Shown piece after piece: positions 1-56,871 of a stretch of 56,871 nucleotides of DNA. The stretch comes from Prorocentrum cordatum (taxonomy: Eukaryota), in contig CAUYUJ010000060.1 in the NCBI GenBank assembly GCA_963575745.1, positions 62,001 to 118,871 on the forward strand, written 5' to 3'. The position numbers were made by a program, and so were the translations under genes. Numbering within the stretch: position 1 is the stretch's first letter; each line of letters opens with the position of its first letter. The notes beneath the pieces were generated by a model that saw only the letters and a program-made list of their open reading frames with translations, was not told where the DNA came from and did not search any database.

Positions 1-1003
1 GAGGCCCGGTGGTAAAGAAAACCCCTTTGAAGTCTCTGGAACTCCTTCATGGCAGCCTCGAGGGACTCCGCCCGTCCCGTGTCACACCTCAAAGAGTCCA
101 TCATGGCCGAACGGTTCCATGTCAGCTGAGGCGGCTGCGTCGGGGGGTCGCCTCCCCCCTTCCAGAACGGGAGCTCCAGGTGGATGGGAAGCTTGTCCTT
201 GGGAGCGGGGCCTCTGTACGCTTGTAGCTTTGCACCGAATCCCAAGAGCGGCCGAAAACGCGTGACCTTGTTGATGAACCCCCTGGGGTACGCGATGTAG
301 TCAATACGAGCCCCAGAACCACTAGAAGTAGGCGAGAAGAAAGTCGGGATGGGTTTCATGGTGAGGGTATTACCTGCCACCAATTGGTGGGCTTCCAGCA
401 CCTCCCGAAACAGATGTCCTGCGCCTCGGCGCAGTCGTTCTCTGGAAGGGCATCCGACCGCAAGAGAAGACAGTACGTGCCCACCGTCCTGGCCCCACGA
501 TTCTCCTATGCCGTCGCTCAGGTCTGTGAAGACGAACGGTATGCATCTGCACGGCAATGTCGAGAGGACGTCGCCAAGCCAATTCGATAACAATTCTACT
601 ACGCAAAAATACCCACTACGTGCCGCACGAACAGGTTGAGGGGGTAATCTATTGAAATCAAGCACACGTCCACGGTTCCGCTCTTACTGCGCACTGCGAT
701 ACACCACCCTCTCGCCCCAGCAGGGCTGGGCCACACACGTTTGAGATTCGACTCCGTCACCCACGACTGCAATACGACCGAGCACCCACAACTCCGATTC
801 GAGAAAGCCTCCGAGGTGGCGGGCGCCTCCAAGACAAGACGTCCAAGGACTCGACGACGAAGGACCTTCTGTTCCGCCAGCCTGCTAGAGCACTGGGTCC
901 CTGCGAGGAGAATGAAATCGTAGTTGCCCGTCTCGGCCACGATTTCCTCCAACCCTGCCCCCGTCGCTGCTAACGGGTTGAACCCCAGAGTACGCAAGGT
1001 CAT
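1..1003 (-). mobile_element. Degenerate LINE fragment (AP-endonuclease domain), running off the window edge
   Basis: The minus-strand translation from 1003 has EN-like motifs in order: LRTLGFNP (TWN-like), DFILLAGTQ (LQET-like), SCGCSVVL (GVAIL-like), ISIDYP (SxYAP-like). After a frameshift near 620 it reads PFVFTDLSDG (GDFN-like). Confidence 0.55.
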
Positions 1004-1062
1004 TGCTGCAAGACACCAATCGCCCCCTGACGGACGAACAAAAAATTGGACCAGGGGGGCTG

Positions 1063-1416
1063 GAGGAGGAGGAGGAGGAGGAGGAGGAGGAGGAGGAGGA
1101 GGAGGAGGAGGAGGATGAGGAGAAGGGGGAGGGTAGGGGAGAGGAGTGGGAGGAGGATGGGGAGGGGGAGGAGGTGGATGAAGATGAGGGGAGAAGAGTA
1201 GGAGGAGGAGGGAGGAGGAGAGGAGGAGGAGAGGAGGAGGAGGAGAGGAGGAGAGAGGATGAGGAGCAGGAGAGGAGGAGAGAGGAGGAGGGGGAGGGAG
1301 GAGGAGGAGGAGGAGGAGGAGGAGAGGGAGGAGGAGGAGGAGGGGGGAGGGGAAGGGGGAGGAGGGGAAGGAGGTGGAGGAAGGGGAGGAGGTGGAGTTG
1401 CAGGAGAGGAGGAGGG
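1063..1416. repeat. (GGA)n purine microsatellite; representative of many (GGA/CCT)n tracts in the window
   Basis: Seen directly. Similar tracts lie at about 19180, 20360, 21380, 23640, 24120, 27430, 29220, 29660, 30880, 38490, 47550, 52490, 53320, 54560, 55410 and 56760. Confidence 0.95.
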
Positions 1417-1600
1417 CAAGCAGGGTGTTTCTCGGCACGGGTCTCCGCTGTGTGCTGCAGTTTTCTCCTCCGGGCCTCGGTTCTGATCTTCTGCGCGAGG
1501 GCGCGCTCGGCGTGGCCCGAGAGCCTCCTGAGGTTGCCCTCCAGCTCGTCCACGGCGCGGCTCTCCATGTCAGCCTCGTGCTCCATGGAATCGAGGACCT

Positions 1601-1740
1601 TCAAAGGGGCCAAAGGGACACACATAGACATACACACAAACACAAGGATTTTCCATATCTTTCCATATATGTTCTCGGTTTTCGGTTTCCCCCCCGATAT
1701 CCATATTTTCCCAGAGTTTCCGGGGGATCGACAATTAAGC
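1601..1740 (+). repeat. Dispersed repeat end (AAAGGGGCC...GGGACACAC family)
   Basis: Homologous to 2781-2872 (inverted) and 32448-32575 (direct). Shared text includes gggacacac, tacacacaaa and ccatat...ccatatgttct. Confidence 0.7.
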
Positions 1741-2680
1741 GTGTCTGTGTGTGTGTGTGTTCTCCCCTTCTGAACCTTCTCTTTCTATTATTACAATTCT
1801 TTTTCAAAATGAACAGACGTAAACTTTCGCAGGTGGAACAAATAAGACTGAGGCCTTTGGTAATTTTCGGCCTCTGAGGGCCCTCGCCCTGTCCCGGGAC
1901 TGCCAAGAGCAACTCGGGAGGGAAATCAGGTCCAAGGGGAGGGGTCCAGACCCCTGGGGAGCCACGTTCTGAATACCCATCGGTCGGAAGCAGTGGGTAG
2001 AAACACGAAGTAGGAAGGCGTTGGAAGTAGTTTCGGTTGCCGCCCGCCCCCTAAAGATGAAGGGGAAGGGAAAGACGCTCGTTGATTGAAATAGGAAGGC
2101 GCCTAAAGTAGATTGGGATCTGGGAAATGCAATAACACCCACTTTCAACGATCGATGGTTAAACGTGAACTTTCGGATGCGCATGCGGATTTATCAGGCT
2201 GGTCTGTCCCCTGGCGCGCGGAGCCCGCCAAGGGTGACGCTGGAGGAGCCGCCGGAGGCGCCGCCACGCACTGCCAGGGGTAGACAAACGCCGTCGCAAG
2301 AATTCCGCGCTGGCCCGCGGAAGTCTTCGGCGCTTCAGTTTTCGGCGCTTCTCGTTAAGCCAGGCCGCCCAACTTCGAGCACCTTGCCATCGCTCGGACG
2401 TCCATTCCCCGTGCATGCGTCGGTGTCGTGCGCGTCTTTTTTGGGGGGGAAACCGAGAGGGTACGGATACCGCTACTCCCCAGACCTCTCCTTGGATGCG
2501 TTCTGACCAGGACTTCGAGGCGAATCCAGCGGTGGCGACGAGGGCCTCCCAGGTGGCCCCAAAAAGGGGAGAACGGAGGAAGGGCAGAGGCATGGGTGCC
2601 TTTTCCTCCTCTGACTTTTTGCCAGATGATCCAGGGGATGCTCCTCGATGGGCATCGCCAAGACACAAACAAAAACGACC

Positions 2681-2780
2681 NNNNNNNNNNNNNNNNNNNN
2701 NNNNNNNNNNNNNNNNNNNNNNNNNNNNNNNNNNNNNNNNNNNNNNNNNNNNNNNNNNNNNNNNNNNNNNNNNNNNNNNN
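2681..2780. other. Assembly gap (100 N)
   Basis: Run of N. Confidence 1.
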
Positions 2781-3203
2781 GGGGGGAAGACAAACACCCA
2801 GAAAATGTGGGAAAACATGGGGGATATTTTCATTTGTGTGTATTTATTCGTGTGTCCCAGGGCCCCTTTGTAAAGGGAGGTTTGTCCACCGCCGGAAGGA
2901 GCCCGCGGCTGCGCTCGCTCCGGGGCCGACCGCCGATCTGTCTCGGCGACGTGTACCGCCGGTGCCGGCTCGACGGTTCCCTCCCGAGCTGGTCCTCCCC
3001 CCCCCCCCCGCATGCAGTGGGGGCCCATGCCAAGAAGCACCCTGCTTGCCTCCACAGGGTGCCCTGGGTTTCTTGGGTTTCGATGGTTTTGCGACGGAAA
3101 GCGCGCCGCTCCCACACCCAACAGCAGTGGACGCCCTGGGGTCTCAGGCTTGTGTTTTTCTTGTGGAAGGTTTCTTGTGGACGTGTCTCCATTGTAATTA
3201 ACG

Positions 3204-3373
3204 TTAAGCCGGGCGTGTCCCTCTACAGGAGGATCTTGGACGAAAACCAAATGATAGTCAACAAGTAGTCTGGGGACGATGTTTCTATTATTTTTTGGCC
3301 ATGTTTGAGCACTGTTTGGCTATATTGTATTTTTTGTCCAAAATCTGCCTGTAGGGGGACATGCCCGACCTAA
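3204..3373. mobile_element. MITE family A copy (~27-bp TIR TTAAGTCGGGCATGTCCCTCTACAGG)
   Basis: Reads ttaagccgggcgtgtccctctacagg ... cctgtagggggacatgcccgacctaa. The 8-bp flanks aattaacg and ccctaacg partly match. A more damaged copy follows at about 3383-3678, and a solo end lies at 4512-4541. Confidence 0.75.
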
Positions 3374-4045
3374 CCCTAACGTTCAGGTCCCTCTACAGGA
3401 TGGATATTTGACGATTTTTCCATGATCTTTTGACCATTTTGGAACACTGTTTGATTACACATGGTTCATTTCTCATTATTCGGAAGCTCTTTGATTTTTT
3501 TGGGGGCCAAGATCCTTTCATTTCTAATTGCTCTATCCTGGGCCTCTCCCTGGCCACTGGGGGGTCAGGAACAATGAGAAACGAGCGCACTTAGAAATGA
3601 GCACGATTAGAAATGAACGACGTGCATATTTTGTTGTTCGTCCAGAAGCCGCGTGTAAGGGGACATGCCCGGCCTGACCCGAACGTTCCCCTCACGCTGC
3701 AGTCGGCCCAGCTTAGTAGGTCGGCCCTGCCAACTCAGGGGTATACCCTTGTGCCCTGTGCCTCGCGACCCGTGCTTCCCACATTCCTGCGGCAATGTGG
3801 CCCCCGGACGGGTCTTGTGTCCTCTCGCGTGTCCTGTCCAATCGAGTCCGACTGGTAACGCTCCCCGCACGCTCCAGTTTTCGGGGACTCGGGGCAGTCC
3901 TCGGAGCACGCCTCGGGCGGCTCCGACCTCCGGGACCTCCTCCTCCCCGTGCTGCCCCTCGCCGGCCCTGCCCCTGCACCGGCGGCGTGGCTCGGCAGCG
4001 GCTCGGGGGCCCCCCAAACGGGGTGGCGACCACAGCGTGCGGTGA

Positions 4046-4241
4046 TCGGGGAACAGAAAGTGACGTAAGCGTGAAAACTCAGAGGTCCGCGCAGATTTCT
4101 CGGATCGGCGCTGGGGCCCCCCCGGCGGCGCCTCCGTCGCCGCCCCCGCTCCGCGCGCCAGGGAGGGGGGTCCAGCGCCGATCCGAGAAATCCGCGCGGA
4201 CCTCTGAGTTTTTTATGTTTATGTGACTTTTTGTTCCCCTA
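4046..4241. mobile_element. MITE family B copy (~75-bp TIR, 5-bp TSD GGTGA)
   Basis: The left arm tcggggaacagaaagtgac...gaggtccgcgcagatttctcggatcggcgctgg is inverted to ccagcgccgatccgagaaatccgcgcggacctc...gactttttgttccccta. GGTGA occurs at 4041-4045 and 4242-4246. Confidence 0.85.
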
Positions 4242-5261
4242 GGTGAGTCGGTGGGGATGCGGGGTCACCGCGCGGTTTTGGGACTAGGGTCGTTCTCCGA
4301 GGACATCTCGAGCGGCAGGCGCCTCCAGGGTCCAAAGACCGTGCGGTGACGGACTGTGTGGTGAGGTCTCGGGGAATTTCGAGGTCACCGCACGGCCTGT
4401 CACCGCACCGTCTCGGGACTCCAGAGTGGCTCGGGGGGTGCCCGCCCATGCTCTTGGAGCTGCCAGCCGGTGCTCGCCTCTGCCGTCGAAGATGGGAGAT
4501 CGGCATAAACATTGAGTCGGGCATGTTCCTCTACAGGAGGAATATTCATATATATATATTAATTATATATATATATATCATATATGTATCATTGTTAAAA
4601 CGTAATATATATATACATGTATATATATTCCTTTATCCTATAAAATCACATCCGGAAACCCGCCCGGCAAATCCACAGCGGCCGGACCACGCCATCATAG
4701 TACCCCACAAAGGCGCACGAAGAGCCCAAAATGCCTCAAGAGGCCCCCGCTCCCTCTGCCAGACGCCTTCAAGTGGTCTTTTGGACCGGCCCCAAATGCA
4801 TCCAAAACCTTTTACGATGGCCTCATGGTGGCCCAAGACGCCCCCAAACAGCTTCAGAGCCTCCCCAAAACGGTCCCAACAAGGCCCCCGCACGGCCGCA
4901 GAGCCCTCCTAGACGTCCAAGATCGCCTCACAGCACGGCCGCAGAGCCCTCCTAGACGTCCAAGATCGCCGCACAAGCGGCTTCGAAGCGCCTTAAGACA
5001 GCCCCCCAATCCGAACCGAAGTCCTCCCTAAAGATCTCGACGGCGTCAGACGGGCCAGGAGCGCTTAAGCATGGTTCCAGAGGCCCCCAAGAGCCCCCCA
5101 AACGCCCCCAGCGGACCGAGGAGACTCTCAAGATCGCTGCAAGAGGCCCCCAGCACACTGTCAAGAAACCCCAAGCGTGCCAGAAAACTTTCCCAGAGCG
5201 CCATCCTCCTCCTTCTTCTCTTTCCCAACAGTTCCTCCGGGATTTCTTCAACAGCTGGGAG

Positions 5262-5770
5262 AGTCCGCAGCCCCGTCTCAAGGACGACGTTCTGTCAAAG
5301 AGTACACACGGCCACCCCCGTTCCTCTCATGTCTGCTCTGTTCTGTCTAAGCCGCATCGAGTCTAAGCGTGCGCGAGTGTGACTGCGAGCGCCCATCCGT
5401 GGATCTGGCTGCCCTACCCCTTTGTGAACGTTGTCTGGGTGTGGCCACGAACATGTCCAGGCGGGCCACGATGTATCGCGGACGCTTCTACAAAACTCCC
5501 AGCGGGCCCCCAAGGGTAAGATCCAATGCTTTTCCTTAGCTACTCATGTGATTCTCTCATTCTCGTCTTTCGGACTCCAGAGCGTCCCAGACAGACCACG
5601 AGGCCTCTATACGGCCCGACGAGGGCGCAAGAGAGCGCCCCGTCTCCAAGACGCAGCCCCGTCAAGGATTCCACGCGGCCACACATGTGCACACATGTCT
5701 GCATTGTTCTGTCTCAGCCGCATTCAGTCCACGCGTACGTGAGTTTCAATACGAGTGCTTCTGAGTGGAT
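5262..5770 (+). repeat. Diverged direct repeat (~370-bp period) in the Helitron 5' region
   Basis: 5262-5405 resembles 5632-5773 (gccccgtctc...cggccac...catgtctgc.tgttctgtct.agccgcat...gtggatctg). A 38-bp direct repeat also lies at 4890-4970. Confidence 0.75.
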
Positions 5771-5911
5771 CTGTCGCTCTTGGCCTCAGTGATTGTCGTT
5801 CGGAGTGGCGCAGCCCCAGTAGGAGTTACACACAGCGGTCCAGACCCCGTGCTGACACTACTCCACACAACAGCGCAGGTGTCTGCTCCCTACCCCTACC
5901 CACCTCTCTTT

Positions 5912-5932
5912 CAGTACCCATTTAGGCTCAAT
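5912..5932 (+). promoter_or_regulatory. Relict dinoflagellate spliced leader upstream of RepHel
   Basis: cagtacccatttaggctcaat matches DinoSL ccgtagccattttggctcaag at 17/21 and ends 11 nt before the ATG at 5944. Confidence 0.55.
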
Positions 5933-5943
5933 CGTTCAGCGTT

Positions 5944-8311
5944 ATGTTTGCCCGGTTGCCGTGGCGCCACGTGGCTGCGTCCACGGCGGTTGCAAGCGTC
6001 GCTGTGAGTCATAACGACTCCCCGAGCCGCACTCCGCCTGTCATCGCTGCGCGGACCGGGCTTTGGACATTACGCCATGCCCGATTCCTGACGCAACCAT
6101 CCCTGGTTTTGTGCAGCCCGAAGGCCGCAACACTGCAATGTTCTGCGTGCCAACAGCACTTGCCTCGAACAGATTTCAGCGACAACCAAAGACCCAGATC
6201 CACAAGGAAGTGCCACGCTTGCGCCGCCGGCGCTAACCCCTCCGACCCTCACACCACATTCTCTTGCGCTGCTTGCGGTGACGTCCTCCCCCGGGATAGT
6301 TTCAGCACCAGGCAACGCCATGAGAAAACAAAAGTGTGCATCCAATGCATCGGTCGCGCTCATCCTCCTCGGTCGTCTACAGCTTACCAGTGCGCCAGCT
6401 GCAAAGCCACGAAGTCCGTGGATGCGTTCGTTCCTCGAGGCGTCCCTGGACCAGACCCTGTCTGCACTGACTGCACAGCGGGCGGCCGTTACACGGCGGC
6501 TTGCGCAAAATGCGGCCTCGTCCTCCCTCTGGACGACTTTGGCAATCATCAGCGCGAACATCTACTTGGAGTGTGCCGGTCCTGCGCCGAGCCTGGCAGA
6601 CCTTCTACCCAAATACATTCACTTTCCCTGGGCGCTCTCGCCAACCCTTGCGAACATTGCGGGGCACCACGCTTCCAGCGAGAAGTTCGAGGCTTCTGCT
6701 GTGCACAAGGAAAGTACGCCATTGACTTCTCGCAGTACTACCAGCAGCCAGGCGATGCCCTTCTGCAGCTGTACAGACGCACCTGGCCTGTGAAGACTAC
6801 GCACGGGAACCTCGTCCACGACGACGCCACGAATGCGCCCAAGCTTACGGGCTTCACTGCGGATTCTCGCCGCTACAACAGCCTGCTCAGCCTCGCCGCC
6901 CACGAGGTCCAGAGCGCCACACCAGAACGAGAAGTTCGATTCGGGGGCGTCCTCCGACCATCGTTCATCCGCATTCACGGCACCATGTACAGGAAGGTGT
7001 ACTCGGCTGCCGACTCTGGGCCAGTCCGCTACCTCGTGGTCGACGACCGTGAGCGTCGCACGTGCGCCCGAGACCACGGCCTCGACCTCTCCATCGTGTC
7101 CCAACTGGAGAAGCTCATCATACCGCACAATACACACATGCAGCACGTTCAGCACCTCAAATCAGTTTGGCCCCGTGCCTCTGAGGCTTCCGTCAGTCTC
7201 CGGTGGGACGAAGGTGTGCAAGAAGTTGCCGCAGTAGTGCAACAACGCCCCGACGCCATCGCCGAACCCAGGGCAGTGCGCTTCCGTTTGACGCCAGGCG
7301 CTCGCCCACAATACCTCTCGCCCTTGCACTGCCTTTACGAGCCTCTGAGCTACCCGCTGTGGTTCCCCTACGGAGGCCGCGGGTGGAGCACCGACGCCGT
7401 GTCAACTTCGGGCAACCGCGTGACGCAGATGTGGTGGTACCGCCAGCACCTCCTCCGGCAACCCCACATGCACGCGTGCGGGCGTCTGTTGAACGACTGG
7501 CTGATCAACATGTACTGCCGAATGGAGGACGAGAGGCTGTCGTTGGTCCGGAGGGAGCAAAGCACCCGCATTGCCAGCCGAAAGGATTTGTGCGAGGCCT
7601 TGGCCAACGAACATATCCCCCCCAGCGCAATCGGCACCAAGTACTACCTCCCTTCCACTGTCCCCGGCTCTCCACGCCATCTGAAACGACTCCGAGTGGA
7701 CGCATTGGAACTGGCACGCCGCAAGGGACCCCCTACTTACTTCATAACCCTTACCTGCAACCCCCACTGGCCAGAGATCCGAGAGGCACTCTCCCCTGGA
7801 CAAACCGCCGCCGACCGCCCTGACATCGCAGTGCGTGTCTTTCACGGACGTCTGGAAAAGATGATGGGCTACCTGAAGTCAGAGTTTTGCGGCCAACGTC
7901 GGTACGTCATTCGCGTGATCGAGTACCAGAAGCGAGGCCTGCCGCACGCGCACATCGTTCTCGCATGCACCCATCCCCCACCTACAGCCGAAGACGTGGA
8001 CGCCGTGATTTCCTGCGAGGTTCCGCCCGAACCTGGCAAGCTTCGTGACCTGGTCTTGCTCCACATGGTCCACCGCTGCAACCACTCCTGCCACCCTGAC
8101 GACCCAGCGCAGGAATGCGTCAAAGGGTGCCCTTGGCCTTTCAAGGACGACACTGACTTCGACGTTCGAGGGTGCCCCCACCACCGACGCCGCTCCTGCG
8201 GCCACACGTGCCCGAACTGCGTGCAAAACGCTCCTGCGTACGGGCGCCGGAATGTGTGCTGCAACCGGCTCGTCGTCGAGTACTGCCCCCGCATACTCTT
8301 GCTTTGGGAAG
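5944..8311 (+). CDS. Helitron RepHel exon 1: tandem zinc fingers and HUH Rep motifs 1-2
   Basis: Four CxxC-x20-CxxC units start at 6139, 6265, 6391 and 6502. Also present: Helitron-type CEHC...CCAQGK (6649), YEPLSYPLWFPYG, PGSPR, motif 1 YFITLTCNPHWPEI (7738), motif 2 VIEYQKRGLPHAHIVL (HUH at 7945-7953) and HMVH. Confidence 0.93.
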
Positions 8312-8727
8312 GACCGGCGGAACACCTCTCCGCGCAAAGTTCCTCATCCACTTACTCGCGCCCGCGAGCACCTTCCCCGCATTTCCCCACCTCTTTTCCG
8401 CAGACTTCCACTTCTCCCAATTCCTGCCCCCATGGGTCCCCCAATGTATGTTTTCATACATTATCAGCAAAAAACGCATGCCAAAAAAACTGCTTCCGAA
8501 GGGACATTTTTTGACACCCCATTTCCAAGCCCGCGCCTCCGCAAAACGTACGTTTTCGGCAGTCGAGGGACGCCCTGGAAGTCGGATTTGTAGTGCTTCC
8601 CCACCCATGGTTTTCTTCTTCCCTACTCCTTTTGGACCGTACGTTTCCCTAGTCCCTCCCTCTTCTTTTTCCCCCCTTAACCCGTCATGTCCACCTCCTT
8701 CCCGATGCGGAGAGGTGTTCGGCCAAG
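8312..8727 (+). other. 416-nt GA-AG intron with terminal inverted repeats (introner-like)
   Basis: Junctions are GAAG|GACC...CCAAG|GACAC. Removal joins LLLWEG to HANVKF and restores the frame. AAGGAC is repeated at 8309-8314 and 8725-8730. The 18-bp TIR (8316-8333 and 8707-8724) matches at 17/18. Confidence 0.85.
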
Positions 8728-11122
8728 GACACGCGAATGTAAAATTCGCAGGCAACGTGAACCTCTTCGAATACCTGTACAAGTACATCTTCAAAGGCCC
8801 AGACCACACCCAAAACCATATATCTGACGCCACGACAGACGAAATCACAGACTGGCAACGTGGACGGTATTTATGTGCAACAGAGTGTGCCTGGCGTATT
8901 TTCGGATACCAGACCTACGAACGCGCCCCCCACGTCATCTGCCTACCAGTGCACCTCCCCGGCGACGATTGGGTAACCTTTGCTGACGGCGGCGAGGCGG
9001 ACGCGCTCCAGACTACCGTTTCCCCTCTACAACGCTACTTTTTCCGGCCCACCGCTCCGCCTTTCAACGACCTGCTTTGCCACGAATACTTCGAATCCTT
9101 CATGGTCGCCAAGACGTGCCCGATTAGCCTCCGATGTTTCTTCCCGGACCTCTTCCCGGATGCGGCTCAACGACCTCGGGGCCCGGCAACTTTCACATTG
9201 GAGTGCCGGGTTCGTGGAGCCTTGCGCACATTCCACGTGCCGCCCGTCCTCGACGCAGCTCCAGGAGGCAACCAATTCTTTGTCTACTTGAAGCAGAAAG
9301 GCGAACATCCAGTTTGCCGCTTAGAGATGAAGTTTCCCCGCCAGAAAGATGTATTTTTCTTGCGCCACATGTTGCTCAACTACCCCAAGCGCAGTTTCGA
9401 GGAATGCAAGACTCACGCTGGACATAGATACCGATCTTATGAAGAGGCAATGATTGCTACGGGGCTTTTCACCCACGAAGACGAAACCTCTCGAGTAATG
9501 GACGAGCTGGTCTCGCTCCGATACACGGCCTCCCAACTACGGTTCGCTTTCGTCGTCCTCCTCGAGCAGGACGCCAAGCCCCGCACGCTGTACGAGAAGT
9601 ACGAGACACACTTGATGAAAGATTTCCTCGACAGGGGTCTCTCCAAGGACACCGCCCGCCAGGAGCTACAGCGAACGCTCAAAGCATCCTGGCTGGCCCA
9701 AGGCAACACTGAGGAAGCCTGGGTTCTACACTCCCCCGCTCACCCCACCACTGCCCGCGGCGCGCCCGTGCCCGACTTCACCCATTGCACCCCAGCAACA
9801 GCGGCATCAGAAGCCAACAGACTGTGGAACCTGATCAAACGAGACCCGGATCAGTCCGGGGCCGCCAAAGACGTCATCGACGGCGTGCGTTCTGGCGCGT
9901 CCAAGCTCATTTTCTGCCAGGGTCGAGCCGGCTGCGGCAAATCCACCCTCGCCAAGTACATCTCCTACTACGTGCGGTCCCTCGGCAAAAGCTGCGTCAA
10001 CGTGGCTTCAACGGGCATAGCGGCCTTAAACTTGCCAGATGGGGCCACCGCGCACTCGACTTTCAAGATCCCGATAGAAGACGCAGAGCACCTCACCTGC
10101 CGCCTGGGGCACTCCTCCGCGGGCGCCCTCACCATCGCGGCCGCTGCCGTCATTCAGTGGGACGAGTGGCCATCTTGCAAACGCGCTGCCTGGGATGCGG
10201 TCCTCGACTACCTCGCGCTCCTGCAGCAGGCTCGGCCAGACATTTACGTCCCAAAAGTCATCATCACCTACGGGGACTTCCGCCAGATACCGCCTGTTCT
10301 GAAGCACGCGTCTAGACAGGATGTCCGCGCCGCCAGCGTCACAACGTCGGCTTCGTGGCCCTCCTTCCGCACTTGGCAACTCCGCACCACGCACCGACAA
10401 ATCCACGACAGTGACTACGCTTCATGGATCGAACGCATCGGCCAGGGCGAGGTTCCGCACACGCACACCATTGATGGCGAACCCGGCTATATCGAGCTCG
10501 ACCGCTGCTCCGTGACCCACACCATGGACGACGCCATCACTCATTGCTTCCCACACATAAACGACCCCGCCGAGTGCGCCGATCGGAAGATTCTGACAGC
10601 AACGATTGAGGCGAGAAACACCTTTAACGACCGTATCCTGGATACTCTGACGCGCACTTATCTGCTGCACGAGTTCATCGCCAAAAGCTCGGACGCCATT
10701 GAATACGACTCCAACAACGACACCGTCGAAGATCACATCACCGCCGAGTTCCTCAACCTGCAGGACGAGAACGGAGTCCCCCCACACGCTCTCCGGCTCG
10801 TTGTTGGCGGCCTCTACGAGCTGATGAGAAACTTCAGTCCGTGTGATCGCTTGATGAACCACACGCACGTCGTGCTCAAATCGGTCTACGAGAAACACGT
10901 CCTCGTGGAGCGGCTCGATGGGGAGCAGTTTCCCTTGCCCAGATCTGCTTCCGCTGGGCACTGGGGCGGGGGGCCACCACCATCCGCCGACGACAGTACC
11001 CTGTGCGTCCAGCGTACGCTTCGACGTTCAACGGCTCGCAAGGCACCACGCTGGCCCGCTGCGTGGTCGACGTCCGCAGAAGCCCGTTTTCCCACGGCCA
11101 TCTCTACGTAGCTTTTTTTTTT

Positions 11123-11153
<31 letters not shown>

Positions 11154-11426
11154 GTGTTTTTTTTTTTTTTTTTTTGTTCTCTTTTTTTTTTTTTTTTGTT
11201 TTTTTTTATTTTTTTTTTTTGGAGCCGGGAGGTGGAGACTCGAACGACCATCCGCATCTTCACACTGCCGGAACGCTGCAGCACTGCTGGCAAAGCCCTC
11301 ACCAAAAACGTGGTGTGGCCTGAGTTCTTGCTCAACGATTCTGCCCCATCGGTTGCCCGGAAACGACCGGCGGCGAGTTCCCGCGACCAGCCTGTTAGCA
11401 GCAAGCGCGGGGCCCGACGCCGCTAG
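8728..11426 (+). CDS. Helitron RepHel exon 2: Rep motif 3 and Pif1-like SF1B helicase; frameshift near 10942 and T-tract at 11113-11220
   Basis: Motifs: YLYKYIFKG (8772), GRYLCATECAWRIFG, Walker A GRAGCGKST (9921), VASTGIAA...GATAHSTFKIP, WDE, GDFRQIPPV, PPHALRL. After a 1-nt frameshift it reads RRRQYPVRPAYASTFNGSQG...FSHGHLYVA. After the T-tract it reads SR...TKNVVWPEFL to the stop at 11424-11426. Confidence 0.9.
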
Positions 11427-11681
11427 GATGCCTTCTTCCTCCCTTGCCTTCGCGTGGGCGCAAAAACAGACCATCGCCGTTCCTCCGTCGTCGCCCTCCC
11501 TCCTCTCTCCCCCCGCGTGCCGCCGCCCCGCCAGCCCTGTCGGCCCGCCAGCTTGCGGGGCCATTTCAATTCTCTCGTTGCCGCCACGCAGTGAGCATTT
11601 CGGCTGCCAGGCTCCGCCGAGCGTTCGTCTTTTCCTACACTTCTCGCACGTTGGGCCCCCTTCCCTCCCACCTGCGCCGCG

Positions 11682-12530
11682 ATGCCTACCGTCTTCGCCA
11701 AGCCCGCTGCCGCCCCCAGCGTCATGCGCAGGCCAGCTGGCAACGCGGTCCTCGACACGTCCGTGCCGGTGCGCGCGCAGCCCGACGTTGGGGACCGCAT
11801 CCGCGCGTCCCTGTACACGGTGAACGTCACGATCGAGATGGTCGACACGCCGACGAAGGCCAACGCGGGTTCTCGCCTCGCGCTGTCCGACGGCATCAGC
11901 ATGCGCAGCGGGGCCCCCGCCAACCGCCACGGCCTCACCACTACAGTGAAGAGGGCCACCGACCTGCTGAAGTTGAACCAGCCACCCAACGGAGTATGCG
12001 TTTCCGCTGAAGGGCTCCAGCCACCGCAGGCCGGGCATAACCCTACCTCCGGGAGGAGTTGGGCCTGGGTGGTGGCCGCCTATGGCGACAGCGCCAGAGC
12101 CGCCTCCCTCGCCACGGAGTACGTGGCGACCCGCGCCGTCGACATCATCACCCACTGCTTCTTGAAGGCCGACCTCCACGTCCCGGCGACTGACACCCAG
12201 TGCGCCTGGTCCGCCAAGTCCACGCTGCTGAACAATCGGGTGTCCATCCGCCGCACGGGCTCCATGACGAATGGCCAGACGTACGAGCTCAACGACCTGA
12301 TCAATTTCGTCTACACGATCCACCCGAACGTCCCGCCCAAGGTGGCCCGCGCACTCAAGGACTTCTTCGACGCGTACCCGTCCATCATCACGGAGGGTGC
12401 AGGCCCGGCCCTCGTAGGCCCCGCCTCCACGACCGTGCACCACAGCACTTCCGCTGCGGCCGCAGCGCCGAAGCGCGGGGTGAAGCGGCCCCCGGCGCCC
12501 AGCGCGGCGAAGAAGGCCAAGAAGCGCTGA
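11682..12530 (+). CDS. Helitron cargo ORF, 282 aa, unknown function, basic NLS-like C-terminus
   Basis: ATG-started intact ORF with visibly G/C-ending codons and non-repetitive protein sequence. It ends PKRGVKRPPAPSAAKKAKKR and lies 255 nt downstream of RepHel on the same strand. Confidence 0.75.
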   Translation: MPTVFAKPAAAPSVMRRPAGNAVLDTSVPVRAQPDVGDRIRASLYTVNVTIEMVDTPTKANAGSRLALSDGISMRSGAPANRHGLTTTVKRATDLLKLNQPPNGVCVSAEGLQPPQAGHNPTSGRSWAWVVAAYGDSARAASLATEYVATRAVDIITHCFLKADLHVPATDTQCAWSAKSTLLNNRVSIRRTGSMTNGQTYELNDLINFVYTIHPNVPPKVARALKDFFDAYPSIITEGAGPALVGPASTTVHHSTSAAAAAPKRGVKRPPAPSAAKKAKKR

Positions 12531-12634
12531 TGCTCCAGGCCCAGGCAACTCCAGCGCAAGTTTTTGAATGCCGCGCTGGCTCCCCGTAGCCCGCCGCGTT
12601 GCGCGGGCTGTCATTTTCGTGAGTTCTTGCGGTT

Positions 12635-12920
12635 CCCGCTCGAAAACCTTGCCCCCGCGTCGCGGCCCATTACGGTTCTGCCGCGCGCCCGCTGGCACTT
12701 CTTTGCTTCGCGATTCCCTTATTCAGCAGACTTCCACGTTTTGCAAATCTACGCCCCTGGGTTCGCCCAGTGTATTTTTCCATATATTCGCAGCCAAAAA
12801 CCGAGTGTCAAAAAATCGGGCCCCCAAGGCGTATTTCTTGACATCCCGGTTTCGCACCCGCGCCTCAGCGAAACGGACATTTTGTGCCCCCCAACGATAC
12901 CGTGGATGTCTGATTTAAAC
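12635..12920 (+). repeat. Diverged paralog of the RepHel intron interior
   Basis: Shares colinear blocks with 8314-8590: cgcgcccgc..gcac, gcagacttccac, tgggt.c.ccca.tgtat, caaaaaa, ttgaca.ccc, cccgcgcctc.gc.aaacg.ac.ttt, gtc.gattt. Confidence 0.75.
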
Positions 12921-15858
12921 CGTGCTTCATATTTGATCATCCCCTTCACGACTCATATTTCGGCCCCGCCTTTTCTTCTGATATTTTTGTTTGTTTTTTC
13001 TTTTTTTTATTTGGTCTCTTATGTTGTTTTCTTTTTTGGTTTTGTATTCGGTTTTTTTTGTTTGTTTCCGTCATTATGAGGCCTGTTTAGTTCTTACTTC
13101 TCTCTTCTTGGGGGTGTTTTTTTGTTTTTTTCTGCTGAGCCTCGTCTCTGCTTTTGGTGTCTTTCAGCGGAAGACGGCGTCGACCTCAGAAGGGAATCAT
13201 CGCCGGTCGTCCTTCGTCCGTCGTCGTCTCCCTGTCCCTGGCCCTGTCATCCCCTTCCGGGGCATACGGCCTCGCGCATCCACAACCGTCCGCTAACATC
13301 CTGCCGCTCCAGAGGCAACCGTGCGAACGGTTTCATCCGTATCCCACCTCTTCTTCTTCGTCGTCCTCACCCTCTACCTCCTTCCCCTGCCTCCACCTCA
13401 TGCCCCCTCCTCTTCCTCGTGCCTCCTCTTCCTCCCGCCACCTCCAACTCCTCCTGTCACCTCCGCTGTTTCTTGCTGCGTTTCCACTTGCGTCAACCAG
13501 CCAGATCTTTCTCCCCGGACCCGCCCCCCAGGCCCCCATGAGAGCCCACAGGACCCCAAAGGACAACACAGGACTTCACAGGTTGCCACCGCACGCAACA
13601 AGCTTTTCAGTGGGTTGTCTTCCGATTCGGCAAGACCGCGCGTCCCCTTACAAAATATCGCCGGGCATGTACTTCTCTTCTGCCCTTGACACCCCCGCCT
13701 CCTTCAATCACTTGCGTGTAATCAAAGCGCATCGTACACTAACGATCCACCCGGAAGCGTCATTGCCTCTTCGCCTTCTCGCCAATATTTTCGACGGCTT
13801 TTCTCGCTCGGCCGTCACGTTTTGCCGAGATCGGTCTTCCGCGCCAAGCAACACCCCCGCACATTATGCGTTGAATCCCCGCCTCCGTCAGACAGGATCG
13901 GAATGCGCCCAGAGCTATTGCATCCTTTCGGTGTGCCCTACTCGCACACCGCCCTTTAGACCCCACGAGCATTGCATCCATACCGCAAGTCTGGCTTGCG
14001 CATGTCGAATGTTCTTGAAGTGGCTTCCGCCATTCCGCCGCCCCCCAGAAGAACTTCCGACCATCGTGGAAGATGCATGCTGGCCATCGGCCCCGCCCGC
14101 CATTGTGCCTGGGCTGTGGGAGATACCACGTTGGGGCATACAAGAGTCGTTGTAGATGCCTTTCAAGGCCCTCTGGAGGACGCTAGGGAACATCTGGATA
14201 ACGCTTATGAGAGTTATTCCAGGTCCCTGGAGGCCTCTTCCGGCACCTCGATACCTTCTTGAGGTCCTTCGGGGCGCCTCCGGGGCCTCTGCAAGGCTCG
14301 AGGACCCGTTTTAGGACAGATAGCTCCTCATGTGAAGTCGTCTTCTTCTCTTTCGCCCCTCTAGCATCCTCTTGGGCCGCTTTGGGATATTTGGACATCT
14401 CTAGAGCTCCTCTTCGACCCCCAAAAAGGGATGCAATACACTGCAGGGACGCCCACTCATCTCACACACCTTTGCGCACCTACCCAGCAGAGTTGAGCGG
14501 ATCTCACACACATTCCGAATGTGACTCCGGAGCCATCTGGGTCGAGCGTTTCAGCCCCTGTCTCCTTCCATCATCTTTCGCATTTCGACCTGCTGTGCCA
14601 TCGAGCGCTTTGCGCAAGCCCTCCGCCACCCCATCACATTGCGTCTGGCACTCGAGAAGAACCCTAAAGACCCCTACCAGCCTAACGATCCCGTCAGGAC
14701 CTCGCACCATGTTACAGAACCACACAACAAAAACACTTCTCACTGGAACATCAAAACCCCACACGCCCCACAGCACTCTACAGGGCCCCTCTGGACCTCC
14801 CAGGCTCCAATCGGAGAACACAAGACCCTTCAAGCCTTCCAGGCCCCGACAAGCTCACCGTACTTCCCAATACCCACACACACCTTTCGCACCCTACGGG
14901 ACGCCACAGGACCGCATAGGACAACAATGATTCCAAAGCACCCCAATATTACCTGACGCCCCACCGGACCTCACTGAACCGTGTGCCCCATCACAGGCAT
15001 CAAAAACCCAACGCGCGTCCACATGATCTCATCACGCCACGCGGGAGACCGCAGGACCGAACACGACTGCAGAACCCAAACGTGCCCACATAGAACACCA
15101 AGGTGCCCCCCAGAACACCAACGATCACCCACAAAACTAGACCCCGCCAGACCCCACCGAAGTTTCAGTCCCGACGAATCCCACAAAAGCCGACAGGATT
15201 CCGTAAGACCCCAGAACCTCGACGCGACCACAAAAACACCAAGGTCGCCCCCACGACATTTCAAACCTACATCTTGCAAAGCTTCCGAAGTCCACACAGG
15301 ACCACGCAGCCGAAGTGAGAACCCGGCGAACTCAAGACCCCCAAAACCGAGAATGCACCCGACTATACCCAATAAGACCTTTCCGGACCCCACAGACCCC
15401 GCACACCTTTTCGCGGAGCAGATGTTTCTCCACTGGCGGCCACGCCGTCACGAGACAACACCATCTCTTATATACTTTAGGGCGCTGCCTCTGGGTGCGT
15501 GGAGTCGTGCCTCTCAGCCCCTGTCTCCTCATCCGCGTTGTTACCTCCACTTCCTCCATATCGGCTCTCCGCTGTACCATCCAGACTGTTAGGTCACCTC
15601 CTCCGCCGTAATCCCACCCTGTCCTTTCGTTGCTCTCCCTCTCTTTATCTTCCACCCTCTGCTCACTTCTCTCCGTCATCGCCGCTCCGCGCACCTACCC
15701 CCTACACCACGCGCCTCTTGCACTTCACCCCGCTCCCTTCCCATAATCGAACAATCCTCTCCCGTCCTTCCTTCTCCCGCGTCTGCTACGCTCCTTCTCC
15801 TACTGTTTCGCACGCCTGTGGCCCTTCTTCGGGTTGGCGACGATCCCATTCGACAGCG

Positions 15859-17319
15859 ATGCTGGACTCCAACGAGCAAAAATCAATACGGTCAGCCTCG
15901 TCTGAGGGCGTACTGGGCGTTGTTTGCGACAAAGACCTTCTCACGCATTGGCATTTGATGTTGCCCTGCCGCAGTTGTATGAGTTACGCTGCGTACAAAG
16001 ATATGTCTCACTTCCCCATCTGTTTTCTCGACGGCAGCTGTTCTTACAAAAAACACGACCGCGACATTTTCTTGAACGCCGTGCAAAAACGGAAGAATGG
16101 ACGAAGAGACATGCACCATTGGATTCCGATAGACAAGTTGCCTGAAGCATTCCACCTACCCAAACTCGCAGACACCATCCAGCCCGAAGTGGACCATGAT
16201 TTCCGCACGCGGAAGCTGAATCACTTTCATCCGATCCTTGACAATACAAGCGCCACCAAGCACTACCTACTGATGGCGAATAAGAAGCAACCCTTGACGA
16301 CGTTGGCGCTGTTCATTTTTATGTCTACTTTGTACCTTAATGAGGGCCACTACCTGGTCACGGTCTTAGCCGTTTATCACTGGTTAGCGCACCAGAAGCA
16401 ATCTCGACAAGAAATCGTCGCCAGCAGCGCTGCCCGGGACAAGCTCCAAAGCCGCCTCCTGGACGTTCGACGGCACATGTCCGCAGACGAAAAACTACCT
16501 GCCTTGATCTCCACAGACGCCTACAATGTGCAGCGCTTCTATGATGCTTTGGTGCTTTGTGAGACTCTGTACGGACGACAGCCAGATGCCGGCTACCACT
16601 TGCCGAGCTTCACGCCCGGCGACGATTCGAAACAGTTGTTGGGCGAAGGCGTTGGCACCAAGCCCCACCGCGTGGCTGTTCGCATGCATCACATGGCCCA
16701 GACCTTGACGGAACACCAGGCTACCCTGAACGGTAGCCCTGTGCTCATGGTTCAGATGACGAAGACGCTTCTCGCCACCCACGCTTCGTGGCTCCCGTAC
16801 CAAGCTCAACTGGTGTATAAACGATTCTTTGAGAGTTCATTCGGCACACTCAATTGGCACCAATCAATTATGTCTGAGCTCACATTTATGGAACACGTCG
16901 GAGACGGTGACTTCTACTTTTTGAGACACCTGTGCCCGGCGGCCTTCGACATGTACAATGCTCTCGCTGATAGGGAACCCACTGATAGTGGCAAAAGAAC
17001 AGTGGCTGCCAACGTCACGCAAGCAGAAAGGGAGCTTGGCCGCACGCTGGTGCAGATGCTGACGTCGCGGCAACACTCCATGGGCCTGCATTGCCGCGTT
17101 AACGCGTTGTTGGGCATGGACCTCATGGATTTTGATGAGACACAATACACGATCTGTGAGAATCGAACTTTCCTGTGGGGGTCCCGCATGCGCAAGAAAA
17201 TGGCGACAGACACGTGGCTCCACCAAATGCGCTCCGCGCACAGATCCTGGCACAGAGAAACCCTACTCCCCTTCGTGTGGGGGGCCGTGGCCTTGCGCGA
17301 CGGCAAGCGTTCGAGGTGA
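15859..17319 (+). CDS. Helitron cargo ORF, 486 aa, candidate aGPT-PPlase1 / 5-hmdU DNA kinase helical-domain homolog
   Basis: Intact ATG-started ORF with complex sequence. Ordered motifs DHDFRTRKLNHFHPILDNTS (16192), STDAY (16510), GVGTKPHR (16648), PYQAQ, SELTFMEHVGDGDFYFLRHLC (16873) and QYTICENRTF (17143) parallel the family consensus as I recall it. Coding status is likely; the family call is tentative. Confidence 0.6.
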   Translation: MLDSNEQKSIRSASSEGVLGVVCDKDLLTHWHLMLPCRSCMSYAAYKDMSHFPICFLDGSCSYKKHDRDIFLNAVQKRKNGRRDMHHWIPIDKLPEAFHLPKLADTIQPEVDHDFRTRKLNHFHPILDNTSATKHYLLMANKKQPLTTLALFIFMSTLYLNEGHYLVTVLAVYHWLAHQKQSRQEIVASSAARDKLQSRLLDVRRHMSADEKLPALISTDAYNVQRFYDALVLCETLYGRQPDAGYHLPSFTPGDDSKQLLGEGVGTKPHRVAVRMHHMAQTLTEHQATLNGSPVLMVQMTKTLLATHASWLPYQAQLVYKRFFESSFGTLNWHQSIMSELTFMEHVGDGDFYFLRHLCPAAFDMYNALADREPTDSGKRTVAANVTQAERELGRTLVQMLTSRQHSMGLHCRVNALLGMDLMDFDETQYTICENRTFLWGSRMRKKMATDTWLHQMRSAHRSWHRETLLPFVWGAVALRDGKRSR

Positions 17320-17626
17320 TCCTATTGTCTTTCCTGTGAGCCACGCCTGTCTAGACTTCCGACCCCGCCTGCTTACGCCAACGCCGTTGCTGTTCGTGGG
17401 GCCACCGTGCCATCGCTTTCTCTTCGCAAGAAAAGTCACTCCTCATCCTTCTCCTCCTCCTCCGCCTCCTCTCCCATCCCCTCGCCCTCGTCGTCGCCGT
17501 CGCCGCCCCCAAACCGCCCTACCCAACCTGTAGTCTAGGCGACGAAGACAGGTCGCCGGGGGCAGGGCCTGCGGCGAGCGCGACGGGAGCGCCCGCGCTT
17601 GCCGTCTCATCGACGAAGCCATGGGC

Positions 17627-17666
17627 CAAGATTTAAGGCGAAGCGGAGCGAGCCTTCAAAATCTTG
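17627..17666 (+). other. Candidate Helitron 3' terminal hairpin
   Basis: caagattt-aaggc-(gaagcggagcga)-gcctt-ca-aaatcttg, followed by T and TA-rich sequence. Confidence 0.6.
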
Positions 17667-17694
17667 TATATGTATATACACATACATACAGATA

Positions 17695-17891
17695 CTAGAA
17701 CCACGCGCGCGCTTTGCGCGCGCTTAGGTTCTAGCTCGGCTTCACGGTCGAACTTTGAAGACCTCTACTTTGTGGCAAATGCCTCTGGGGCACCCAAGAA
17801 CTACGCCAACGGCCCATGGGACTTCAAAGACCTCCTGAGGCCATCCCACAGCGACCTAAGAATGGGCCAAGAAGTCGTCGTCGTCGTAGAA
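17695..17891 (-). mobile_element. Candidate short non-autonomous Helitron, tail-to-tail with the large one
   Basis: The minus strand ends gcgcgcgcaaagcgcgcgc-gtggtt-CTAG|T (GC hairpin plus CTAG-T) and begins TTCTAC near 17891. TA/CA microsatellite flanks both sides. Confidence 0.5.
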
Positions 17892-18077
17892 CTGTGTATG
17901 TATAAGCATATGTAAATGTATATGCATGTGTAAATGTATGTGTGTAGGTGTATGTACATGTGTGTAGATATGTGTATAGTTTCAAATGTATATGTGTAAG
18001 TACACGTAAATGTATGTGCATGTGTATACAAATATATATATATATATATATATAGATATCTGTACATACATATAGTC

Positions 18078-19060
18078 GGCCCTTGGGCCGTCTTGGCGCC
18101 CTCTTGGGCTATCTTGGGGGCCTCTTGGGAGCGTCTGCGGTTCGCTTGGGGAACTCCTGGGGACCTCTTGGACAGTCTTCGAAGCCGTGAAGGCCCCAAA
18201 ATGGTGTACGTTTCGCCTACAGGAATGTAGCGAACTCGGTCTCTTGGGATCCTCTTGGGAGTGCTCTTGGAGGCCTCTTGGGACGACTCGGAGCCTTCTT
18301 GGACCTCCTTGGGGCCATCTTGGGCAGTCTTGGGCGCCTCGGGGCCTTCTTGGGCCTTCTCGGAGCCCGTATTGGGGCTACCTTGGGGCGACTTGGGCCG
18401 CCCTGGGGCCGTCTCTTGCCCCCCCCCCTCTTGGGCTGTCTTGAGGGCCTCTTGGGAACGTCTTGGGCTCTCTTGGGCAAGTCTTGGGAGCCGCTTGGGC
18501 CGTCGTCGAAGCCGTGAAGGCCGAAAAGTCGCATACGATAGAAATGCACGTCGTCCTCAAGAATTCAACGAGTGTGGCGTCTTGGGGCCCTCCTGGGGCT
18601 GCTCTTGGAAGCCTCTTGGGACGCCTCGGAGCCTTCTTGAACCGTCTCGGGGCCATCTTGGGCCGTCTCGGGCGACTCGGGGCCTTCTTGGGCCGTCTTA
18701 GGCGCCGTCGTGGGGCCAACTTGGCCGTCTTAGGCGGCCCTGGGGCCGTCTTGGCGCCCTTTGGGGCTGGCTCGGTGGGCTCTTGGGAACGGCTTGGGCT
18801 GTCTTGGGGAAGTCTTGGGATCCTCTTGGACCGTCTTGAAAGCCGCGAAAGGAAAACTCGTACATGCTAAAAATGTGCGTGTCCCCATTGGAATGTAATG
18901 ATTTGGGCCTCTCGGGTCCCTCTTTGGGAGTGCTCTGGGAGTCCTCCCTGGGCCGTATTGGGCAGCTCGGGACCTCCTTGCACCGTCTTGGGGGCTTCTT
19001 GGAACCCTCTTGGCTCGTTTTGGCACCCTCTTGGCCTCTCCGGGCCGCCTCTGGGGAGCG
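18078..19060. repeat. Degenerate tandem array (~330-bp period) built from ~11-bp GGGCCTCTTGG subrepeats
   Basis: An aagccg(t/c)gaa anchor recurs at about 18182, 18509 and 18840. Confidence 0.75.
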
Positions 19061-20639
19061 AGCGCAACGGGGGGAGTAGCGGCGGGCTTCCGCCGACAGT
19101 GGCGGGGTCGGCGGGCCCAGGCTGGGAGGGGGGGGGGACACTTGTTCATATGATAAATGATCCACATGTGATCCTGGAGAGGAGGAGGAGGAGGAGGAGG
19201 AGGAGGAGGAGAAGGAGGAGGAGGAGGAGGAGGAGGAGGAGGAGAGAGCCTCTTGGGATCCATATGTGATCCTGGATCGAGAGTTCACAGCCCCCCCCTC
19301 AGATGGGATGGGCCCCAGGATTCCACGGCCACCCCCCAGGTGGGATGGGGGGCGGCAGCGTCGGCATCGGCTGGATCACACGTGCCCTCGCGAGCTGGAC
19401 ACCGAGGCGCGACTCCATGGCTGCGCAGGGACACGCTCCGAGCAGGGCGTTCGCGCAGAGCCGCCATGTATCCCAATGGGGTCGCGGCCAGATCGATATG
19501 CGACGGCGACAAGGCCCAGCGTTGAATAGCAGAGGCGGGAGCCAGGGGGGAAGCTGGCGCCCCGCCGCGAGGGCCCGCGGAGGCAGACCCTGGGCCAAGC
19601 AAGGAGGCCCGCCGCCGTTGTCTCCTCGCGGCGAGTGGAGTACCCATACCGTCGGGGCGTGGACCTTAAGGAGCCCAAAATGAGGAACGAGGCCCCTAGA
19701 CAGCCCAAGAGGAAGCCGAGAGAGGCCCCAGAGGCCCCCTGGACAATGCAAGAGGGCCCCGACTCGCCGAAACATCGCTCGAACCGCCCAAGATGCCCCG
19801 AAGACAGTTCCGGAAACCTCCAAGACGTCCCCAAGTCTCACCCCCCCTGGATCGGCGGCACTGGCCGGAGGCCAGCCCAATAAGGAACGAGGCCCCTTTT
19901 CTCCAGAAGTTAACCTTCGACTTCCCATCGAAGACCTAGGGAAAACCTGAGGCAAACTGTGAAACGATCAAAGGAACACCGAGCCCCTCCCCAACGAACA
20001 GGGCTCCTTCTCCAGCGCCCCGACTGTACCGCTTCTCCTCGGACCTCCCCCAGGGCGCGTTCGGACCACCAGCCCTTCGAGGCGAACCCGGCCGCGGCGA
20101 CGGGGGTCTCTCGGGAGGCCCGAGGAGGCGAAAGCGAGGCAAAGGCAGCGGTGTCAGCACCCGTCCCTCATCCGAGGAGCGGCAGCGGCGGGAGCCCGAG
20201 GGAGACGGCGGACGCACAACGCTCGGCGCGGGAGCTGCTCTGCTGCGCGTGGAGGCGTCCGCTGCCCGAGCTCCTCGGGGTGCCACCGCAGGGCGGCCAG
20301 CGCGCTGTCGATGGCCTCCCAAGGGGGTGGGCACTGCCTCCCTCATTCTGCTGCTGCTGCTGCTGCTCCTCCTCCTCCTCTTCCTCCTCCTTCTCGTGGT
20401 CCTCCTCCTCCTCCTCCTCCTCCTTCTCCTCCTCCTCCTCCTCCTCCTCCTCCTCCTCCACCTCCTCTCCCTCCTCCTCCTCCTCCTCCTCATCGTGCTC
20501 CTCCTCCTCCTCTTCCTCCTCCTCCTCCTCCTCCTCCTCCTCCCACTACTTCTCTCACTCCTCCTCCCGCTCCTTCCTTCTTCCTCTTGTTCCTCTTATT
20601 CCTCTTATTCCTCCGTCTCCTTGTCCGCCCCCGCCTTCT

Positions 20640-21270
20640 CCACCTCATCGTTCTCAAAATGTGTACCTCGTCTCAGCGCCGCGAACGTCGTCGTAAACAT
20701 GTGCATGAGCTTCTCGGACGGAAGGCGGGTCGTTTCCAATATGTGGTTCTCACATTCGCGCGACGCATACTCCTCTTCAACAGCTGCATGAGTTTCACGG
20801 GTGGAGGGCGGTTCCTTTTCAAAATGTGGCCCTCGCTTTAGCACCGCGCACATTCGTCTTAACAGCCTACACATGCTTCAAGGATCCTCATGGCTGACGT
20901 CCCAGAAATGGTATTTTGTGCGATTTAGGATAGCCAAGGCGCGACAGTCACGTTGATTCGCCGTGTTGACGTCCCAGAGATGATGTCCTGCCGCGACTTA
21001 GGGTCGTCAGGTCGCAACAGGAACGTTTGTTCGCAGCGTTGAAATATAAGGCGTGGTGCTCCGGCTCGGTTGCCGACTTCCAGACGAGTGTCTTCCAGAC
21101 GGTTGCCGTGCCAAGCATCATCGCGAGCCCAAATCCCACTGCGCAGGCTGCAGAAACTGATCCCCAGGGCAACTCGCCAAGCTCTGTCACGTGTTCTCGC
21201 GAAGGCCGGGCCCGCTGCTTTGAATATGTAAGACAAGTGCGAGGGGTGCCGGGATCGAGAAGAATCGAGA
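20640..21270 (+). repeat. Repeat family C copy with degenerate 83-bp internal units
   Basis: cagcgccgcg..catt units are followed by gacgtcccagaaatggt and gggtcgtcagg.cgcaacag, as in the copies at 21600 and 29865. Confidence 0.65.
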
Positions 21271-21599
21271 TCGTACTTCGTCCCAGGCTTGCGTTGCTCG
21301 CTCGCTCGCTCGCCACTCGGGCTGACAGAGCCACGATTGAAGCTGAGCCGCCCTCTAGTGATGAGGGCATGGCCTTGTTCCTCATCCTCCTCCTCCTCCT
21401 CCTCCTCCTGTTCCTCCTCCTCCATCTTGCTTCCTGCTCTTCCTGCTCCTCTTCCTGCTCCTCCTCCTCCTCTTCCGCTCCTCCTCCTCCTCCTCCTCCT
21501 CTTCTTATTCCTGCTCCTGCTCCTGGTCCTCCTCCTCCTCCTCCTCCTCCTCCTCCTCCTCCTCCTCCTCCTCCTCCTCCTCCTCCTCCTCCTCCTCCT

Positions 21600-22630
21600 C
21601 CCTGTCTGTCGCACCCCGAGATGTGTCGGCGGGGCGGGCCAGGCGTTTCGCCTGCGACTTCCTCACCACGTACGATCCTGAAGCTGATAACTGTTTAGAA
21701 TACCTTCACGGATGGAAGGCGGGCCGTTTCATTACGTGGCTCTGGCCTGAGCGCCGCGCACAATCCTCTTTAAGCTTGCCAGAATTTCACGGATGCTGAC
21801 CGGGTCGTTTGCAAAAAGCGGCTCTCGCAGTGGCGCCGCGCACATGCGTCTTGAAGATTGCAGGATTTCACAAGTGGACGGCGGCTCCATTTCAAGATAT
21901 GGCTCTCACCTCCGCACCGCGCATATTCCTCTCTTCAAAGTTTACAAGATTATTCTGGATGGCGGGCGGGTCATTTTCAAAATGTGGCTCTCCCTTCAGC
22001 GCCGCGCACGTTCGCCTGGAAAATTTGCAACAACTGCACGGGTTGAGAGTGGGCCATTTGCAAAATGAGTCTCTCGCATTAGCACCGCGCACAGACGTTT
22101 TGAAAGCTTACAAGACCTCCACGGATAAAAGGCGGGCTCCTTTTCCAAATGTGGCTCTCGCCTTAGCGCCGCACGCATTCGCCTTTGAAGTTTACAAGAG
22201 CTTCCCGGATATAGCTCTCTCTCTCTCTCTCTCTCTCTCTTCAGCGCCGCGCACATTCGTTTTAACACTTGCAAGAGTCTCGCAGATGGAGGACGCATAA
22301 TTTTCAAAACGTGACTCTCGCATCAGCGCCGCGCACATTCGTCTTCGAAGCTTATAACAACTCAACGGATTCGGAGTGTGGACGTCGCAGAAGTGGTGTT
22401 ATGGCACAGCTTAGGACTGTCAGGGCGCAACAATCACGTTGATTCGCAGTTTCGAAGTCCCAGGAATGGTTGTCTGGCACGATGCAGGGTCGTCAGGACG
22501 CAACAGTAAAATTGATTCACGACGTTGTAACCCCAGAGGTGGTGTTCTGGCACGATCGAACGTTCTCAGACGGTTATCCTGCAACGGTGCACTGCCAGCA
22601 GTGCAAATAAATCCATGCAGGGACCTATGA
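21600..22630 (+). repeat. Repeat family C copy (about 7 degenerate 83-bp units)
   Basis: Head ctgtcgcac...gcgtttcgcctg.gacttcctcacca, then repeated gtggctctcgc..agcgccgcgcacattcg. Confidence 0.8.
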
Positions 22631-23284
22631 AGAGGAAACCCGGAGGGAGGAATTATGGCATCGTGGACTGGGTCGTGGGTTTATACGCTGGTCCTCCTCC
22701 TCCTCCCTCCTCCCTCCTCCTCCTGGGCGATCGGTCCCAGGAAGACCCTGGCCCTGGAGCGGGCGGCCTTCAACCTGCCCTGGGTGGCGCGCGGACGGGG
22801 CGACGCGAGGGGGGCCGGCATTCCAAGAAGGCGGGAGGGGGGCCTCGTAGAAGGCAGGGGCCTTTCTAGGAGGGCCCACGGAGCCCACGAAAAAAGGCCT
22901 GCCGGAGGTCAGGAGGGCCTCACACAGAACCCCCCCGCCCCCCCTGCAATCTCGGGAGCTCCCCAGCACACCTTCTTTTTGTTGTTGATTGTGTTTCTTC
23001 TTCTTCTTATTCTGTTTCAGCTTTTTTGTATTATTAATACTCTTATTGTTATTAGTATTATTATTATTATTAGTAGTAGTATTATTATTGTTATTGTTAT
23101 TAGTATTGTCATTATTCTTATTGTGACGACTCTTAATAATCTTATGAATAGCGCTCGGTCATCGGGGGGCCCCAGTGGGCCCGCACCAAAGGTCACTCTG
23201 GCGAAGGGTCACTCTTACGTGAAGCCGACTCCAAGCCCCTGCTTCGTGGGCAGGGGGTGATGGGTGGTCGGGGCCGCCCCGGGC

Positions 23285-23442
23285 TTAGGTCGGGCAGGTC
23301 CTCCTGCAGGCGGGCTTTGGATGGAAAATGGAACATAGACAAACATACTCCCAAATACTCCAGAACTGTGAAACAAATGTCCCCAACCTATGTGTTGCGT
23401 ATGTCTGAGTCTTCCTCCTGTAGAGGGAGATGCCCGACTGCG
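23285..23442. mobile_element. MITE family A copy
   Basis: ttaggtcgggcaggtcctcctgcagg ... cctgtagagggagatgcccgac. Confidence 0.7.
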
Positions 23443-24729
23443 TCCGGCCGAGCGCGACGGAGAGGCTGGCGGCCTGTGCGCGGCAGCCCCCTGCGCGCGA
23501 CACGAGCAAGCGGCAGGAGCTCCGACCTTCGGAGCTCCGCGCGGCTCTCTGGGATCGCCGCTGGACCCCTGGCTCGAGGACGCGGGGCGGCCCGGCCCGC
23601 GGGTCCTGCTTCGGGTGCCCGGCTTGGGGCGGTCCGCCCAGGAGGAGGAGGAGGAGGTGGAGGAGGAGGATGAGGAGGAGGAGGAGGAGGCGGAGGAGGA
23701 AGAGCAGGAGGAGGAAGAGGAGGAGGAGGAGGAGAAAGAGGAGGAGGAGGAGGAGGAGGAGGACGCTCTATGCGCCGCTGCTGGACTGCACCCCGAGGCC
23801 GGAGAGCCTGCGGGCGCCGGCGCGGACTCGCGGGTGGTGCGTCGAAGGGTCTCCGGCGGCAGCCCGGAGCACTGCGGGCACGCCTCGGGCGCTCTCCCCC
23901 GCCGTGCCACCGGCCCGCGAAGCCCTGCTGCGCGCAGAGATACGGCATCTCTTGGGAGCGCGAGTGTTGCGCTCGCTGGCTGCCGCCAGCGGGGCGGCTC
24001 TCGTTTCGTGCTGCGTCCGTCGGCCTCCCGCCGTCTTCCGCCCAGGAATAGGTGCCCCGTCGACCCTCGAAGGCGAAGCCCCTTCTGCAGCGCCACGTGT
24101 GTGCCTGGCTGCTGGTACCCTCCTCCTCCCTCCTCCTCCTCCTCCTCCTCCTCCTCCTCCCCTCCTCCTCCTCCTCCTCCTCCTCCTCCTCCTCCTGCTC
24201 TTCCTCCTCCTCCTTCCTCCTCCTCCTCCTCCTCCTCCTCCTCCTCCTCCTCCTCCTCCTCCTCCTCCTCCTCCTCCCCTCCTCCCCCCTCCTCCTCCTC
24301 CTCCTCCTCTCCTCCTCCTCCTGCTCTCCTCCTCCTCCCTCCTCCTCCTCCTCCTCCTCCTCCTCCTCCTCCTCCTCCTCCTCCTCCTCCTCCTGCAGTG
24401 GCGGGCGGGTGTGGGCGCAAGCCTGGGCCGTTTGCCCCCGTGGGCCCCGCACCATGCGGCGGCTCAGGCACAGGGCGCGTGCCTCTGGGCCAGGAGGAGG
24501 AGGAGGAGGTGAGGAGGGAGGAGGAAGAGGAGGAGGAGGGTCTGTCCGTGGCAAGGCGTGCCCTGTGCCTCTGAGGTCCACCGGCAGCGCTCCCGCCCAG
24601 GGTTCGTCGCGCATGGCCTAGCGGTCGCCCTGGGCCGTGATTGCTGGCGCGCGAAGCGCAGGCGGGATAGACTTCATCTTATTATTCCTCCTCCGCCTCC
24701 TCCGCCTCCTCCTCCTCCTCCTCCTCCTC

Positions 24730-24841
24730 CTCATCGTCATCATCATCATCATCATCATCACCATCATCATCAGCATCAGCATCATCATCAGCATCATCGC
24801 AATCATCAGTAGCAGCGAAAGCAGCAGCAGCAGCAGCATAG

Positions 24842-24883
<42 letters not shown>

Positions 24884-24884
24884 G

Positions 24885-24916
<32 letters not shown>

Positions 24917-24950
24917 GCATCATCAGCATCATCATCATCATCATCATCAG

Positions 24951-25012
<62 letters not shown>

Positions 25013-25262
25013 ACATCAACACCAACATCATCATCATCATTGTTATCATCATCAGCAGCATCATCATCGTCACCGTCATCGTCGTCATCATCATCATCAG
25101 CAGCATCAACATCAGCATCAGCATCAGCATCAGCATCAGCATCATCATCATCATCACTATCACCATCACCATCACCATCATCATCATCATCATCGTCATC
25201 AGCAGCAGCATCATCAGCATCAATGTCATCGTCAGCATCAGCATCATCATCAATAAAATTCG

Positions 25263-25303
<41 letters not shown>

Positions 25304-25412
25304 GTCATGCACACTGCCATCGCCATCGTCATCGTAATCATCAGCAGAGGTAAATTCATCATCATCATCATCAGCAGCATGTTCATCCTCATCATCAGCA
25401 TCAGCACCACCG

Positions 25413-25458
<46 letters not shown>

Positions 25459-25990
25459 AAGCATCATCAGGATGAGCATCATCATCAGCATCAGCGTCTG
25501 CATCATCAGCACCATCATCATCATCATCACCATAAGCATCATCATCATCGCGAGCATCGTTATCCTCATCCTCATCATCAGTGTCATCAGCAGCATCATC
25601 ATCATGATCAACATCATCACCATCATCGTCATCATCGTCATAATATTCGTCGTCGTCAACATCATCATTACGCACCATCATCGACAACATCGTCATCGTC
25701 GTCATCATCAACAACACCCTCATCATCGCCATCTGCACCATCATCAGCATCGTCATCAGCGTCACCAGCACCATCATCATCGTTATCATCGTCATCGGTT
25801 TCATCCGCAGCATCATCGTCATCATCGTCATCACCACCACATCCACCAGAATCATCATCATCATCAGCATCATTGTCATCAGCATCGCCGTCGTCGTCAT
25901 ATGCATCGACAGCATCATCATCCTGATCATGATCAGCATGATTTTCATCATCAACAACAACAACAGCATCACCATCAACATCAACATCCT
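24730..25990. repeat. (CAT)n-derived microsatellite, ~1.26 kb
   Basis: Seen directly. A purer (CAT)n tract lies at 31019-31200. Confidence 0.95.
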
Positions 25991-26089
25991 CGTAGTCCTC
26001 CTTCTCCAAACGACTTACGCTGGGATTGGCCCTCGCGCCGCCGAGAGCGACCGACATGATCTTCAAACTCATCCATCCCTTTTCCTTCC

Positions 26090-26780
26090 AGACCCCGTCG
26101 CACCCAAGACGTGCTAGTAGCACGGTCTGGGCGTTGCGTCTGAGACCTCCTCACCATGAGCCATCGCGAAGCTTGAAGGTTCAACAATTACACAGGTGAA
26201 GGGGGGGCGGCTTTCAAAATTGGGGCGTTTGCCTCAGCGCCGCGCACAGTCGTCTCAAACGTTTGCGTCAGCTACAATGATGGTAAGAAAGTCGTTTTCA
26301 AAGTGGACCTATCGCTTTAGCGCCGCGCACATTCGTATTAAAAGCTTGCAGCAGCTACAAGGATGGAGGCTGGGTCATTTTCAAAATGAGGGCTCTGGCG
26401 TTCGCGCCGAGCACATTCGTTGTTTCAGTATGTGAACAGCTGCAAAGGTGGGGGGCGGTTCTTTTCAAAATGGGGCTCTCGCTTGCGACCTCCTTGAGAC
26501 AAATGGTCGGAGACCTGAACAGTTGAAACATTTGCACGGGTGGGGGGCGGCCCCTCTTCAACGCGGGGGCTCTCGCCTGAGACTCCCTCGAAGTGCATGG
26601 CCAGAGTTGCAAAGTCGTGCCATCGTTGCACACATGGGGGGTCTTTTTTTCCAAAACGGGGACCACCTCGTGGAACTGTATGCTCACACCTTGGCGCAAG
26701 CCACGTCGCCGCACGGATGCAGGGCAGCTCCTCTGCAAAAACGGAGCTCTCGCCCGAATGGCCAGCCCGTGGCCCACATC
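26090..26780 (+). repeat. Repeat family C copy (degenerate)
   Basis: Head ccgtcgcacccaagac...tgagacctcctcacca and cagcgccgcgcaca units. Confidence 0.7.
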
Positions 26781-26824
26781 GGACGCCAGTCTCTCCAAGA
26801 CGCGCTTCTGGCAGTGAAGAGCTA

Positions 26825-27006
26825 CTCCAGATTTCGTAATAAAAGGGAGGGGGTCTGGACCCTCCAAGACAGGCCATTTCAGACCCCCCCCCCCGTGGGA
26901 GAACCCTCCAAAACATCGTCCCCAGAACCCCCCAGGCCCTCCAAGATAGCCTGGAAGAGACCCCCCCCGAGATGAGTCCCCCCTCCCTTTATTACGAAAT
27001 CTGGAG
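26825..27006. mobile_element. MITE with ~28-bp TIR CTCCAGATTTCGTAATAAAAGGGAGGGG (Tc1/mariner-Stowaway-like ends)
   Basis: The arms match with one indel. The left flank is TA and the right flank is CA, possibly a mutated TA TSD. Confidence 0.75.
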
Positions 27007-28194
27007 CAAGCTGGTACGGCAGGTTCGTGTCGTGCCGACCCCAGCGTTGGTTCCTGACACCGCAGGGATCGTTCAACCTTGAACGATCGGCCGCTGCCGC
27101 AACGTCCGATCGTTCAACATCGACCGATTCTGGGTCGCCGGCGGCGTTCAACCTTGAACGTCCGCGCTGGGGTCGACGCTGGTCGACACGACGCAGACCT
27201 ACCGTATGTCAGTTCCACGTCAGATTTACGTCGGGTTCACGTCGGACTACGTCGGATTTACGTCGGATTTATGTCGGACTGGCTCCGGAGCATCGCCGCG
27301 CGAGCGTCGACCCATAGCTGGGGTCGCCGCTGGTCGACACGACGCAAACCTACCGTATAGACTTGTCAGGATTGGATTCGGGACGGGAGGGCGCGCCGCA
27401 GCATCCTTGACGCGTCCTGGGCCTGCTCTGGCCCTCCTCCTCCTCCTCCTCCTCCTCCTCCTCCTCCTCCTCCTACTCCTCCTCCTCCTCCTCCTCCCCC
27501 TCTCTCCTCCTCCTCCTCCTCCCTCCTCCTCCTCCTCCTCCTCCTCCTCCTCCTCCTCCTCCTCCTCCTCCTCCTCCTCCTCCTCCTGCCACACCCTTCT
27601 GCTTCTCCTCTGACTTCAGCTGCTCCGCCACCTCCCCCTGCCGCTGTTCCTCTTCCCCTGCCCCTCCCGATCCGAAAAGCCACGCGGACTATTTAGATCG
27701 GCGCCGGACCGCCCTCCCTGGCGCGTCCCGCGCGCCTGGAGCGGCGCCAGAAGCGCCGCCAGGGTGGCCCAGCGGAGGCCCCCCAAAAAAAACAGTGCGC
27801 ACCTTTGAATGTTTATGTGTGTGCGTGCCGTTCGTTGCTCCGAACGGTGAGGGCGCGGAGGGCGAATGCGAGGAGTGGCAGCGGGAGGAGAGAAGGAGCA
27901 GGATGAGGATGAGCGCGGGGGGGGGGAAGCGGCACACGTGCGGGCGAAAAAAACGACTCGGGCGAGCTGGCACGAAGGCGCATCGAGGTGCATCACAGCT
28001 CAGGCCGAACGCCGAAGCCGAGGTGCACGGAGAGAGAGCAGAGGTCCCACCCGCGGGCTCGGCTGACGGCACATCGAGGACGAGCGCGCGGAGGGGCAGG
28101 AGGTGGAGCGGCAAGCACGACGCGGGGACTTCTCCATGGCCGCCGCCGAGGGGATCGATCTTCGGCGACCTCGGCAGGCGGTGGATGTTTACCT

Positions 28195-28578
28195 TTCGAT
28201 CGGGCATGCCCCCCTACAGGCGGATTGTGGGCGAAAAGTGAAGAAATACTCAAAGCTACCCTCCAAACTGGCAAAAAATGTCGAACTATCGTCCCCAGAC
28301 GATTTTTGAACATTCCTCCTGTAGAGGGACACGCCCGACTTAAATGTTCATCCCCCCGAAGTGCCCGAAGCTGTCGATGTCCGCCGCCTGCCGCTGGGCG
28401 GCGGCGCCGCGGATGAAGCTTAGGTCGGGCATGTCCCTCTACAGGCAGTTTTTGGACGAAGACAGAAGAATAGGCAAAACATACTCAAACATTATTTTGA
28501 CATAGTCAAAAAATCGTCCCCTGACTATTTTTTACTATTTCTGAATATTCCTCCTGTGGAGGGACACGCCCGACTTGA
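28195..28578. mobile_element. Two adjacent MITE family A copies (~28195-28343 and 28420-28578)
   Basis: Each has tcgggcatg.ccc..tacagg ... cctcctgt.gagggacacgcccgactt.a. Confidence 0.8.
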
Positions 28579-28887
28579 GACTACGCCCCCTCGCCTCGGA
28601 GCAGAGGCGCCCCGATGTTTTGCGGCTGATCTTGCCGCTCGTCGGTGCTCACATTCCTCCCTGGGCATCGTGGCCCCAGGAGGGCCCAGGATCGAATCGA
28701 GAAGTCGGATCCGCGATCGAAATGGGTCGGATCGGCGGAGATCGGCAGCCGAGTCGGGAGAGGCCGAATCGGCGGAAAAATCGGCAGGCCAGCAGGCCTC
28801 CGCTGAGACATCGGAGCTCAGATTGGACTCCAGAATCGAGTCGAGTCGGAATCGGAAACCGTCGACACCGCCTCGGAGCGACTCTCG

Positions 28888-29074
28888 GGTCGGGCGAAAG
28901 GGGGGGATGGCAAAGGGGGGGTTTGAGAATCAGCTCGCGTAGCTGATTTTCCCGGCGCCTCCCAGCGCCGGAGGCGGCTATGTATCGAGGAATGGGCCCC
29001 TCGGCGGGGCCGAAACCAGCTGCATGCAGCAAATTTCGCACCCCCCCTTTCCCAATCCCCCCCTTTCGCCCGGC
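28888..29074. mobile_element. MITE with TIR GG(T/C)CGGGCGAAAGGGGGG; second copy at about 55470-55820
   Basis: The ends are inverted and the interior is colinear with 55664-55820 (ggcgcctccc.gcgccgg...gaaaccagctgcatgcagca). Confidence 0.7.
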
Positions 29075-29864
29075 CCCAGACTCGGAGCGACTCGGAGGAG
29101 TCGAAGCGAGCCCCGCGGTCCCCGGCGGCGCGGCCCTCCCCCCGGTTCCGGGGGCGGCGGCCCCTGCCCCCGGGGGGACGGGGGAGGACCCCCCGAGGAG
29201 AGCGGGGCTGCAGGGCAACCCCCCTCCTCCTCCTCCTCCTCCTCCTCCTCCTCCTCCTCCTCCTCCTCCTCCTCCTCCTCCTCCTCCTCCTCTTCCTCCT
29301 CAGGGGGGGGGGAGAGAACGACGAAACGGCGACGGCCGACGGGGGACTGCGACTGAGAACTCGCACTGGGCGGGGACGGAGGAGGGGGAGGAAAGTGGCC
29401 GCAGCTGCGGCGGCAGACTGCGGGCACCAGACTGGCTTGCCCTCAAGGGTGGGGGAGGCAGGCTAGCACTGCAGCACACACATCCGACGAGACATCCTGC
29501 TATGAGACATCCTGGAGCACATTAACCAACGCTCCTCGCTGGTCCCAAAGGGGCCCCGAGGGTTTCTGCGGGTCCCTGGGGCCACAGGAGGATAAGAAAC
29601 TTCCGCGGGACAACTGCTGGCAGGCCGAACTCTTGTTTGATCCACCTACTGTAAGAAGGTTCCTCCTCCTTCTCCTCTTTCACATCCTCCTCCTCCTCCT
29701 CCTCCTCATCCTCTTTCACACTTCTTCCTCCTGATTATCCTCCTCATCCTCCTCCTCCTCCTGCTCCTCCTGCTCCTCCTCCTTCTCCTCCTCCTCATCC
29801 TCCTCCTTCTCCTCCTCCACCTCCTCCTCCTCCTCCTCCAATCCTTCTCCTTTTAGATAACTCC

Positions 29865-30860
29865 ACCCTGTCGCACGCCGAGACCAGTTTTTATGGCGGG
29901 CAGGGCGTTTCGCCTGAGACTTCCTCACCATTTATGATTCTGAAGTTTAAAGAGTGACAACAGTTTCACAAATGGAGGGCGGGTCGTTCTCAACATGTGG
30001 CTCTCGCCTCAGCGCCGCGCACATTCGTTTCGCCACATTACAAAAATGTAACGGATTGAGGGCTGGTCATTTTCAAACTGTGGCTCTCGCCTCAGCGCCG
30101 CGCACATTCGTTTCGAAAAACTGCAAGAATATAGCGAGTTCAAGCCTGGACGTTTTCAAAATGTGGCTCTCGCCTCAGCGCCGCGCACATTCGTTTCAAA
30201 CATTGAGAGTTTCACGGATTGAGGGCTGGTCGTTTTCAGAATGTGGCTCTCGCCTCAGCGCCGCGCACATTCGTTTCAAAGATTTGCAACAGATTCACGG
30301 ATTGAGGGCGGGTCGTTTTCAAAATGTGGCACTCGCCTCAGCGCCGCGCACATTCGTTTCAAATATTTGCAAGAGGTTCACGGATTGAGGGCGGGTCGTT
30401 TTCCAAATGTGGCACTCGCCTCAGCGCCGCGCACATTCGTTTCAAACATGTGCAAGAGCTTCACGGATCGAGGGCGGGTCCTTTTCAAAATGTGGCTCTC
30501 GCCTCAGCGCCGCGCACAGTCTTTTTTACAAGTTGCAAGAGTTTCACTGGTTCCCATGCTCAACGTGCCAGAAAATGGTGTTTGGAAGGACTCCGGATTA
30601 TGCGGGCGCAACAGTTACGTGAATTCGTTGTCTTGAAGTCACAAAAAAGGCGTTCTGGCACGAGTCTGGATCGTCAAGACGCAGCAGACAGGTGGATACA
30701 TGGCGTTGAAATCACGAGGACAATGTTTTTGGCACGCTTCAGGATCTTCCAACTGTTGTCTTCCAACAAGGCAACTCCCTCAATGGAAATGAACCGTTGT
30801 ATGGGGCCTATGGAGAGGGAGCTTGGAAGGACGGTGAATGCCAACAGCGTCGATGACGCT
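29865..30860 (+). repeat. Repeat family C copy with 7 well-conserved 83-bp tandem units
   Basis: tgtggc(t/a)ctcgcctcagcgccgcgcaca recurs at about 29996, 30079, 30162, 30242, 30325, 30408 and 30491. Confidence 0.9.
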
Positions 30861-31018
30861 TGGGTTTCCACTGGTCTTCCTCCTCCTCCTCCCCCTCCTC
30901 CTTCTCCTCTTCCTCCTCCTCCTACTGCTCCTACTCCTGCTCCTGCTCCTGCTCCTGCTCCTCCTGCTCCTGCTCCTGCTCCTCCTCCTCCTCCTCCTCC
31001 TCCTCCTCCTCCTCCTAC

Positions 31019-31202
<184 letters not shown>

Positions 31203-31569
31203 CATCCTCATCCTCATCCTCATCCTCATCCTCATCCTCACCTCTCCTCCTCCTCCTCCTCCTCCTCCTCCTCCCCCTCCTAATCCTCCTCTTCCTCCTC
31301 CTCCTCCTCCACCTCCATCTCCACCTCCACCTCCACCTCCACCTAATCCTTCTTCTTTTGATTAATCTCCTCCTCCTCCTCCTCCTCCTCATTCTCCTCC
31401 TCCTCATTATCCTCCTCCTCCTCCTCCTCCTCCTCCTCCTCCTCCGCCTCCTCCCGCTCCCCCTCTCCCTTTCTTCCTGCCCCCCTCCCTTCCCTTCGGG
31501 GCCAAATAGTTCCTTTCCTTCCGTTAAGGCTTCCCCTCATCAGCACTCTCATTTGTAGGATTCGGTCGA

Positions 31570-31945
31570 TCGCGGACGGCGTCGACGCTCGCCAGCGTGG
31601 ACACGCGGATTCCATGGTTCCGTCGGGCTCCATAGCAGTCGCGTGCTCACTGGACGCCCCGGGGGTACCCAAGCCACCCACGGTTCCGACAAGCTCCGTG
31701 AGTGCGCGCGGTGCTAACGGGGCCCCACTAACACAAGTCATCCCTACTGCCCGCGCCGTGGTCCCGGTTAGGTTCCACGTCACGTCGCTCATGCGACTGT
31801 AGAAATCCCCACCAAATTTTCACTTTCAGCCGCTTAGGTTTCGGAGGGGGCCGATGACTCCATCATGGACCCTCGGCCAACGAAGACGTCCATATAGGAG
31901 GGTTAAACGTACCTCTACCTTCTCTACACCGTAACCTCATACATC
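31570..31945 (+). repeat. Dispersed ~370-bp repeat; second copy at 37869-38470 interrupted by a MITE
   Basis: Both copies share cgcggacggc.tcgacgctcgccagcgtggacacgcggattcc...catggaccctcggccaacgaagacgtcc...acaccgtaacct. Confidence 0.85.
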
Positions 31946-32621
31946 AATCCACCAATGATTCATCTTCCTGCATGGGGCCGTGAACGGGATTCATCCCCTG
32001 CCGGCCGACGATGCCTGTCAATGTCAGTAAACCATCAGATCCTGGCGCCATATGCACCACATCAATACACCAAGGGTCGCTCAGCGTGTTATCCGTACCA
32101 TTTTGTTCCGTCAGGCCTCCATGTCGCTCATGTGGCGTCGCTGTACCTCCCGTCCACTCCGTGCACCAAGGGTCGCCCAGTGCCATGGCGTTCCGCCAGG
32201 ACTCCATGTCACTCGTGTGGCGTTGCTGTGGCTCCCAAACATTCCGGAGAGCATACCCTGCCCACGCCACGGTCCTGTCAGGTTCCATGTGGCTTTGGGG
32301 CAAGTCATGCCCCAGTCCTCCAATACACCCGGGGTTCTGTGCTCAATCCTGGGCGCCAGATCCGTCAGGCTCCGCAGCACGGGGATGGGTCACGGTCCCC
32401 ATCAGCTTCTGCATGTCGGGTCGAGGCCGGTGGCGGGTCAGCAAATATGAAAGGGCCCTGGGACACACAAATAAATACACACAAATAACAGGATTCACCA
32501 TATTTTCCCATATGTTCTTGGTTTTTGTCCTCCTCCCCACTTCCCATATTCTCCCATATTATCCCACATGTGTCTAGGAAGAACCCTGGTTCCTCAAGAC
32601 GTCCCTTCCTCTTTCACACCC

Positions 32622-32789
32622 TGACTACCTACCAAACCACCCCAACCCAACCCGAAGACTCGAATTTCGGGTTGGGGGGGGGTACGAGCTTCATGTGTGT
32701 TTTATCAACGTTCCCCGACCCCCCCCAACTGGAAATGGAGGGCAAATTGGGGCCTTCGGGTTGGGTTGGGGTGGTTTGGTGGGCGGTGA
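32622..32789. mobile_element. MITE family D copy (perfect 27-bp internal IR, TSD CACCC)
   Basis: accaaaccaccccaacccaacccgaag (32631-32657) is inverted at 32754-32780. CACCC occurs at 32617-32621 and 32790-32794. Confidence 0.9.
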
Positions 32790-32854
32790 CACCCGTGTCC
32801 GGGCGCAGTCTATCTACAGTTTGCTCTTCCCTAACACCACCCCTGTGGGCTGCA

Positions 32855-34047
32855 ATGTCTTCTTCAGGTGGTCGCATGCCAGGTACCCCTGTGCGACAGC
32901 TGTTCACTGCAGAGACGCACAACATCGCTTCACCGTCCTCTTCACCAACGACAGCACCTAAAGCTAAAACTGCGCGCGTCAGCGGCCCGCTGAACGAGAT
33001 GGACGGTCTGGACGTGGAAGCCCCAACACCGGCAGGATCATCTCGAGCTGCAGCAGAGTCGCATCAACTTCCAGTTGACGGGGCAGATGCACAAGTACAT
33101 GCACAGCAGCTTCAATCCCAAAGGAGCCTCATGGCAGCGTCCGATGTGGGACTTACTGCGGCCGCATTCGAGGCCATTCTCAACAGGCACTTGGACCCGA
33201 TCAAAAGCGACATCCGAGCGATCAAGCAACACGGTGTCTCGCAGGACGACCTGCGGAAGGCGGTGGACCCTTTGCGCAAAGACCGCGGGGAATTGCAAGA
33301 TACGGTAAACAATGACATTGAAAACTTGCAAATACGCACTACTAACATGGAGAACGCTATAGAGGAGATGCGGAAAGAGATGGCAAGCATGGCAACCACA
33401 CCGAGCTCATATGCCAGAACATCTCAATCCGCGTTCCCCGATTCAGCTGCGAACTCCGCTAATGACAAGAGATCTATTACCGCCGTGTGGGCAACCTGAA
33501 CGGTTTCGCCTCCTTCGATGACGCCTCGAATTGGGTTCAGGCGGAGATTGCAAAGATGGGGGCGCCAACATGCACGAATATCTACGTTAAAGGCCATTTC
33601 CAGGACAATCTTCTGCGAGTTTGGTAACACAGAGGACCGGGACACAACTGTCGCGCAGGTCCGCAGCACCAACCTCAAGAGGAACGGGCACACAGTTTGG
33701 CGCACTCCTGACCGCCCGCCACTCGTCCGAGCAGCCAGGAACTTGTGTTTGGGATTCAAGTATTTCCTGAAGAACTCAATGAATATGGAATGGGTCATAC
33801 GAGTCACCGACCAGAACCCGTACACGGTTGAGGTGGGCGAAAGCGTGCCCTTACAGTGACCATCGACGGGAATACGGTTAGGAGGGAGTGGGGCAAAGAC
33901 TGGGGCACGTGGACAGAGATGCACGACCACCCAGAGTTCAAGAAGTTGTTGGATCCATATGATGGAATAGTGCAGCGCGCCAGTAAAGGGATGAAAGGAG
34001 GAGCCAAAGGAGGAACCAAAGGAGCACCCACACGCGCCGCAAAGTAG
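32855..34047 (+). pseudogene. LINE ORF1-like gene (coiled coil plus RRM-like region), frameshifted
   Basis: ATG at 32855 and a heptad-like segment ELQDTVNNDIENLQIRTTNMENAIEEMRKE. Across frameshifts near 33487, 33598 and 33848 it reads IFCEFGNTEDRD...VWRTPDRP. It lies directly upstream of EN-RT. Confidence 0.7.
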
Positions 34048-37000
34048 GAAACGCGGCAGGAGCTTTGCAGCAGCGCCAAAGCCGATACATCCGACTGGAC
34101 CGTCTCAGCTGCGACCTTCTCTTCATTGCAGACTTTTGCTCGTACCTTCGATGTGGGTGACGCGACGGATGAAGTCAACATTTCCATTGATGCCGCCTCT
34201 TCGCCTTCCTACCCACACGGGTCCAGCCAAGCATACCTCCCGGGCAAGGGCAAAGTTACCGACACCGGGTGTGTTGCCACAGATATAGCCTCGAGTATGG
34301 AAATTTGTCGACCTCAGCCCGTTGATGCAGAAGACCATCCAAGTACACGTACATATAGACAATATAACCGCCCTGTTGGTAGTACGAGCTTGGGCAAAGA
34401 TACCTTCGTGCAGCCATCGGCGGAAATCTACCCGCTTTCGGGGATATCTACATCATCGTACTCACCACCAATTGTTCCCATCAAAGCTACCGCTACCGGT
34501 CAACTTTGCGCAGGCGTTGGGTTCTCCGATGTCTCACATTCTTCTTCGGTTTCCCCTTCCTCCTCCACATGGCACCGACATCGTCGACTCTGCACACCAG
34601 GTCGCGTCCGACGTGTGGCGACTTGGAACGTCGAGGGCTTGCGCGGCGACTCGTTGGTCAAGCTAGAAGAGCTCCTGCACGCGATGCGCAACAACAACAA
34701 CATTGACATCCTACGTCTTCAGGAGACGCATTTGCATGGGGCTGAGTATTAAAGTAAGCATAATTATAAGTTGTTCTTCTCTGGCAATCTTGATGCGCGA
34801 AACCGCACGTACGCTGGGGTCGGTTTCTTGGTGGGACCTTCAGTGGTGAGCTCTGTGATCGCTTTCATAGCGCCTGGCGACCAGATCGCCACGCTGCGCG
34901 TCAAGATCTCCGGAGGGGTGCTAACATTCATCAGTGCATATGCGCCGCACTCCGGGCTCGAGTACGAAGTGCGGCAAGGTTTTCACACGAAGCTGCAATC
35001 TGCAATCCGAGCTACAACCGCGCACAGTGCCACATATATCCTCGGCGACTTCAACGCGCAACTTCTGCGAGTGGGACCGGGGGAGGACAATACTATCGGG
35101 CAGCATGTGTTCAATACTCAACCAAGGGATGTTACTAACGACCCTGCCAGAAATCAGGGGCACACGATATCAAACAGGCAGTTGCTGGTGGAAACATGTA
35201 GTTCGTACGACTTGGTTGTAGCAAATGCGTTTTTTGATCACCCAAACTGCATGAAGATCACATGCCCGAACATTGGGATCAACCCCATGGACCCCGACAT
35301 CTCTACAGCAAGGTTTTCGCAGATCGATCATGTACTGTGCCACCGCAGCATGTTGTCTACGATTCAAGATTGTTGGACTGCGCGGGAGGTGTCCTTGAAC
35401 ACCCGTCATTTTCTGACAGTCGCAACAATCAGCATCGAGTTCGAGAGGCAACAGGGGCCTCGTCAACGCCAACGCTACATCGACAAGACCTCCCTGATGG
35501 ACGAGAAGGTTCAGGCGAAGTTCATTGGAGAATTGATTGAAACCGCGATGGGAAAGCCTTATACAGAGGACTTGGACAGCGCAGCCGAGAATTTACAGCA
35601 TGCTGTCTCCTGTGCTGCTGCCACACTGCCGGACAGAGATATTCGAGCCAGACGGCCCTGGACCAGCCAAAGAACATTGGATTTGATTCAAGCGCGGTCG
35701 CTTTACCGACAGCGCGGAGACCATGACAACAAGCGACGACTACACAAAAAGATACGGAAATCTGGGAATCAAGACCAGGAGACATGGCTAAATAATCTTG
35801 CGGCGGGTGGTGGTTGGGACGCAGTGAGATATTTACGGAATCCGTCAAAAGTGCAGCACGCAAGCATACAACACCCAAATGGCAATGTATCAGACACTTC
35901 TGAAAGACCGGATGTCTTGGCAGATTACTTTGAATCAACACAATGGGAATACAAATTTTCCGATCACCGCCCAGACAACCAAGCGCAACATGGCGACAAA
36001 CTTCCAATCGACATGGGGGCATTCACCTTGAACGAGTTCCAGAACGTGATCCGCAAGCCGAAGAAGGGCAAAGCAGCTGGACCTGACGACATTCCCCCTG
36101 ATGTTGGGAAGGTTTTGGCTTCCGACGAAGCGGCCAGCGACATACTCTTCAACATTTGTCAACAATGCTGGGTGCAAAAAGCAATCCCTGAATTTTGGAA
36201 GAGAGCAAACCTTGTACTGCTCTTCAAAAAGGGTAACGCCGCTTTGCCAGAGAACTACAGACCAATATCGCTATTGTCCGTGGGGTACAAGGTACTAGCA
36301 TCAATACTACACGACCGTTTGGTTCAAGGAGGTGCAAAAACACGAATAAGAGACTCGCAATTTGGGTTCCGGCCGCGCCGTGGCCCAGGCGACGCTCTCA
36401 TGCTAACGCGCCGGATGATCGATGCGGCCCACTTGCACGTCAATGGTGGTCTGATTTTACTTTTGTTGGATTGGGCGAAAGCCTTGGATATATCAAAACC
36501 AGGCTGTATGTGTGATGCCCTCGAACGCTTCGGCCTGCCAAGTGGTATGGTGGAAATAGTACGCTCGACTCCGCAAAATTTTCACAATCGAAGATCATGC
36601 AGGCCGCTTTTCTGAATGACGACAACGCGCCGGGATCGCCAAAGGCTGGCCGCTCTCGCGGCACTTGTTCATCATCGTACAAACTGTAATGTTGCATGAT
36701 GTGTATGGCACTCTTGAACTACTCCCAGAGCCTGATGTTGTGATTACACGTGATATTCTGTACGCTGATGATACATTGTTGATGTCTCATCATTGTTCCA
36801 ACCTGCAGCAAATCCTGGCAACAATAGTGGAGGAAGGTCGGAAATATGGCCTGGAACTTAATTGGGAAAAGACCGTACAAATACACATATCCACAGACCA
36901 GGCAATAACATCACGAAGTGGTGAGCACATAAAGGCAGTGAGGGACGCTATGTATTTGGGCGGTCTTATTTCGTGCGATGGGAAAGTGGCAACTGAATTA

Positions 37001-37467
37001 AACAGGCGACCTGGGGAAGCGAACCGTATCTTCAAGCAGTTGCATCGGATATGGAGCCGGACTTCAATTGGAAAGAAACGAAAAAAAATATATATGTATG
37101 AAAGTTGTGTCCTGAACAAGCTCCTGTACTCTTTAGATTATGTTTGGCTTCTGAAGGCAGACCGTGCGCGTTTAGACGCCTTCCACTGCAAATGCTTACG
37201 TCGTTTGCTGGGAGTTCGTCCTTCTTTTCACGGGTTAGCAATGCAGTTGTGCTTCAAAAAGCATCCGCTCAACCTCTGTCGAATATGTTGCTGGCCAGGC
37301 AAGTTGCATCGTACAATAAAATTATGAATTCGGGATGCCCGGCGCTTGTCAAAGCCGCTGTCTGTAATGATGATGGAACCCCCAAGAGATGAGCTCGGCG
37401 CCGAAAGAGGGGCCGCCCCCGCCAGCAGTGGGCGAGTCAGGTATACAAGTTGTCTCAGCATGTATAG
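34048..37467 (+). pseudogene. LINE ORF2 (AP endonuclease plus reverse transcriptase) with stops and frameshifts
   Basis: EN motifs: VATWNVEG, LQETH, SAYAPH, LGDFNA, QIDHVL. RT motifs: KAAGPDDI, NYRPISLLS, QFGFRP, LLDWAKALD, GIAKGWPLS, YADD (36761), YLGG, and C-terminal RGRPRQQW. Stops at 34750 and 36617; frameshifts near 36575, 37225 and 37390. Confidence 0.92.
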
Positions 37468-37911
37468 CAACGGTGCTCTTTCCCCTCCGTCCCCCCGTTT
37501 CCTCCTCTCCCTCCGCTCTGTATTCCAATGTCGTGATGCGCTTTGTTTTCTGCGTCACAATCATGATGCGCTCGGTTGTTCCGCGTCGCAGTCGTGAGGC
37601 ATTCCGCTTCTGCTTCACAGTCGAGTCTGTGCGTGCACGCAGCCGCTCTATAATGTCTTCTCAGTCATACTCTTCTGAAGAGTTGCCAACCGCGCACCCT
37701 TCTGCCCACGCGTCCCTCCGGACGCTCGGCTCAGTGGTGGTGGTGGTGTTTTTTCTCCTTCTGAAGAGAAGCGGCGGGGAAGCCATGGACGGCGCACTCT
37801 CCTGGCGGCTGGCGGTGCTGGGCACGCGGACGCCCGTGGCACCTGGCCTCTTCCAGGGCACGGTAGGTCGCGGACGGCCTCGACGCTCGCCAGCGTGGAC
37901 ACGCGGATTCC

Positions 37912-38133
37912 TGACTACCTACGGATTTGAGGATTGCCAGCGCCAGCGCTGACGTGGCACGGTAGGTCGCGGATTCCTCCAACCCAACCCGAAGACCCGA
38001 ATTTGACCCGAACTTCGGGTTGGGGGGGGCACGGGTTCCATGTGTTTTTTCAAGTTTCCCCGACCCTCCCCACTGGAAATGGAGGGCAAATTGAGGCCTT
38101 CGGGTTGGGTTGGGGTGGTTTGGTGGGTGGTGA
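37912..38133. mobile_element. MITE family D copy (TSD ATTCC) nested in a dispersed repeat
   Basis: Runs TGACTACCTAC...GGTGGTGA with ATTCC at 37907-37911 and 38134-38138. The uninterrupted site is visible at about 31601-31617. Confidence 0.85.
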
Positions 38134-39149
38134 ATTCCATGGTGCCGCCGGGCCCCATGGCAGTCGTGCGCTCCCTGGGCGCCCCGGGGGTACCCAAGCC
38201 GCGCACGGTTCCGTCGGGCTCCGTGAGTGCGCGCCGTGCCAACGGGGCCCCGCCCACACGGAGTCATCCCTGCTGCCCGCGGCGTGGCCCCGATTACGTC
38301 CCATGTCACTCATGCGGCCGCACTTCTCCCCACTACCTCTTCGCTTTCAGCCGCTTCGGCTTTTGCGGGGGCCGAGGACTCCTTCATGGACCCTCGGCCA
38401 ACGAAGACGTCCGTAAAAGAGGGTCCGGACGTACCTCCATCTTCGACACACCGTAACCTGATACACCAGACAACAAATTACTCATCGCATTATTCCTCCT
38501 CCTCCTCCTCGTCCTCCTCCTCCCTCTTTTCCTCCTACTCCTCCTCCCCCTCCTCCTCCTACTCCTCCTCCTCCTCCTTCTCCTCTTTCTCCGCCTCTTT
38601 CTCCTCCTCCTCTTTCTCCTCCTCCTCTCTCTCCTCCTCTTTCTCCTCCTACTGTTTCTCCTCCTCCTCCTTTTTCTCCTCATCCACATCCTCCGCGGCC
38701 GGTCGCCTCCGCAGGAACCTCAGCGCCCGACGCCGTGCAGCCGTGCAGCAGGCTGAGCGCGAGGCAGCCGAACCACTGGATTCGCACCTGCCAAGGGATG
38801 AGAGGAGGAAGGAGGAGGAGGAGGAAGATGAGGAGAAGGAGGAGGTGGAGGAGGACCGCACGTCGCCTGGGGAGGGGACGCGCCTGACGGTTTGGGTTGG
38901 CCTTGATGAGCCTGCACGCTCAGCCATCCTCCTGCCCTGAAGGAGTAAAAAAAGGGGAGCAGGCGGCGGTGCGGCAGCAGAGATGGATGGGGCGGCAGTC
39001 CTGCGCCCGCGAAACACGGGCTGAAGGCTGGCCACACGTCGCCACGGCTGCGGCGTGCCGAACCCGAGACGAAAGATTGCAGGAGACGTTGACGATATGG
39101 ACAGCTCTGGAGTTCGCCTCCGAGCTTCTGGTGAAAGTGAAAAGCAAAA

Positions 39150-39630
39150 CAAACGCACACAGTACAAGATACATGCATGCATACAAAAATATACCCATAC
39201 ATGCATGTAAGTATACACATACATACACGTACATATGCCTATACACACAAACATATGCATATACACATACATACACGTATGTGTACGCATATATGTATGT
39301 ATATATATGTATACATATACGCATGCACATACAAACACGTATGCATATATACACACATGTACACATACATTTACATGTACATACGCATTTACACATACAT
39401 AGGTATGTGCACATGTATATGCACATACATATGACTATATCTATACATACATACATACATACATACATACATACATTCATACATACATACATACATACAT
39501 ACATACATACATAAACATGTGCGAGTCACATATCTATATATATATATACATACATACATACATCCAGGCCTACACATATATACGATAGCATATGCATACA
39601 TGCACAACTATATGATATCTATATGTATAT
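39150..39630. repeat. (TACA/TA/CA)n microsatellite
   Basis: Seen directly. It abuts the inferred 3' end of the minus-strand LINE. Confidence 0.9.
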
Positions 39631-42600
39631 CATGACCCGATCGTTCTAAGTCCAGGGAGTCGTACACACAGCATTGCACGCGGAGAGGGGGGCCAAACCC
39701 AAGACGCATGATGGGATCACGGGGAAGGATGGCACGAGAAAGAGAGAGGTGGTGAATCAGACGAGGACAGCAGGGGTACTGAGCGATAGTCTGGAACGCA
39801 TACTTCAATCCCAGAGCATTCGCTGGTGCATCCGAATATGCAGCTCTTGGGCGCCAGTATCCCTATTCTGGCAGATGCGATCTAAGCGCCAGCAACCGTT
39901 TTTCAGGTGTGGCCAGATTCGGGAAGGGACTAGACACCGCAGCACACGCCTCAAACTAGCCCAGCGCCCTTCAAGCACACCGCTGTCTAGGGCATGCATA
40001 TCAGGAAACCATTATGCGAACCTTCTTCCGATGAGCCCAGCGATGCAGGTGGCAAAGAGAGAGGAGCAGAATGACCGGAGGAGCAGGGTCTGACTGCTCG
40101 GGCCTCGTTTTTTCTGAATCTCGGCGCTTTAGCGTCGGCTGCGCTTTTTTGGATGATGCCGCGCGGAATTCCGTTCAAAGTGTCCTGGGAGGGCTTCCAG
40201 CAGGGCCTCACAGCTCCAGAAAGACAGTGACGAGGTGGGTCGACAGCAAGAAGACCTATGCACGATCGCCCGACGGCGGACCCAGAATCTGGGAGCCCAC
40301 TCCTGCCGCGCAAACTCCACGAGAACTCAGCGACCCTCCGCTGCCCCCCCGCCACTCCCCAAAGAGAAAGCGACTGGCCAGCCAAGCATTCGCCGAACAA
40401 CATGCTTCAATATGAACAGGCGCGGCGCCGGGCATCCATACCCTTAGAGACCGCGTAACCCCAGAGTTTTCAAGGAGCTGGGAAGGAGCCCGCGGAGATC
40501 GTGAAGCGCGAGGACCCCATCGGCCACGAGAAGCGGATCGGGGAGGAAAACTATGTCACGCGCGAAAGGCAAAGGAGGATGACCACGAATTGAAAACGCA
40601 CGGAGGCCTCAGAAAGGAGCCCTGGGCAAATCCACTTCATTGGGAAATTCAAGGTCGGCCTGGGGTCCAAAAGGTCCCCGAAATACTTGGTGGGCAACTT
40701 CGATCTTGAAACCTTCCCACCCGGGGCAGAGTGAGCGAGGACTGGTCTTGCCCTGGCGCGCGCGGGCAATCGTCGCATGGCGCCCGCATCGGGACAAAGC
40801 ACCGCTTCGCAGGCTGCGGCCAAAGGGCGGCTACCTCTTCAGCCCACTGCTGAAAGGTGGCGTGCAAGTAAGAAGCGCTGGGGAAATTACATTCGTTTGC
40901 GATGCCCCCCCACAACCACCCCACCCTCCCACCCATCACCCCACCCCCTTCCCCTGCCCCCACCCCCGCCCCAGTACCCGCCCCTGCCCCACACCCCATC
41001 TTTACTTCCTATGATTAAACACCGCTACATCCCCACCTAGCTGGCCAATAGCACCCCCGCCGTCCTAACTGTCAAAAAAATACATTTGTTCAGAAAAAAT
41101 GCAACAATAATGAGACGGAGTGAACATCGCTTGGGTAACCCCAAGCGGGTGGTCGTGTCCTACGCACTAAGAAATACAAAGTCAACGTTTTTCTTGTAAA
41201 CATGGACTTTCTTGTCGTCGACGCTGCGAAAAGTGCAGCAAGAATGAGACGCGGCGAACATCGCGCGCGGACGCCTGGCCAACCCTACGCGGGACCCCCC
41301 GTCCTACCTGCCAAAAACACCGCAACGTCGACGTTGTGCTTGCCAACATGTACTTTCTCCTCGTCGGCGCTGCGAATCGCGCAGCGGGAATGGGACGCGG
41401 CGCACATCGCGCGGGGACGCCTGCTCGTCAACATGGACCTTCTTGTCGTCGACGCTGCGGCCCGTCGGGTTGAGGAGCTGGGCGGGCGCCAATCATAATG
41501 CCTCAAGCAAGTGCGGTTCGCCGCCTGCGCGCCCGCTGTCGCGCCCGAACGTCCTAGCCGCCCACGATATGATATGAGCGACAGGCGTCGGACGCGACGC
41601 ACTTGCTTCTTATGTTGTGGGGGGCGGGCGGGAGTGGGCGGAGCCCTCTGGCTCGTTCGAGCTGGCTAGCTTGACCCCGCCCCGCCCCGCCCAACCCCGC
41701 CCCGCCCCGGCCCGCCCTGACCCCTCCGCCCAATCATCGGCGCACCCCCCAAGATCCCTTTCAACATCCGCAGGAAAGGCCTCGCGCAAACACCTTTCGC
41801 CAAGGGTTGGAGCCCAGGGCCCGCAGACGCCCCGACAGCGGGCGTCCCCCCGGGACGCCCGAATGGCGGGGAGACGCGCCTACTTCAGCACATCCCCCCG
41901 CGTCGCGCGCCGGCCCGTCGAGAAGGCGGAGGCGCGAGGAAGGGGGGGGGCGTTCAACCGCGCGGCGAAGAAAGAGCCCGGACATGCTCGGGAAGGCGGC
42001 TTCAGCATCGCAGCCAAGACACCCCGGGGGCCGCTCGCCCGCGCCACGGAGGAGGCCAGCCCGCCGACATTCGGCGCCCAAAGCCACGACGCGCTCGCCG
42101 AGCTTTCTTCCTGGCGCGAACCCGATTTGCAACCCGCGGGCGTCTTTGGCTACTGCCCCAGACGGATGACGGCTGCGTCAACTCCTTTGCTATATGATTA
42201 TTTAACGACAGTTGCCGCGCGCTAACGGCCGAATGCAGTCGACCAGGTCGCTGGCCACTTCCCACTTTCTGGGGGAAATGCTAGCAGGCAATGGTTAAAG
42301 AGAGCCGGCGGGTTCTGACCTCAGGCCATATGAATGAGAACTCCGCGCGAAACTTCCGCGGGAATCGGGCAGCCTCTCCAGGCCCTCGCAGCGGGCCCGT
42401 CAGAGCCCGGGGCGGAATCTCGGGCCGTCGTAGAGGCGCGGCGAAAGTCGGCAAGTGAGGGGGCGGGGGGGCGTGAGTTGCCTGGAGGGGAAGGGGGGGG
42501 GCGCGCCTGTCCGGAGAAGCGCCTCACAGATCTTCCTGCGCGGGCGCGGCGGCGGACGGCTGCCAGTGGAACTTCAGCTCGCCGATCATGGCGACTGGGC

Positions 42601-45475
42601 CCATCGCGATCAGGCGCTCGCTCCCGGGCTCACCCCGCGGCCGAGCGCGTCGCGCGCCAGAGTGCCAGGGCGCGCTTCGTCGGATTCCACGGCGAGGCCC
42701 ACTGGAACACAATCTCAGCGAAGCGCCTGGGGTGACGGCCCCCACCGCCACCCCCTCCTCGGATCCAACTTCGCGCTCAAGCAGCGCAGCCTGCGCCTCT
42801 TGAAGCCTCGCATGAGACTGTCCAATCCGCCGCGGGCCCGCGCCCGCGCGGCCGACGATCGGCTCAGAAATTCCGGCGGCGGCGGCCTCGATCAGCCCCC
42901 CCCGCGACCCCCCCCCCGCCCGGGCGCCAGACGCCCCCGCCGACGTAGCTGCAGGGCAGCAGTTGAGCCCGCCGCACAGCGCCCGCGTTATGGGCTAGGT
43001 CCCGGGCACGCAACACATTGCGGGCATGCCCCGCGGCGAGGATCACAATGTCCTTGCCCTGGTCCCACTGCCCGTAGAACGGCTTGAACTCGATGCGGCC
43101 GCCCTCCAAGCACCTCTGGAGAGCGTCGCGGTATTCCGCGCCCTCGAAGACGAAAGGCGGGAACTTCTGGCCATCGACGCGCGTTGATTCCCCCGCTTGC
43201 ACGCGCACCTCAGAATCGCATGGTCGCCCAGCTGTGTCGCGCCAAAAGCGACCGCGTCATGCACCACCCGCGCGCCCCGTTCAGCACCCGCAGCACATGG
43301 GACTCCACTGGGGCAAAGTACTCGTCGATACGTCGTGGAGCTCCATGGTTTAATTTGAAATTATTCGGGGGCAGCAAGCCGACCCCTATCATGCGGGCGC
43401 TGCCGAACAGCTCCCGCCAGAAAGGCCCGGGACGATTGGCCCTCCCTGCGTCGAACCGCTGCGCTTGTCTGGGAACTGGGCACAGAAGAGACTCCGACGG
43501 TGCATCGCTCACGTTGAAGTCGCCAGCTGCTAACAACGCATTTCGTGATGGATCCCTGTGGCTCCATGTTGCGATATCCATCCAAGCCCGTCGAATGCCC
43601 CCCCTCGCCCCACTCGCAAGTTCACAGCGAGGTATACTAAGAATCTGAAACGCACATTTTGAAGGCGCATGCTCGATCGCGGCAATCGTGGCTCGGACTC
43701 TCTCTGGAGTGCGATGTCTGAAGAGCGGGGGCGCCTCCTCACCACCAGCAGCCGTCGTGCGATCGCCGAGCCATGGGGTGAGAATGGCGACGCCCCGAGC
43801 GCCGGGTCTGTCGGCGGTAGACAGGCGCGCCTTGAAGTTAATTTTCCATTGGGGAAGATAGCCGCGCACAGCCGCCTCGTATCATAAGGATGCACGATAA
43901 GGACGCAAGGGCCTCGGAAGAAGGTTTCGACATTTTGCGACCAGGGCGCGACCAGCGAAAGAGGCCAAGGATGGGCCGATGGGGGGAAGGATGCAAGGGT
44001 ACCCTTGGGAAGGTTGCCCATCCTTACTATCCGAGTTGACTGTAGTTTTCCTTCGAAGCCGTGGACCTCTTGCACCAGTGCGACGCGCCGTTGTCTGAGA
44101 AGCTCCGCCACCAGATTGACATGTTGCCTCCTCCCGCTTGCGTCTCGCCTGATGAGAATGCCTTGCGCATTCCAAGTCACGACCCCGATGTTCTGCGAGC
44201 TGGCCCGAAGCCCCCACGGCGCCCACCGCTGATTTTGGAAAGCGTCCACGTCGATGTGTCTACCTCTCGCCAGAGATCCTGGAACTGCCTTGATATGGAC
44301 CGCCTGTCGGTCTCGAAATATTGAACTACCCGATGCCACTTTGGATGGTCCGTCTGGACCCTGGACCTGCACTTCCACGAACTCGGACCCATCGCCGAAG
44401 ACCAACCGATTGCCTTGCGGGCCCAACATTCTTGTGGCGGAACCGCAGCACGAACCAACCCAAAAAGCCACAGCGCATGTCCTTCCCACTCTTGCCACTG
44501 TTGGTTTTTTTGCGCCTACGCCACATTTTTCCACCTGGAGGCTCGAAAGCCGTCTGAAGGCGCGCCAGCGCGAACCACGTCAGCTGCTCCACCAGGACAG
44601 TATAACTAATACTTGTTTGAAGGCTCTCACCGATGAGATTGACGTCCTTGTTGGAAACATTGGCGGCCGCCACGACAATCGAAATTACAATGTTTGAAGG
44701 ATTTCACCGATGAGATTGACGTTCTCGTTGGAAACATTGGCGGCCAGCGGCCCCTCTTCCGGCGCGGCGGGAACCCCACGTGGCGCCGCAGGGGCGTCGC
44801 AGCAGAGGACGAACAATGCAGGGTCGGTGGGACGGCTCCATTCCACCAACTTGGACGGGCCGATGGCGCCAGCCTCGGAAATGGCGCCCGGCTCCGAGCG
44901 CACCGGCACCATGGTGGACTCGAACGTGGTCTTGCTGTACTGGTGCATGTTGAGCTAAAAGGCGGACATGTGCCGCCCGACCGCAGCGTCTGCATGAGCG
45001 TGATGTCCTCCAGCGGCGGATCTTTCGGCGGCAGCAGGGCGAGTGTCACCTCCTCTGCCTGGGGCGCGCCATGGGTCACGCCCCATGCAGCTCATCAGTG
45101 CAATTCTGAAGGCGCCTGCCACGCGCTCACTCACCGCTGCGAATCTTCTTCCCGTGGTCGCCCTCCTCGCCGTCGCCGCCAGGACCAGGATCCGCAGCAG
45201 CGCGGCCGCGCGGGGCCACTTCGGAGAGCCAACGCGCGACGTGATGAAAAATACGCCCGCTGGCCCGCAAAACGCCAGAAAGCCTCAAAGACGTTACGTG
45301 TGGGGCCGGGAGGGACCGCTCCTGAACAACGGTCGCCGCAGCTCTTCGAGTTGCGTGGTGTCCTCACACGCCTACGGATTGGGGACACAGCTTGGTTCTA
45401 CCCCCAGAAAGCCTCAAAGAAGACGATGCCCGCTCGCACGTGTGCCGTTACAAGCTTCAGCCAAAATGGCAACGG
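39630..45475 (-). mobile_element. Highly degenerate, apparently full-length LINE (EN plus RT) beginning at a spliced-leader relic
   Basis: Minus-strand motifs in order: VTWNAQG (~44175), VQEVHG (~44065), GVAIL, AGDFNV (~43515), RRIDEY, GDHA, IRPLARGN (~42220), QIGFAPGR (~42125), DAEAAFPS (~41990), SGVPGGRPLSG, CADD (~41735), KYFG (~40680). The 3' boundary is approximate, and a non-LINE insert lies at about 40850-41720. Confidence 0.8.
45455..45475 (-). promoter_or_regulatory. Dinoflagellate spliced-leader relic
   Basis: Minus-strand ccgttgccattttggctgaag matches DinoSL ccgtagccattttggctcaag at 19/21. Confidence 0.85.
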
Positions 45476-45739
45476 GGGAGAAGGAGGTGGAGGAGAGGGG
45501 GCAATCTGAACGACGGGGGCGCCCTCCTGTACATGGACGAGGCTACACGGCAGGCACGGCTTCCGCGGGGCCCCTAACAGCGTCGCCAGCTTGCGCGACG
45601 GGCCCCCCAAGGACAAGGCACGTGCCGGGGCACTTGCTCCTCAGCCAGACCCCGTACTTGGGGCCCCCACTTGGGATTGAGCGCCGCCGCACGCCTCTGC
45701 CCGGGGCGCTGGCACCGACGTCCCACTCAGGGCGAACAG

Positions 45740-46640
45740 AAGAGAAGAGACGACAAGACAAGATAATATAATACAAGGTAAGGTACGACAAGATAATATA
45801 AGATAAGGTAAGATAAGATACGATACGATAAGATAATATAGTATATGATAAAGTAAGATAAGCGAAGGGAAGGGAACTTAAGGGACGAGAATATAGGATA
45901 AACAAATAGAATAGGATGAGCGAAGAGAGGAGCGGAGAAGAGAATATTATATAAGAAAAGGCAACACATCATTTTAATGGTACTATAAGATAAGACCAGA
46001 TATAATAATAGCAAGTAAGGTTATATAAGATAAGGTATTAGCAGATACAATAAAATACCATACGATCAGACAAAATGGTGTAGAGAAGCGAAGGGAAGGG
46101 AAGTCAAGGGAATATGAGGTGAGATAAACATATATAAAAATACGCGGAGAGAAGAGAAGAGAAGGTAAGAGGAGAGATAACACGAGAAGAGAAGAGACGA
46201 GAAGAGAAGATGACATAAGATATCGTAGTCTAAAATAATATTGTATAGTGTAAGGGAAGGGAAGGAAAGGGCGTTCAAGGGAAGATCCGATAATAGAAGC
46301 ACATGTAATAATAAAAGGGAAGGGAAGAGAAGAGAAGACAAGGGAAGACAATACAAGAGAAGCGAAGAGACGAGACGAGACGATACAATAAGAAAAGCGA
46401 ATACATGATCACATGACAGAAGATAATCAAAGCGAAGACAAGAGAAGAGGAACGAACATGCTATACTACAGAAGAAGACGACATACGAGAAGAGCAGAGA
46501 AGAGAACATAACATAAGATAAGGAATCACAATACGGTATACCATGCACACCTAAAGAAGATGAAAAAACCGAGAAGAGGCGCAAATCTAATATACTATGA
46601 GATAATATACGAGAAGAGATGAGAAGGAAGAGGAGGAGGG
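45740..46640. repeat. A-rich degenerate pentanucleotide microsatellite (ATAAG/AGAAG)
   Basis: Seen directly. Confidence 0.85.
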
Positions 46641-49600
46641 GGAGGAGGCCAAAAAAAACAATTTGAAAATGGCGCTTGAGGAGGGCCGAGCCCATGGAAG
46701 CGCCTGACCATCCCCCACGCCTCCCATCCCGCCCACCCCACTCGCCTCCACTCAGGGCGAGGGCCCCGCTTCGACGGGGGGGTCCAAGACCTTCCACGGC
46801 ACAAGGAGGAGGAAGAGGAGGAGGAGAGGAGAGAGGACAGGACCAGGATGGTGTCATGATGCGATTGGCTCCCAGGACTTCTGGAGTATCTAGCTGACCT
46901 CGTTTCTTGAGCCCCGTGTGGAACATCAGGAAATATGGGAAATCTGGCAAATCTCCGATCTGATCATGAGAGGAGGGGGGGTTCTGGGATTCTGGGAATG
47001 GCGCGCCACGTGACTGGCGTGTCCCACGAGATACAATAAGGAAAACAGGCATCTGGGAACCTAGTAAAGGGCAAACGCAAAGTTACCTTGACAGGTAAAC
47101 CGCACAAGATGCACATCACCAATTATGGATCCCGTCCTCGGATGCCGCCCCACTGTCGGAGGTCCGTGCTGATTTCTTGGATCGGCGCTGGACTCGCTTT
47201 CCCTAGCGCGAGAAGCGCGCCAGGGGCGGCGCTAAAGGCGCCGCCCGCGGAGCCCAGCGCCATTCCGAGAAATCAGCGCTGAGCTCGAAAAATTGTTTCT
47301 TACAATATGTATATACGTACCTAGAAGCATCTCTCTATGTATATGTATAGATACACATCACGTGCGTGCTCCTCGAAAGAAGAAGGGGCCGGGAAGCTGG
47401 TGCCGCCCCGAACCTGTGACCTGTGCAGCTTCATCGCCCCCGCGATGGTCTCGACGGCAGCCGGCACGTGCTGCGGCTCGACGAGGCTGTCCTCAGTCCC
47501 CGCGGCGGGCCTGTCACCCACTTGGTCTGCTGGGTCCTCGGGGCAAGATCAGCCCTCCTCCTCCTCCTCCTCCTCCTCCTCCTCCTCCTCCTCCTCCTCC
47601 TCCTCCTCTTTCTCCGTTTCCTCCTCCTCCTCCTCCTCCTCCTCCTCCTCTCCCTCCCTTCTCCTCCTCTCCTTCCTTCGCTTCCCCCAGCTTCCCCCTT
47701 CCTTCCTTCTTTTCCCTCCTCCTCTCATCCTCCTGCTACTCCTCCTCCTCCTCCTCCTCCTCCTCCTCCTCCTCCTCCTCCTCCTCCTCCTCCTCCTCCT
47801 CCTCCTCCTCCTCCTCCTCCTCCTCCTCCTCCTCCTCCTCCTCCTCCTCCTCCTCCTCCCCCTCCGCCTCCCCCTCCTCCTCCTACTCCTCCCCCTGGTG
47901 TGGGGCAGTAAGACGGCAGGGGGACTGTTCAGAAGCCAAGATCAGTCAGCATCGAATCGGGAAATCGGGTCGAATCGGAATGTGTGTCGAATCTGGCTGC
48001 ATCGATACGGAGTCGAATCAGGACCGGCCGCGCTAGGATGCACAACCGCGCCGTTCAAGCATCGGGCCGCTCGGACCGTCGGAGCATTGGAGCCGGCTGG
48101 AATCGGGAATTCCGCATCGGATCGATCGGATCGACCCTGCCGTGAGGACCCTCACAATGCATTAACCGCGGGAGAACTTCGATTCGGTGTATCCCTGAGC
48201 AGTCGCAAACAGTGCAGTCAAAACTCCAACCTGAGGCCCCCTTTTGTCCTAGCAGTGGATCGATGCTCCGTCTGCCCTTCTGTGGGACTTCCCCTGGCGT
48301 TCTCAGTGCACCTGGGCGTAGCCGAGGCCCGCCAAAGGGGTCTGTTCCATGCCCAGGGCTCCTCACGGCAAGACCGTGACTGCACCGCTCCGACATCGAC
48401 TTGGAGACGAGCTGTGGATAGCCATGCGAGCGGCTCCTCCTTCCCCGCTGCCATCCTCTCTGCTCCTTGTCATCGCCGTCATGATAGTTGTCCGTCCACA
48501 TTATGTTCCGCCTCCCCCTCATTATCCTCTCTCCATGCCCCGCCCTCCTGCTCTTTCTCGTCATCCTTATCGTTCTTGTCCTGCGCCTCCGCCTCTTCCC
48601 CTGATCCCACCCCCGTCGACACAAGGTCCTCCAGCAAATCCATGATAGCGGATATTCCAGCTTCCTGCACATTTGGAGAGTTGGGCTGGCTGGTCATCTG
48701 GTTCAAGACCACCGGTAAACCTGGCAGGGGCACCTATATTAACGTTGCCTGGACCCAAACGCCAACTTATACCCGACGCATCAATCAGTTGTGAAGACAA
48801 CGCAAAGGCGTATGGTTCCAACAGATGGTGCCTGCAAGACCACTCGTTGATGAGTTCTGTTGACTGAACGAGCTGGGCGATTGCTTAGCAAGCCAGCGTG
48901 TGTGAAACAACCTGACGCGTTTCCACCGCAATGACCCCCCAATCCGGCACACCCTGCAACTCATACCTAGCGCACGTCCAGCTTGCCCCAAGATTGTCGC
49001 AGGAGTCCGTTCTGGAGCCCTCTTGGGAGGGGCCCTCTTGGGCTGCCTTGGAGGCCCTCGACGCCAGCCCTAGAACTCAACATCGCAGAGGTACTAGTTC
49101 TGTCTAGCGATGTTTGCATGCTCGGACCGCTTGCCCTCAAGAGCGCACAAGACGGCACAGGAACAGCCCCCCCAAGACCCGCCCGGCGATGCCTCCCAAG
49201 CACCCAAGAGATTCGGAGCAGGGGGAGTTAAGACAATGAGGGTCGAGGTTCGAGGGTCGAGGTTCGAGGTTGGGGGGATCGAGGTTCGAGGAGGGAGGGT
49301 CGAGATTCGAGGGGGGGGGAGCGAGGGAGGGAGGGATCGAGGTTCGAGGAGGGAGGGAGGGGAGTTGGGACAATGGCGGCTCAAAGTCGGACCTCGGACC
49401 CATCCCGAGGTCCGAACTCACCGACTCTCCGAGCTGCGTCCGGCCGTGGCGACGAGGGGGCCCCTCGACTGCCGACTGCCGTTGTGCCAACTCGCCCTCC
49501 TCTGAGAGAGGCCCGGTTGGCCCCTAAGAGGGGGCCAAGAGGGGGGGGGGGGAGCTCGGACCGTCGTCTGGAGCCCCTCCACCCCAAGATGGGCCCGAGA

Positions 49601-50663
49601 CAGCAGGCAGGCTCCCAGGAGGCCCCCCGGAGGCTCCCAAGAGGCCCCCAGGAGGCCCCCAGCGAGGCCTCCCCAGAGGCCTCGAGGGGCGCAGAACAGG
49701 CTTCCTGTCCACGGCCCAGGCACGGTGGCAGGATGGGCCAAAAGCCACTGGAAGCTTGAGAAGGCGTTTGGACGATGCCATTGCTTCACGCTCCAAGCGT
49801 TTCATGCGCGAACTCTTCGACGGCACAATGAACTGTTGAGTGCGCCAACCATCCGCGCAAGCGTGTCCACTGTAGCACTGAAGAAGAAAGAAAAAAAAAA
49901 CGAAAACTCGAAAACGCTGGGCATTTGAGAAAGGCGGTTCCAATTCCTCTCGCATGGGCCTTTGCTGAGCCTTTGCGATGCATGAGCCTGCTGCAATTAC
50001 CTGTCACTATGATGTCGCACCAGACCATCACAAAAATGATGTGAGTGGGTGGGAGTACTCATGCAAATGCGCATTCCATAGAAGAAACTCCGCGATTTCG
50101 TTAAGTGAGCTCCTGCACGCATCCGTTCACGCCAACGGACGCCTCTGAGAACACCATAACGATTGAGCGTTCCGATGTAGACTCGATGTCTGACCTGACC
50201 TAGCCTGCTACGGACATACTGGGGCTGCGCCGACATGTACAAGCCAGGGACGTAGGGGGCAACCCGTGGCAACTCCTGTGCCCCAACACACAAAAAGGAG
50301 GGGGGGAAGGAGGAAGGTAGAGGGGAGGAAACAATCACCCAGGAATGGCATGGGAACAACTGCATACCACTCGAACGCCTTGCGAAGGCACACGAGGAAC
50401 GCGCCGATCTTGTGGATGTGCATTTCGCTGCCTCGAGCACCTGGACTCTCAACGATGGCACCGACAACCCTCAGGAGCTGCCGTGGAGCTGCAGAATGGC
50501 CCCTGCTGTCGCTCAGCGGCCCGGCCTCCTGGGGGCACACCCTTCGATGGCTGGGCTGGGCGGGTCGGGTGCCACATGAGCTCCCGGATAGCTACCACCA
50601 GGACGCCGGAACTCAAAGAAAACAGATTCAACTGGAGCGCCCCACGGATCGACTTCGTTACTT

Positions 50664-50819
50664 TGAGGTCGGGCCTGTCCCCCTACAGGGGGATGTCAGG
50701 CGAAAAATGAAAAATAGACAAAAACACATACACCAAAATTTATGATTAAAAAAATCGTCCCCTCACTATGTTTTACTATTTTTGCATGTTCCTCCCGTAG
50801 AGGGACAGGCCCGACTTAA
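50664..50819. mobile_element. MITE family A copy with perfect 8-bp TSD CGTTACTT
   Basis: TSD at 50656-50663 and 50820-50827; ends tgaggtcgggcctgtccc and gggacaggcccgacttaa. Confidence 0.9.
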
Positions 50820-50948
50820 CGTTACTTCCAGAAACTGCCAGACCCAGGCGAGAGTAGGACCACCGGCAGCCGAGCCGACTCGCGGGGGTCGACTACTGGC
50901 AGCCGCAATCCCTGGCCATGAGATGGCACCTGACCAATGATTCCTTAC

Positions 50949-51115
50949 TGACTACCTACCAGGCCACCCCAACCTATCCCGAAGACACGAATTTCGGGTT
51001 GGGGGGGGTACGGGTTCCACACGTGTTTTTGTCGATGTTCCCGGACCCCCCACACTGGAAATGAAGGGCAAATGGGGACCTTCGGGTTGGGTTGGGGTGG
51101 TTTGGTGGGCGGTGA
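50949..51115. mobile_element. MITE family D copy (TSD CTTAC)
   Basis: CTTAC at 50944-50948 and 51116-51120; interior colinear with 32622-32789. Confidence 0.9.
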
Positions 51116-51620
51116 CTTACCACGCCACCCGATCTTGCTTACCCGTCGATGCATCCCCCCCTTATGCCTATCCCCCCCTATCGTTGCTCCTGACCAGGGG
51201 AGATCCCGAACGAACCAACAGCGAAACCAAAACCGAATCGAGCGAAAGCAACTGAGAGGGACGCAGCGGCGAAGCAGCGACAGAACAACCGACCGAGCGC
51301 AACCGACCGCGAGACAGCCGAACCGACCAAACCTCGGACACCCATGGCGATCCCCGGCGGAAGCTCGATATGGCCGCGGTAATTAACCCAAAGAGACTCC
51401 GTTGTGCAAGGACTGGCTGCACGCAGGAGCGAGCCTGGGCAAGAGAGGCATTTGGTGCACGGCTTGCCGATCGTTGCATGCTGTCCGACAGCAGCAGCCC
51501 GCGCGCTTGGGTTTGGCCACCTGCGCCTCCACCCCCTGGGAAAATTGTGCACAAAAGGCCGCTCCAGCAAAAGGTCACTCTTAGGCGTAGCCGGTTTAGG
51601 GGTCGCGCAGGAGGAAGTTC

Positions 51621-51825
51621 TAGAAGAGAAGAAAACTGTGTAAACATAAACAAATGGAGGTCCGCGCAGAGTTCTTGAGTCGGCGCAAAACCCCCCACTC
51701 GCGCGCGGAATGTGCCAAGTGCTGCGCCCGAGGCGCCGCCGGGGGGGAGGGGGGTCCAGCGCCGACGCAAGAAATCCGCGCAGACCTCCCAAAGTTTATG
51801 GATATGTCGTTTGGGGGCACCTCGA
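51621..51825. mobile_element. MITE family B copy (TSD AGTTC)
   Basis: Reads gaggtccgcgcaga...ccagcgccga..caagaaatccgcgcagacctc, with AGTTC at 51616-51620 and 51826-51830. Further degenerate copies lie at about 27670-27845, 47157-47290, 52950-53108, 54650-54830 and 55972-56153. Confidence 0.8.
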
Positions 51826-51996
51826 AGTTCGCCGTTGAAGGCTTAGCAACGTTTGCTGGTCCTTGACTCGCGCTGGGTCTTCCGCAATTTATCCAGACGT
51901 ATCTGGATGTCTCTGGAGTTGCTTCGATCTGTCTGGAAATGGCCTGATCCCCGCAAGTCGAGCTGAGAAGAATCGTTCAGCCCTTCGAATCTCGGG

Positions 51997-52248
51997 GCCT
52001 CTCCTGCCTCGGGAGGCGTTCCAGCATCTGCGCCTCGCCACGAGCGGTCTGCAGGTGCCCGAATCGTTCCGAACGGCCGCCAGAGACTTGAATTGCGACT
52101 CGAAGTCCAGACGACGAGGATCACGCCGGGGCCGAATGAACTCCCTACGTGCGTTCGCTCGGAACCCGGCCGGCGGAACGACTCGGGCACCCGCAGACCG
52201 CTCGTGGCGAGGCGCATCTGCTGGAACGCCTCCCGAGGCAGGAGAGGC
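51997..52248. repeat. Foldback: ~83-bp inverted repeat with an 87-bp spacer
   Basis: 51997-52079 is the reverse complement of 52167-52248 with few mismatches. Confidence 0.9.
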
Positions 52249-53572
52249 TCCAAGAACCGACGGGAGCGCCGGAAAGAGCAGGAGGAAGGCTCACTGGGCC
52301 CTGGCAGGAGCCCGATATGGCCGCGGAGGCCCAGAAGAGGCTCTTCTGGTGCTTCATGTTCTCCTCGCGCTCGCTGGGCTCGCGCATGCGCGAGGCCATG
52401 TGGGGCAGGACGGCCCGCAGCGACGCCCGCCAGGGCGGCGACGTCCTCTGGAGGGCTGGGGCCCGTGCGGGGGGCCACTGCATCTGGTCCAGACCTCCTC
52501 CTCCTCCTCCTCCTCCTCCTCCTTCGCCTCCTCCTCCTCCTCCTCCACCTCCGCCTTCTCCTCCGCCTCCGCCTCCGCCTCCGCCTCTGCCTCAGCCTGC
52601 GTCGTGTTGGCTCGTGCGAATCGACGCCGACCGACGCTGATCGACGCTACATCGACGCGATTCGAGGCCAAACCGGCACTGTCTCGTCGATTGCCAGACG
52701 CTAGCGCACGCGAATGCCATCTAAAAACTGAATTCCGAGGGCATGCAATGCTTCCAACGAGTTGCTACCGAACTAATCATCCTCGCCAGGCCAGAGGAAG
52801 AAGAAACGACATGCAGTCGAGCTACTACAAGAAGTAATGGCATTGCTCTGGCGGGTGAACTAGCAGCGCTAGAGGAACAACCATAAATGAACCTACCGCA
52901 CAGCGATGACCTCACGAGCCTGAGCTGTGTGTGATTGTGCTCCCTGCAACGTTCGGAGGCACGCGCGGACTCCTTGATTTGGCGCTGGACCCCCTTAGCG
53001 GCGCCTCCAGCGCCGCCCCCAGCGCGCTCCCCACACCAAGAAGGATGGTCCAGCGCCGATTCCTAACATCCGAGCGGACATCCGACTATACACTTTGTTC
53101 TTCTTCGACCCTCACAAACTCCCCCGCGCCTGGATCAAAAAAAAACTACGGAACATGCTTGTCCGCTTGCGGTTTCCAGGGACGCCCTGCCGGACTCGGG
53201 CGTCGTCAGAAAACAGCTCGTGATGAGAAGCTGGTCCTTGGTCTATGCGAAAAGATCTAGAGATCGGAGGTCTGGGTCCTGCACCTCATTCACCCTCCCC
53301 CCTCGTGCTCCTCACTCCTCCACCCTCCCTCCCTCCCTCCCTCCCTCCCTCCCTCCCGCTCCTCCTCCTCCTCCTCCTCCTCCTCCCTCCTCCTCCTCCT
53401 CGTCCTCCTCCTCCTCCTCCTTCTCCTCCTCCTCCTCCTCCTCCCCACTCCTCTCCTCGCCCGCCTCTCCTCGCTCTTCTTTTTCTTCTTGTTTTTCTTA
53501 TTCTTCTTCTTCCTCCTCCTCCTCCTCCTCCTCTTCCTCCTCTTCCTCCTCCTCCTCCTCTCCATTTGCTCA

Positions 53573-54097
53573 CCCCAGCGCGGTGAGGGGTTAGACCGCA
53601 ACGATCCCCAGCGTGGCGAGGGGTCAGGCCACAGAGCACAACAGCGCGGTGAGGGGTTAGACCGCAGCAGGCCCCTGCGTGGCGAGGGGTTAGGCCACAT
53701 GGGACCCCAGCGCGGTGAGGGGTTAGACCGCAACAGTCCCCTGCGCGGCGAGGGATTAGGCCACGGAGCACCCCAGCGCGGTGAGGGGTTAGACCGCAGC
53801 AGCCCCCAGCGTGGCGAGGGGTTAGGCCACCGTTTCCCCCAGCGCGGTGAGGGGTTAGACCGCACCGCACCCCAGTGTGGCGAGGGGTCAGGCCACGACG
53901 AACCCCAGCGCGGTGAGGGTTTAGACCGCAGCAGACCCCTGCGTGGCGAGGGGTTAGGCCACCAAGGAGCACCTCAGCGCAGTGAGGGGCCAGACCGCAG
54001 CAGGCCCCAGCGCGGTGAGGGGCTAGGCCGCAGAGGACCCCTGCGCGGCGAGGGGTTAGGCCGCAACGCACCCCAGCGTGGCGAGGGGTTAGGCCAC
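53573..54097. repeat. Tandem array of 16 x 33-bp units, each a potential hairpin, with alternating A/B types
   Basis: Unit structure: CCCC(A/T)GC-[GCGGT or GTGGC]-GAGGGGTTAG-[ACCGC or GCCAC]-N6. Confidence 0.95.
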
Positions 54098-55044
54098 AGC
54101 CCCGCGCCAGGCAAGGCGGCCGAGAAGGCCCAAGAGTCCAGGGACCAGCAGCCAGGACGGTCCCTGGAAGAGCGCAGAGCGGAGGAGCGGCAGCGGCCGT
54201 CCATCAGGCTGCTCCTCAAGCTCTGAGAGGGCGGCGGCAGCATATCTTCAGACTGCCGCCGCCCACGGGGCGACTCAAGGAGTCATTGAGTGGCGGCAGT
54301 TCGACGACGTGAGATGAGGCCGCTGGCCCACCCCGCCTCGGGCCGTTCTGCCTGCGCGGGGTGCCGAGACCAGGGGCACCCACTCACGGGCGGGAGCACG
54401 CGGGTTTAAAACTCCTCTCCATTTGCTGTTCGACAATATGTATGATATCCTCTCCCTCCTCATTATCAGATTCCTCCTCGACAAGTGTGACATGGGACGC
54501 CCCCCCCCCTCCCCATCCTCCTCCTTCGTCTCCTCTTCCTGATCCTCCTGCTCCTCCTATCCTCTCCTCCTCCTCCTCCTCCTCCTCCTCCTCCTCCTCC
54601 TCCTCCTCCTCCTCCTCCTCATGCTCCTCCTCCTCACCCTCCTCCTCCACTGAACAAAGAAACGTCTACATCAACAAAGCTTTCGGAGGCCCGCACGGAA
54701 ATCTCAATCCGGCGCTCACCCCCCTCCCAGAGCGCGCCAAGGGGCGGCGCCAGAGGCGCCGCATGGGGATCCGAGCGCCAAATCGTGAAAGCCGCGCGAA
54801 CCTCCGAAAAGTCTTGCTTACATTCGGAGTTCATAAGGGGAGGACACGCAAGAGGACACAAGACCCTTCCGAGGGCTACTTTCCTATAGAAGGCATGGGC
54901 CGCGAAACTCAGGACACAAGGGTACCCTGGATTTGGCAGGGTCAACCTAGTACTCAACCTCGACTGTATGCAGCTGATCATGTGTTCCTCGAGCGCCGTT
55001 GTCGTCGCCGACCTCGCCTCCCCTCCTGGCGAGGACCCACAGCT

Positions 55045-55289
55045 TTAGGTCGGGAATGCCCTCCTACAGGGGGGATTTTGAAGGAAATGTCCCATACTAT
55101 GTATTGACTATTTTGAAACATTTTTGAAGGATTTGGGATTCTGGAGGATTTGGGATTTTGGAAGATTTTGACTATTTATGTTGGGAGGAGTTGGGAGTTT
55201 GTCCCATACTATGTATTAACCATTTGGGAGGATTTGGGATTTTGACTATTTTGAAACACTCCTCCTGTGGAGGGATACGCCCGACTTAA
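55045..55289. mobile_element. MITE family A copy (8-bp TSD CCACAGCT/CCATAGCT)
   Basis: TIRs present; the flanks match at 7/8. Confidence 0.85.
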
Positions 55290-55505
55290 CCATAGCTCCG
55301 ACGTCGCGGCTCCCTCGCAGCGTGGACCCCGCGAGGTCTGGACCTCTTCCCCAAGACCGGCTTCTCGTCTTGAGCCCTTTTTGCCGGCCCTGGTGCCCGT
55401 TGGATCGGGGGGAGGAGGAGGAGGAGGAGGAGGAGGAGGAGGAGGAGGAGGAGGAGGAGGAGGCGACACGGTAGGATAGCAAAAAGGTGGGGTAGAGAAC
55501 CAGCT

Positions 55506-55663
55506 TGAGGTCGGGCATGTCCTCCTACAGAAGGGCTTGGGACGAAAAATTCAAAAGTGTTAAACATGCTCAAGCATATTCAAAAATAGTCATAGAAGCG
55601 TCGCCATCATATTGTCGGACTATTTTTGAATACTCCTCCTGTAGAGGGGCAGGCCCGACTTAC
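55506..55663. mobile_element. MITE family A copy (8-bp TSD AACCAGCT/AACTAGCT) nested in another MITE
   Basis: TIRs present; the flanks match at 7/8. The empty site gagaatcagct is visible at about 28925. Confidence 0.85.
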
Positions 55664-56871
55664 AACTAGCTCACGCAGCTGGACTTCCTGGCGCCTCCCG
55701 GCGCCGGGATGCGCCCATGCATCAAGGAATGGGCCCGGCGGCGGGGTCGAAACCAGCTGCATGCAGCAGAGTTCTAAAATCCCCCCCTTCCCTTTCCCCA
55801 TCCTACCCTTTCGCCCGGCCATGGGTCGGGGGAGGTGCCCTCCCCAAAACGCGGCCGGTGCCGCCTCCTTCGGCAGCGGAAATCCGCGATTTCCCATGGA
55901 AGCGGGACCCGTGGCTAATCCACGCCCCCTTGATCCATGTTTGCGATCGCCTGACCCACGTCGGGGATCGCCAGGAAGAAGAAAAGACGCCATATACACA
56001 AACTTTTGGCGCTCCGCGCGGAGTTCTTGGATCTGCGCCGGACTCCCCTCCCTGGCGCGCGGAGCGCGCCAGGAGCGGGAGGGGCCCAGCGCGGATCCAA
56101 GAAATCCGCGAGGAGCGCTCAAAGTTTATGTGTATGCCGTTTTTCTTCTTCGACTGAGGTGCCCCCCGTCATCCATGTTTGCGATCGCCCGATGTTTGCT
56201 TGGCGGAGATTCGCCTCCCGACGTGGAAGGGGCGGGGGAGGGGGCGCGGTGCCGCTGGCTGTTCTGCGGCCGCCCAGGGGGGTCGTGGCGATGTGCCCCA
56301 GCGACGCCACGCCCGCCTGGGCCACCAGCTCGTTGCACCGCGGGTCCACCGCGTCCATCAGCACGGCCACGCCATCGTCGAGCACCTGCCAGTGGCCTGG
56401 GGGGGCCGAGACTCTCCCCGTCCCCGTCCCCGTCCCCGCCCAACTCTCCCGAAGCCCCGACCCTTTCCTGCAGGGCCAGCATCTCGTCTCTCGACGACCC
56501 CCTGAGCCCTGCGAGGGTCCACAGGGGACAAAAACGACAGCAACCACAGCAAAAAACTGTGTCTCGTTTTGTTTAATTCGCTGAGCCACCAGACGGGCTT
56601 TCCGAGACAAGCTTTCCCCTGGAGCCAGCCCCTCATTCCGAGCCACCTCTTGACGGGCTGGGAGGACGGCGTAGAACCTCCATGGCCCGGCTCGCCTGCT
56701 CGCTTTCAGGCCACTTCTCCTTCAACAGCAGCTCCAACGTGCGAGAGCCCTCCTCGTCGTCCTCCTCCTCCTCATCCTCTTCCTCCTGCTCCTCCTCCTT
56801 CTCCTCCTCCATCCTCCTCCTCCTCCTCCTCCTCCACCTCCTCCTCCTTCTCCTCCTTCTCCTCCTCCTCC

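Follow-up and report, generated by a model that had tools for sequence, protein, structure and literature searches.

Helitron-like transposons frequently bring along additional genes, encoded in reading frames of their own, as the available text of PMC11417382 describes, and the same source gives the HLE2 group (Helitron2/Helentron) terminal inverted repeats of 12–16 nt, a 3′ stem-loop and T/T insertion, with DUF6570 as a proposed marker. Canonical Helitrons (HLE1), such as Helraiser (7lcc), combine an HUH/two-tyrosine Rep nuclease with a PIF1 helicase, have TC and CTRR ends with a hairpin close to the 3′ end, and insert at A/T sites. Dinoflagellate Helitrons are barely described: in the available literature naming both, one element was found discussed, the Helitron2-like element of Symbiodinium microadriaticum (RepHel CAE7237458.1, PMC8788227), and the published dinoflagellate relative is placed, in the text available, near the HLE2 clade. 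Fungal Helitrons and other DNA transposons are reported to carry TET/JBP dioxygenases, cargo enzymes acting on modified DNA bases and thought to counter silencing (PMC12730594, in excerpt), and 5-hydroxymethyluracil (5hmU) is reported to mark and silence transposons in Amphidinium (10.1101/2023.11.30.569493, in excerpt).

Here we describe a locus of Prorocentrum cordatum (GCA_963575745.1, contig CAUYUJ010000060.1, forward strand, 62,001–118,871; these 56,871 nt are the whole stretch analysed, referred to as the window), which probably holds a copy of a ~13-kb repeat unit, dispersed and recently amplified, that is an autonomous Helitron-like rolling-circle transposon of a P. cordatum-like dinoflagellate. 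Like that of S. microadriaticum, the element resides in a dinoflagellate and its RepHel lacks an AP-endonuclease domain; it is set apart from the former by description: the available text of PMC8788227 mentions no extra genes, whereas here there are two, together with an introner in RepHel and a spliced-leader relic. With canonical Helitrons it shares the HUH/two-tyrosine Rep, the PIF1 helicase and a hairpin close to the 3′ end, but it has no RPA-like gene. The lack of an endonuclease domain is as in Helitron2, whereas the 12–16-nt terminal inverted repeats of HLE2 were not found in a search for exact inverted matches of at least 10 nt, and DUF6570 was not detected in a Pfam scan (E ≤ 1) of RepHel exon 1, four RepHel relatives and a partial P. 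cordatum homologue (CAK0851755.1). The family provides a full-length and apparently recent example, with a majority sequence whose helicase frame is open where this copy has its frameshift, and could be used as a reference in the annotation of the huge dinoflagellate genomes. It would unite three dinoflagellate peculiarities in one transposon, namely an introner in the transposase gene, a spliced-leader relic before it, and co-oriented extra genes.

Gene content of the locus

The locus contains three real, co-oriented genes on the plus strand (RepHel, 5944–11426; ORF2, 11682–12530; ORF3, 15859–17319), in agreement with the three co-oriented complex ORFs described in an earlier note on this DNA. 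The features, in window coordinates, are as follows:

4513–4632, no strand: left flank, a truncated MITE with its right arm missing, recognised by alignment with six other MITE copies of the window
4633–5943, plus: non-coding 5′ region of the repeat unit, from run-contig cover and internal repeats
5911–5932, plus: relict dinoflagellate spliced-leader-like 22-mer (18/22 matches), 12 nt before the RepHel ATG
5944–8313, plus: RepHel exon 1, with a Cys-rich Stc1-like N-terminus (Stc1, E 2e-11) and the portion of the Rep nuclease that holds HUH (GLPHAHIVL; Helitron_like_N, E 5e-43); GC3 0.70
8314–8729, plus: introner-like MITE of 416 nt between the HUH and two-tyrosine motifs, with inverted ends and an AAGGA duplication
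8730–11113, plus: RepHel exon 2, with the tyrosine motif YLYKY and a helicase of PIF1 type (Pfam PIF1, E 3e-42)
11114–11219, plus: T tract of 106 nt between ...HLYVA and WSREVETRTT; run contigs stop at its edges
11220–11426, plus: helicase C-terminal end with basic tail, matching the CAK0851755.1 segment ETRTTIRIFTLPERCSTAGKALTKNVVWP; stop codon at 11424–11426
11682–12530, plus: ORF2, a lineage-restricted protein of 282 aa whose C-terminal tail is basic; GC3 0.89
12722–12928, plus: partial second copy (71%) of the introner-like core, lacking the inverted ends, found by within-window similarity
12968–13155, plus: 188-nt T-rich stretch peculiar to this copy; X1, X2 and X5 run contigs skip it and have TTG there instead
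15859–17319, plus: ORF3, 486 aa, predicted all-helical, member of a conserved unnamed family, from its relatives and predicted fold
17627–17666, plus: hairpin 1, proposed 3′ end, CTTG/T; folded as DNA at −9.5 kcal/mol, z −3.2
17695–17734, plus: hairpin 2, GC-rich 40-nt palindrome ending in CTAG, rival 3′ end; −19.4 kcal/mol, z −4.6; single copy in the window

The surroundings also largely correspond to the earlier description. TA-rich tracts flank the stretch at 4542–4627 and 17667–17694 (with a further one at 17893–18074), and the GGA-type repeat families lie outside it, at 1022–1434 and from 19151 onwards. The stretch was also said to lack the MITE copies that fill the rest of the window, which holds for the main family of the window (none of its 14 arms falls within 4538–23417), but it does contain another MITE-like element at 8314–8729 and its 71% core copy further downstream. 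The cargo ORFs had been called intact; neither ORF2 nor ORF3 shows an interruption, and ORF3 can be aligned with its relatives over the full length. The description does not extend to RepHel, the frame of which has breaks at three places in this copy.

RepHel and its introner-like MITE

The proposed Helitron-type nature of the locus was supported by the Helitron_like_N and PIF1 matches of RepHel and by the match of residues 456–752 to Helraiser 7lcc (E 2.5e-42), and the HUH (HAH), YLYKY and Walker A (GRAGCGKST) motifs could be read directly. The gene thus encodes a two-tyrosine HUH nuclease joined to a helicase of the SF1 PIF1 type, the combination characteristic of Helitron-like elements, in a frame that in this copy needs 8314–8729 removed and is shifted after 10937. 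The breaks in this copy are the introner-like MITE, a 1-nt frameshift and the poly-T tract. One base is missing after 10937, where runs X1 and X2 have an extra C, and a G at 10941, giving PLPRICFRW as in CAK0851755.1 (P0103); the length of the T tract is not divisible by three, and the CAK0851755.1 gene model reads LYVALSRVETRTT without it.

The arms of the introner-like MITE are 18 nt long (8316–8333 and 8707–8724, 94% complementary) and are flanked by the AAGGA duplication at 8309–8313 and 8725–8729, and its excision joins ...LLLWEG in frame to HANVKFAGNVNLFEYLYKYIFKG. Dinoflagellate introners are described with inverted repeats of 8–20 nt and direct repeats of 3–5 nt at most 30 bases from either end of the intron (PMC10666404, in excerpt), with which the 18-nt arms and AAGGA agree. 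The resemblance to these introner elements (PMC10666404 and PMC12130899, both in excerpt) thus lies in the inverted and direct repeats at the intron ends, whereas the element at 8314–8729 sits within the transposase gene of another transposon, and its splicing is a prediction. The introner-type MITE in RepHel is common to all sampled copies and is present in the run contig covering 8251–9529. It would have to be spliced out to give active RepHel protein, which would then nick one strand at the element ends, with the helicase unwinding the DNA and a single-stranded circle reinserting elsewhere.

The 22-mer before the RepHel ATG was scored against letters that we take to be the spliced-leader consensus. 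Sites with at most 4 mismatches occur twice in the window, versus a mean of 0.01 per Markov-simulated window, with any such site in 2/200 simulations. The presence of a relict leader before RepHel suggests that the gene once passed through a processed mRNA, and the three genes are probably transcribed in dinoflagellate style and separated by trans-splicing.

Copies of the repeat unit

Between 4941 and 17436, contigs from public runs match the window at 99.7% identity, and the eight X1 pieces listed differ from it by 31 substitutions in 10436 aligned bases (~10.4 kb, spacers included), with the same variants found in four runs from four studies. An X1 contig of 5328 nt covers 11934–17436, thus bridging ORF2 to ORF3, and a run contig spans 4941–5815 at the same depth as the genes. 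X1 depth was 17–45 in 23 of 25 bins between 5448 and 17622 (79 and 109 in the other two), and reached thousands in the flanks, which are masked repeats. The identity, the ORF2–ORF3 bridge and the even depth together indicate that the block is one young repeat unit, and the youth suggested earlier fits the ~99.7% identity, which extends to the non-coding spacers.

ORF2 is 99% identical to two P. cordatum proteins, CAK0870439.1 (P0102, on a 254-kb contig), which represents a further ORF2 copy, and the C-terminal part of CAK0851755.1 (on a 1.07-Mb contig), a gene model in which ORF2 is joined with the same helicase; with the window, this makes three distinct versions. The adjacency of helicase and ORF2 at the latter locus and the contig bridging ORF2 to ORF3 support the view that the downstream genes are copied together with RepHel. 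The earlier note had named multi-copy homology ending at ~11.5 kb as the sign that they lie outside the element, and homology was found to run through this point.

The same contigs and depths would also be expected from dispersed segmental duplication of a larger block, and RepHel could on its own be a small Helitron ending soon after 11.4 kb beside two host genes, in a neighbourhood that was copied in this way, a reading that we consider rather unlikely. Dispersed duplicates make up 64.8% of P. cordatum genes (PMC10666404, in excerpt), and the Helitron termini were not confirmed in searches for inverted repeats and MITE halves, both of which suit segmental duplication; the copies are, however, alike in coding and non-coding sequence and of even depth, three or more versions are found on separate contigs, and homology continuing straight through 11.4 kb argues against an element consisting of RepHel only. 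The host-gene part of this reading is suited by the host-like GC3 of ORF2 and by the relatives of ORF3 being located on short contigs (1.6–3 kb) on which RepHel was not seen beside them, yet no P. cordatum ORF3 protein of >50% identity has been recorded, a surprising absence if ORF3 were an ordinary host gene.

The copy in the window is decaying: it has the 1-nt frameshift and the private T-rich insert of 188 nt, and where it departs from the majority sequence the amino acid is mostly altered. Of the 19 coding differences listed, 13 replace the amino acid and 6 leave it unchanged, which looks like neutral decay of this copy.

ORF2 and ORF3

ORF2 showed no match in Pfam or PDB and belongs to no known family. 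Its GC3 of 0.89, compared with 0.70 for RepHel (exon 1) and 0.67 for ORF3, would suit a captured host gene, and the protein is possibly a nuclear DNA-binding partner.

ORF3 had been regarded as an orphan, but has 52 relatives at E ≤ 0.001, and the alignment of its residues 1–482 with 1–490 of one of these (P0003) is full-length. The structure model of ORF3 is of high confidence (pLDDT 90.6, pTM 0.90), and the best 22 of the 50 VIA-align rows listed comprise 19 DNA glycosylases, two queuine-salvage enzymes of the DUF2419 type (Z 9.1, 8.8) and one phage 5-PmdU glycinyltransferase (Z 7.1). These 22 have Z-scores of 5.2–9.1 over 165–253 aligned residues, in a range (Z < ~13) that can reflect a common arrangement for helical proteins. 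The best BFVD match was aGPT-Pplase1 (probability 0.98, E 0.026), whereas Foldseek gave no PDB match at E ≤ 0.001, profile searches of Pfam, PHROGs and PDB were empty, a Pfam match to aGPT-Pplase2/ADDT (PF18724) was not found, and hhalign against M6 gp51, M6 gp54 and an eight-sequence ADDT profile gave probabilities of ≤ 0.2. ORF3 therefore appears to be a real, folded protein with a predicted fold resembling helix-hairpin-helix DNA glycosylases, DUF2419 and the phage aGPT-Pplase enzymes, the likeness to glycosylases and aGPT-Pplases being one of predicted fold and not of sequence.

Within the ORF3 family, Cys433 is kept in all 31 sequences covering the position, with Glu or Asp beside it in 24/31 and Gln or Glu at position −4 in 28/29, and the glycines of a G-x-G hairpin between two helices are kept in 21/22 and 22/22. 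The phage aGPT-Pplase/ADDT and queuine-salvage DUF2419 enzymes (PMC8989533, in excerpt; PDB 8z2m, 7u07) resemble ORF3 in its predicted fold, and the invariant Cys with Gln/Glu four residues before it resembles the phage motif ETxxC, a comparison made by eye rather than by program alignment. In contrast to the phage enzymes, ORF3 is ~200 residues longer, has no sequence homology detectable with them, and has no adjoining 5-hmdU DNA kinase gene.

In other species, no contig was seen to carry RepHel together with a relative of ORF3, and the five metagenome loci with ORF3 relatives are 1.3–2.2 kb long and contain nothing else. ORF3, with or without ORF2, could belong to a different mobile element or be a recently captured gene with no role in transposition, but we consider this composite origin improbable, and less likely than the RepHel-only reading above. 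Helitrons are known for gene capture (PMC11417382, in excerpt), and GC3 differs among the three genes, but the completeness, full-length conservation and good predicted folding of ORF3 distinguish it from the fragments that captured genes usually are. Weak feature-level leads from the protein atlas connect ORF3 to Plavaka and Transposase_21 clusters (score 0.92, with 130–135 shared features versus 170 typical of true family members), but the 50 VIA-align rows listed include no transposase, and a second set of transposon ends was not seen around ORF3.

A possible role for ORF3

If ORF3 serves the Helitron-like element, its likeliest substrate would be 5hmU, the genome being rich in that base, and it would help the element to escape silencing by base modification or prepare nick sites. 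As a tentative and rather doubtful extension, ORF3 may be the founder of a eukaryotic, transposon-borne branch of DNA-glycosylase-like enzymes, the known relatives of which handle 5-hydroxymethyl-dU derivatives or queuine, used by the Helitron on dinoflagellate 5hmU either for stripping or altering the mark on its own copies, or for producing abasic sites as nicks for rolling-circle transposition. The abasic-site version, if true, would place ORF3 in the role played by the AP endonuclease in Helentrons. A parallel is provided by the transposons with TET/JBP dioxygenases (PMC12730594, in excerpt), which likewise carry an enzyme of a type acting on modified bases, this function being predicted for ORF3 from its modelled fold, but the fold of ORF3 is helix-hairpin-helix glycosylase-like rather than that of a dioxygenase, and the host kingdom differs. 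Among the literature matches listed for 'Helitron' and 'DNA glycosylase', in the text available, no Helitron-encoded glycosylase-like gene is reported. Activity of ORF3 on 5hmU would offer an experimental way into what reads or removes this abundant base, and how transposons escape it.

Termini of the element

The candidate termini are a 5′ end near 4628–4634 and a 3′ end at either 17666 or 17734. The truncated MITE of the left flank consists of a left inverted-repeat arm (4515–4537), an interior that has turned into the TA microsatellite at 4542–4627 (with a tandem repeat at 4542–4589), and the motif ATATTCCT. The arm has no partner in a window-wide arm search, the next plus-strand arm being located at 23417, and the missing half of this MITE was not found after either candidate 3′ end. 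A contig of depth 17 that includes 4713 stops 83 nt from it, consistent with an end near 4630.

The ends TTC and CTTG proposed earlier, with a canonical-type insertion between the A at 4627 and the T at 17667 of a TA microsatellite and hairpin 1 as termination signal, were not confirmed, and we doubt this arrangement. Hairpin 1 itself is real, running as described to the last base, with CTTG at its end and T next, and none of 200 shuffles was as stable; TA-rich sequence lies on both sides, the run contigs are cut at 4542–4630, so that homology reaches at least ~4630, and the 5′ sequence CCTATAAAATC weakly resembles the hairpin arm CCTTCAAAATC. The TTC at 4628, however, lies within ATATTCCT, which aligns with the inner part of the truncated MITE starting at ~4513, its TTCC matching the ATATTCC motif; TTC and CTTG stand where HLE1 has TC and CTRR, and the A/T site is trivially provided by TA-rich DNA. 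Moreover, hairpin 2, which lies 28 nt beyond, has twice the stability and ends in CTAG at the point where many run contigs diverge from the window, with loose ends of 22 contigs at 17735 (X1) and 10 at 17736 (X5), and the X1 bin 17136–17622 suggests lower cover after 17436. This rival end lies 68 nt beyond CTTG and is followed by C, not T. An HLE2-like T/T junction, with the stem-loop present, is possible at 4628/4629 and 17666/17667 if the 5′ end is at 4629.

A search for exact inverted matches of at least 10 nt between 4300–6000 and 17300–18150 returned none other than simple or CCAAGAG-type repeats. The degenerate CCAAGAG-rich repeats at 4787–5176 are 60–70% similar, in inverted orientation, to 18094–18842, and the 5′ region also contains a direct repeat (5270–5407 and 5637–5773, 73%).

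A multiplied repeat unit carries three linked genes

Three co-oriented genes are flanked by TA-rich tracts at 4542-4627 and 17667-17694, an arrangement described in the earlier note and borne out here:

5944-11426, + strand: RepHel, Helitron transposase gene, with Helitron_like_N (E 5e-43) and PIF1 (E 3e-42) domains (Pfam); third-position GC 0.70
11682-12530, + strand: ORF2, 282 aa; third-position GC 0.89
15859-17319, + strand: ORF3, 486 aa; third-position GC 0.67

These genes make up one linked unit that has multiplied recently. Logan contigs of four public sequencing runs from four studies (X1, X2, X4 and X5) were aligned to positions 3500-18100 of the window, and low- or zero-cover stretches of X2, X4 and X5 were left out of interpretation. 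Near-identical contigs were found across 4941-17436, with X1 showing 31 substitutions in 10436 bases (~99.7% identity; eight pieces, among those listed), and a single contig of 5328 nt spans ORF2, the 3.3-kb spacer and ORF3 without a break except at 12968-13155, a stretch peculiar to the window copy. Multi-copy homology did not stop at ~11.5 kb, shortly after RepHel, the outcome by which the earlier note would have placed ORF2 and ORF3 outside the element. ORF2 is also 99% identical to the P. cordatum protein CAK0870439.1, encoded on a 254-kb contig, and to the C-terminal part of CAK0851755.1, encoded on a 1.07-Mb contig; as the N-terminal 530 residues of the latter are the same helicase as in RepHel, helicase and ORF2 are adjacent at another locus too. 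No second copy of RepHel, ORF2 or ORF3 was found elsewhere in the window.

The read depth of X1 stayed at 17-45 in all but two (79 and 109) of the 25 bins that cover 5448-17622 and reached up to thousands in flanking bins. That the element was assembled in two marine metagenomes of just 192 and 963 million contig letters suggests many copies per genome, a reading that we hold loosely, depth not being equivalent to copy number. Differences from the window were common to all four runs, and CAK0870439.1 has two of these run-shared variants (Met to Leu at 11724 and Ala to Thr at 11880), which indicates that the window holds a minority copy and that the majority sequence of the family lacks the frameshift at 10937 described below. 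Among the 40 differences listed of 216, 13 of the 19 coding ones change an amino acid, as expected from neutral decay of a transposon copy.

The window copy of RepHel is decayed and contains an introner-like insert

RepHel contains three Cys-rich Stc1-like stretches (Pfam), and its sole solved relative is Helraiser, the bat Helitron transposase (E 2.5e-42). The earlier note had described the cargo ORFs as intact; in the window copy, the RepHel frame is broken by a 416-nt insert, a frameshift and a T tract. Exon 1 ends with the residues ...NRLVVEYCPRILLLWEG (last base 8313) and the protein resumes with HANVKFAGNVNLFEYLYKYIFKG at 8730, so that the insert separates the HUH motif (GLPHAHIVL) from the tyrosine motif. 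Further downstream, one base is missing behind 10937; contigs of X1 and X2 have an additional C at this position and a G at 10941, restoring ...FPLPRICFRW..., which is also read across this site by the CAK0851755.1 gene model. Finally, a 106-nt T tract (11114-11219) splits ...HLYVA from WSREVETRTTIRIF..., where CAK0851755.1 has LYVALSRVETRTT. Run contigs end at both edges of this tract, although these ends are uninformative since 11107-11226 was skipped as a repeat in the alignment, and the tract may be spliced, copy-variable or disabling.

Removal of the insert at its junction, G|GA...AG|G, would require a GA donor, and GA splice donors are used by dinoflagellates. The insert has inverted ends of 18 nt (8316-8333 and 8707-8724, 94% complementary) and is flanked on both sides by a duplicated AAGGA, and therefore fits exactly the definition of introner elements (inverted ends plus a flanking direct repeat) given in the P. 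cordatum genome paper (PMC10666404); TIR-type introners are described as common in dinoflagellates (PMC12130899). A 71% copy of its core, lacking the inverted ends, is located at 12722-12928. The presence of such an introner-like insert, as judged from its sequence, inside a transposase gene is new.

The sequence TCAGTACCCATTTAGGCTCAAT, located 12 bases upstream of the RepHel start codon, matches the 22-base consensus of the dinoflagellate spliced leader at 18 positions. There are two sites of this quality in the window versus 0.01 expected. Such relics are usually read as marking genes that were once trans-spliced mRNAs and were copied back into DNA, as Slamovits and Keeling reportedly did in 2008. 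The putative relic before RepHel is likewise new, and the best candidates before ORF2 and ORF3 (12 and 13 of 21 matches) were unconvincing. A better spliced-leader-like sequence is present at 45455-45476 on the minus strand, with 2 mismatches in 21 bases, and suggests a retroposed minus-strand gene just upstream of the site in transcript terms.

ORF2 and ORF3

ORF2 ends in a basic tail (KRGVKRPPAPSAAKKAKKR). A word-based protein search found no relatives outside P. cordatum, there was no Pfam or PDB match, the protein atlas gave no usable match, and the structure predicted for ORF2 alone was unusable (pLDDT 35). ORF2 may equally be a captured gene or a lineage-specific gene.

ORF3 had also been considered an orphan, and a word-based protein search indeed gave no match; HMMER, run in full against 1.84 billion representative sequences, instead gave 52 relatives, 8 of which at E <= 1e-30. 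Full-length relatives are 469-503 aa long with 28-39% identity. Family members have in common the motifs NEGHY, LYGRQPxxGY, HRFxVR, WxPYQAQ, AGPG and QxxICExR, and are mostly found on contigs of 1.6-3 kb, with source annotation never going beyond 'hypothetical protein'. The metagenome contig bearing the best relative ends in a long, near-perfect inverted repeat (~1600-1757, stem ~65 bp), either a true hairpin at the terminus or a product of misassembly. A metagenome scan with the ORF3 alignment gave five loci of 1.3-2.2 kb without neighbouring genes, spliced leader or poly-A, which neither support nor oppose linkage to RepHel.

The AlphaFold model of ORF3 (56 sequences) is all-helical (pLDDT 90.6, pTM 0.90). 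Foldseek gave no PDB matches at E <= 0.001, and in an exhaustive VIA-align search the first 22 rows were all of one protein kind, with 165-253 residues aligned, representing most of the length of each target. Queuine-salvage DUF2419 proteins ranked highest (Z 9.1 and 8.8), and the phage PaMx11 5-PmdU glycinyltransferase was also included (Z 7.1), where Z values below ~13 can, according to VIA-align itself, reflect a common arrangement in helical proteins. The other proteins in these rows included endonuclease III, AGOG, NTHL1, Mag1, AlkA, MagIII, OGG1, MutY and ROS1. Independently of VIA-align, the best predicted viral structure was an aGPT-Pplase1 (probability 0.98, E 0.026); 5-hmdU DNA kinases, matched through their helical domains, came next.

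At the sequence level, ORF3 gave no match to Pfam, PHROGs, PDB sequences and profiles or phage genomes (tblastn), and hhalign of the ORF3 family with an 8-sequence ADDT profile and with gp51 and gp54 of M6 gave probabilities of <= 0.2. Phage enzymes of the aGPT-Pplase type are described as acting on 5-hmdU-derived DNA bases and requiring a conserved Cys with a nearby Glu (PMC8989533). Cys433 of ORF3 is invariant (31/31), with an adjoining Glu or Asp in 24/31 and a Gln or Glu at -4 in 28/29; the phage enzymes have an ETxxC motif. In ORF3, a G-x-G turn between two helices has its glycines kept in 21/22 and 22/22. Taking the fold matches together with the failed sequence-level tests, a glycosylase-like fold is a likely assignment for the predicted structure, and any substrate would be an inference. 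A relationship with Plavaka or Transposase_21, for which there were weak atlas leads, was rejected as few features are shared.

Possible mechanism and relation to known elements

The element is of a broad kind, the Helitron-like elements with extra genes. Extra genes in their own reading frames are familiar from these elements, with RPA, OTU and endonuclease domains as well as 17 others (PMC11417382). A published dinoflagellate RepHel is placed near the base of Helitron2/Helentron (PMC8788227). The DUF6570 domain, which marks this group, was not detected in the window's RepHel in a Pfam scan. The accessory gene pair, one of which has a probable glycosylase-like fold, is new, although dinoflagellate families relevant to this novelty may be recorded in the supplements on HELIANO and on introners.

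By the Helitron mechanism, RepHel would nick the DNA and its helicase unwind it, after which a single-stranded circle would form and reinsert. RepHel would require removal of the introner by splicing, and expression of the three genes may follow the pattern of other gene rows in dinoflagellates. ORF3 could be a base-flipping DNA enzyme. As 5-hydroxymethyluracil (5hmU) is reported to mark and silence transposons in Amphidinium (10.1101/2023.11.30.569493), and fungal Helitrons are described as carrying TET/JBP dioxygenases, presumably escaping methylation (PMC12730594), the most attractive reading, albeit a speculative and rather improbable one, is an anti-silencing or nick-preparing role of ORF3 on 5hmU.

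Ends of the element

A MITE starting at ~4513 can be aligned with its six relatives across the AT-rich interior as far as ...ATATTCCT (4625-4632), where the similarity ends. The 5′ TTC (4628-4630) proposed as the start of the element is thus probably flank; the 5′ boundary would be expected closer to 4633, provided that the truncated MITE is not itself part of the repeat unit. The right arm or half of this MITE is missing, and is absent behind both 17666 and 17734 as well, and contig ends at 4542-4630 are uninformative, this stretch being skipped as a repeat in the alignment. The interior of this truncated copy is now a TA microsatellite.

The hairpin proposed as the 3′ end (17627-17666, ending in CTTG) is real, and has a rival in a second hairpin (17695-17734; -19.4 kcal/mol, z -4.6) that is twice as stable and ends in ...TTAGGTTCTAG, of the CTRR type. 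At the second hairpin, 22 X1 contigs and 10 X5 contigs cease matching the window. It may be the true 3′ end, shared with many non-autonomous relatives, or, just as well, an independent foldback repeat. A search for terminal inverted repeats found none, and scans of viral contigs with the ORF3 alignment, the pattern of the second hairpin and the helicase gave no match.

A direct repeat upstream of RepHel (5270-5407 and 5637-5773, 73% identity) resembles the duplicated left terminal sequences reported for certain Helitron-like elements; a promoter duplication is another reading. Degenerate CCAAGAGGCCC-rich repeats at 4787-5176 and 18073-19002 bracket the three genes in inverted orientation, the right-hand ones being three tandem units of ~330 bp each. 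In reverse orientation, the CCAAGAG-rich region 4787-5176 resembles the tandem units at 18094-18842 at 60-70%, and it may be part of the element or of the local satellite.

Other repeats and reading frames of the window

The main MITE family (~160 bp, TCGGGCATGTCCCTCTACAGG-type inverted ends) has copies at:

3207-3370
23283-23440
28193-28341
28418-28576
50662-50817
55504-55661

None of its 14 arms is located between 4538 and 23417, and GGA-type repeats lie outside the block, both consistent with the earlier description of a clean block; that description holds for the main family only, since a different MITE-like element, the RepHel insert, sits inside. A search of 3500-19500 with Rfam gave just microsatellite look-alikes of miRNA models, far under gathering scores. 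The antisense frame 11028-12722 (no Pfam match) and three plus-strand frames within 13154-15592 (no third-position GC excess) were rejected as by-products of composition, and frame 13139-14155 had no Pfam match. An assembly gap of 100 N is present at 2681-2780. A 60-nt, very high-copy repeat (4147-4207) occurs five times in the window, with dozens of contig ends at 4147 and 4204, and two adjoining plus-strand reading frames at 34753-37324 with RVT_1 matches (E 2e-7 and 1e-10) resemble a broken retroelement.

Follow-up and report, generated by a model that had tools for sequence, protein, structure and literature searches.

In the 56,871-nucleotide stretch of DNA analysed here, referred to as the window, the transposase gene of a Helitron carries a small non-autonomous element within its Rep coding sequence, and the target-site duplication (TSD) of this element provides both dinucleotides that would be needed to splice it out. 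We put the probability at about one half that the insert is an introner-type MITE, possibly spliced; its splicing we infer from the sequence. The element is of a known kind and is found in an unusual place, a Helitron transposase gene. Two open reading frames (ORFs) of the window match proteins named Prorocentrum cordatum at 99% identity and a relic spliced leader is present; these features mark the host as a dinoflagellate, either P. cordatum or a close relative.

The coding sequence of the host Helitron lies in two parts on either side of the insert.

5926 to 8311, plus strand: N-terminal part of the Helitron Rep, with an Stc1-type zinc finger and Helitron_like_N, in frame 1 (Pfam PF14214, E = 4.6e-43; PF12898, E = 3.2e-11)
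8728 to 11113, plus strand: remaining Rep and PIF1-type helicase (Pfam PF05970, E = 1.8e-42), in the window in frame 3 to 10937 and in frame 2 after it

Pfam matches and alignments with Helraiser and with sister proteins agree that a Rep with HUH and two-tyrosine motifs is fused here to a PIF1-type helicase, the combination by which a Helitron is recognized. The HUH motif is encoded in the N-terminal Rep part by H-A-H codons at 7945-7953, and the tyrosine codons at 8772-8774 and 8784-8786 align with Y727 and Y731 of Helraiser. Both halves of the protein match the Helraiser transposase (PDB 7lcc), residues 430-684 of 7lcc_A corresponding to the upstream half and residues from 713 onwards to the downstream half (E = 3.5e-37 and 2.1e-12), and the HUH motif, the two-tyrosine motif and the PIF1-type helicase follow each other in the same order as in Helraiser and other Helitron transposases. 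Unlike Helraiser, the host Helitron has an N-terminal Stc1-type zinc finger and a companion ORF downstream, and its Rep is interrupted by an element with terminal inverted repeats (TIRs).

The insert divides the Rep domain between the HUH and the two-tyrosine motif, immediately N-terminal of a conserved His-x-Asn-Val strand and with the first catalytic tyrosine 14 residues further on. That a conserved Rep segment is split at this point, as the preliminary description of this DNA had stated, is borne out by the sister Helitron proteins, 11 of the 12 aligned being gap-free there, while the twelfth does not extend to the site. The upstream ORF (5926 to 8514, frame 1) and the downstream ORF (8157 to 11111, frame 3) fuse in frame once 416 nt are removed, and excision of 8312-8727 leaves an ORF of 1589 amino acids with no internal stop.

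The insert itself is built as follows.

8309 to 8314, no strand: first copy of the TSD, AAGGAC (direct repeat family D6), with the AG that ends the exon and the GA donor
8725 to 8730, no strand: second copy of the TSD, AAGGAC (direct repeat family D6), with the AG acceptor and the G that opens the next exon
8312 to 8727, plus strand: putative GA...AG intron (window, 416 nt; read-based assemblies, 417 nt)
8315 to 8724, no strand: non-autonomous TIR element (MITE) of 410 bp, C+T 64%, its translation without a protein homologue
8316 to 8333, plus strand: left TIR, 18 nt (inverted pair I1)
8707 to 8724, minus strand: right TIR, 18 nt (inverted pair I1)
8469 to 8474, plus strand: A6 run within the insert, A7 in the X1, X2 and X4 contigs, so that the insert is in frame throughout

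Both anatomical claims of the preliminary description hold in the window: the 6-bp repeat supplies AG/GA...AG/G junctions (the slash marking the splice point), and the TIRs are complementary at 17 of 18 positions (94%). The TIR pattern occurs exactly twice, in inverted orientation, with 0.21 chance matches expected at up to three mismatches. Seven intron registers are possible from the repeat, and the only one that starts with G and ends with AG is 8312-8727, which reads GA...AG in an exon context of AG before and G after. Spliceable G[ACT]...AG boundaries would arise, with the insert in its present orientation, at just 179 of the 4761 candidate 6-bp targets in the ORF (3.8%), and because such targets are this rare an introner-like reading is reasonable. 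The 410-bp element combines TIRs, a TSD, small size and the lack of a transposase gene, as expected of a MITE; its TIRs lie at the ends of the insert and its TSD spans the exon/intron boundaries and yields the splice dinucleotides, as in introners. When the insert is folded, the TIRs pair in the minimum free energy and centroid structures alike, bringing the two splice sites next to each other; the fold energy is unexceptional (z = -1.58, with 7 of 100 shuffles equally or more stable).

The use of GA donors by dinoflagellates and the occurrence of introners among them, both invoked in the preliminary description, are published for the group and for the species, and GA donors are used in the P. 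cordatum annotation. Roy et al. (bioRxiv 10.1101/2020.10.14.339549) report that recently gained introns of dinoflagellates are enriched in GA donors and that, in introner classes 12-14 of Polarella glacialis, both splice sites stem from a duplicated AGGH target. The likeness to these classes is close: a DNA transposon inserts with a duplication that gives the 3' AG and the 5' GH, an exonic AG precedes and a GH follows the intron, both from the duplication, and the GA donor typical of young introns is found here too. The duplications of the P. glacialis classes described measure 3, 4, 5 or 8 nt and that of the present insert 6 nt; furthermore, the insert is a putative intron for which no multi-copy family was found, and the "gene" that hosts it is the transposase of another transposon. 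Introners make up 2.4% of the introns of P. cordatum according to Dougan et al. (PMC10666404), whose species is that of the host considered here or one close to it. As described in that work and for Amoebophrya by Farhat et al. (PMC7789003), introners share with the insert inverted repeats of 8-20 nt at both ends, a short direct repeat across the exon/intron boundaries and a predicted hairpin that brings the intron ends together. They differ in being defined on RNA-supported or annotated introns, whereas the insert carries no intron annotation, and in a direct repeat of 3-5 nt instead of 6 nt; many of the Amoebophrya introners reported (PMC7789003) are without canonical dinucleotides, while the insert is GA-AG.

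The length of the insert differs between the window and the reads. The run at 8469-8474 has an extra A in each of the three read-based assemblies with coverage of 8468, in every contig and at full depth (20.5 of 20.5 in X1, 2.8 of 2.8 in X2 and 2.4 of 2.4 in X4). With this A the insert is 417 nt long, in frame and free of stops. The window differs from the reads in the helicase as well.

10938 to 10940, plus strand: C3 run in which the window is one C short of the X1 and X2 contigs (at all of their depth) and of part of X4

The lost C causes a -1 frameshift in the helicase that is absent from the reads. Both differences of the window are homopolymer deletions, and its frame-1 stop probably rests on such an error. 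The earlier statements that the insert is not a multiple of three and that unspliced RNA stops at 8514 are for this reason unsafe. Apart from the insert, the Rep-helicase ORF of the read-supported version is open from 5926 to a T-rich block, beyond which comes a second ORF.

11114 to 11219, plus strand: low-complexity T-rich block separating HGHLYVA from the remainder of helicase motif VI, its 106 nt not divisible by 3 and its ends not of the G[TCA]...AG form
11595 to 12530, plus strand: second ORF 3' of the helicase, GC3 0.86, matching at 99% identity a protein of 282 aa named Prorocentrum cordatum

The block interrupts helicase motif VI in the window copy, and one X4 contig runs straight through this place (at 11089) without it. 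It was considered as a second intron and rejected, as the homologous sequence is not recovered with any G[TCA]...AG register. In three annotated gene models the second ORF is fused to the helicase. The P. cordatum gene models annotated for this Helitron family, four in all, begin at about 9381-9498 and include neither Rep nor the putative intron.

Further copies of the element are scarce.

12722 to 12928, plus strand: diverged second copy of the element core, 70.7% identical over 208 nt, TIRs not recognizable

This partial copy is the only one in the window, where no full-length further copy occurs and where a search for TIRs with a TSD returned the present element, one low-complexity artefact and nothing else; Rfam at gathering thresholds gave no match over the whole window. 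Scans with the TIR pattern gave two single matches in viral contigs and at least 120 loci in metagenome contigs. Among the matches listed, 122 loci had no match to the element longer than 25 nt and no paired TIRs, and since the matches are this short and the TIRs unpaired, these loci were set aside as chance matches and not as copies of the element. The open-frame translation of the element had no hit among 1.84 billion proteins (phmmer), and a single X1 contig, the one spanning the insert, matches the insert at 85% likeness or more. Because no other full copy was found, the element family is not established as intron-generating. Of the 618 differences in the read-based contigs, 40 are listed; 39 of these are coding, with 23 synonymous and 22 at third positions, a pattern that shows coding constraint across the Helitron family as a whole and is not assignable to the insert-bearing copies.

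No joint of 8311 to 8728 occurs among the contigs of four runs (X1, X2, X4 and X6), which are of DNA or of unknown kind. Two joints in X1 connect 7958 to 8730 and 8018 to 8766, their intervening sequence being not known, and these may come from diverged sisters without the insert.

In the reading that we favour, a non-autonomous TIR DNA transposon entered a Helitron lineage of P. cordatum or a close relative by inserting into the coding sequence of Rep. The duplicated target is AAGGAC, and the insert is therefore bracketed as AG/GA...AG/GA; dinoflagellate spliceosomes accept boundaries of this form, and published dinoflagellate introners generate them through their target duplications. Given transcription of the copy, the insert would most likely be spliced out, partly if not entirely, as a phase-1 GA-AG intron, and its removal restores the Rep sequence exactly. 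A wider version of this scheme, which we consider unlikely, is that an introner-type MITE has colonized the Helitron transposase gene and travels with it, the MITE being made harmless by splicing and the Helitron acting as a vehicle for introners. Spliced and unspliced mRNA would then both be in frame, because the true length of the insert is a multiple of three and free of stops, and joint travel is suggested by an insertion that is common to two or more copies differing by about 2%.

It is quite possible, if short of probable, that the insert is a plain MITE that is never spliced and that struck a single Helitron sub-lineage in decay, neutrally or with loss of activity, its AGGA being a coincidence. 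The insert is missing from all 11 distant sister Helitrons that span the site, and no multi-copy intron-forming family was found in the window, in the metagenome loci among the matches listed or by the protein search. Decay would also agree with the T-rich block in motif VI of the window copy and with the omission of Rep from the gene models of near-identical copies, and a coincidence of 3.8% is not negligible. However, the boundaries fit the dinoflagellate rule of AG/GH...AG/GH exactly, introner elements are common in P. cordatum, and the read-supported ORF is otherwise open from 5926 as far as the T-rich block. Furthermore, the preliminary description had reserved the verdict of a plain inactivating MITE for a lack of spliced reads together with an insert private to this copy; the insert is private in relation to the distant sisters, but a second copy, about 2% diverged, has the same insertion in the read-based contigs.

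Two other readings take the unspliced RNA as a source of protein. Translation of the insert as a Pro/Ser-rich loop of 139 residues in Rep, tolerated or not, would agree with its 417 nt in the three read-based assemblies covering 8468 and with a frame that is open throughout; a stop-free frame arose in 235 of 5000 dinucleotide and 57 of 5000 mononucleotide shuffles, and a length divisible by three is a further factor of one third. We nevertheless hold it to be very unlikely: the site abuts the His-x-Asn-Val strand, with 14 residues to the first catalytic tyrosine, and there is no sign that a loop would be tolerated at this point, the C+T richness (64%) favours open frames, two of the six frames of the element being without a stop, and comparison with the diverged second copy reveals no significant third-position bias (mismatches 27/69, 20/68 and 14/68). 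The preliminary description had instead proposed that regulated splicing gates transposase output, unspliced RNA yielding a truncated zinc-finger and HUH repressor isoform. Frame 1 of the window does stop at 8512-8514, and the Stc1 zinc finger and HUH motif are upstream of this stop; yet the stop needs A6, which is seen in no read-based assembly, so that the isoform depends on a homopolymer length contradicted by all three of those covering the site. In addition, the window copy is defective in helicase motif VI, which the T-rich block interrupts, and distant sister Helitrons work without such an insert. Gating thus finds no support and seems scarcely credible to us; a regulatory role of splicing is unsupported, and in the read-based versions an unspliced mRNA, with its insert of 417 nt, would give a full-length protein with 139 additional residues.

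As it stands, this case is a well-formed instance of something already published, and introners are on record for the species. It also calls for caution, since homopolymer errors in assemblies can make or erase features of the reading frame from which functional stories are then constructed. Splicing of the insert, if it takes place, would mean that introner insertions are neutralized not only in host genes but also in the genes of other transposons. Nested cases of this kind would then offer natural tests of the needs of the dinoflagellate spliceosome, because host selection does not act on them.

The Helitron Rep-helicase gene on the plus strand of the window is split in two by an inserted element, with the following layout.

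Features of the Rep-helicase gene and its insert
5926-8311, plus strand: Stc1-type zinc finger and Helitron_like_N domain (PF14214, E=4.6e-43)
8309-8314 and 8725-8730: direct repeat AAGGAC, flanking the element
8312-8727: putative intron (the insert)
8315-8724: 410-bp element with terminal inverted repeats (TIRs), between the two halves of the gene
From 8727 on, plus strand: PIF1 helicase (PF05970, E=1.8e-42)

Aligned to Helraiser, a solved Helitron transposase (PDB 7lcc), the first half runs up to residue 684 and the second from residue 713. Two tyrosines of the second half, which we take to be catalytic, align to Y727 and Y731. When 8312-8727 is removed in silico, a 1589-residue ORF without internal stops results. 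In an alignment of the best 12 of 100 sister proteins from the search (56-76% identity), the junction is gap-free in 11, and the remaining one ends short of it. Since ORF calling on metagenome contigs gave these sisters as unbroken reading frames, they lack the insert.

The anatomy proposed in the preliminary description is correct. The TIRs are 18 nt long and 17/18 complementary; their pattern, expected 0.21 times by chance with up to 3 mismatches, occurs exactly twice, in inverted orientation. The 6-bp duplication allows seven registers, and only 8312-8727 has a G at its start and AG at its end, giving GA...AG with exonic AG before and G after. Both the MFE and centroid folds pair the TIRs and draw the two boundaries together. 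The fold energy of the insert is unremarkable (z = -1.58). The element is 64% C+T, and two of its six frames are stop-free.

GA donors and introners with TIRs and target duplications, also put forward earlier as established in dinoflagellates, are indeed published (Roy et al., bioRxiv 10.1101/2020.10.14.339549; Dougan et al., PMC10666404). According to Roy et al., dinoflagellate introner-like elements carry TIRs and target duplications, an AGGH duplication supplies both splice sites in Polarella classes 12-14, and recently gained introns are enriched in GA donors. Farhat et al. (PMC7789003) define the introner elements of Amoebophrya by what lies at the ends of the intron: inverted repeats of 8-20 nt and direct repeats of 3-5 nt. 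This definition was applied to P. cordatum by Dougan et al. (PMC10666404), with elements in 2.4% of introns and gene-prediction tools adapted for GA donors. Introners originate from many transposon classes, as shown by Gozashti et al. 2025 (PMC12130899). The ends of the window element match the published rule exactly, and its sequence makes the insert a candidate introner-type MITE that interrupts Rep in a Helitron of a dinoflagellate. The window comes from P. cordatum itself or something very closely related, as two 99% protein identities (below) and a spliced-leader relic indicate, and GA donors are therefore plausible. The relic of the dinoflagellate spliced leader lies at 45455-45475 on the minus strand (2 mismatches, 0 expected by chance), and its motif is confirmed in PMC10666404; it suggests a retroposed transcript nearby. 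Another mobile element with a broken frame is a reverse-transcriptase ORF (PF00078; 34753-37324, plus strand), which changes from one frame to another at about 36612-36620. At 2681-2780 the assembly has a gap of 100 N.

A spliceable target could arise by chance or by preference. The element's ends were combined with every 6-nt target along the reconstructed ORF of the Helitron. A G[ACT]...AG intron results at 179 of 4761 sites (3.8%) in the element's own orientation and at 129 (2.7%) in the opposite one; GT-AG results at 0.3%, and across the whole window 5.7% of targets are spliceable. A TIR and duplication search of the window returned no further element apart from one low-complexity artefact, so the spliceable case is one of one rather than chosen among many. 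This favours a proto-splice-site preference or selection for spliceability, and is proof of neither.

The insert was described as 416 nt, not a multiple of three. In the independent sequencing runs X1, X2 and X4, however, every contig covering 8468 has one extra A in the A6 run at 8469-8474 (depths 20.5/20.5, 2.8/2.8 and 2.4/2.4), and the true length is probably 417 nt. The insert is then in frame and the ORF open from 5926 through it; the stop at 8512-8514 disappears, which also removes the truncated isoform with zinc finger and HUH. At the C run 10938-10940 the window is one C short of X1 (30.1/30.1), X2 (4.94/4.94) and part of X4 (2.3/7.4), which leads to a -1 frameshift in the helicase that homologous proteins do not share. 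Both one-base homopolymer deletions are probably consensus errors of the assembly, each altering the reading frame. Stop-free inserts arose in 235 of 5000 dinucleotide and 57 of 5000 mononucleotide shuffles, with a further factor of 1/3 for length; this state is uncommon, not extreme.

A single 1280-nt contig of X1 (8251-9529) covers the insert, at depth 20.5. Flank depths there add up to 41-45, which means that the other members of the family do not align inside the insert. A second version of the flank, differing at 8293, 8295 and 8299 (8 differences in 405 nt in X4 record 22), crosses the left junction into the TIR as far as 8335; the next 19 letters of this version in X4 are similar, though not identical, to the element of the window. 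It co-occurs with the main version in X1 (7.63 of 28.2 depth). The insertion is thus shared by at least two copies that differ by about 2%, and the Helitron was copied after the element's arrival, by transposition or segmental duplication. As to whether it is private to this copy, it is absent from distant sisters but present in this second copy. The only other copy detected in the window is a partial one of the element core, without TIRs, at 12722-12928 (70.7% over 208 nt); such divergence marks the core as an older dispersed repeat. A TIR-pattern scan of viral and metagenome contigs gave nothing beyond the TIR itself in 122 loci among the matches listed, the element's open frame had no protein-level relatives among 1.84 billion representatives, and Rfam gave no match.

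Just downstream of the helicase, and ending about 190 nt before the partial copy, lies a 311-codon ORF (11595-12530, plus strand) with very high GC3 (0.86), which matches no Pfam family. Its stretch 11595-12527 shares 99% identity with a protein of 282 residues, and the helicase half 99% with another, both named Prorocentrum cordatum by their source. Three annotated models fuse the ORF to the helicase: P0131, P0132 and, with no more than 43% identity, P0138. The ORF seems to be a conserved companion gene within the Helitron family. A fourth model, P0142, has a protein kinase domain in front. Within the helicase, a 106-nt T-rich low-complexity block (11114-11219) parts HGHLYVA from the remainder of motif VI. 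It has no register of the form G[TCA]...AG that would take it out as an intron, and one X4 contig runs through the site without it. The window's copy is therefore damaged outside the insert.

We put the probability that the putative intron 8312-8727 is spliced when transcribed at about one half. A plain insertion, never spliced, is a somewhat less probable reading. Translation of the insert in frame would suit the open frame of the 417-nt form, itself uncommon among shuffles, and is improbable. Least probable is the regulatory model of the preliminary description, in which splicing controls transposase output and unspliced RNA yields a truncated isoform. It drew on the stop that the 417-nt length would remove, and it is weakened further by the damage to motif VI and by the annotated P. 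cordatum models of the family, all four of which start at about 9381-9498, immediately ahead of the helicase, and include neither Rep nor the insert. Moreover, no contig joins 8311 to 8728 in X1, X2, X4 or X6, four runs of DNA or of unknown kind from four studies.

The kind of element is already known, in P. cordatum itself; its host here, a Helitron Rep gene, is unusual for it.

Follow-up and report, generated by a model that had tools for sequence, protein, structure and literature searches.

Genes and features at the locus

The window, that is, the whole stretch of 56,871 nucleotides that was analyzed, carries a Helitron RepHel gene in two frames on the plus strand (5944-11111) and, 4.7 kb downstream on the same strand, a 486-aa open reading frame (ORF) at 15859-17319, designated P0001. 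The presence of a genuine Helitron gene, claimed in the preliminary description, was borne out by matches to Helitron_like_N (5.5e-43, in 5944-8514) and to PIF1 helicase (2.7e-42, in 8172-11111). A poly(T) tract of about 110 nt (11113-11220, plus strand) abuts the RepHel stop codon and forms a discontinuity before the downstream genes, and a further ORF lies between RepHel and P0001. Past P0001, three strong hairpins (17553-17604, 17627-17666 and 17695-17734) form a cluster at 17540-17745 on the plus strand, with a DNA fold of -57.8 kcal/mol (z -6.0).

Two spliced-leader relics are present in the window and point to a dinoflagellate. None was found near position 15859; the 21-nt leader core, at up to 6 mismatches, matches two sites in the window, both elsewhere. 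As a relic is located 12 nt upstream of the RepHel ATG, its position suggests that this RepHel copy was derived from an mRNA.

The P0001 frame is intact, with zero internal stops, and its GC content by codon position (0.55/0.40/0.67) is a coding signature. Its start methionine is shared with four homologues (P0003, P0017, P0024 and P0049). The open frame extends upstream to 15499, which makes 606 codons without a stop, the added part being of low complexity; by our own arithmetic, with stops expected at a rate of about 0.04 per codon, a chance open frame of this length can be discounted. Near-identical sequence was present in sequencing runs from eight studies, with no RNA run among those listed, and within the ORF the window differed from the other runs by just two changes, H30Y and R395H, both non-synonymous. 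A 485-aa ORF at 47337-48794 was considered as a possible paralogue of P0001 and rejected on comparison.

Position of P0001 relative to the Helitron

In dinoflagellates, a large share of thymine is replaced by 5-hydroxymethyluracil (5hmU). According to excerpts of two reports, TET/JBP enzymes produce this base, which is concentrated in repeats and keeps transposons silent (PMC11572971; PMC11071213). P0001 had been described at first as borne by the Helitron. If it were indeed cargo inside the RepHel element, it could read or alter 5hmU on the element DNA, for example so that the element escapes 5hmU-linked silencing. The reported silencing of transposons by 5hmU (PMC11572971, in part) would fit such a role, as would the location of the ORF on the strand of a genuine RepHel gene, the hairpin cluster 230-420 nt past its stop codon, and its GC3 of 0.667, which is near that of the RepHel frames (0.689 and 0.686) and far from the very different codon bias of the intervening ORF (0.887).

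However, no element ends could be defined. A hairpin had been placed about 310 nt past the ORF, and one does occur at 308 nt (17627-17666), within the cluster of three; it is a candidate Helitron 3' end only, and nothing marks it as a terminus. The CTAG that follows the hairpins, 29 nt from this one, is succeeded by A and not by T. Neither the 40-nt hairpin, which had no exact match in viral contigs, nor the RepHel-to-P0001 region recurs in the window. In the best DNA run, contig depth was flat and single-copy-like over 5551-17441. No contig joint skipping the region from RepHel to the ORF was seen, although contigs cannot show absence, and no relatives of the locus were found in metagenome or viral contigs. 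The poly(T) tract at the RepHel stop, the unrelated-looking ORF that intervenes and the spliced-leader relic, with the mRNA-derived copy it suggests, also argue against a single element, and an excerpt of one report describes genes in dinoflagellate arrays as generally having neighbors on the same strand (PMC11572971). What is left of the cargo claim is a same-strand position 4.7 kb downstream of RepHel, and we consider it rather doubtful that P0001 belongs to the Helitron.

A conserved family and its predicted fold

A sequence homologue search with P0001 gave 52 representatives at E ≤ 1e-3, and for 8 of them E ≤ 1e-30. Identity to full-length relatives ranges from 28 to 39%, and the family has no name in the libraries searched. 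At 36 columns of the family alignment conservation is at least 85%, and the window copy agrees at all 36, a Cys-Glu pair included. Pfam returned zero families for P0001 at E ≤ 1, PHROGs nothing at E ≤ 10, and sequence and profile searches of the PDB noise only. In a near-length word-indexed homologue search, P0001 alone had no match, and the family alignment retrieved only P0050 and P0008. Near the N terminus, the family alignment reveals a Cys/His cluster (residues 53-90; 16015-16128, plus strand) made up of P53, C55, F56, C61, a His near 65 and H86-x-W88, which is possibly a metal site. The clade is apparently dinoflagellate, as judged solely from the spliced-leader relics in this window.

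Given the family alignment as input, AlphaFold produced a confident all-helical model of P0001 (pLDDT 91.7); from the single sequence, AF2 reached a pLDDT of just 36.4 and was unusable. The first 23 rows of a VIA-align search were all proteins with the helix-hairpin-helix (HhH) DNA-glycosylase fold, a phage 5-phosphomethyl-dU glycinyltransferase among them, and the model has the two-lobed helical architecture and G-x-G hairpin by which the HhH-GPD superfamily fold is recognized. In a Foldseek search of viral predicted models (BFVD), the first rank went to a phage 'Pplase1' (E 8.8e-3, probability 1.00, TM 0.33/0.37), and ranks 27, 47 and 50 to proteins annotated '5-hmdU DNA kinase (helical domain)' (TM 0.21-0.48, most others being near 0.1). 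No match reached E ≤ 1e-3 in BFVD, where structures are predicted on both sides, or in the PDB. The modeling and structure search suggested at the outset thus gave an HhH-type helical fold with a 'Pplase1' first among viral models.

Profile comparison with phage hypermodification proteins

HMUDK_hel (PF18723, formerly aGPT-Pplase clade 1) occurs either as a helical domain of the kinases by which 5-hydroxymethyl-dU in DNA is phosphorylated, or as their helical partner, in the course of thymidine hypermodification. It includes Pseudomonas phage M6 gp55, Delftia phage PhiW-14 gp72 and the C-terminal domain of SP10-type 5-hmdU DNA kinases, and shares with P0001 an all-helical HhH glycosylase-like fold. 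A relationship of P0001 to this family had been proposed from motifs compared by eye. The suggested HMMER-type check was negative: in none of 22 family members did Pfam HMUDK_hel or ADDT match at E ≤ 10, while the same library detects HMUDK_hel in phage M6 at 3.1e-55.

Comparison of the family with 11 phage HMUDK_hel proteins by hhalign gave a score of 33.7 (P = 0.0018) over residues 115-435, with hhalign probabilities of only 1 to 28%. The reversed template scored 15.9, and 131 column shuffles had a mean of 14.1 (sd 2.4, maximum 22.6), none of them reaching the real score. As a calibration, HMUDK_hel compared with its accepted sister clade ADDT scored 34.5 (P = 7e-4), which is comparable. ADDT (PF18724, aGPT-Pplase clade 2) comprises amino-acid:DNA transferases such as M6 gp51 and PaMx11 gp46/PUGT (PDB 8z2m); P0001 family members against ADDT were at noise level (13.8, P = 0.61), and the ADDT hallmarks D-x-D-P-x-Y, E-R-R-H-F-R-G and a metal-binding E-T pair have no counterpart in them. 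Two subfamilies, both built without the window protein, matched HMUDK_hel independently and in the correct order, one in the region of motif 1 (35.6, P = 6e-4) and the other from the GPG to the CE region (29.4, P = 0.006). HMUDK_hel is both the top viral structural match and the sole significant profile-profile match of the family.

Motifs shared with the phage proteins

Residues invariant across the 11 phage proteins are R18, F44, N46, R49, D52, A126, G196, F198, D206, G-P-G, C297-E298 and K301. Those matched and conserved in the P0001 family are Asn46 (18/22 members), Asp52, Tyr127 (after A126), the GPG in the form G-x-G, and Cys-Glu; R49, G196, F198 and D206 are not conserved, and K301 has an Arg nearby. 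The elements common to both families, namely an N-terminal Asn..Asp-x-[TV]-[ST], Gly/Ala-Tyr, Tyr-Gln, G-P-G and Cys-Glu, are collinear.

Motif 1 (residues 112-131; 16192-16251, this and all following motifs on the plus strand) aligns with the phage D-P-I-L..R-F-x-N..D-R-x-T. The profile-profile alignments place the family's D..K-L-N-x..D-x-T-S on it in the register proposed by eye, and D128 is found in 21 of 22 members. The replacement of Asn by His pointed out earlier is real, and peculiar to the window copy: codon 16222-16224 encodes H122, a position occupied by Asn in 18/22 family members and in every one of the 11 phage proteins. The segment ISTDAYNV, taken at first for the second motif, is not the counterpart of the phage T-G-A-Y, which pairs instead with G245-Y246 of YGRQPxxGY (residues 238-246; 16570-16596), a motif in which P242, G245 and Y246 are each present in 21/21 members. 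The third proposed correspondence, G-x-G-T-[RK]-P-H-R (residues 264-271; 16648-16671; H270 in 22/25 members, R271 in 24/25), held in part: it aligns with 'TKHR' of phage M6, but the 11 phage proteins as a set do not conserve it, and it is thus specific to the P0001 family.

The remaining three correspondences were recovered. W-x-P-Y-Q-A-Q (residues 311-317; 16789-16809) aligns with the phage G-P-F-M-A-Y-Q, its PYQAQ pairing with AYQ. The G-x-G hairpin motif (16897-16911; G348 in 19/20 members, G350 in 21/21) aligns with the invariant phage G-P-G; the family mostly has A-G-P-G, the window copy G-D-G, and a variable middle residue is usual within its subfamily. Finally, I-C-E-x-R-x-F (17149-17172) aligns with the invariant phage C-E..K, the ICE pairing with CE, and C433 is present in 28/28 members, R436 in 25/28 and E434 in 20/28.

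The two families also differ. Alignments of P0001 with HMUDK_hel show only 11 to 12% identity, and its family, which is without the phage Arg49, Gly196, Phe198 and Asp206, is longer by about 150 residues and has an insert of acidic character separating G-x-G from Cys-Glu as well as an N-terminal extension rich in Cys and His, whose cluster has no equivalent in the phage proteins. P0001 is eukaryotic and has no adjoining kinase or thymidylate-synthase-like gene, whereas phage HMUDK_hel loci have thymidylate synthase and Nmad5 neighbors; among 41 ORF translations scanned in the window, none was a kinase, a dUMP hydroxymethylase or a TET/JBP protein. Eukaryotic genes need not cluster.

We conclude that the P0001 family is a distant homologue of HMUDK_hel and forms a new eukaryotic clade, because the fold, the controlled profile-profile comparison and the collinear motifs agree. 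The strength of this support is moderate, since Pfam models detect 0/22 members and Foldseek matches all fall short of E 1e-3.

A different explanation of the fold would be that P0001 is a divergent enzyme of the HhH superfamily with no special tie to phage 5hmU proteins, either a base-excision glycosylase (possibly for 5hmU or damaged bases) or a nucleoside hydrolase resembling DUF2419/QNG1, so that its HMUDK_hel motifs would be convergent or common to the superfamily. This is unlikely. The best 50 rows of the Foldseek PDB search contained no glycosylase and no DUF2419 entry, yet Pplase1 came first in BFVD. Neither the HhH-GPD glycosylases (EndoIII, MutY, OGG, AlkA, AGOG) nor the queuine salvage enzyme DUF2419/QNG1 had a sequence match to P0001, and the glycosylase and Q_salvage Pfam families gave none. 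In HhH-GPD glycosylases the catalytic Asp follows the hairpin by about 20 residues; in the family alignment, no Asp is conserved from G350 to residue 400, where L358, P360 and F363 are the conserved residues, and the family has an invariant Cys instead. Moreover, HMUDK_hel is characterized by the Asn/Asp motif at its N terminus and by the Cys-Glu pair, neither of which is known as a feature of glycosylases.

A possible role on 5hmU-containing DNA

P0001 is probably a DNA-base-handling protein of the HhH DNA-glycosylase fold, from a previously unnamed and apparently dinoflagellate clade to which the phage HMUDK_hel (aGPT-Pplase clade 1) proteins are the closest relatives known. Basic C-terminal tails suggest that it is nuclear. 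Its substrate may be 5hmU, and it may be catalytic. Duplex DNA would be bound via the G-x-G hairpin, and 5hmU or a derivative would be flipped into a pocket whose walls are the conserved residues Asn/Asp, Gly-Tyr and Tyr-Gln, where the invariant Cys and the adjacent Glu would then be used. Thiolate attack on C6 could activate the C5 substituent, as in the sister amino-acid:DNA transferases; alternatively, P0001 could present the base to a partner enzyme. In clade 2 (ADDT), mutation of the conserved Cys or of a nearby Glu abolishes activity, and no biochemical role is established for clade 1, M6 gp55 being dispensable in the in-vitro reaction (excerpts of PMC8989533). PUGT flips the base, and its Cys247 contacts the target nucleoside (PMC11472151, in part). 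It had been proposed that the window copy might be a non-catalytic binder in view of its altered residues; N122H is indeed unusual, but the retention of all 36 conserved positions, Cys-Glu included, and the normality of the G-x-G variation weaken this proposal.

A more far-reaching scenario is that dinoflagellates go beyond 5hmU: the P0001 family would act in a eukaryotic pathway that came from the phage thymidine-hypermodification toolkit by inheritance or acquisition and that phosphorylates, substitutes or reads chromosomal 5hmU, and copies adjacent to transposons like this Helitron, or lying within them, would rewrite the silencing mark. We regard it as improbable. That P0001 is a decaying or chance ORF, functionless in its genome, is most improbable of all: N122H, at a position that is Asn in 18/22 members, and the two non-synonymous differences between runs would suit decay, but the 606-codon open frame, the 36/36 conserved positions and the recurrence of near-identical sequence in runs of eight studies argue against it.

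The preferred reading, of a phage-related base-handling protein, bears on the fate of 5hmU after its synthesis and on the proteins that recognize it. For dinoflagellate 5hmU, what excerpts of the two reports describe is limited to the TET/JBP writer and an association with repeats and with the silencing of transposons (PMC11572971; PMC11071213). The P0001 family is a concrete candidate for a 5hmU reader or modifier, being specifically related to phage proteins that operate together with the kinases and transferases of 5hmU-DNA; recombinant protein and nucleoside mass spectrometry would therefore put the question to a direct test. A full-text search of about 8.4 million papers found no paper linking an HMUDK_hel-type family to dinoflagellates or Helitrons, and as far as this search went, the P0001 family would be the first described eukaryotic clade of the phage family. 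The founding 2013 analysis of that family reportedly mentions some eukaryotic versions.

An intact gene of a conserved family

The ORF at 15859-17319 (+) comprises 486 codons without a stop, in agreement with its initial reading as an intact, intronless gene. The frame stays open 5' as far as 15499, the added part being of low complexity; as the Met at 15859 is also where four homologues (P0003, P0017, P0024 and P0049) start, translation probably begins there. GC content per codon position (0.55/0.40/0.67) has a coding signature. DNA runs from eight studies, marine metagenomes among them, carry a near-identical sequence; the listed carriers included no RNA run. Inside the ORF two differences between their contigs and the window were listed, H30Y and R395H, each non-synonymous.

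Searched exhaustively with phmmer, a set of 1.84 billion representatives yielded 52 proteins at E ≤ 1e-3, of which 33 reach E ≤ 1e-10 and 8 reach E ≤ 1e-30; full-length relatives show 28 to 39% identity. They form two subfamilies with sharply conserved motifs: K-L-N-N..I-L-D-x-T-S, N-E-G-x-Y, Y-G-R-Q-P-x-x-G-Y, G-x-R-x-H-R, P-Y-Q-x-Q, A-G-P-G and I-C-E-x-R-x-F. Cys433 is kept in 28 of 28 family sequences, and the window copy agrees with the family at all 36 columns of at least 85% conservation. Two substitutions pointed out in the preliminary description are indeed present in this copy: residue 122 is His, against Asn in 18 of 22 relatives and in each of the 11 phage proteins compared, and G-D-G stands in place of the G-P-G of most relatives (D, N, G and S are also seen at the middle position). 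Two features set the family apart from the phage proteins: a variable acidic insert separates G-x-G from Cys-Glu, and an N-terminal extension carries conserved Pro53, Cys55, Phe56 and Cys61, a His close to residue 65, and His86-x-Trp88, a possible metal site. The basic tails in which several members end hint at import into the nucleus.

The family has no name in any library searched. PHROGs gave no match for the ORF protein, searches of the PDB with sequence and profile returned noise alone, and no relative was located in scans of metagenome and viral contig collections. Full-text literature searches, in a collection without the 2013 paper defining the phage family discussed below, turned up no account of it in dinoflagellates or Helitrons.

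A probable distant relationship to phage HMUDK_hel

The preliminary description had compared the ORF by eye with HMUDK_hel (PF18723, aGPT-Pplase clade 1). Pfam models did not recover this likeness: there was no match for the ORF at E ≤ 1, and scattered noise alone for 22 family members at E ≤ 10. Profiles were compared with each other. The Pfam families were identified on phage M6 (HMUDK_hel at 3.1e-55; ADDT, PF18724, clade 2, at 1.4e-46), and alignments were made of 11 diverse phage HMUDK_hel proteins and 8 ADDT proteins. Invariant in the former are R18, F44, N46, R49, D52, A126, G196, F198, D206, G-P-G, C297-E298 and K301.

Comparing the family with HMUDK_hel gave E 0.052, and hhalign probabilities were low (1 to 28%). 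Once trimmed to query columns, the family attained a score of 33.7 (P 0.0018); the Viterbi path covered residues 115-435 and brought together motif 1, G-Y and T-G-A-Y, P-Y-Q and A-Y-Q, G-x-G and G-P-G, and the C-E of both. The reversed HMUDK_hel template scored 15.9, and none of 131 column-shuffled templates reached 33.7 (mean 14.1, sd 2.4, maximum 22.6). When the two subfamily alignments were compared separately with HMUDK_hel, the window protein being excluded from each, the first matched in the region of motif 1 with a score of 35.6 (P 6e-4), and the second from GPG to CE with 29.4 (P 0.006). Against ADDT, the family scored 13.8, which is noise, and either subfamily about 13. As a calibration, HMUDK_hel against ADDT, clades accepted as related, scored 34.5 (P 7e-4).

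Given the ORF sequence alone, AlphaFold produced no fold (pLDDT 36.4); with a 53-row alignment the predicted model was all-helical (pLDDT 91.7, pTM 0.91). Rows 1 to 23 of a VIA-align search of 48,161 PDB representatives were all proteins of the HhH DNA-glycosylase fold, including OGG, Mag1, AlkA, MutY and ROS1. Foldseek found no PDB match at E ≤ 1e-3. In BFVD its first match was a phage 'Pplase1 alpha-glutamyl/putrescinyl thymine pyrophosphorylase clade 1' protein (E 8.8e-3, probability 1.00), and three '5-hmdU DNA kinase (helical domain)' proteins, from phiRSL1, a Nodularia phage and SP10, had TM 0.21 to 0.48, most other rows being at about 0.1. All BFVD matches stayed weaker than E 1e-3.

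No single number is decisive; several independent lines agree, however, and we consider it probable that the family is truly, if very distantly, related to HMUDK_hel. The homology proposed by eye was essentially right, given the score above all shuffles, the HhH fold and the collinear motifs. Among the six motifs put forward, 1, 4, 5 and 6 stood, motif 3 (KPHR) did so in part, and motif 2 (ISTDAYNV) had been misplaced. The distance of the family from HMUDK_hel is about that of HMUDK_hel from ADDT, and the family is therefore a new clade rather than a member that the Pfam model can capture. The phage proteins are some 150 residues shorter, and their invariant Arg49, Gly196, Phe198 and Asp206 are not retained in the family. 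Classic HhH glycosylases use an Asp placed after the hairpin; the family, in contrast, has no conserved Asp after its G-x-G hairpin, so that their mechanism is unlikely here.

Possible function

According to PMC8989533, clade 2 proteins are amino-acid:DNA transferases whose substrate, 5-phosphomethyl-dU, is a product of the kinase 5-HMUDK; they lose activity when a conserved Cys or a nearby Glu is mutated, and the M6 clade 1 protein gp55 is dispensable in vitro. PUGT flips its base, with Cys247 at the target nucleoside (PMC11472151). Dinoflagellate 5hmU is described as made by TET/JBP after replication, enriched in repeats and tied to transposon silencing (PMC11572971, PMC11071213); Helitrons and the ORF family go unmentioned in the searched text of both. 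From homology and host DNA chemistry, we propose that the ORF protein would flip 5hmU, or a base derived from it, out of DNA, and that the flipped base might then be acted on via the Cys-Glu pair or presented to a partner enzyme. A Pfam domain scan found no kinase, hydroxymethylase or TET/JBP gene in the window. The interest of the family lies in its conservation in a 5hmU-rich eukaryote and its probable kinship with phage 5hmU-DNA hypermodification proteins.

Genomic context

A genuine RepHel gene lies upstream, split across two frames (Helitron_like_N, 5.5e-43, in 5944-8514; PIF1 helicase, 2.7e-42, in 8172-11111). At the switch, 8172-8514, two ORFs overlap and both translations are of low complexity; a frameshift, insertion or intron may account for this. 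It had been suggested that the ORF is cargo of this Helitron, and one may hypothesise that the element uses the protein against silencing. We regard the cargo reading as unlikely. The ORF does lie on the RepHel strand, 4.7 kb downstream, but in the gene arrays of dinoflagellates neighbours normally share a strand (PMC11572971). Its GC3 (0.667) is close to that of RepHel (0.689 and 0.686), that of an intervening 282-aa ORF being 0.887. The hairpin reported some 310 nt past the ORF lies at 17627-17666, 308 nt beyond the stop codon, as part of a cluster of three strong hairpins; yet Helitron termini were not recognisable, and the window contained no second copy. Contig depth in the best DNA run was, moreover, flat at about 17 to 36 over 5551-17441, with bumps of 63, 119 and 59 at 6585-8135, a single 5,328-nt contig covering 11934-17436. 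In the flanks, simple and satellite repeats raise the depth into the thousands.

RepHel itself also argues against this reading. The window was scanned for the 21-nt spliced-leader core, and two places had at most 6 mismatches, which points to a dinoflagellate host. One, 5912-5932 (+), with 4 mismatches, lies 12 nt 5' of the RepHel ATG, which suggests that this copy passed through a trans-spliced mRNA; the other, 45455-45475 (-), a clear relic with 2 mismatches (shuffled sequence gives an expectation of 0), marks the genome as dinoflagellate-like and may flag a retrogene on the minus strand. Two bases past the RepHel stop begins a poly(T) tract of about 110 nt (11113-11220), possibly a microsatellite or else the poly(A) tail left by a retro-insertion on the minus strand. 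It is a point at which the assemblies of other runs are interrupted.

The 282-aa ORF (11682-12530, +) has a basic C-terminal tail and no Pfam match, and is probably a real gene whose codon usage departs from that of its neighbours. After 10937, contigs of three runs insert one more C; at 12967-13156, three runs lack 188 nt, with 3 other letters in place; and two or three runs have small deletions at 13194-13238. Such discrepancies reflect either errors of assembly or differences between strains.

Other repeats and elements

Satellite-like repeats at 4000-4516 and 17959-18992, where each of the four runs compared reaches contig depths of thousands, flank the single-copy stretch containing RepHel and the ORF. 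Besides RepHel, the sole domain matches in the window are those of LINE-like remnants at 34297-37324 (+), three ORFs with reverse transcriptase matches and weak endonuclease/exonuclease/phosphatase matches. Dispersed tandem repeats of an approximately 83-nt unit with a conserved GC-rich core occur at 20688-22403, 26201-26391 and 29863-30608, with up to 8 consecutive units at 29.9-30.6 kb.
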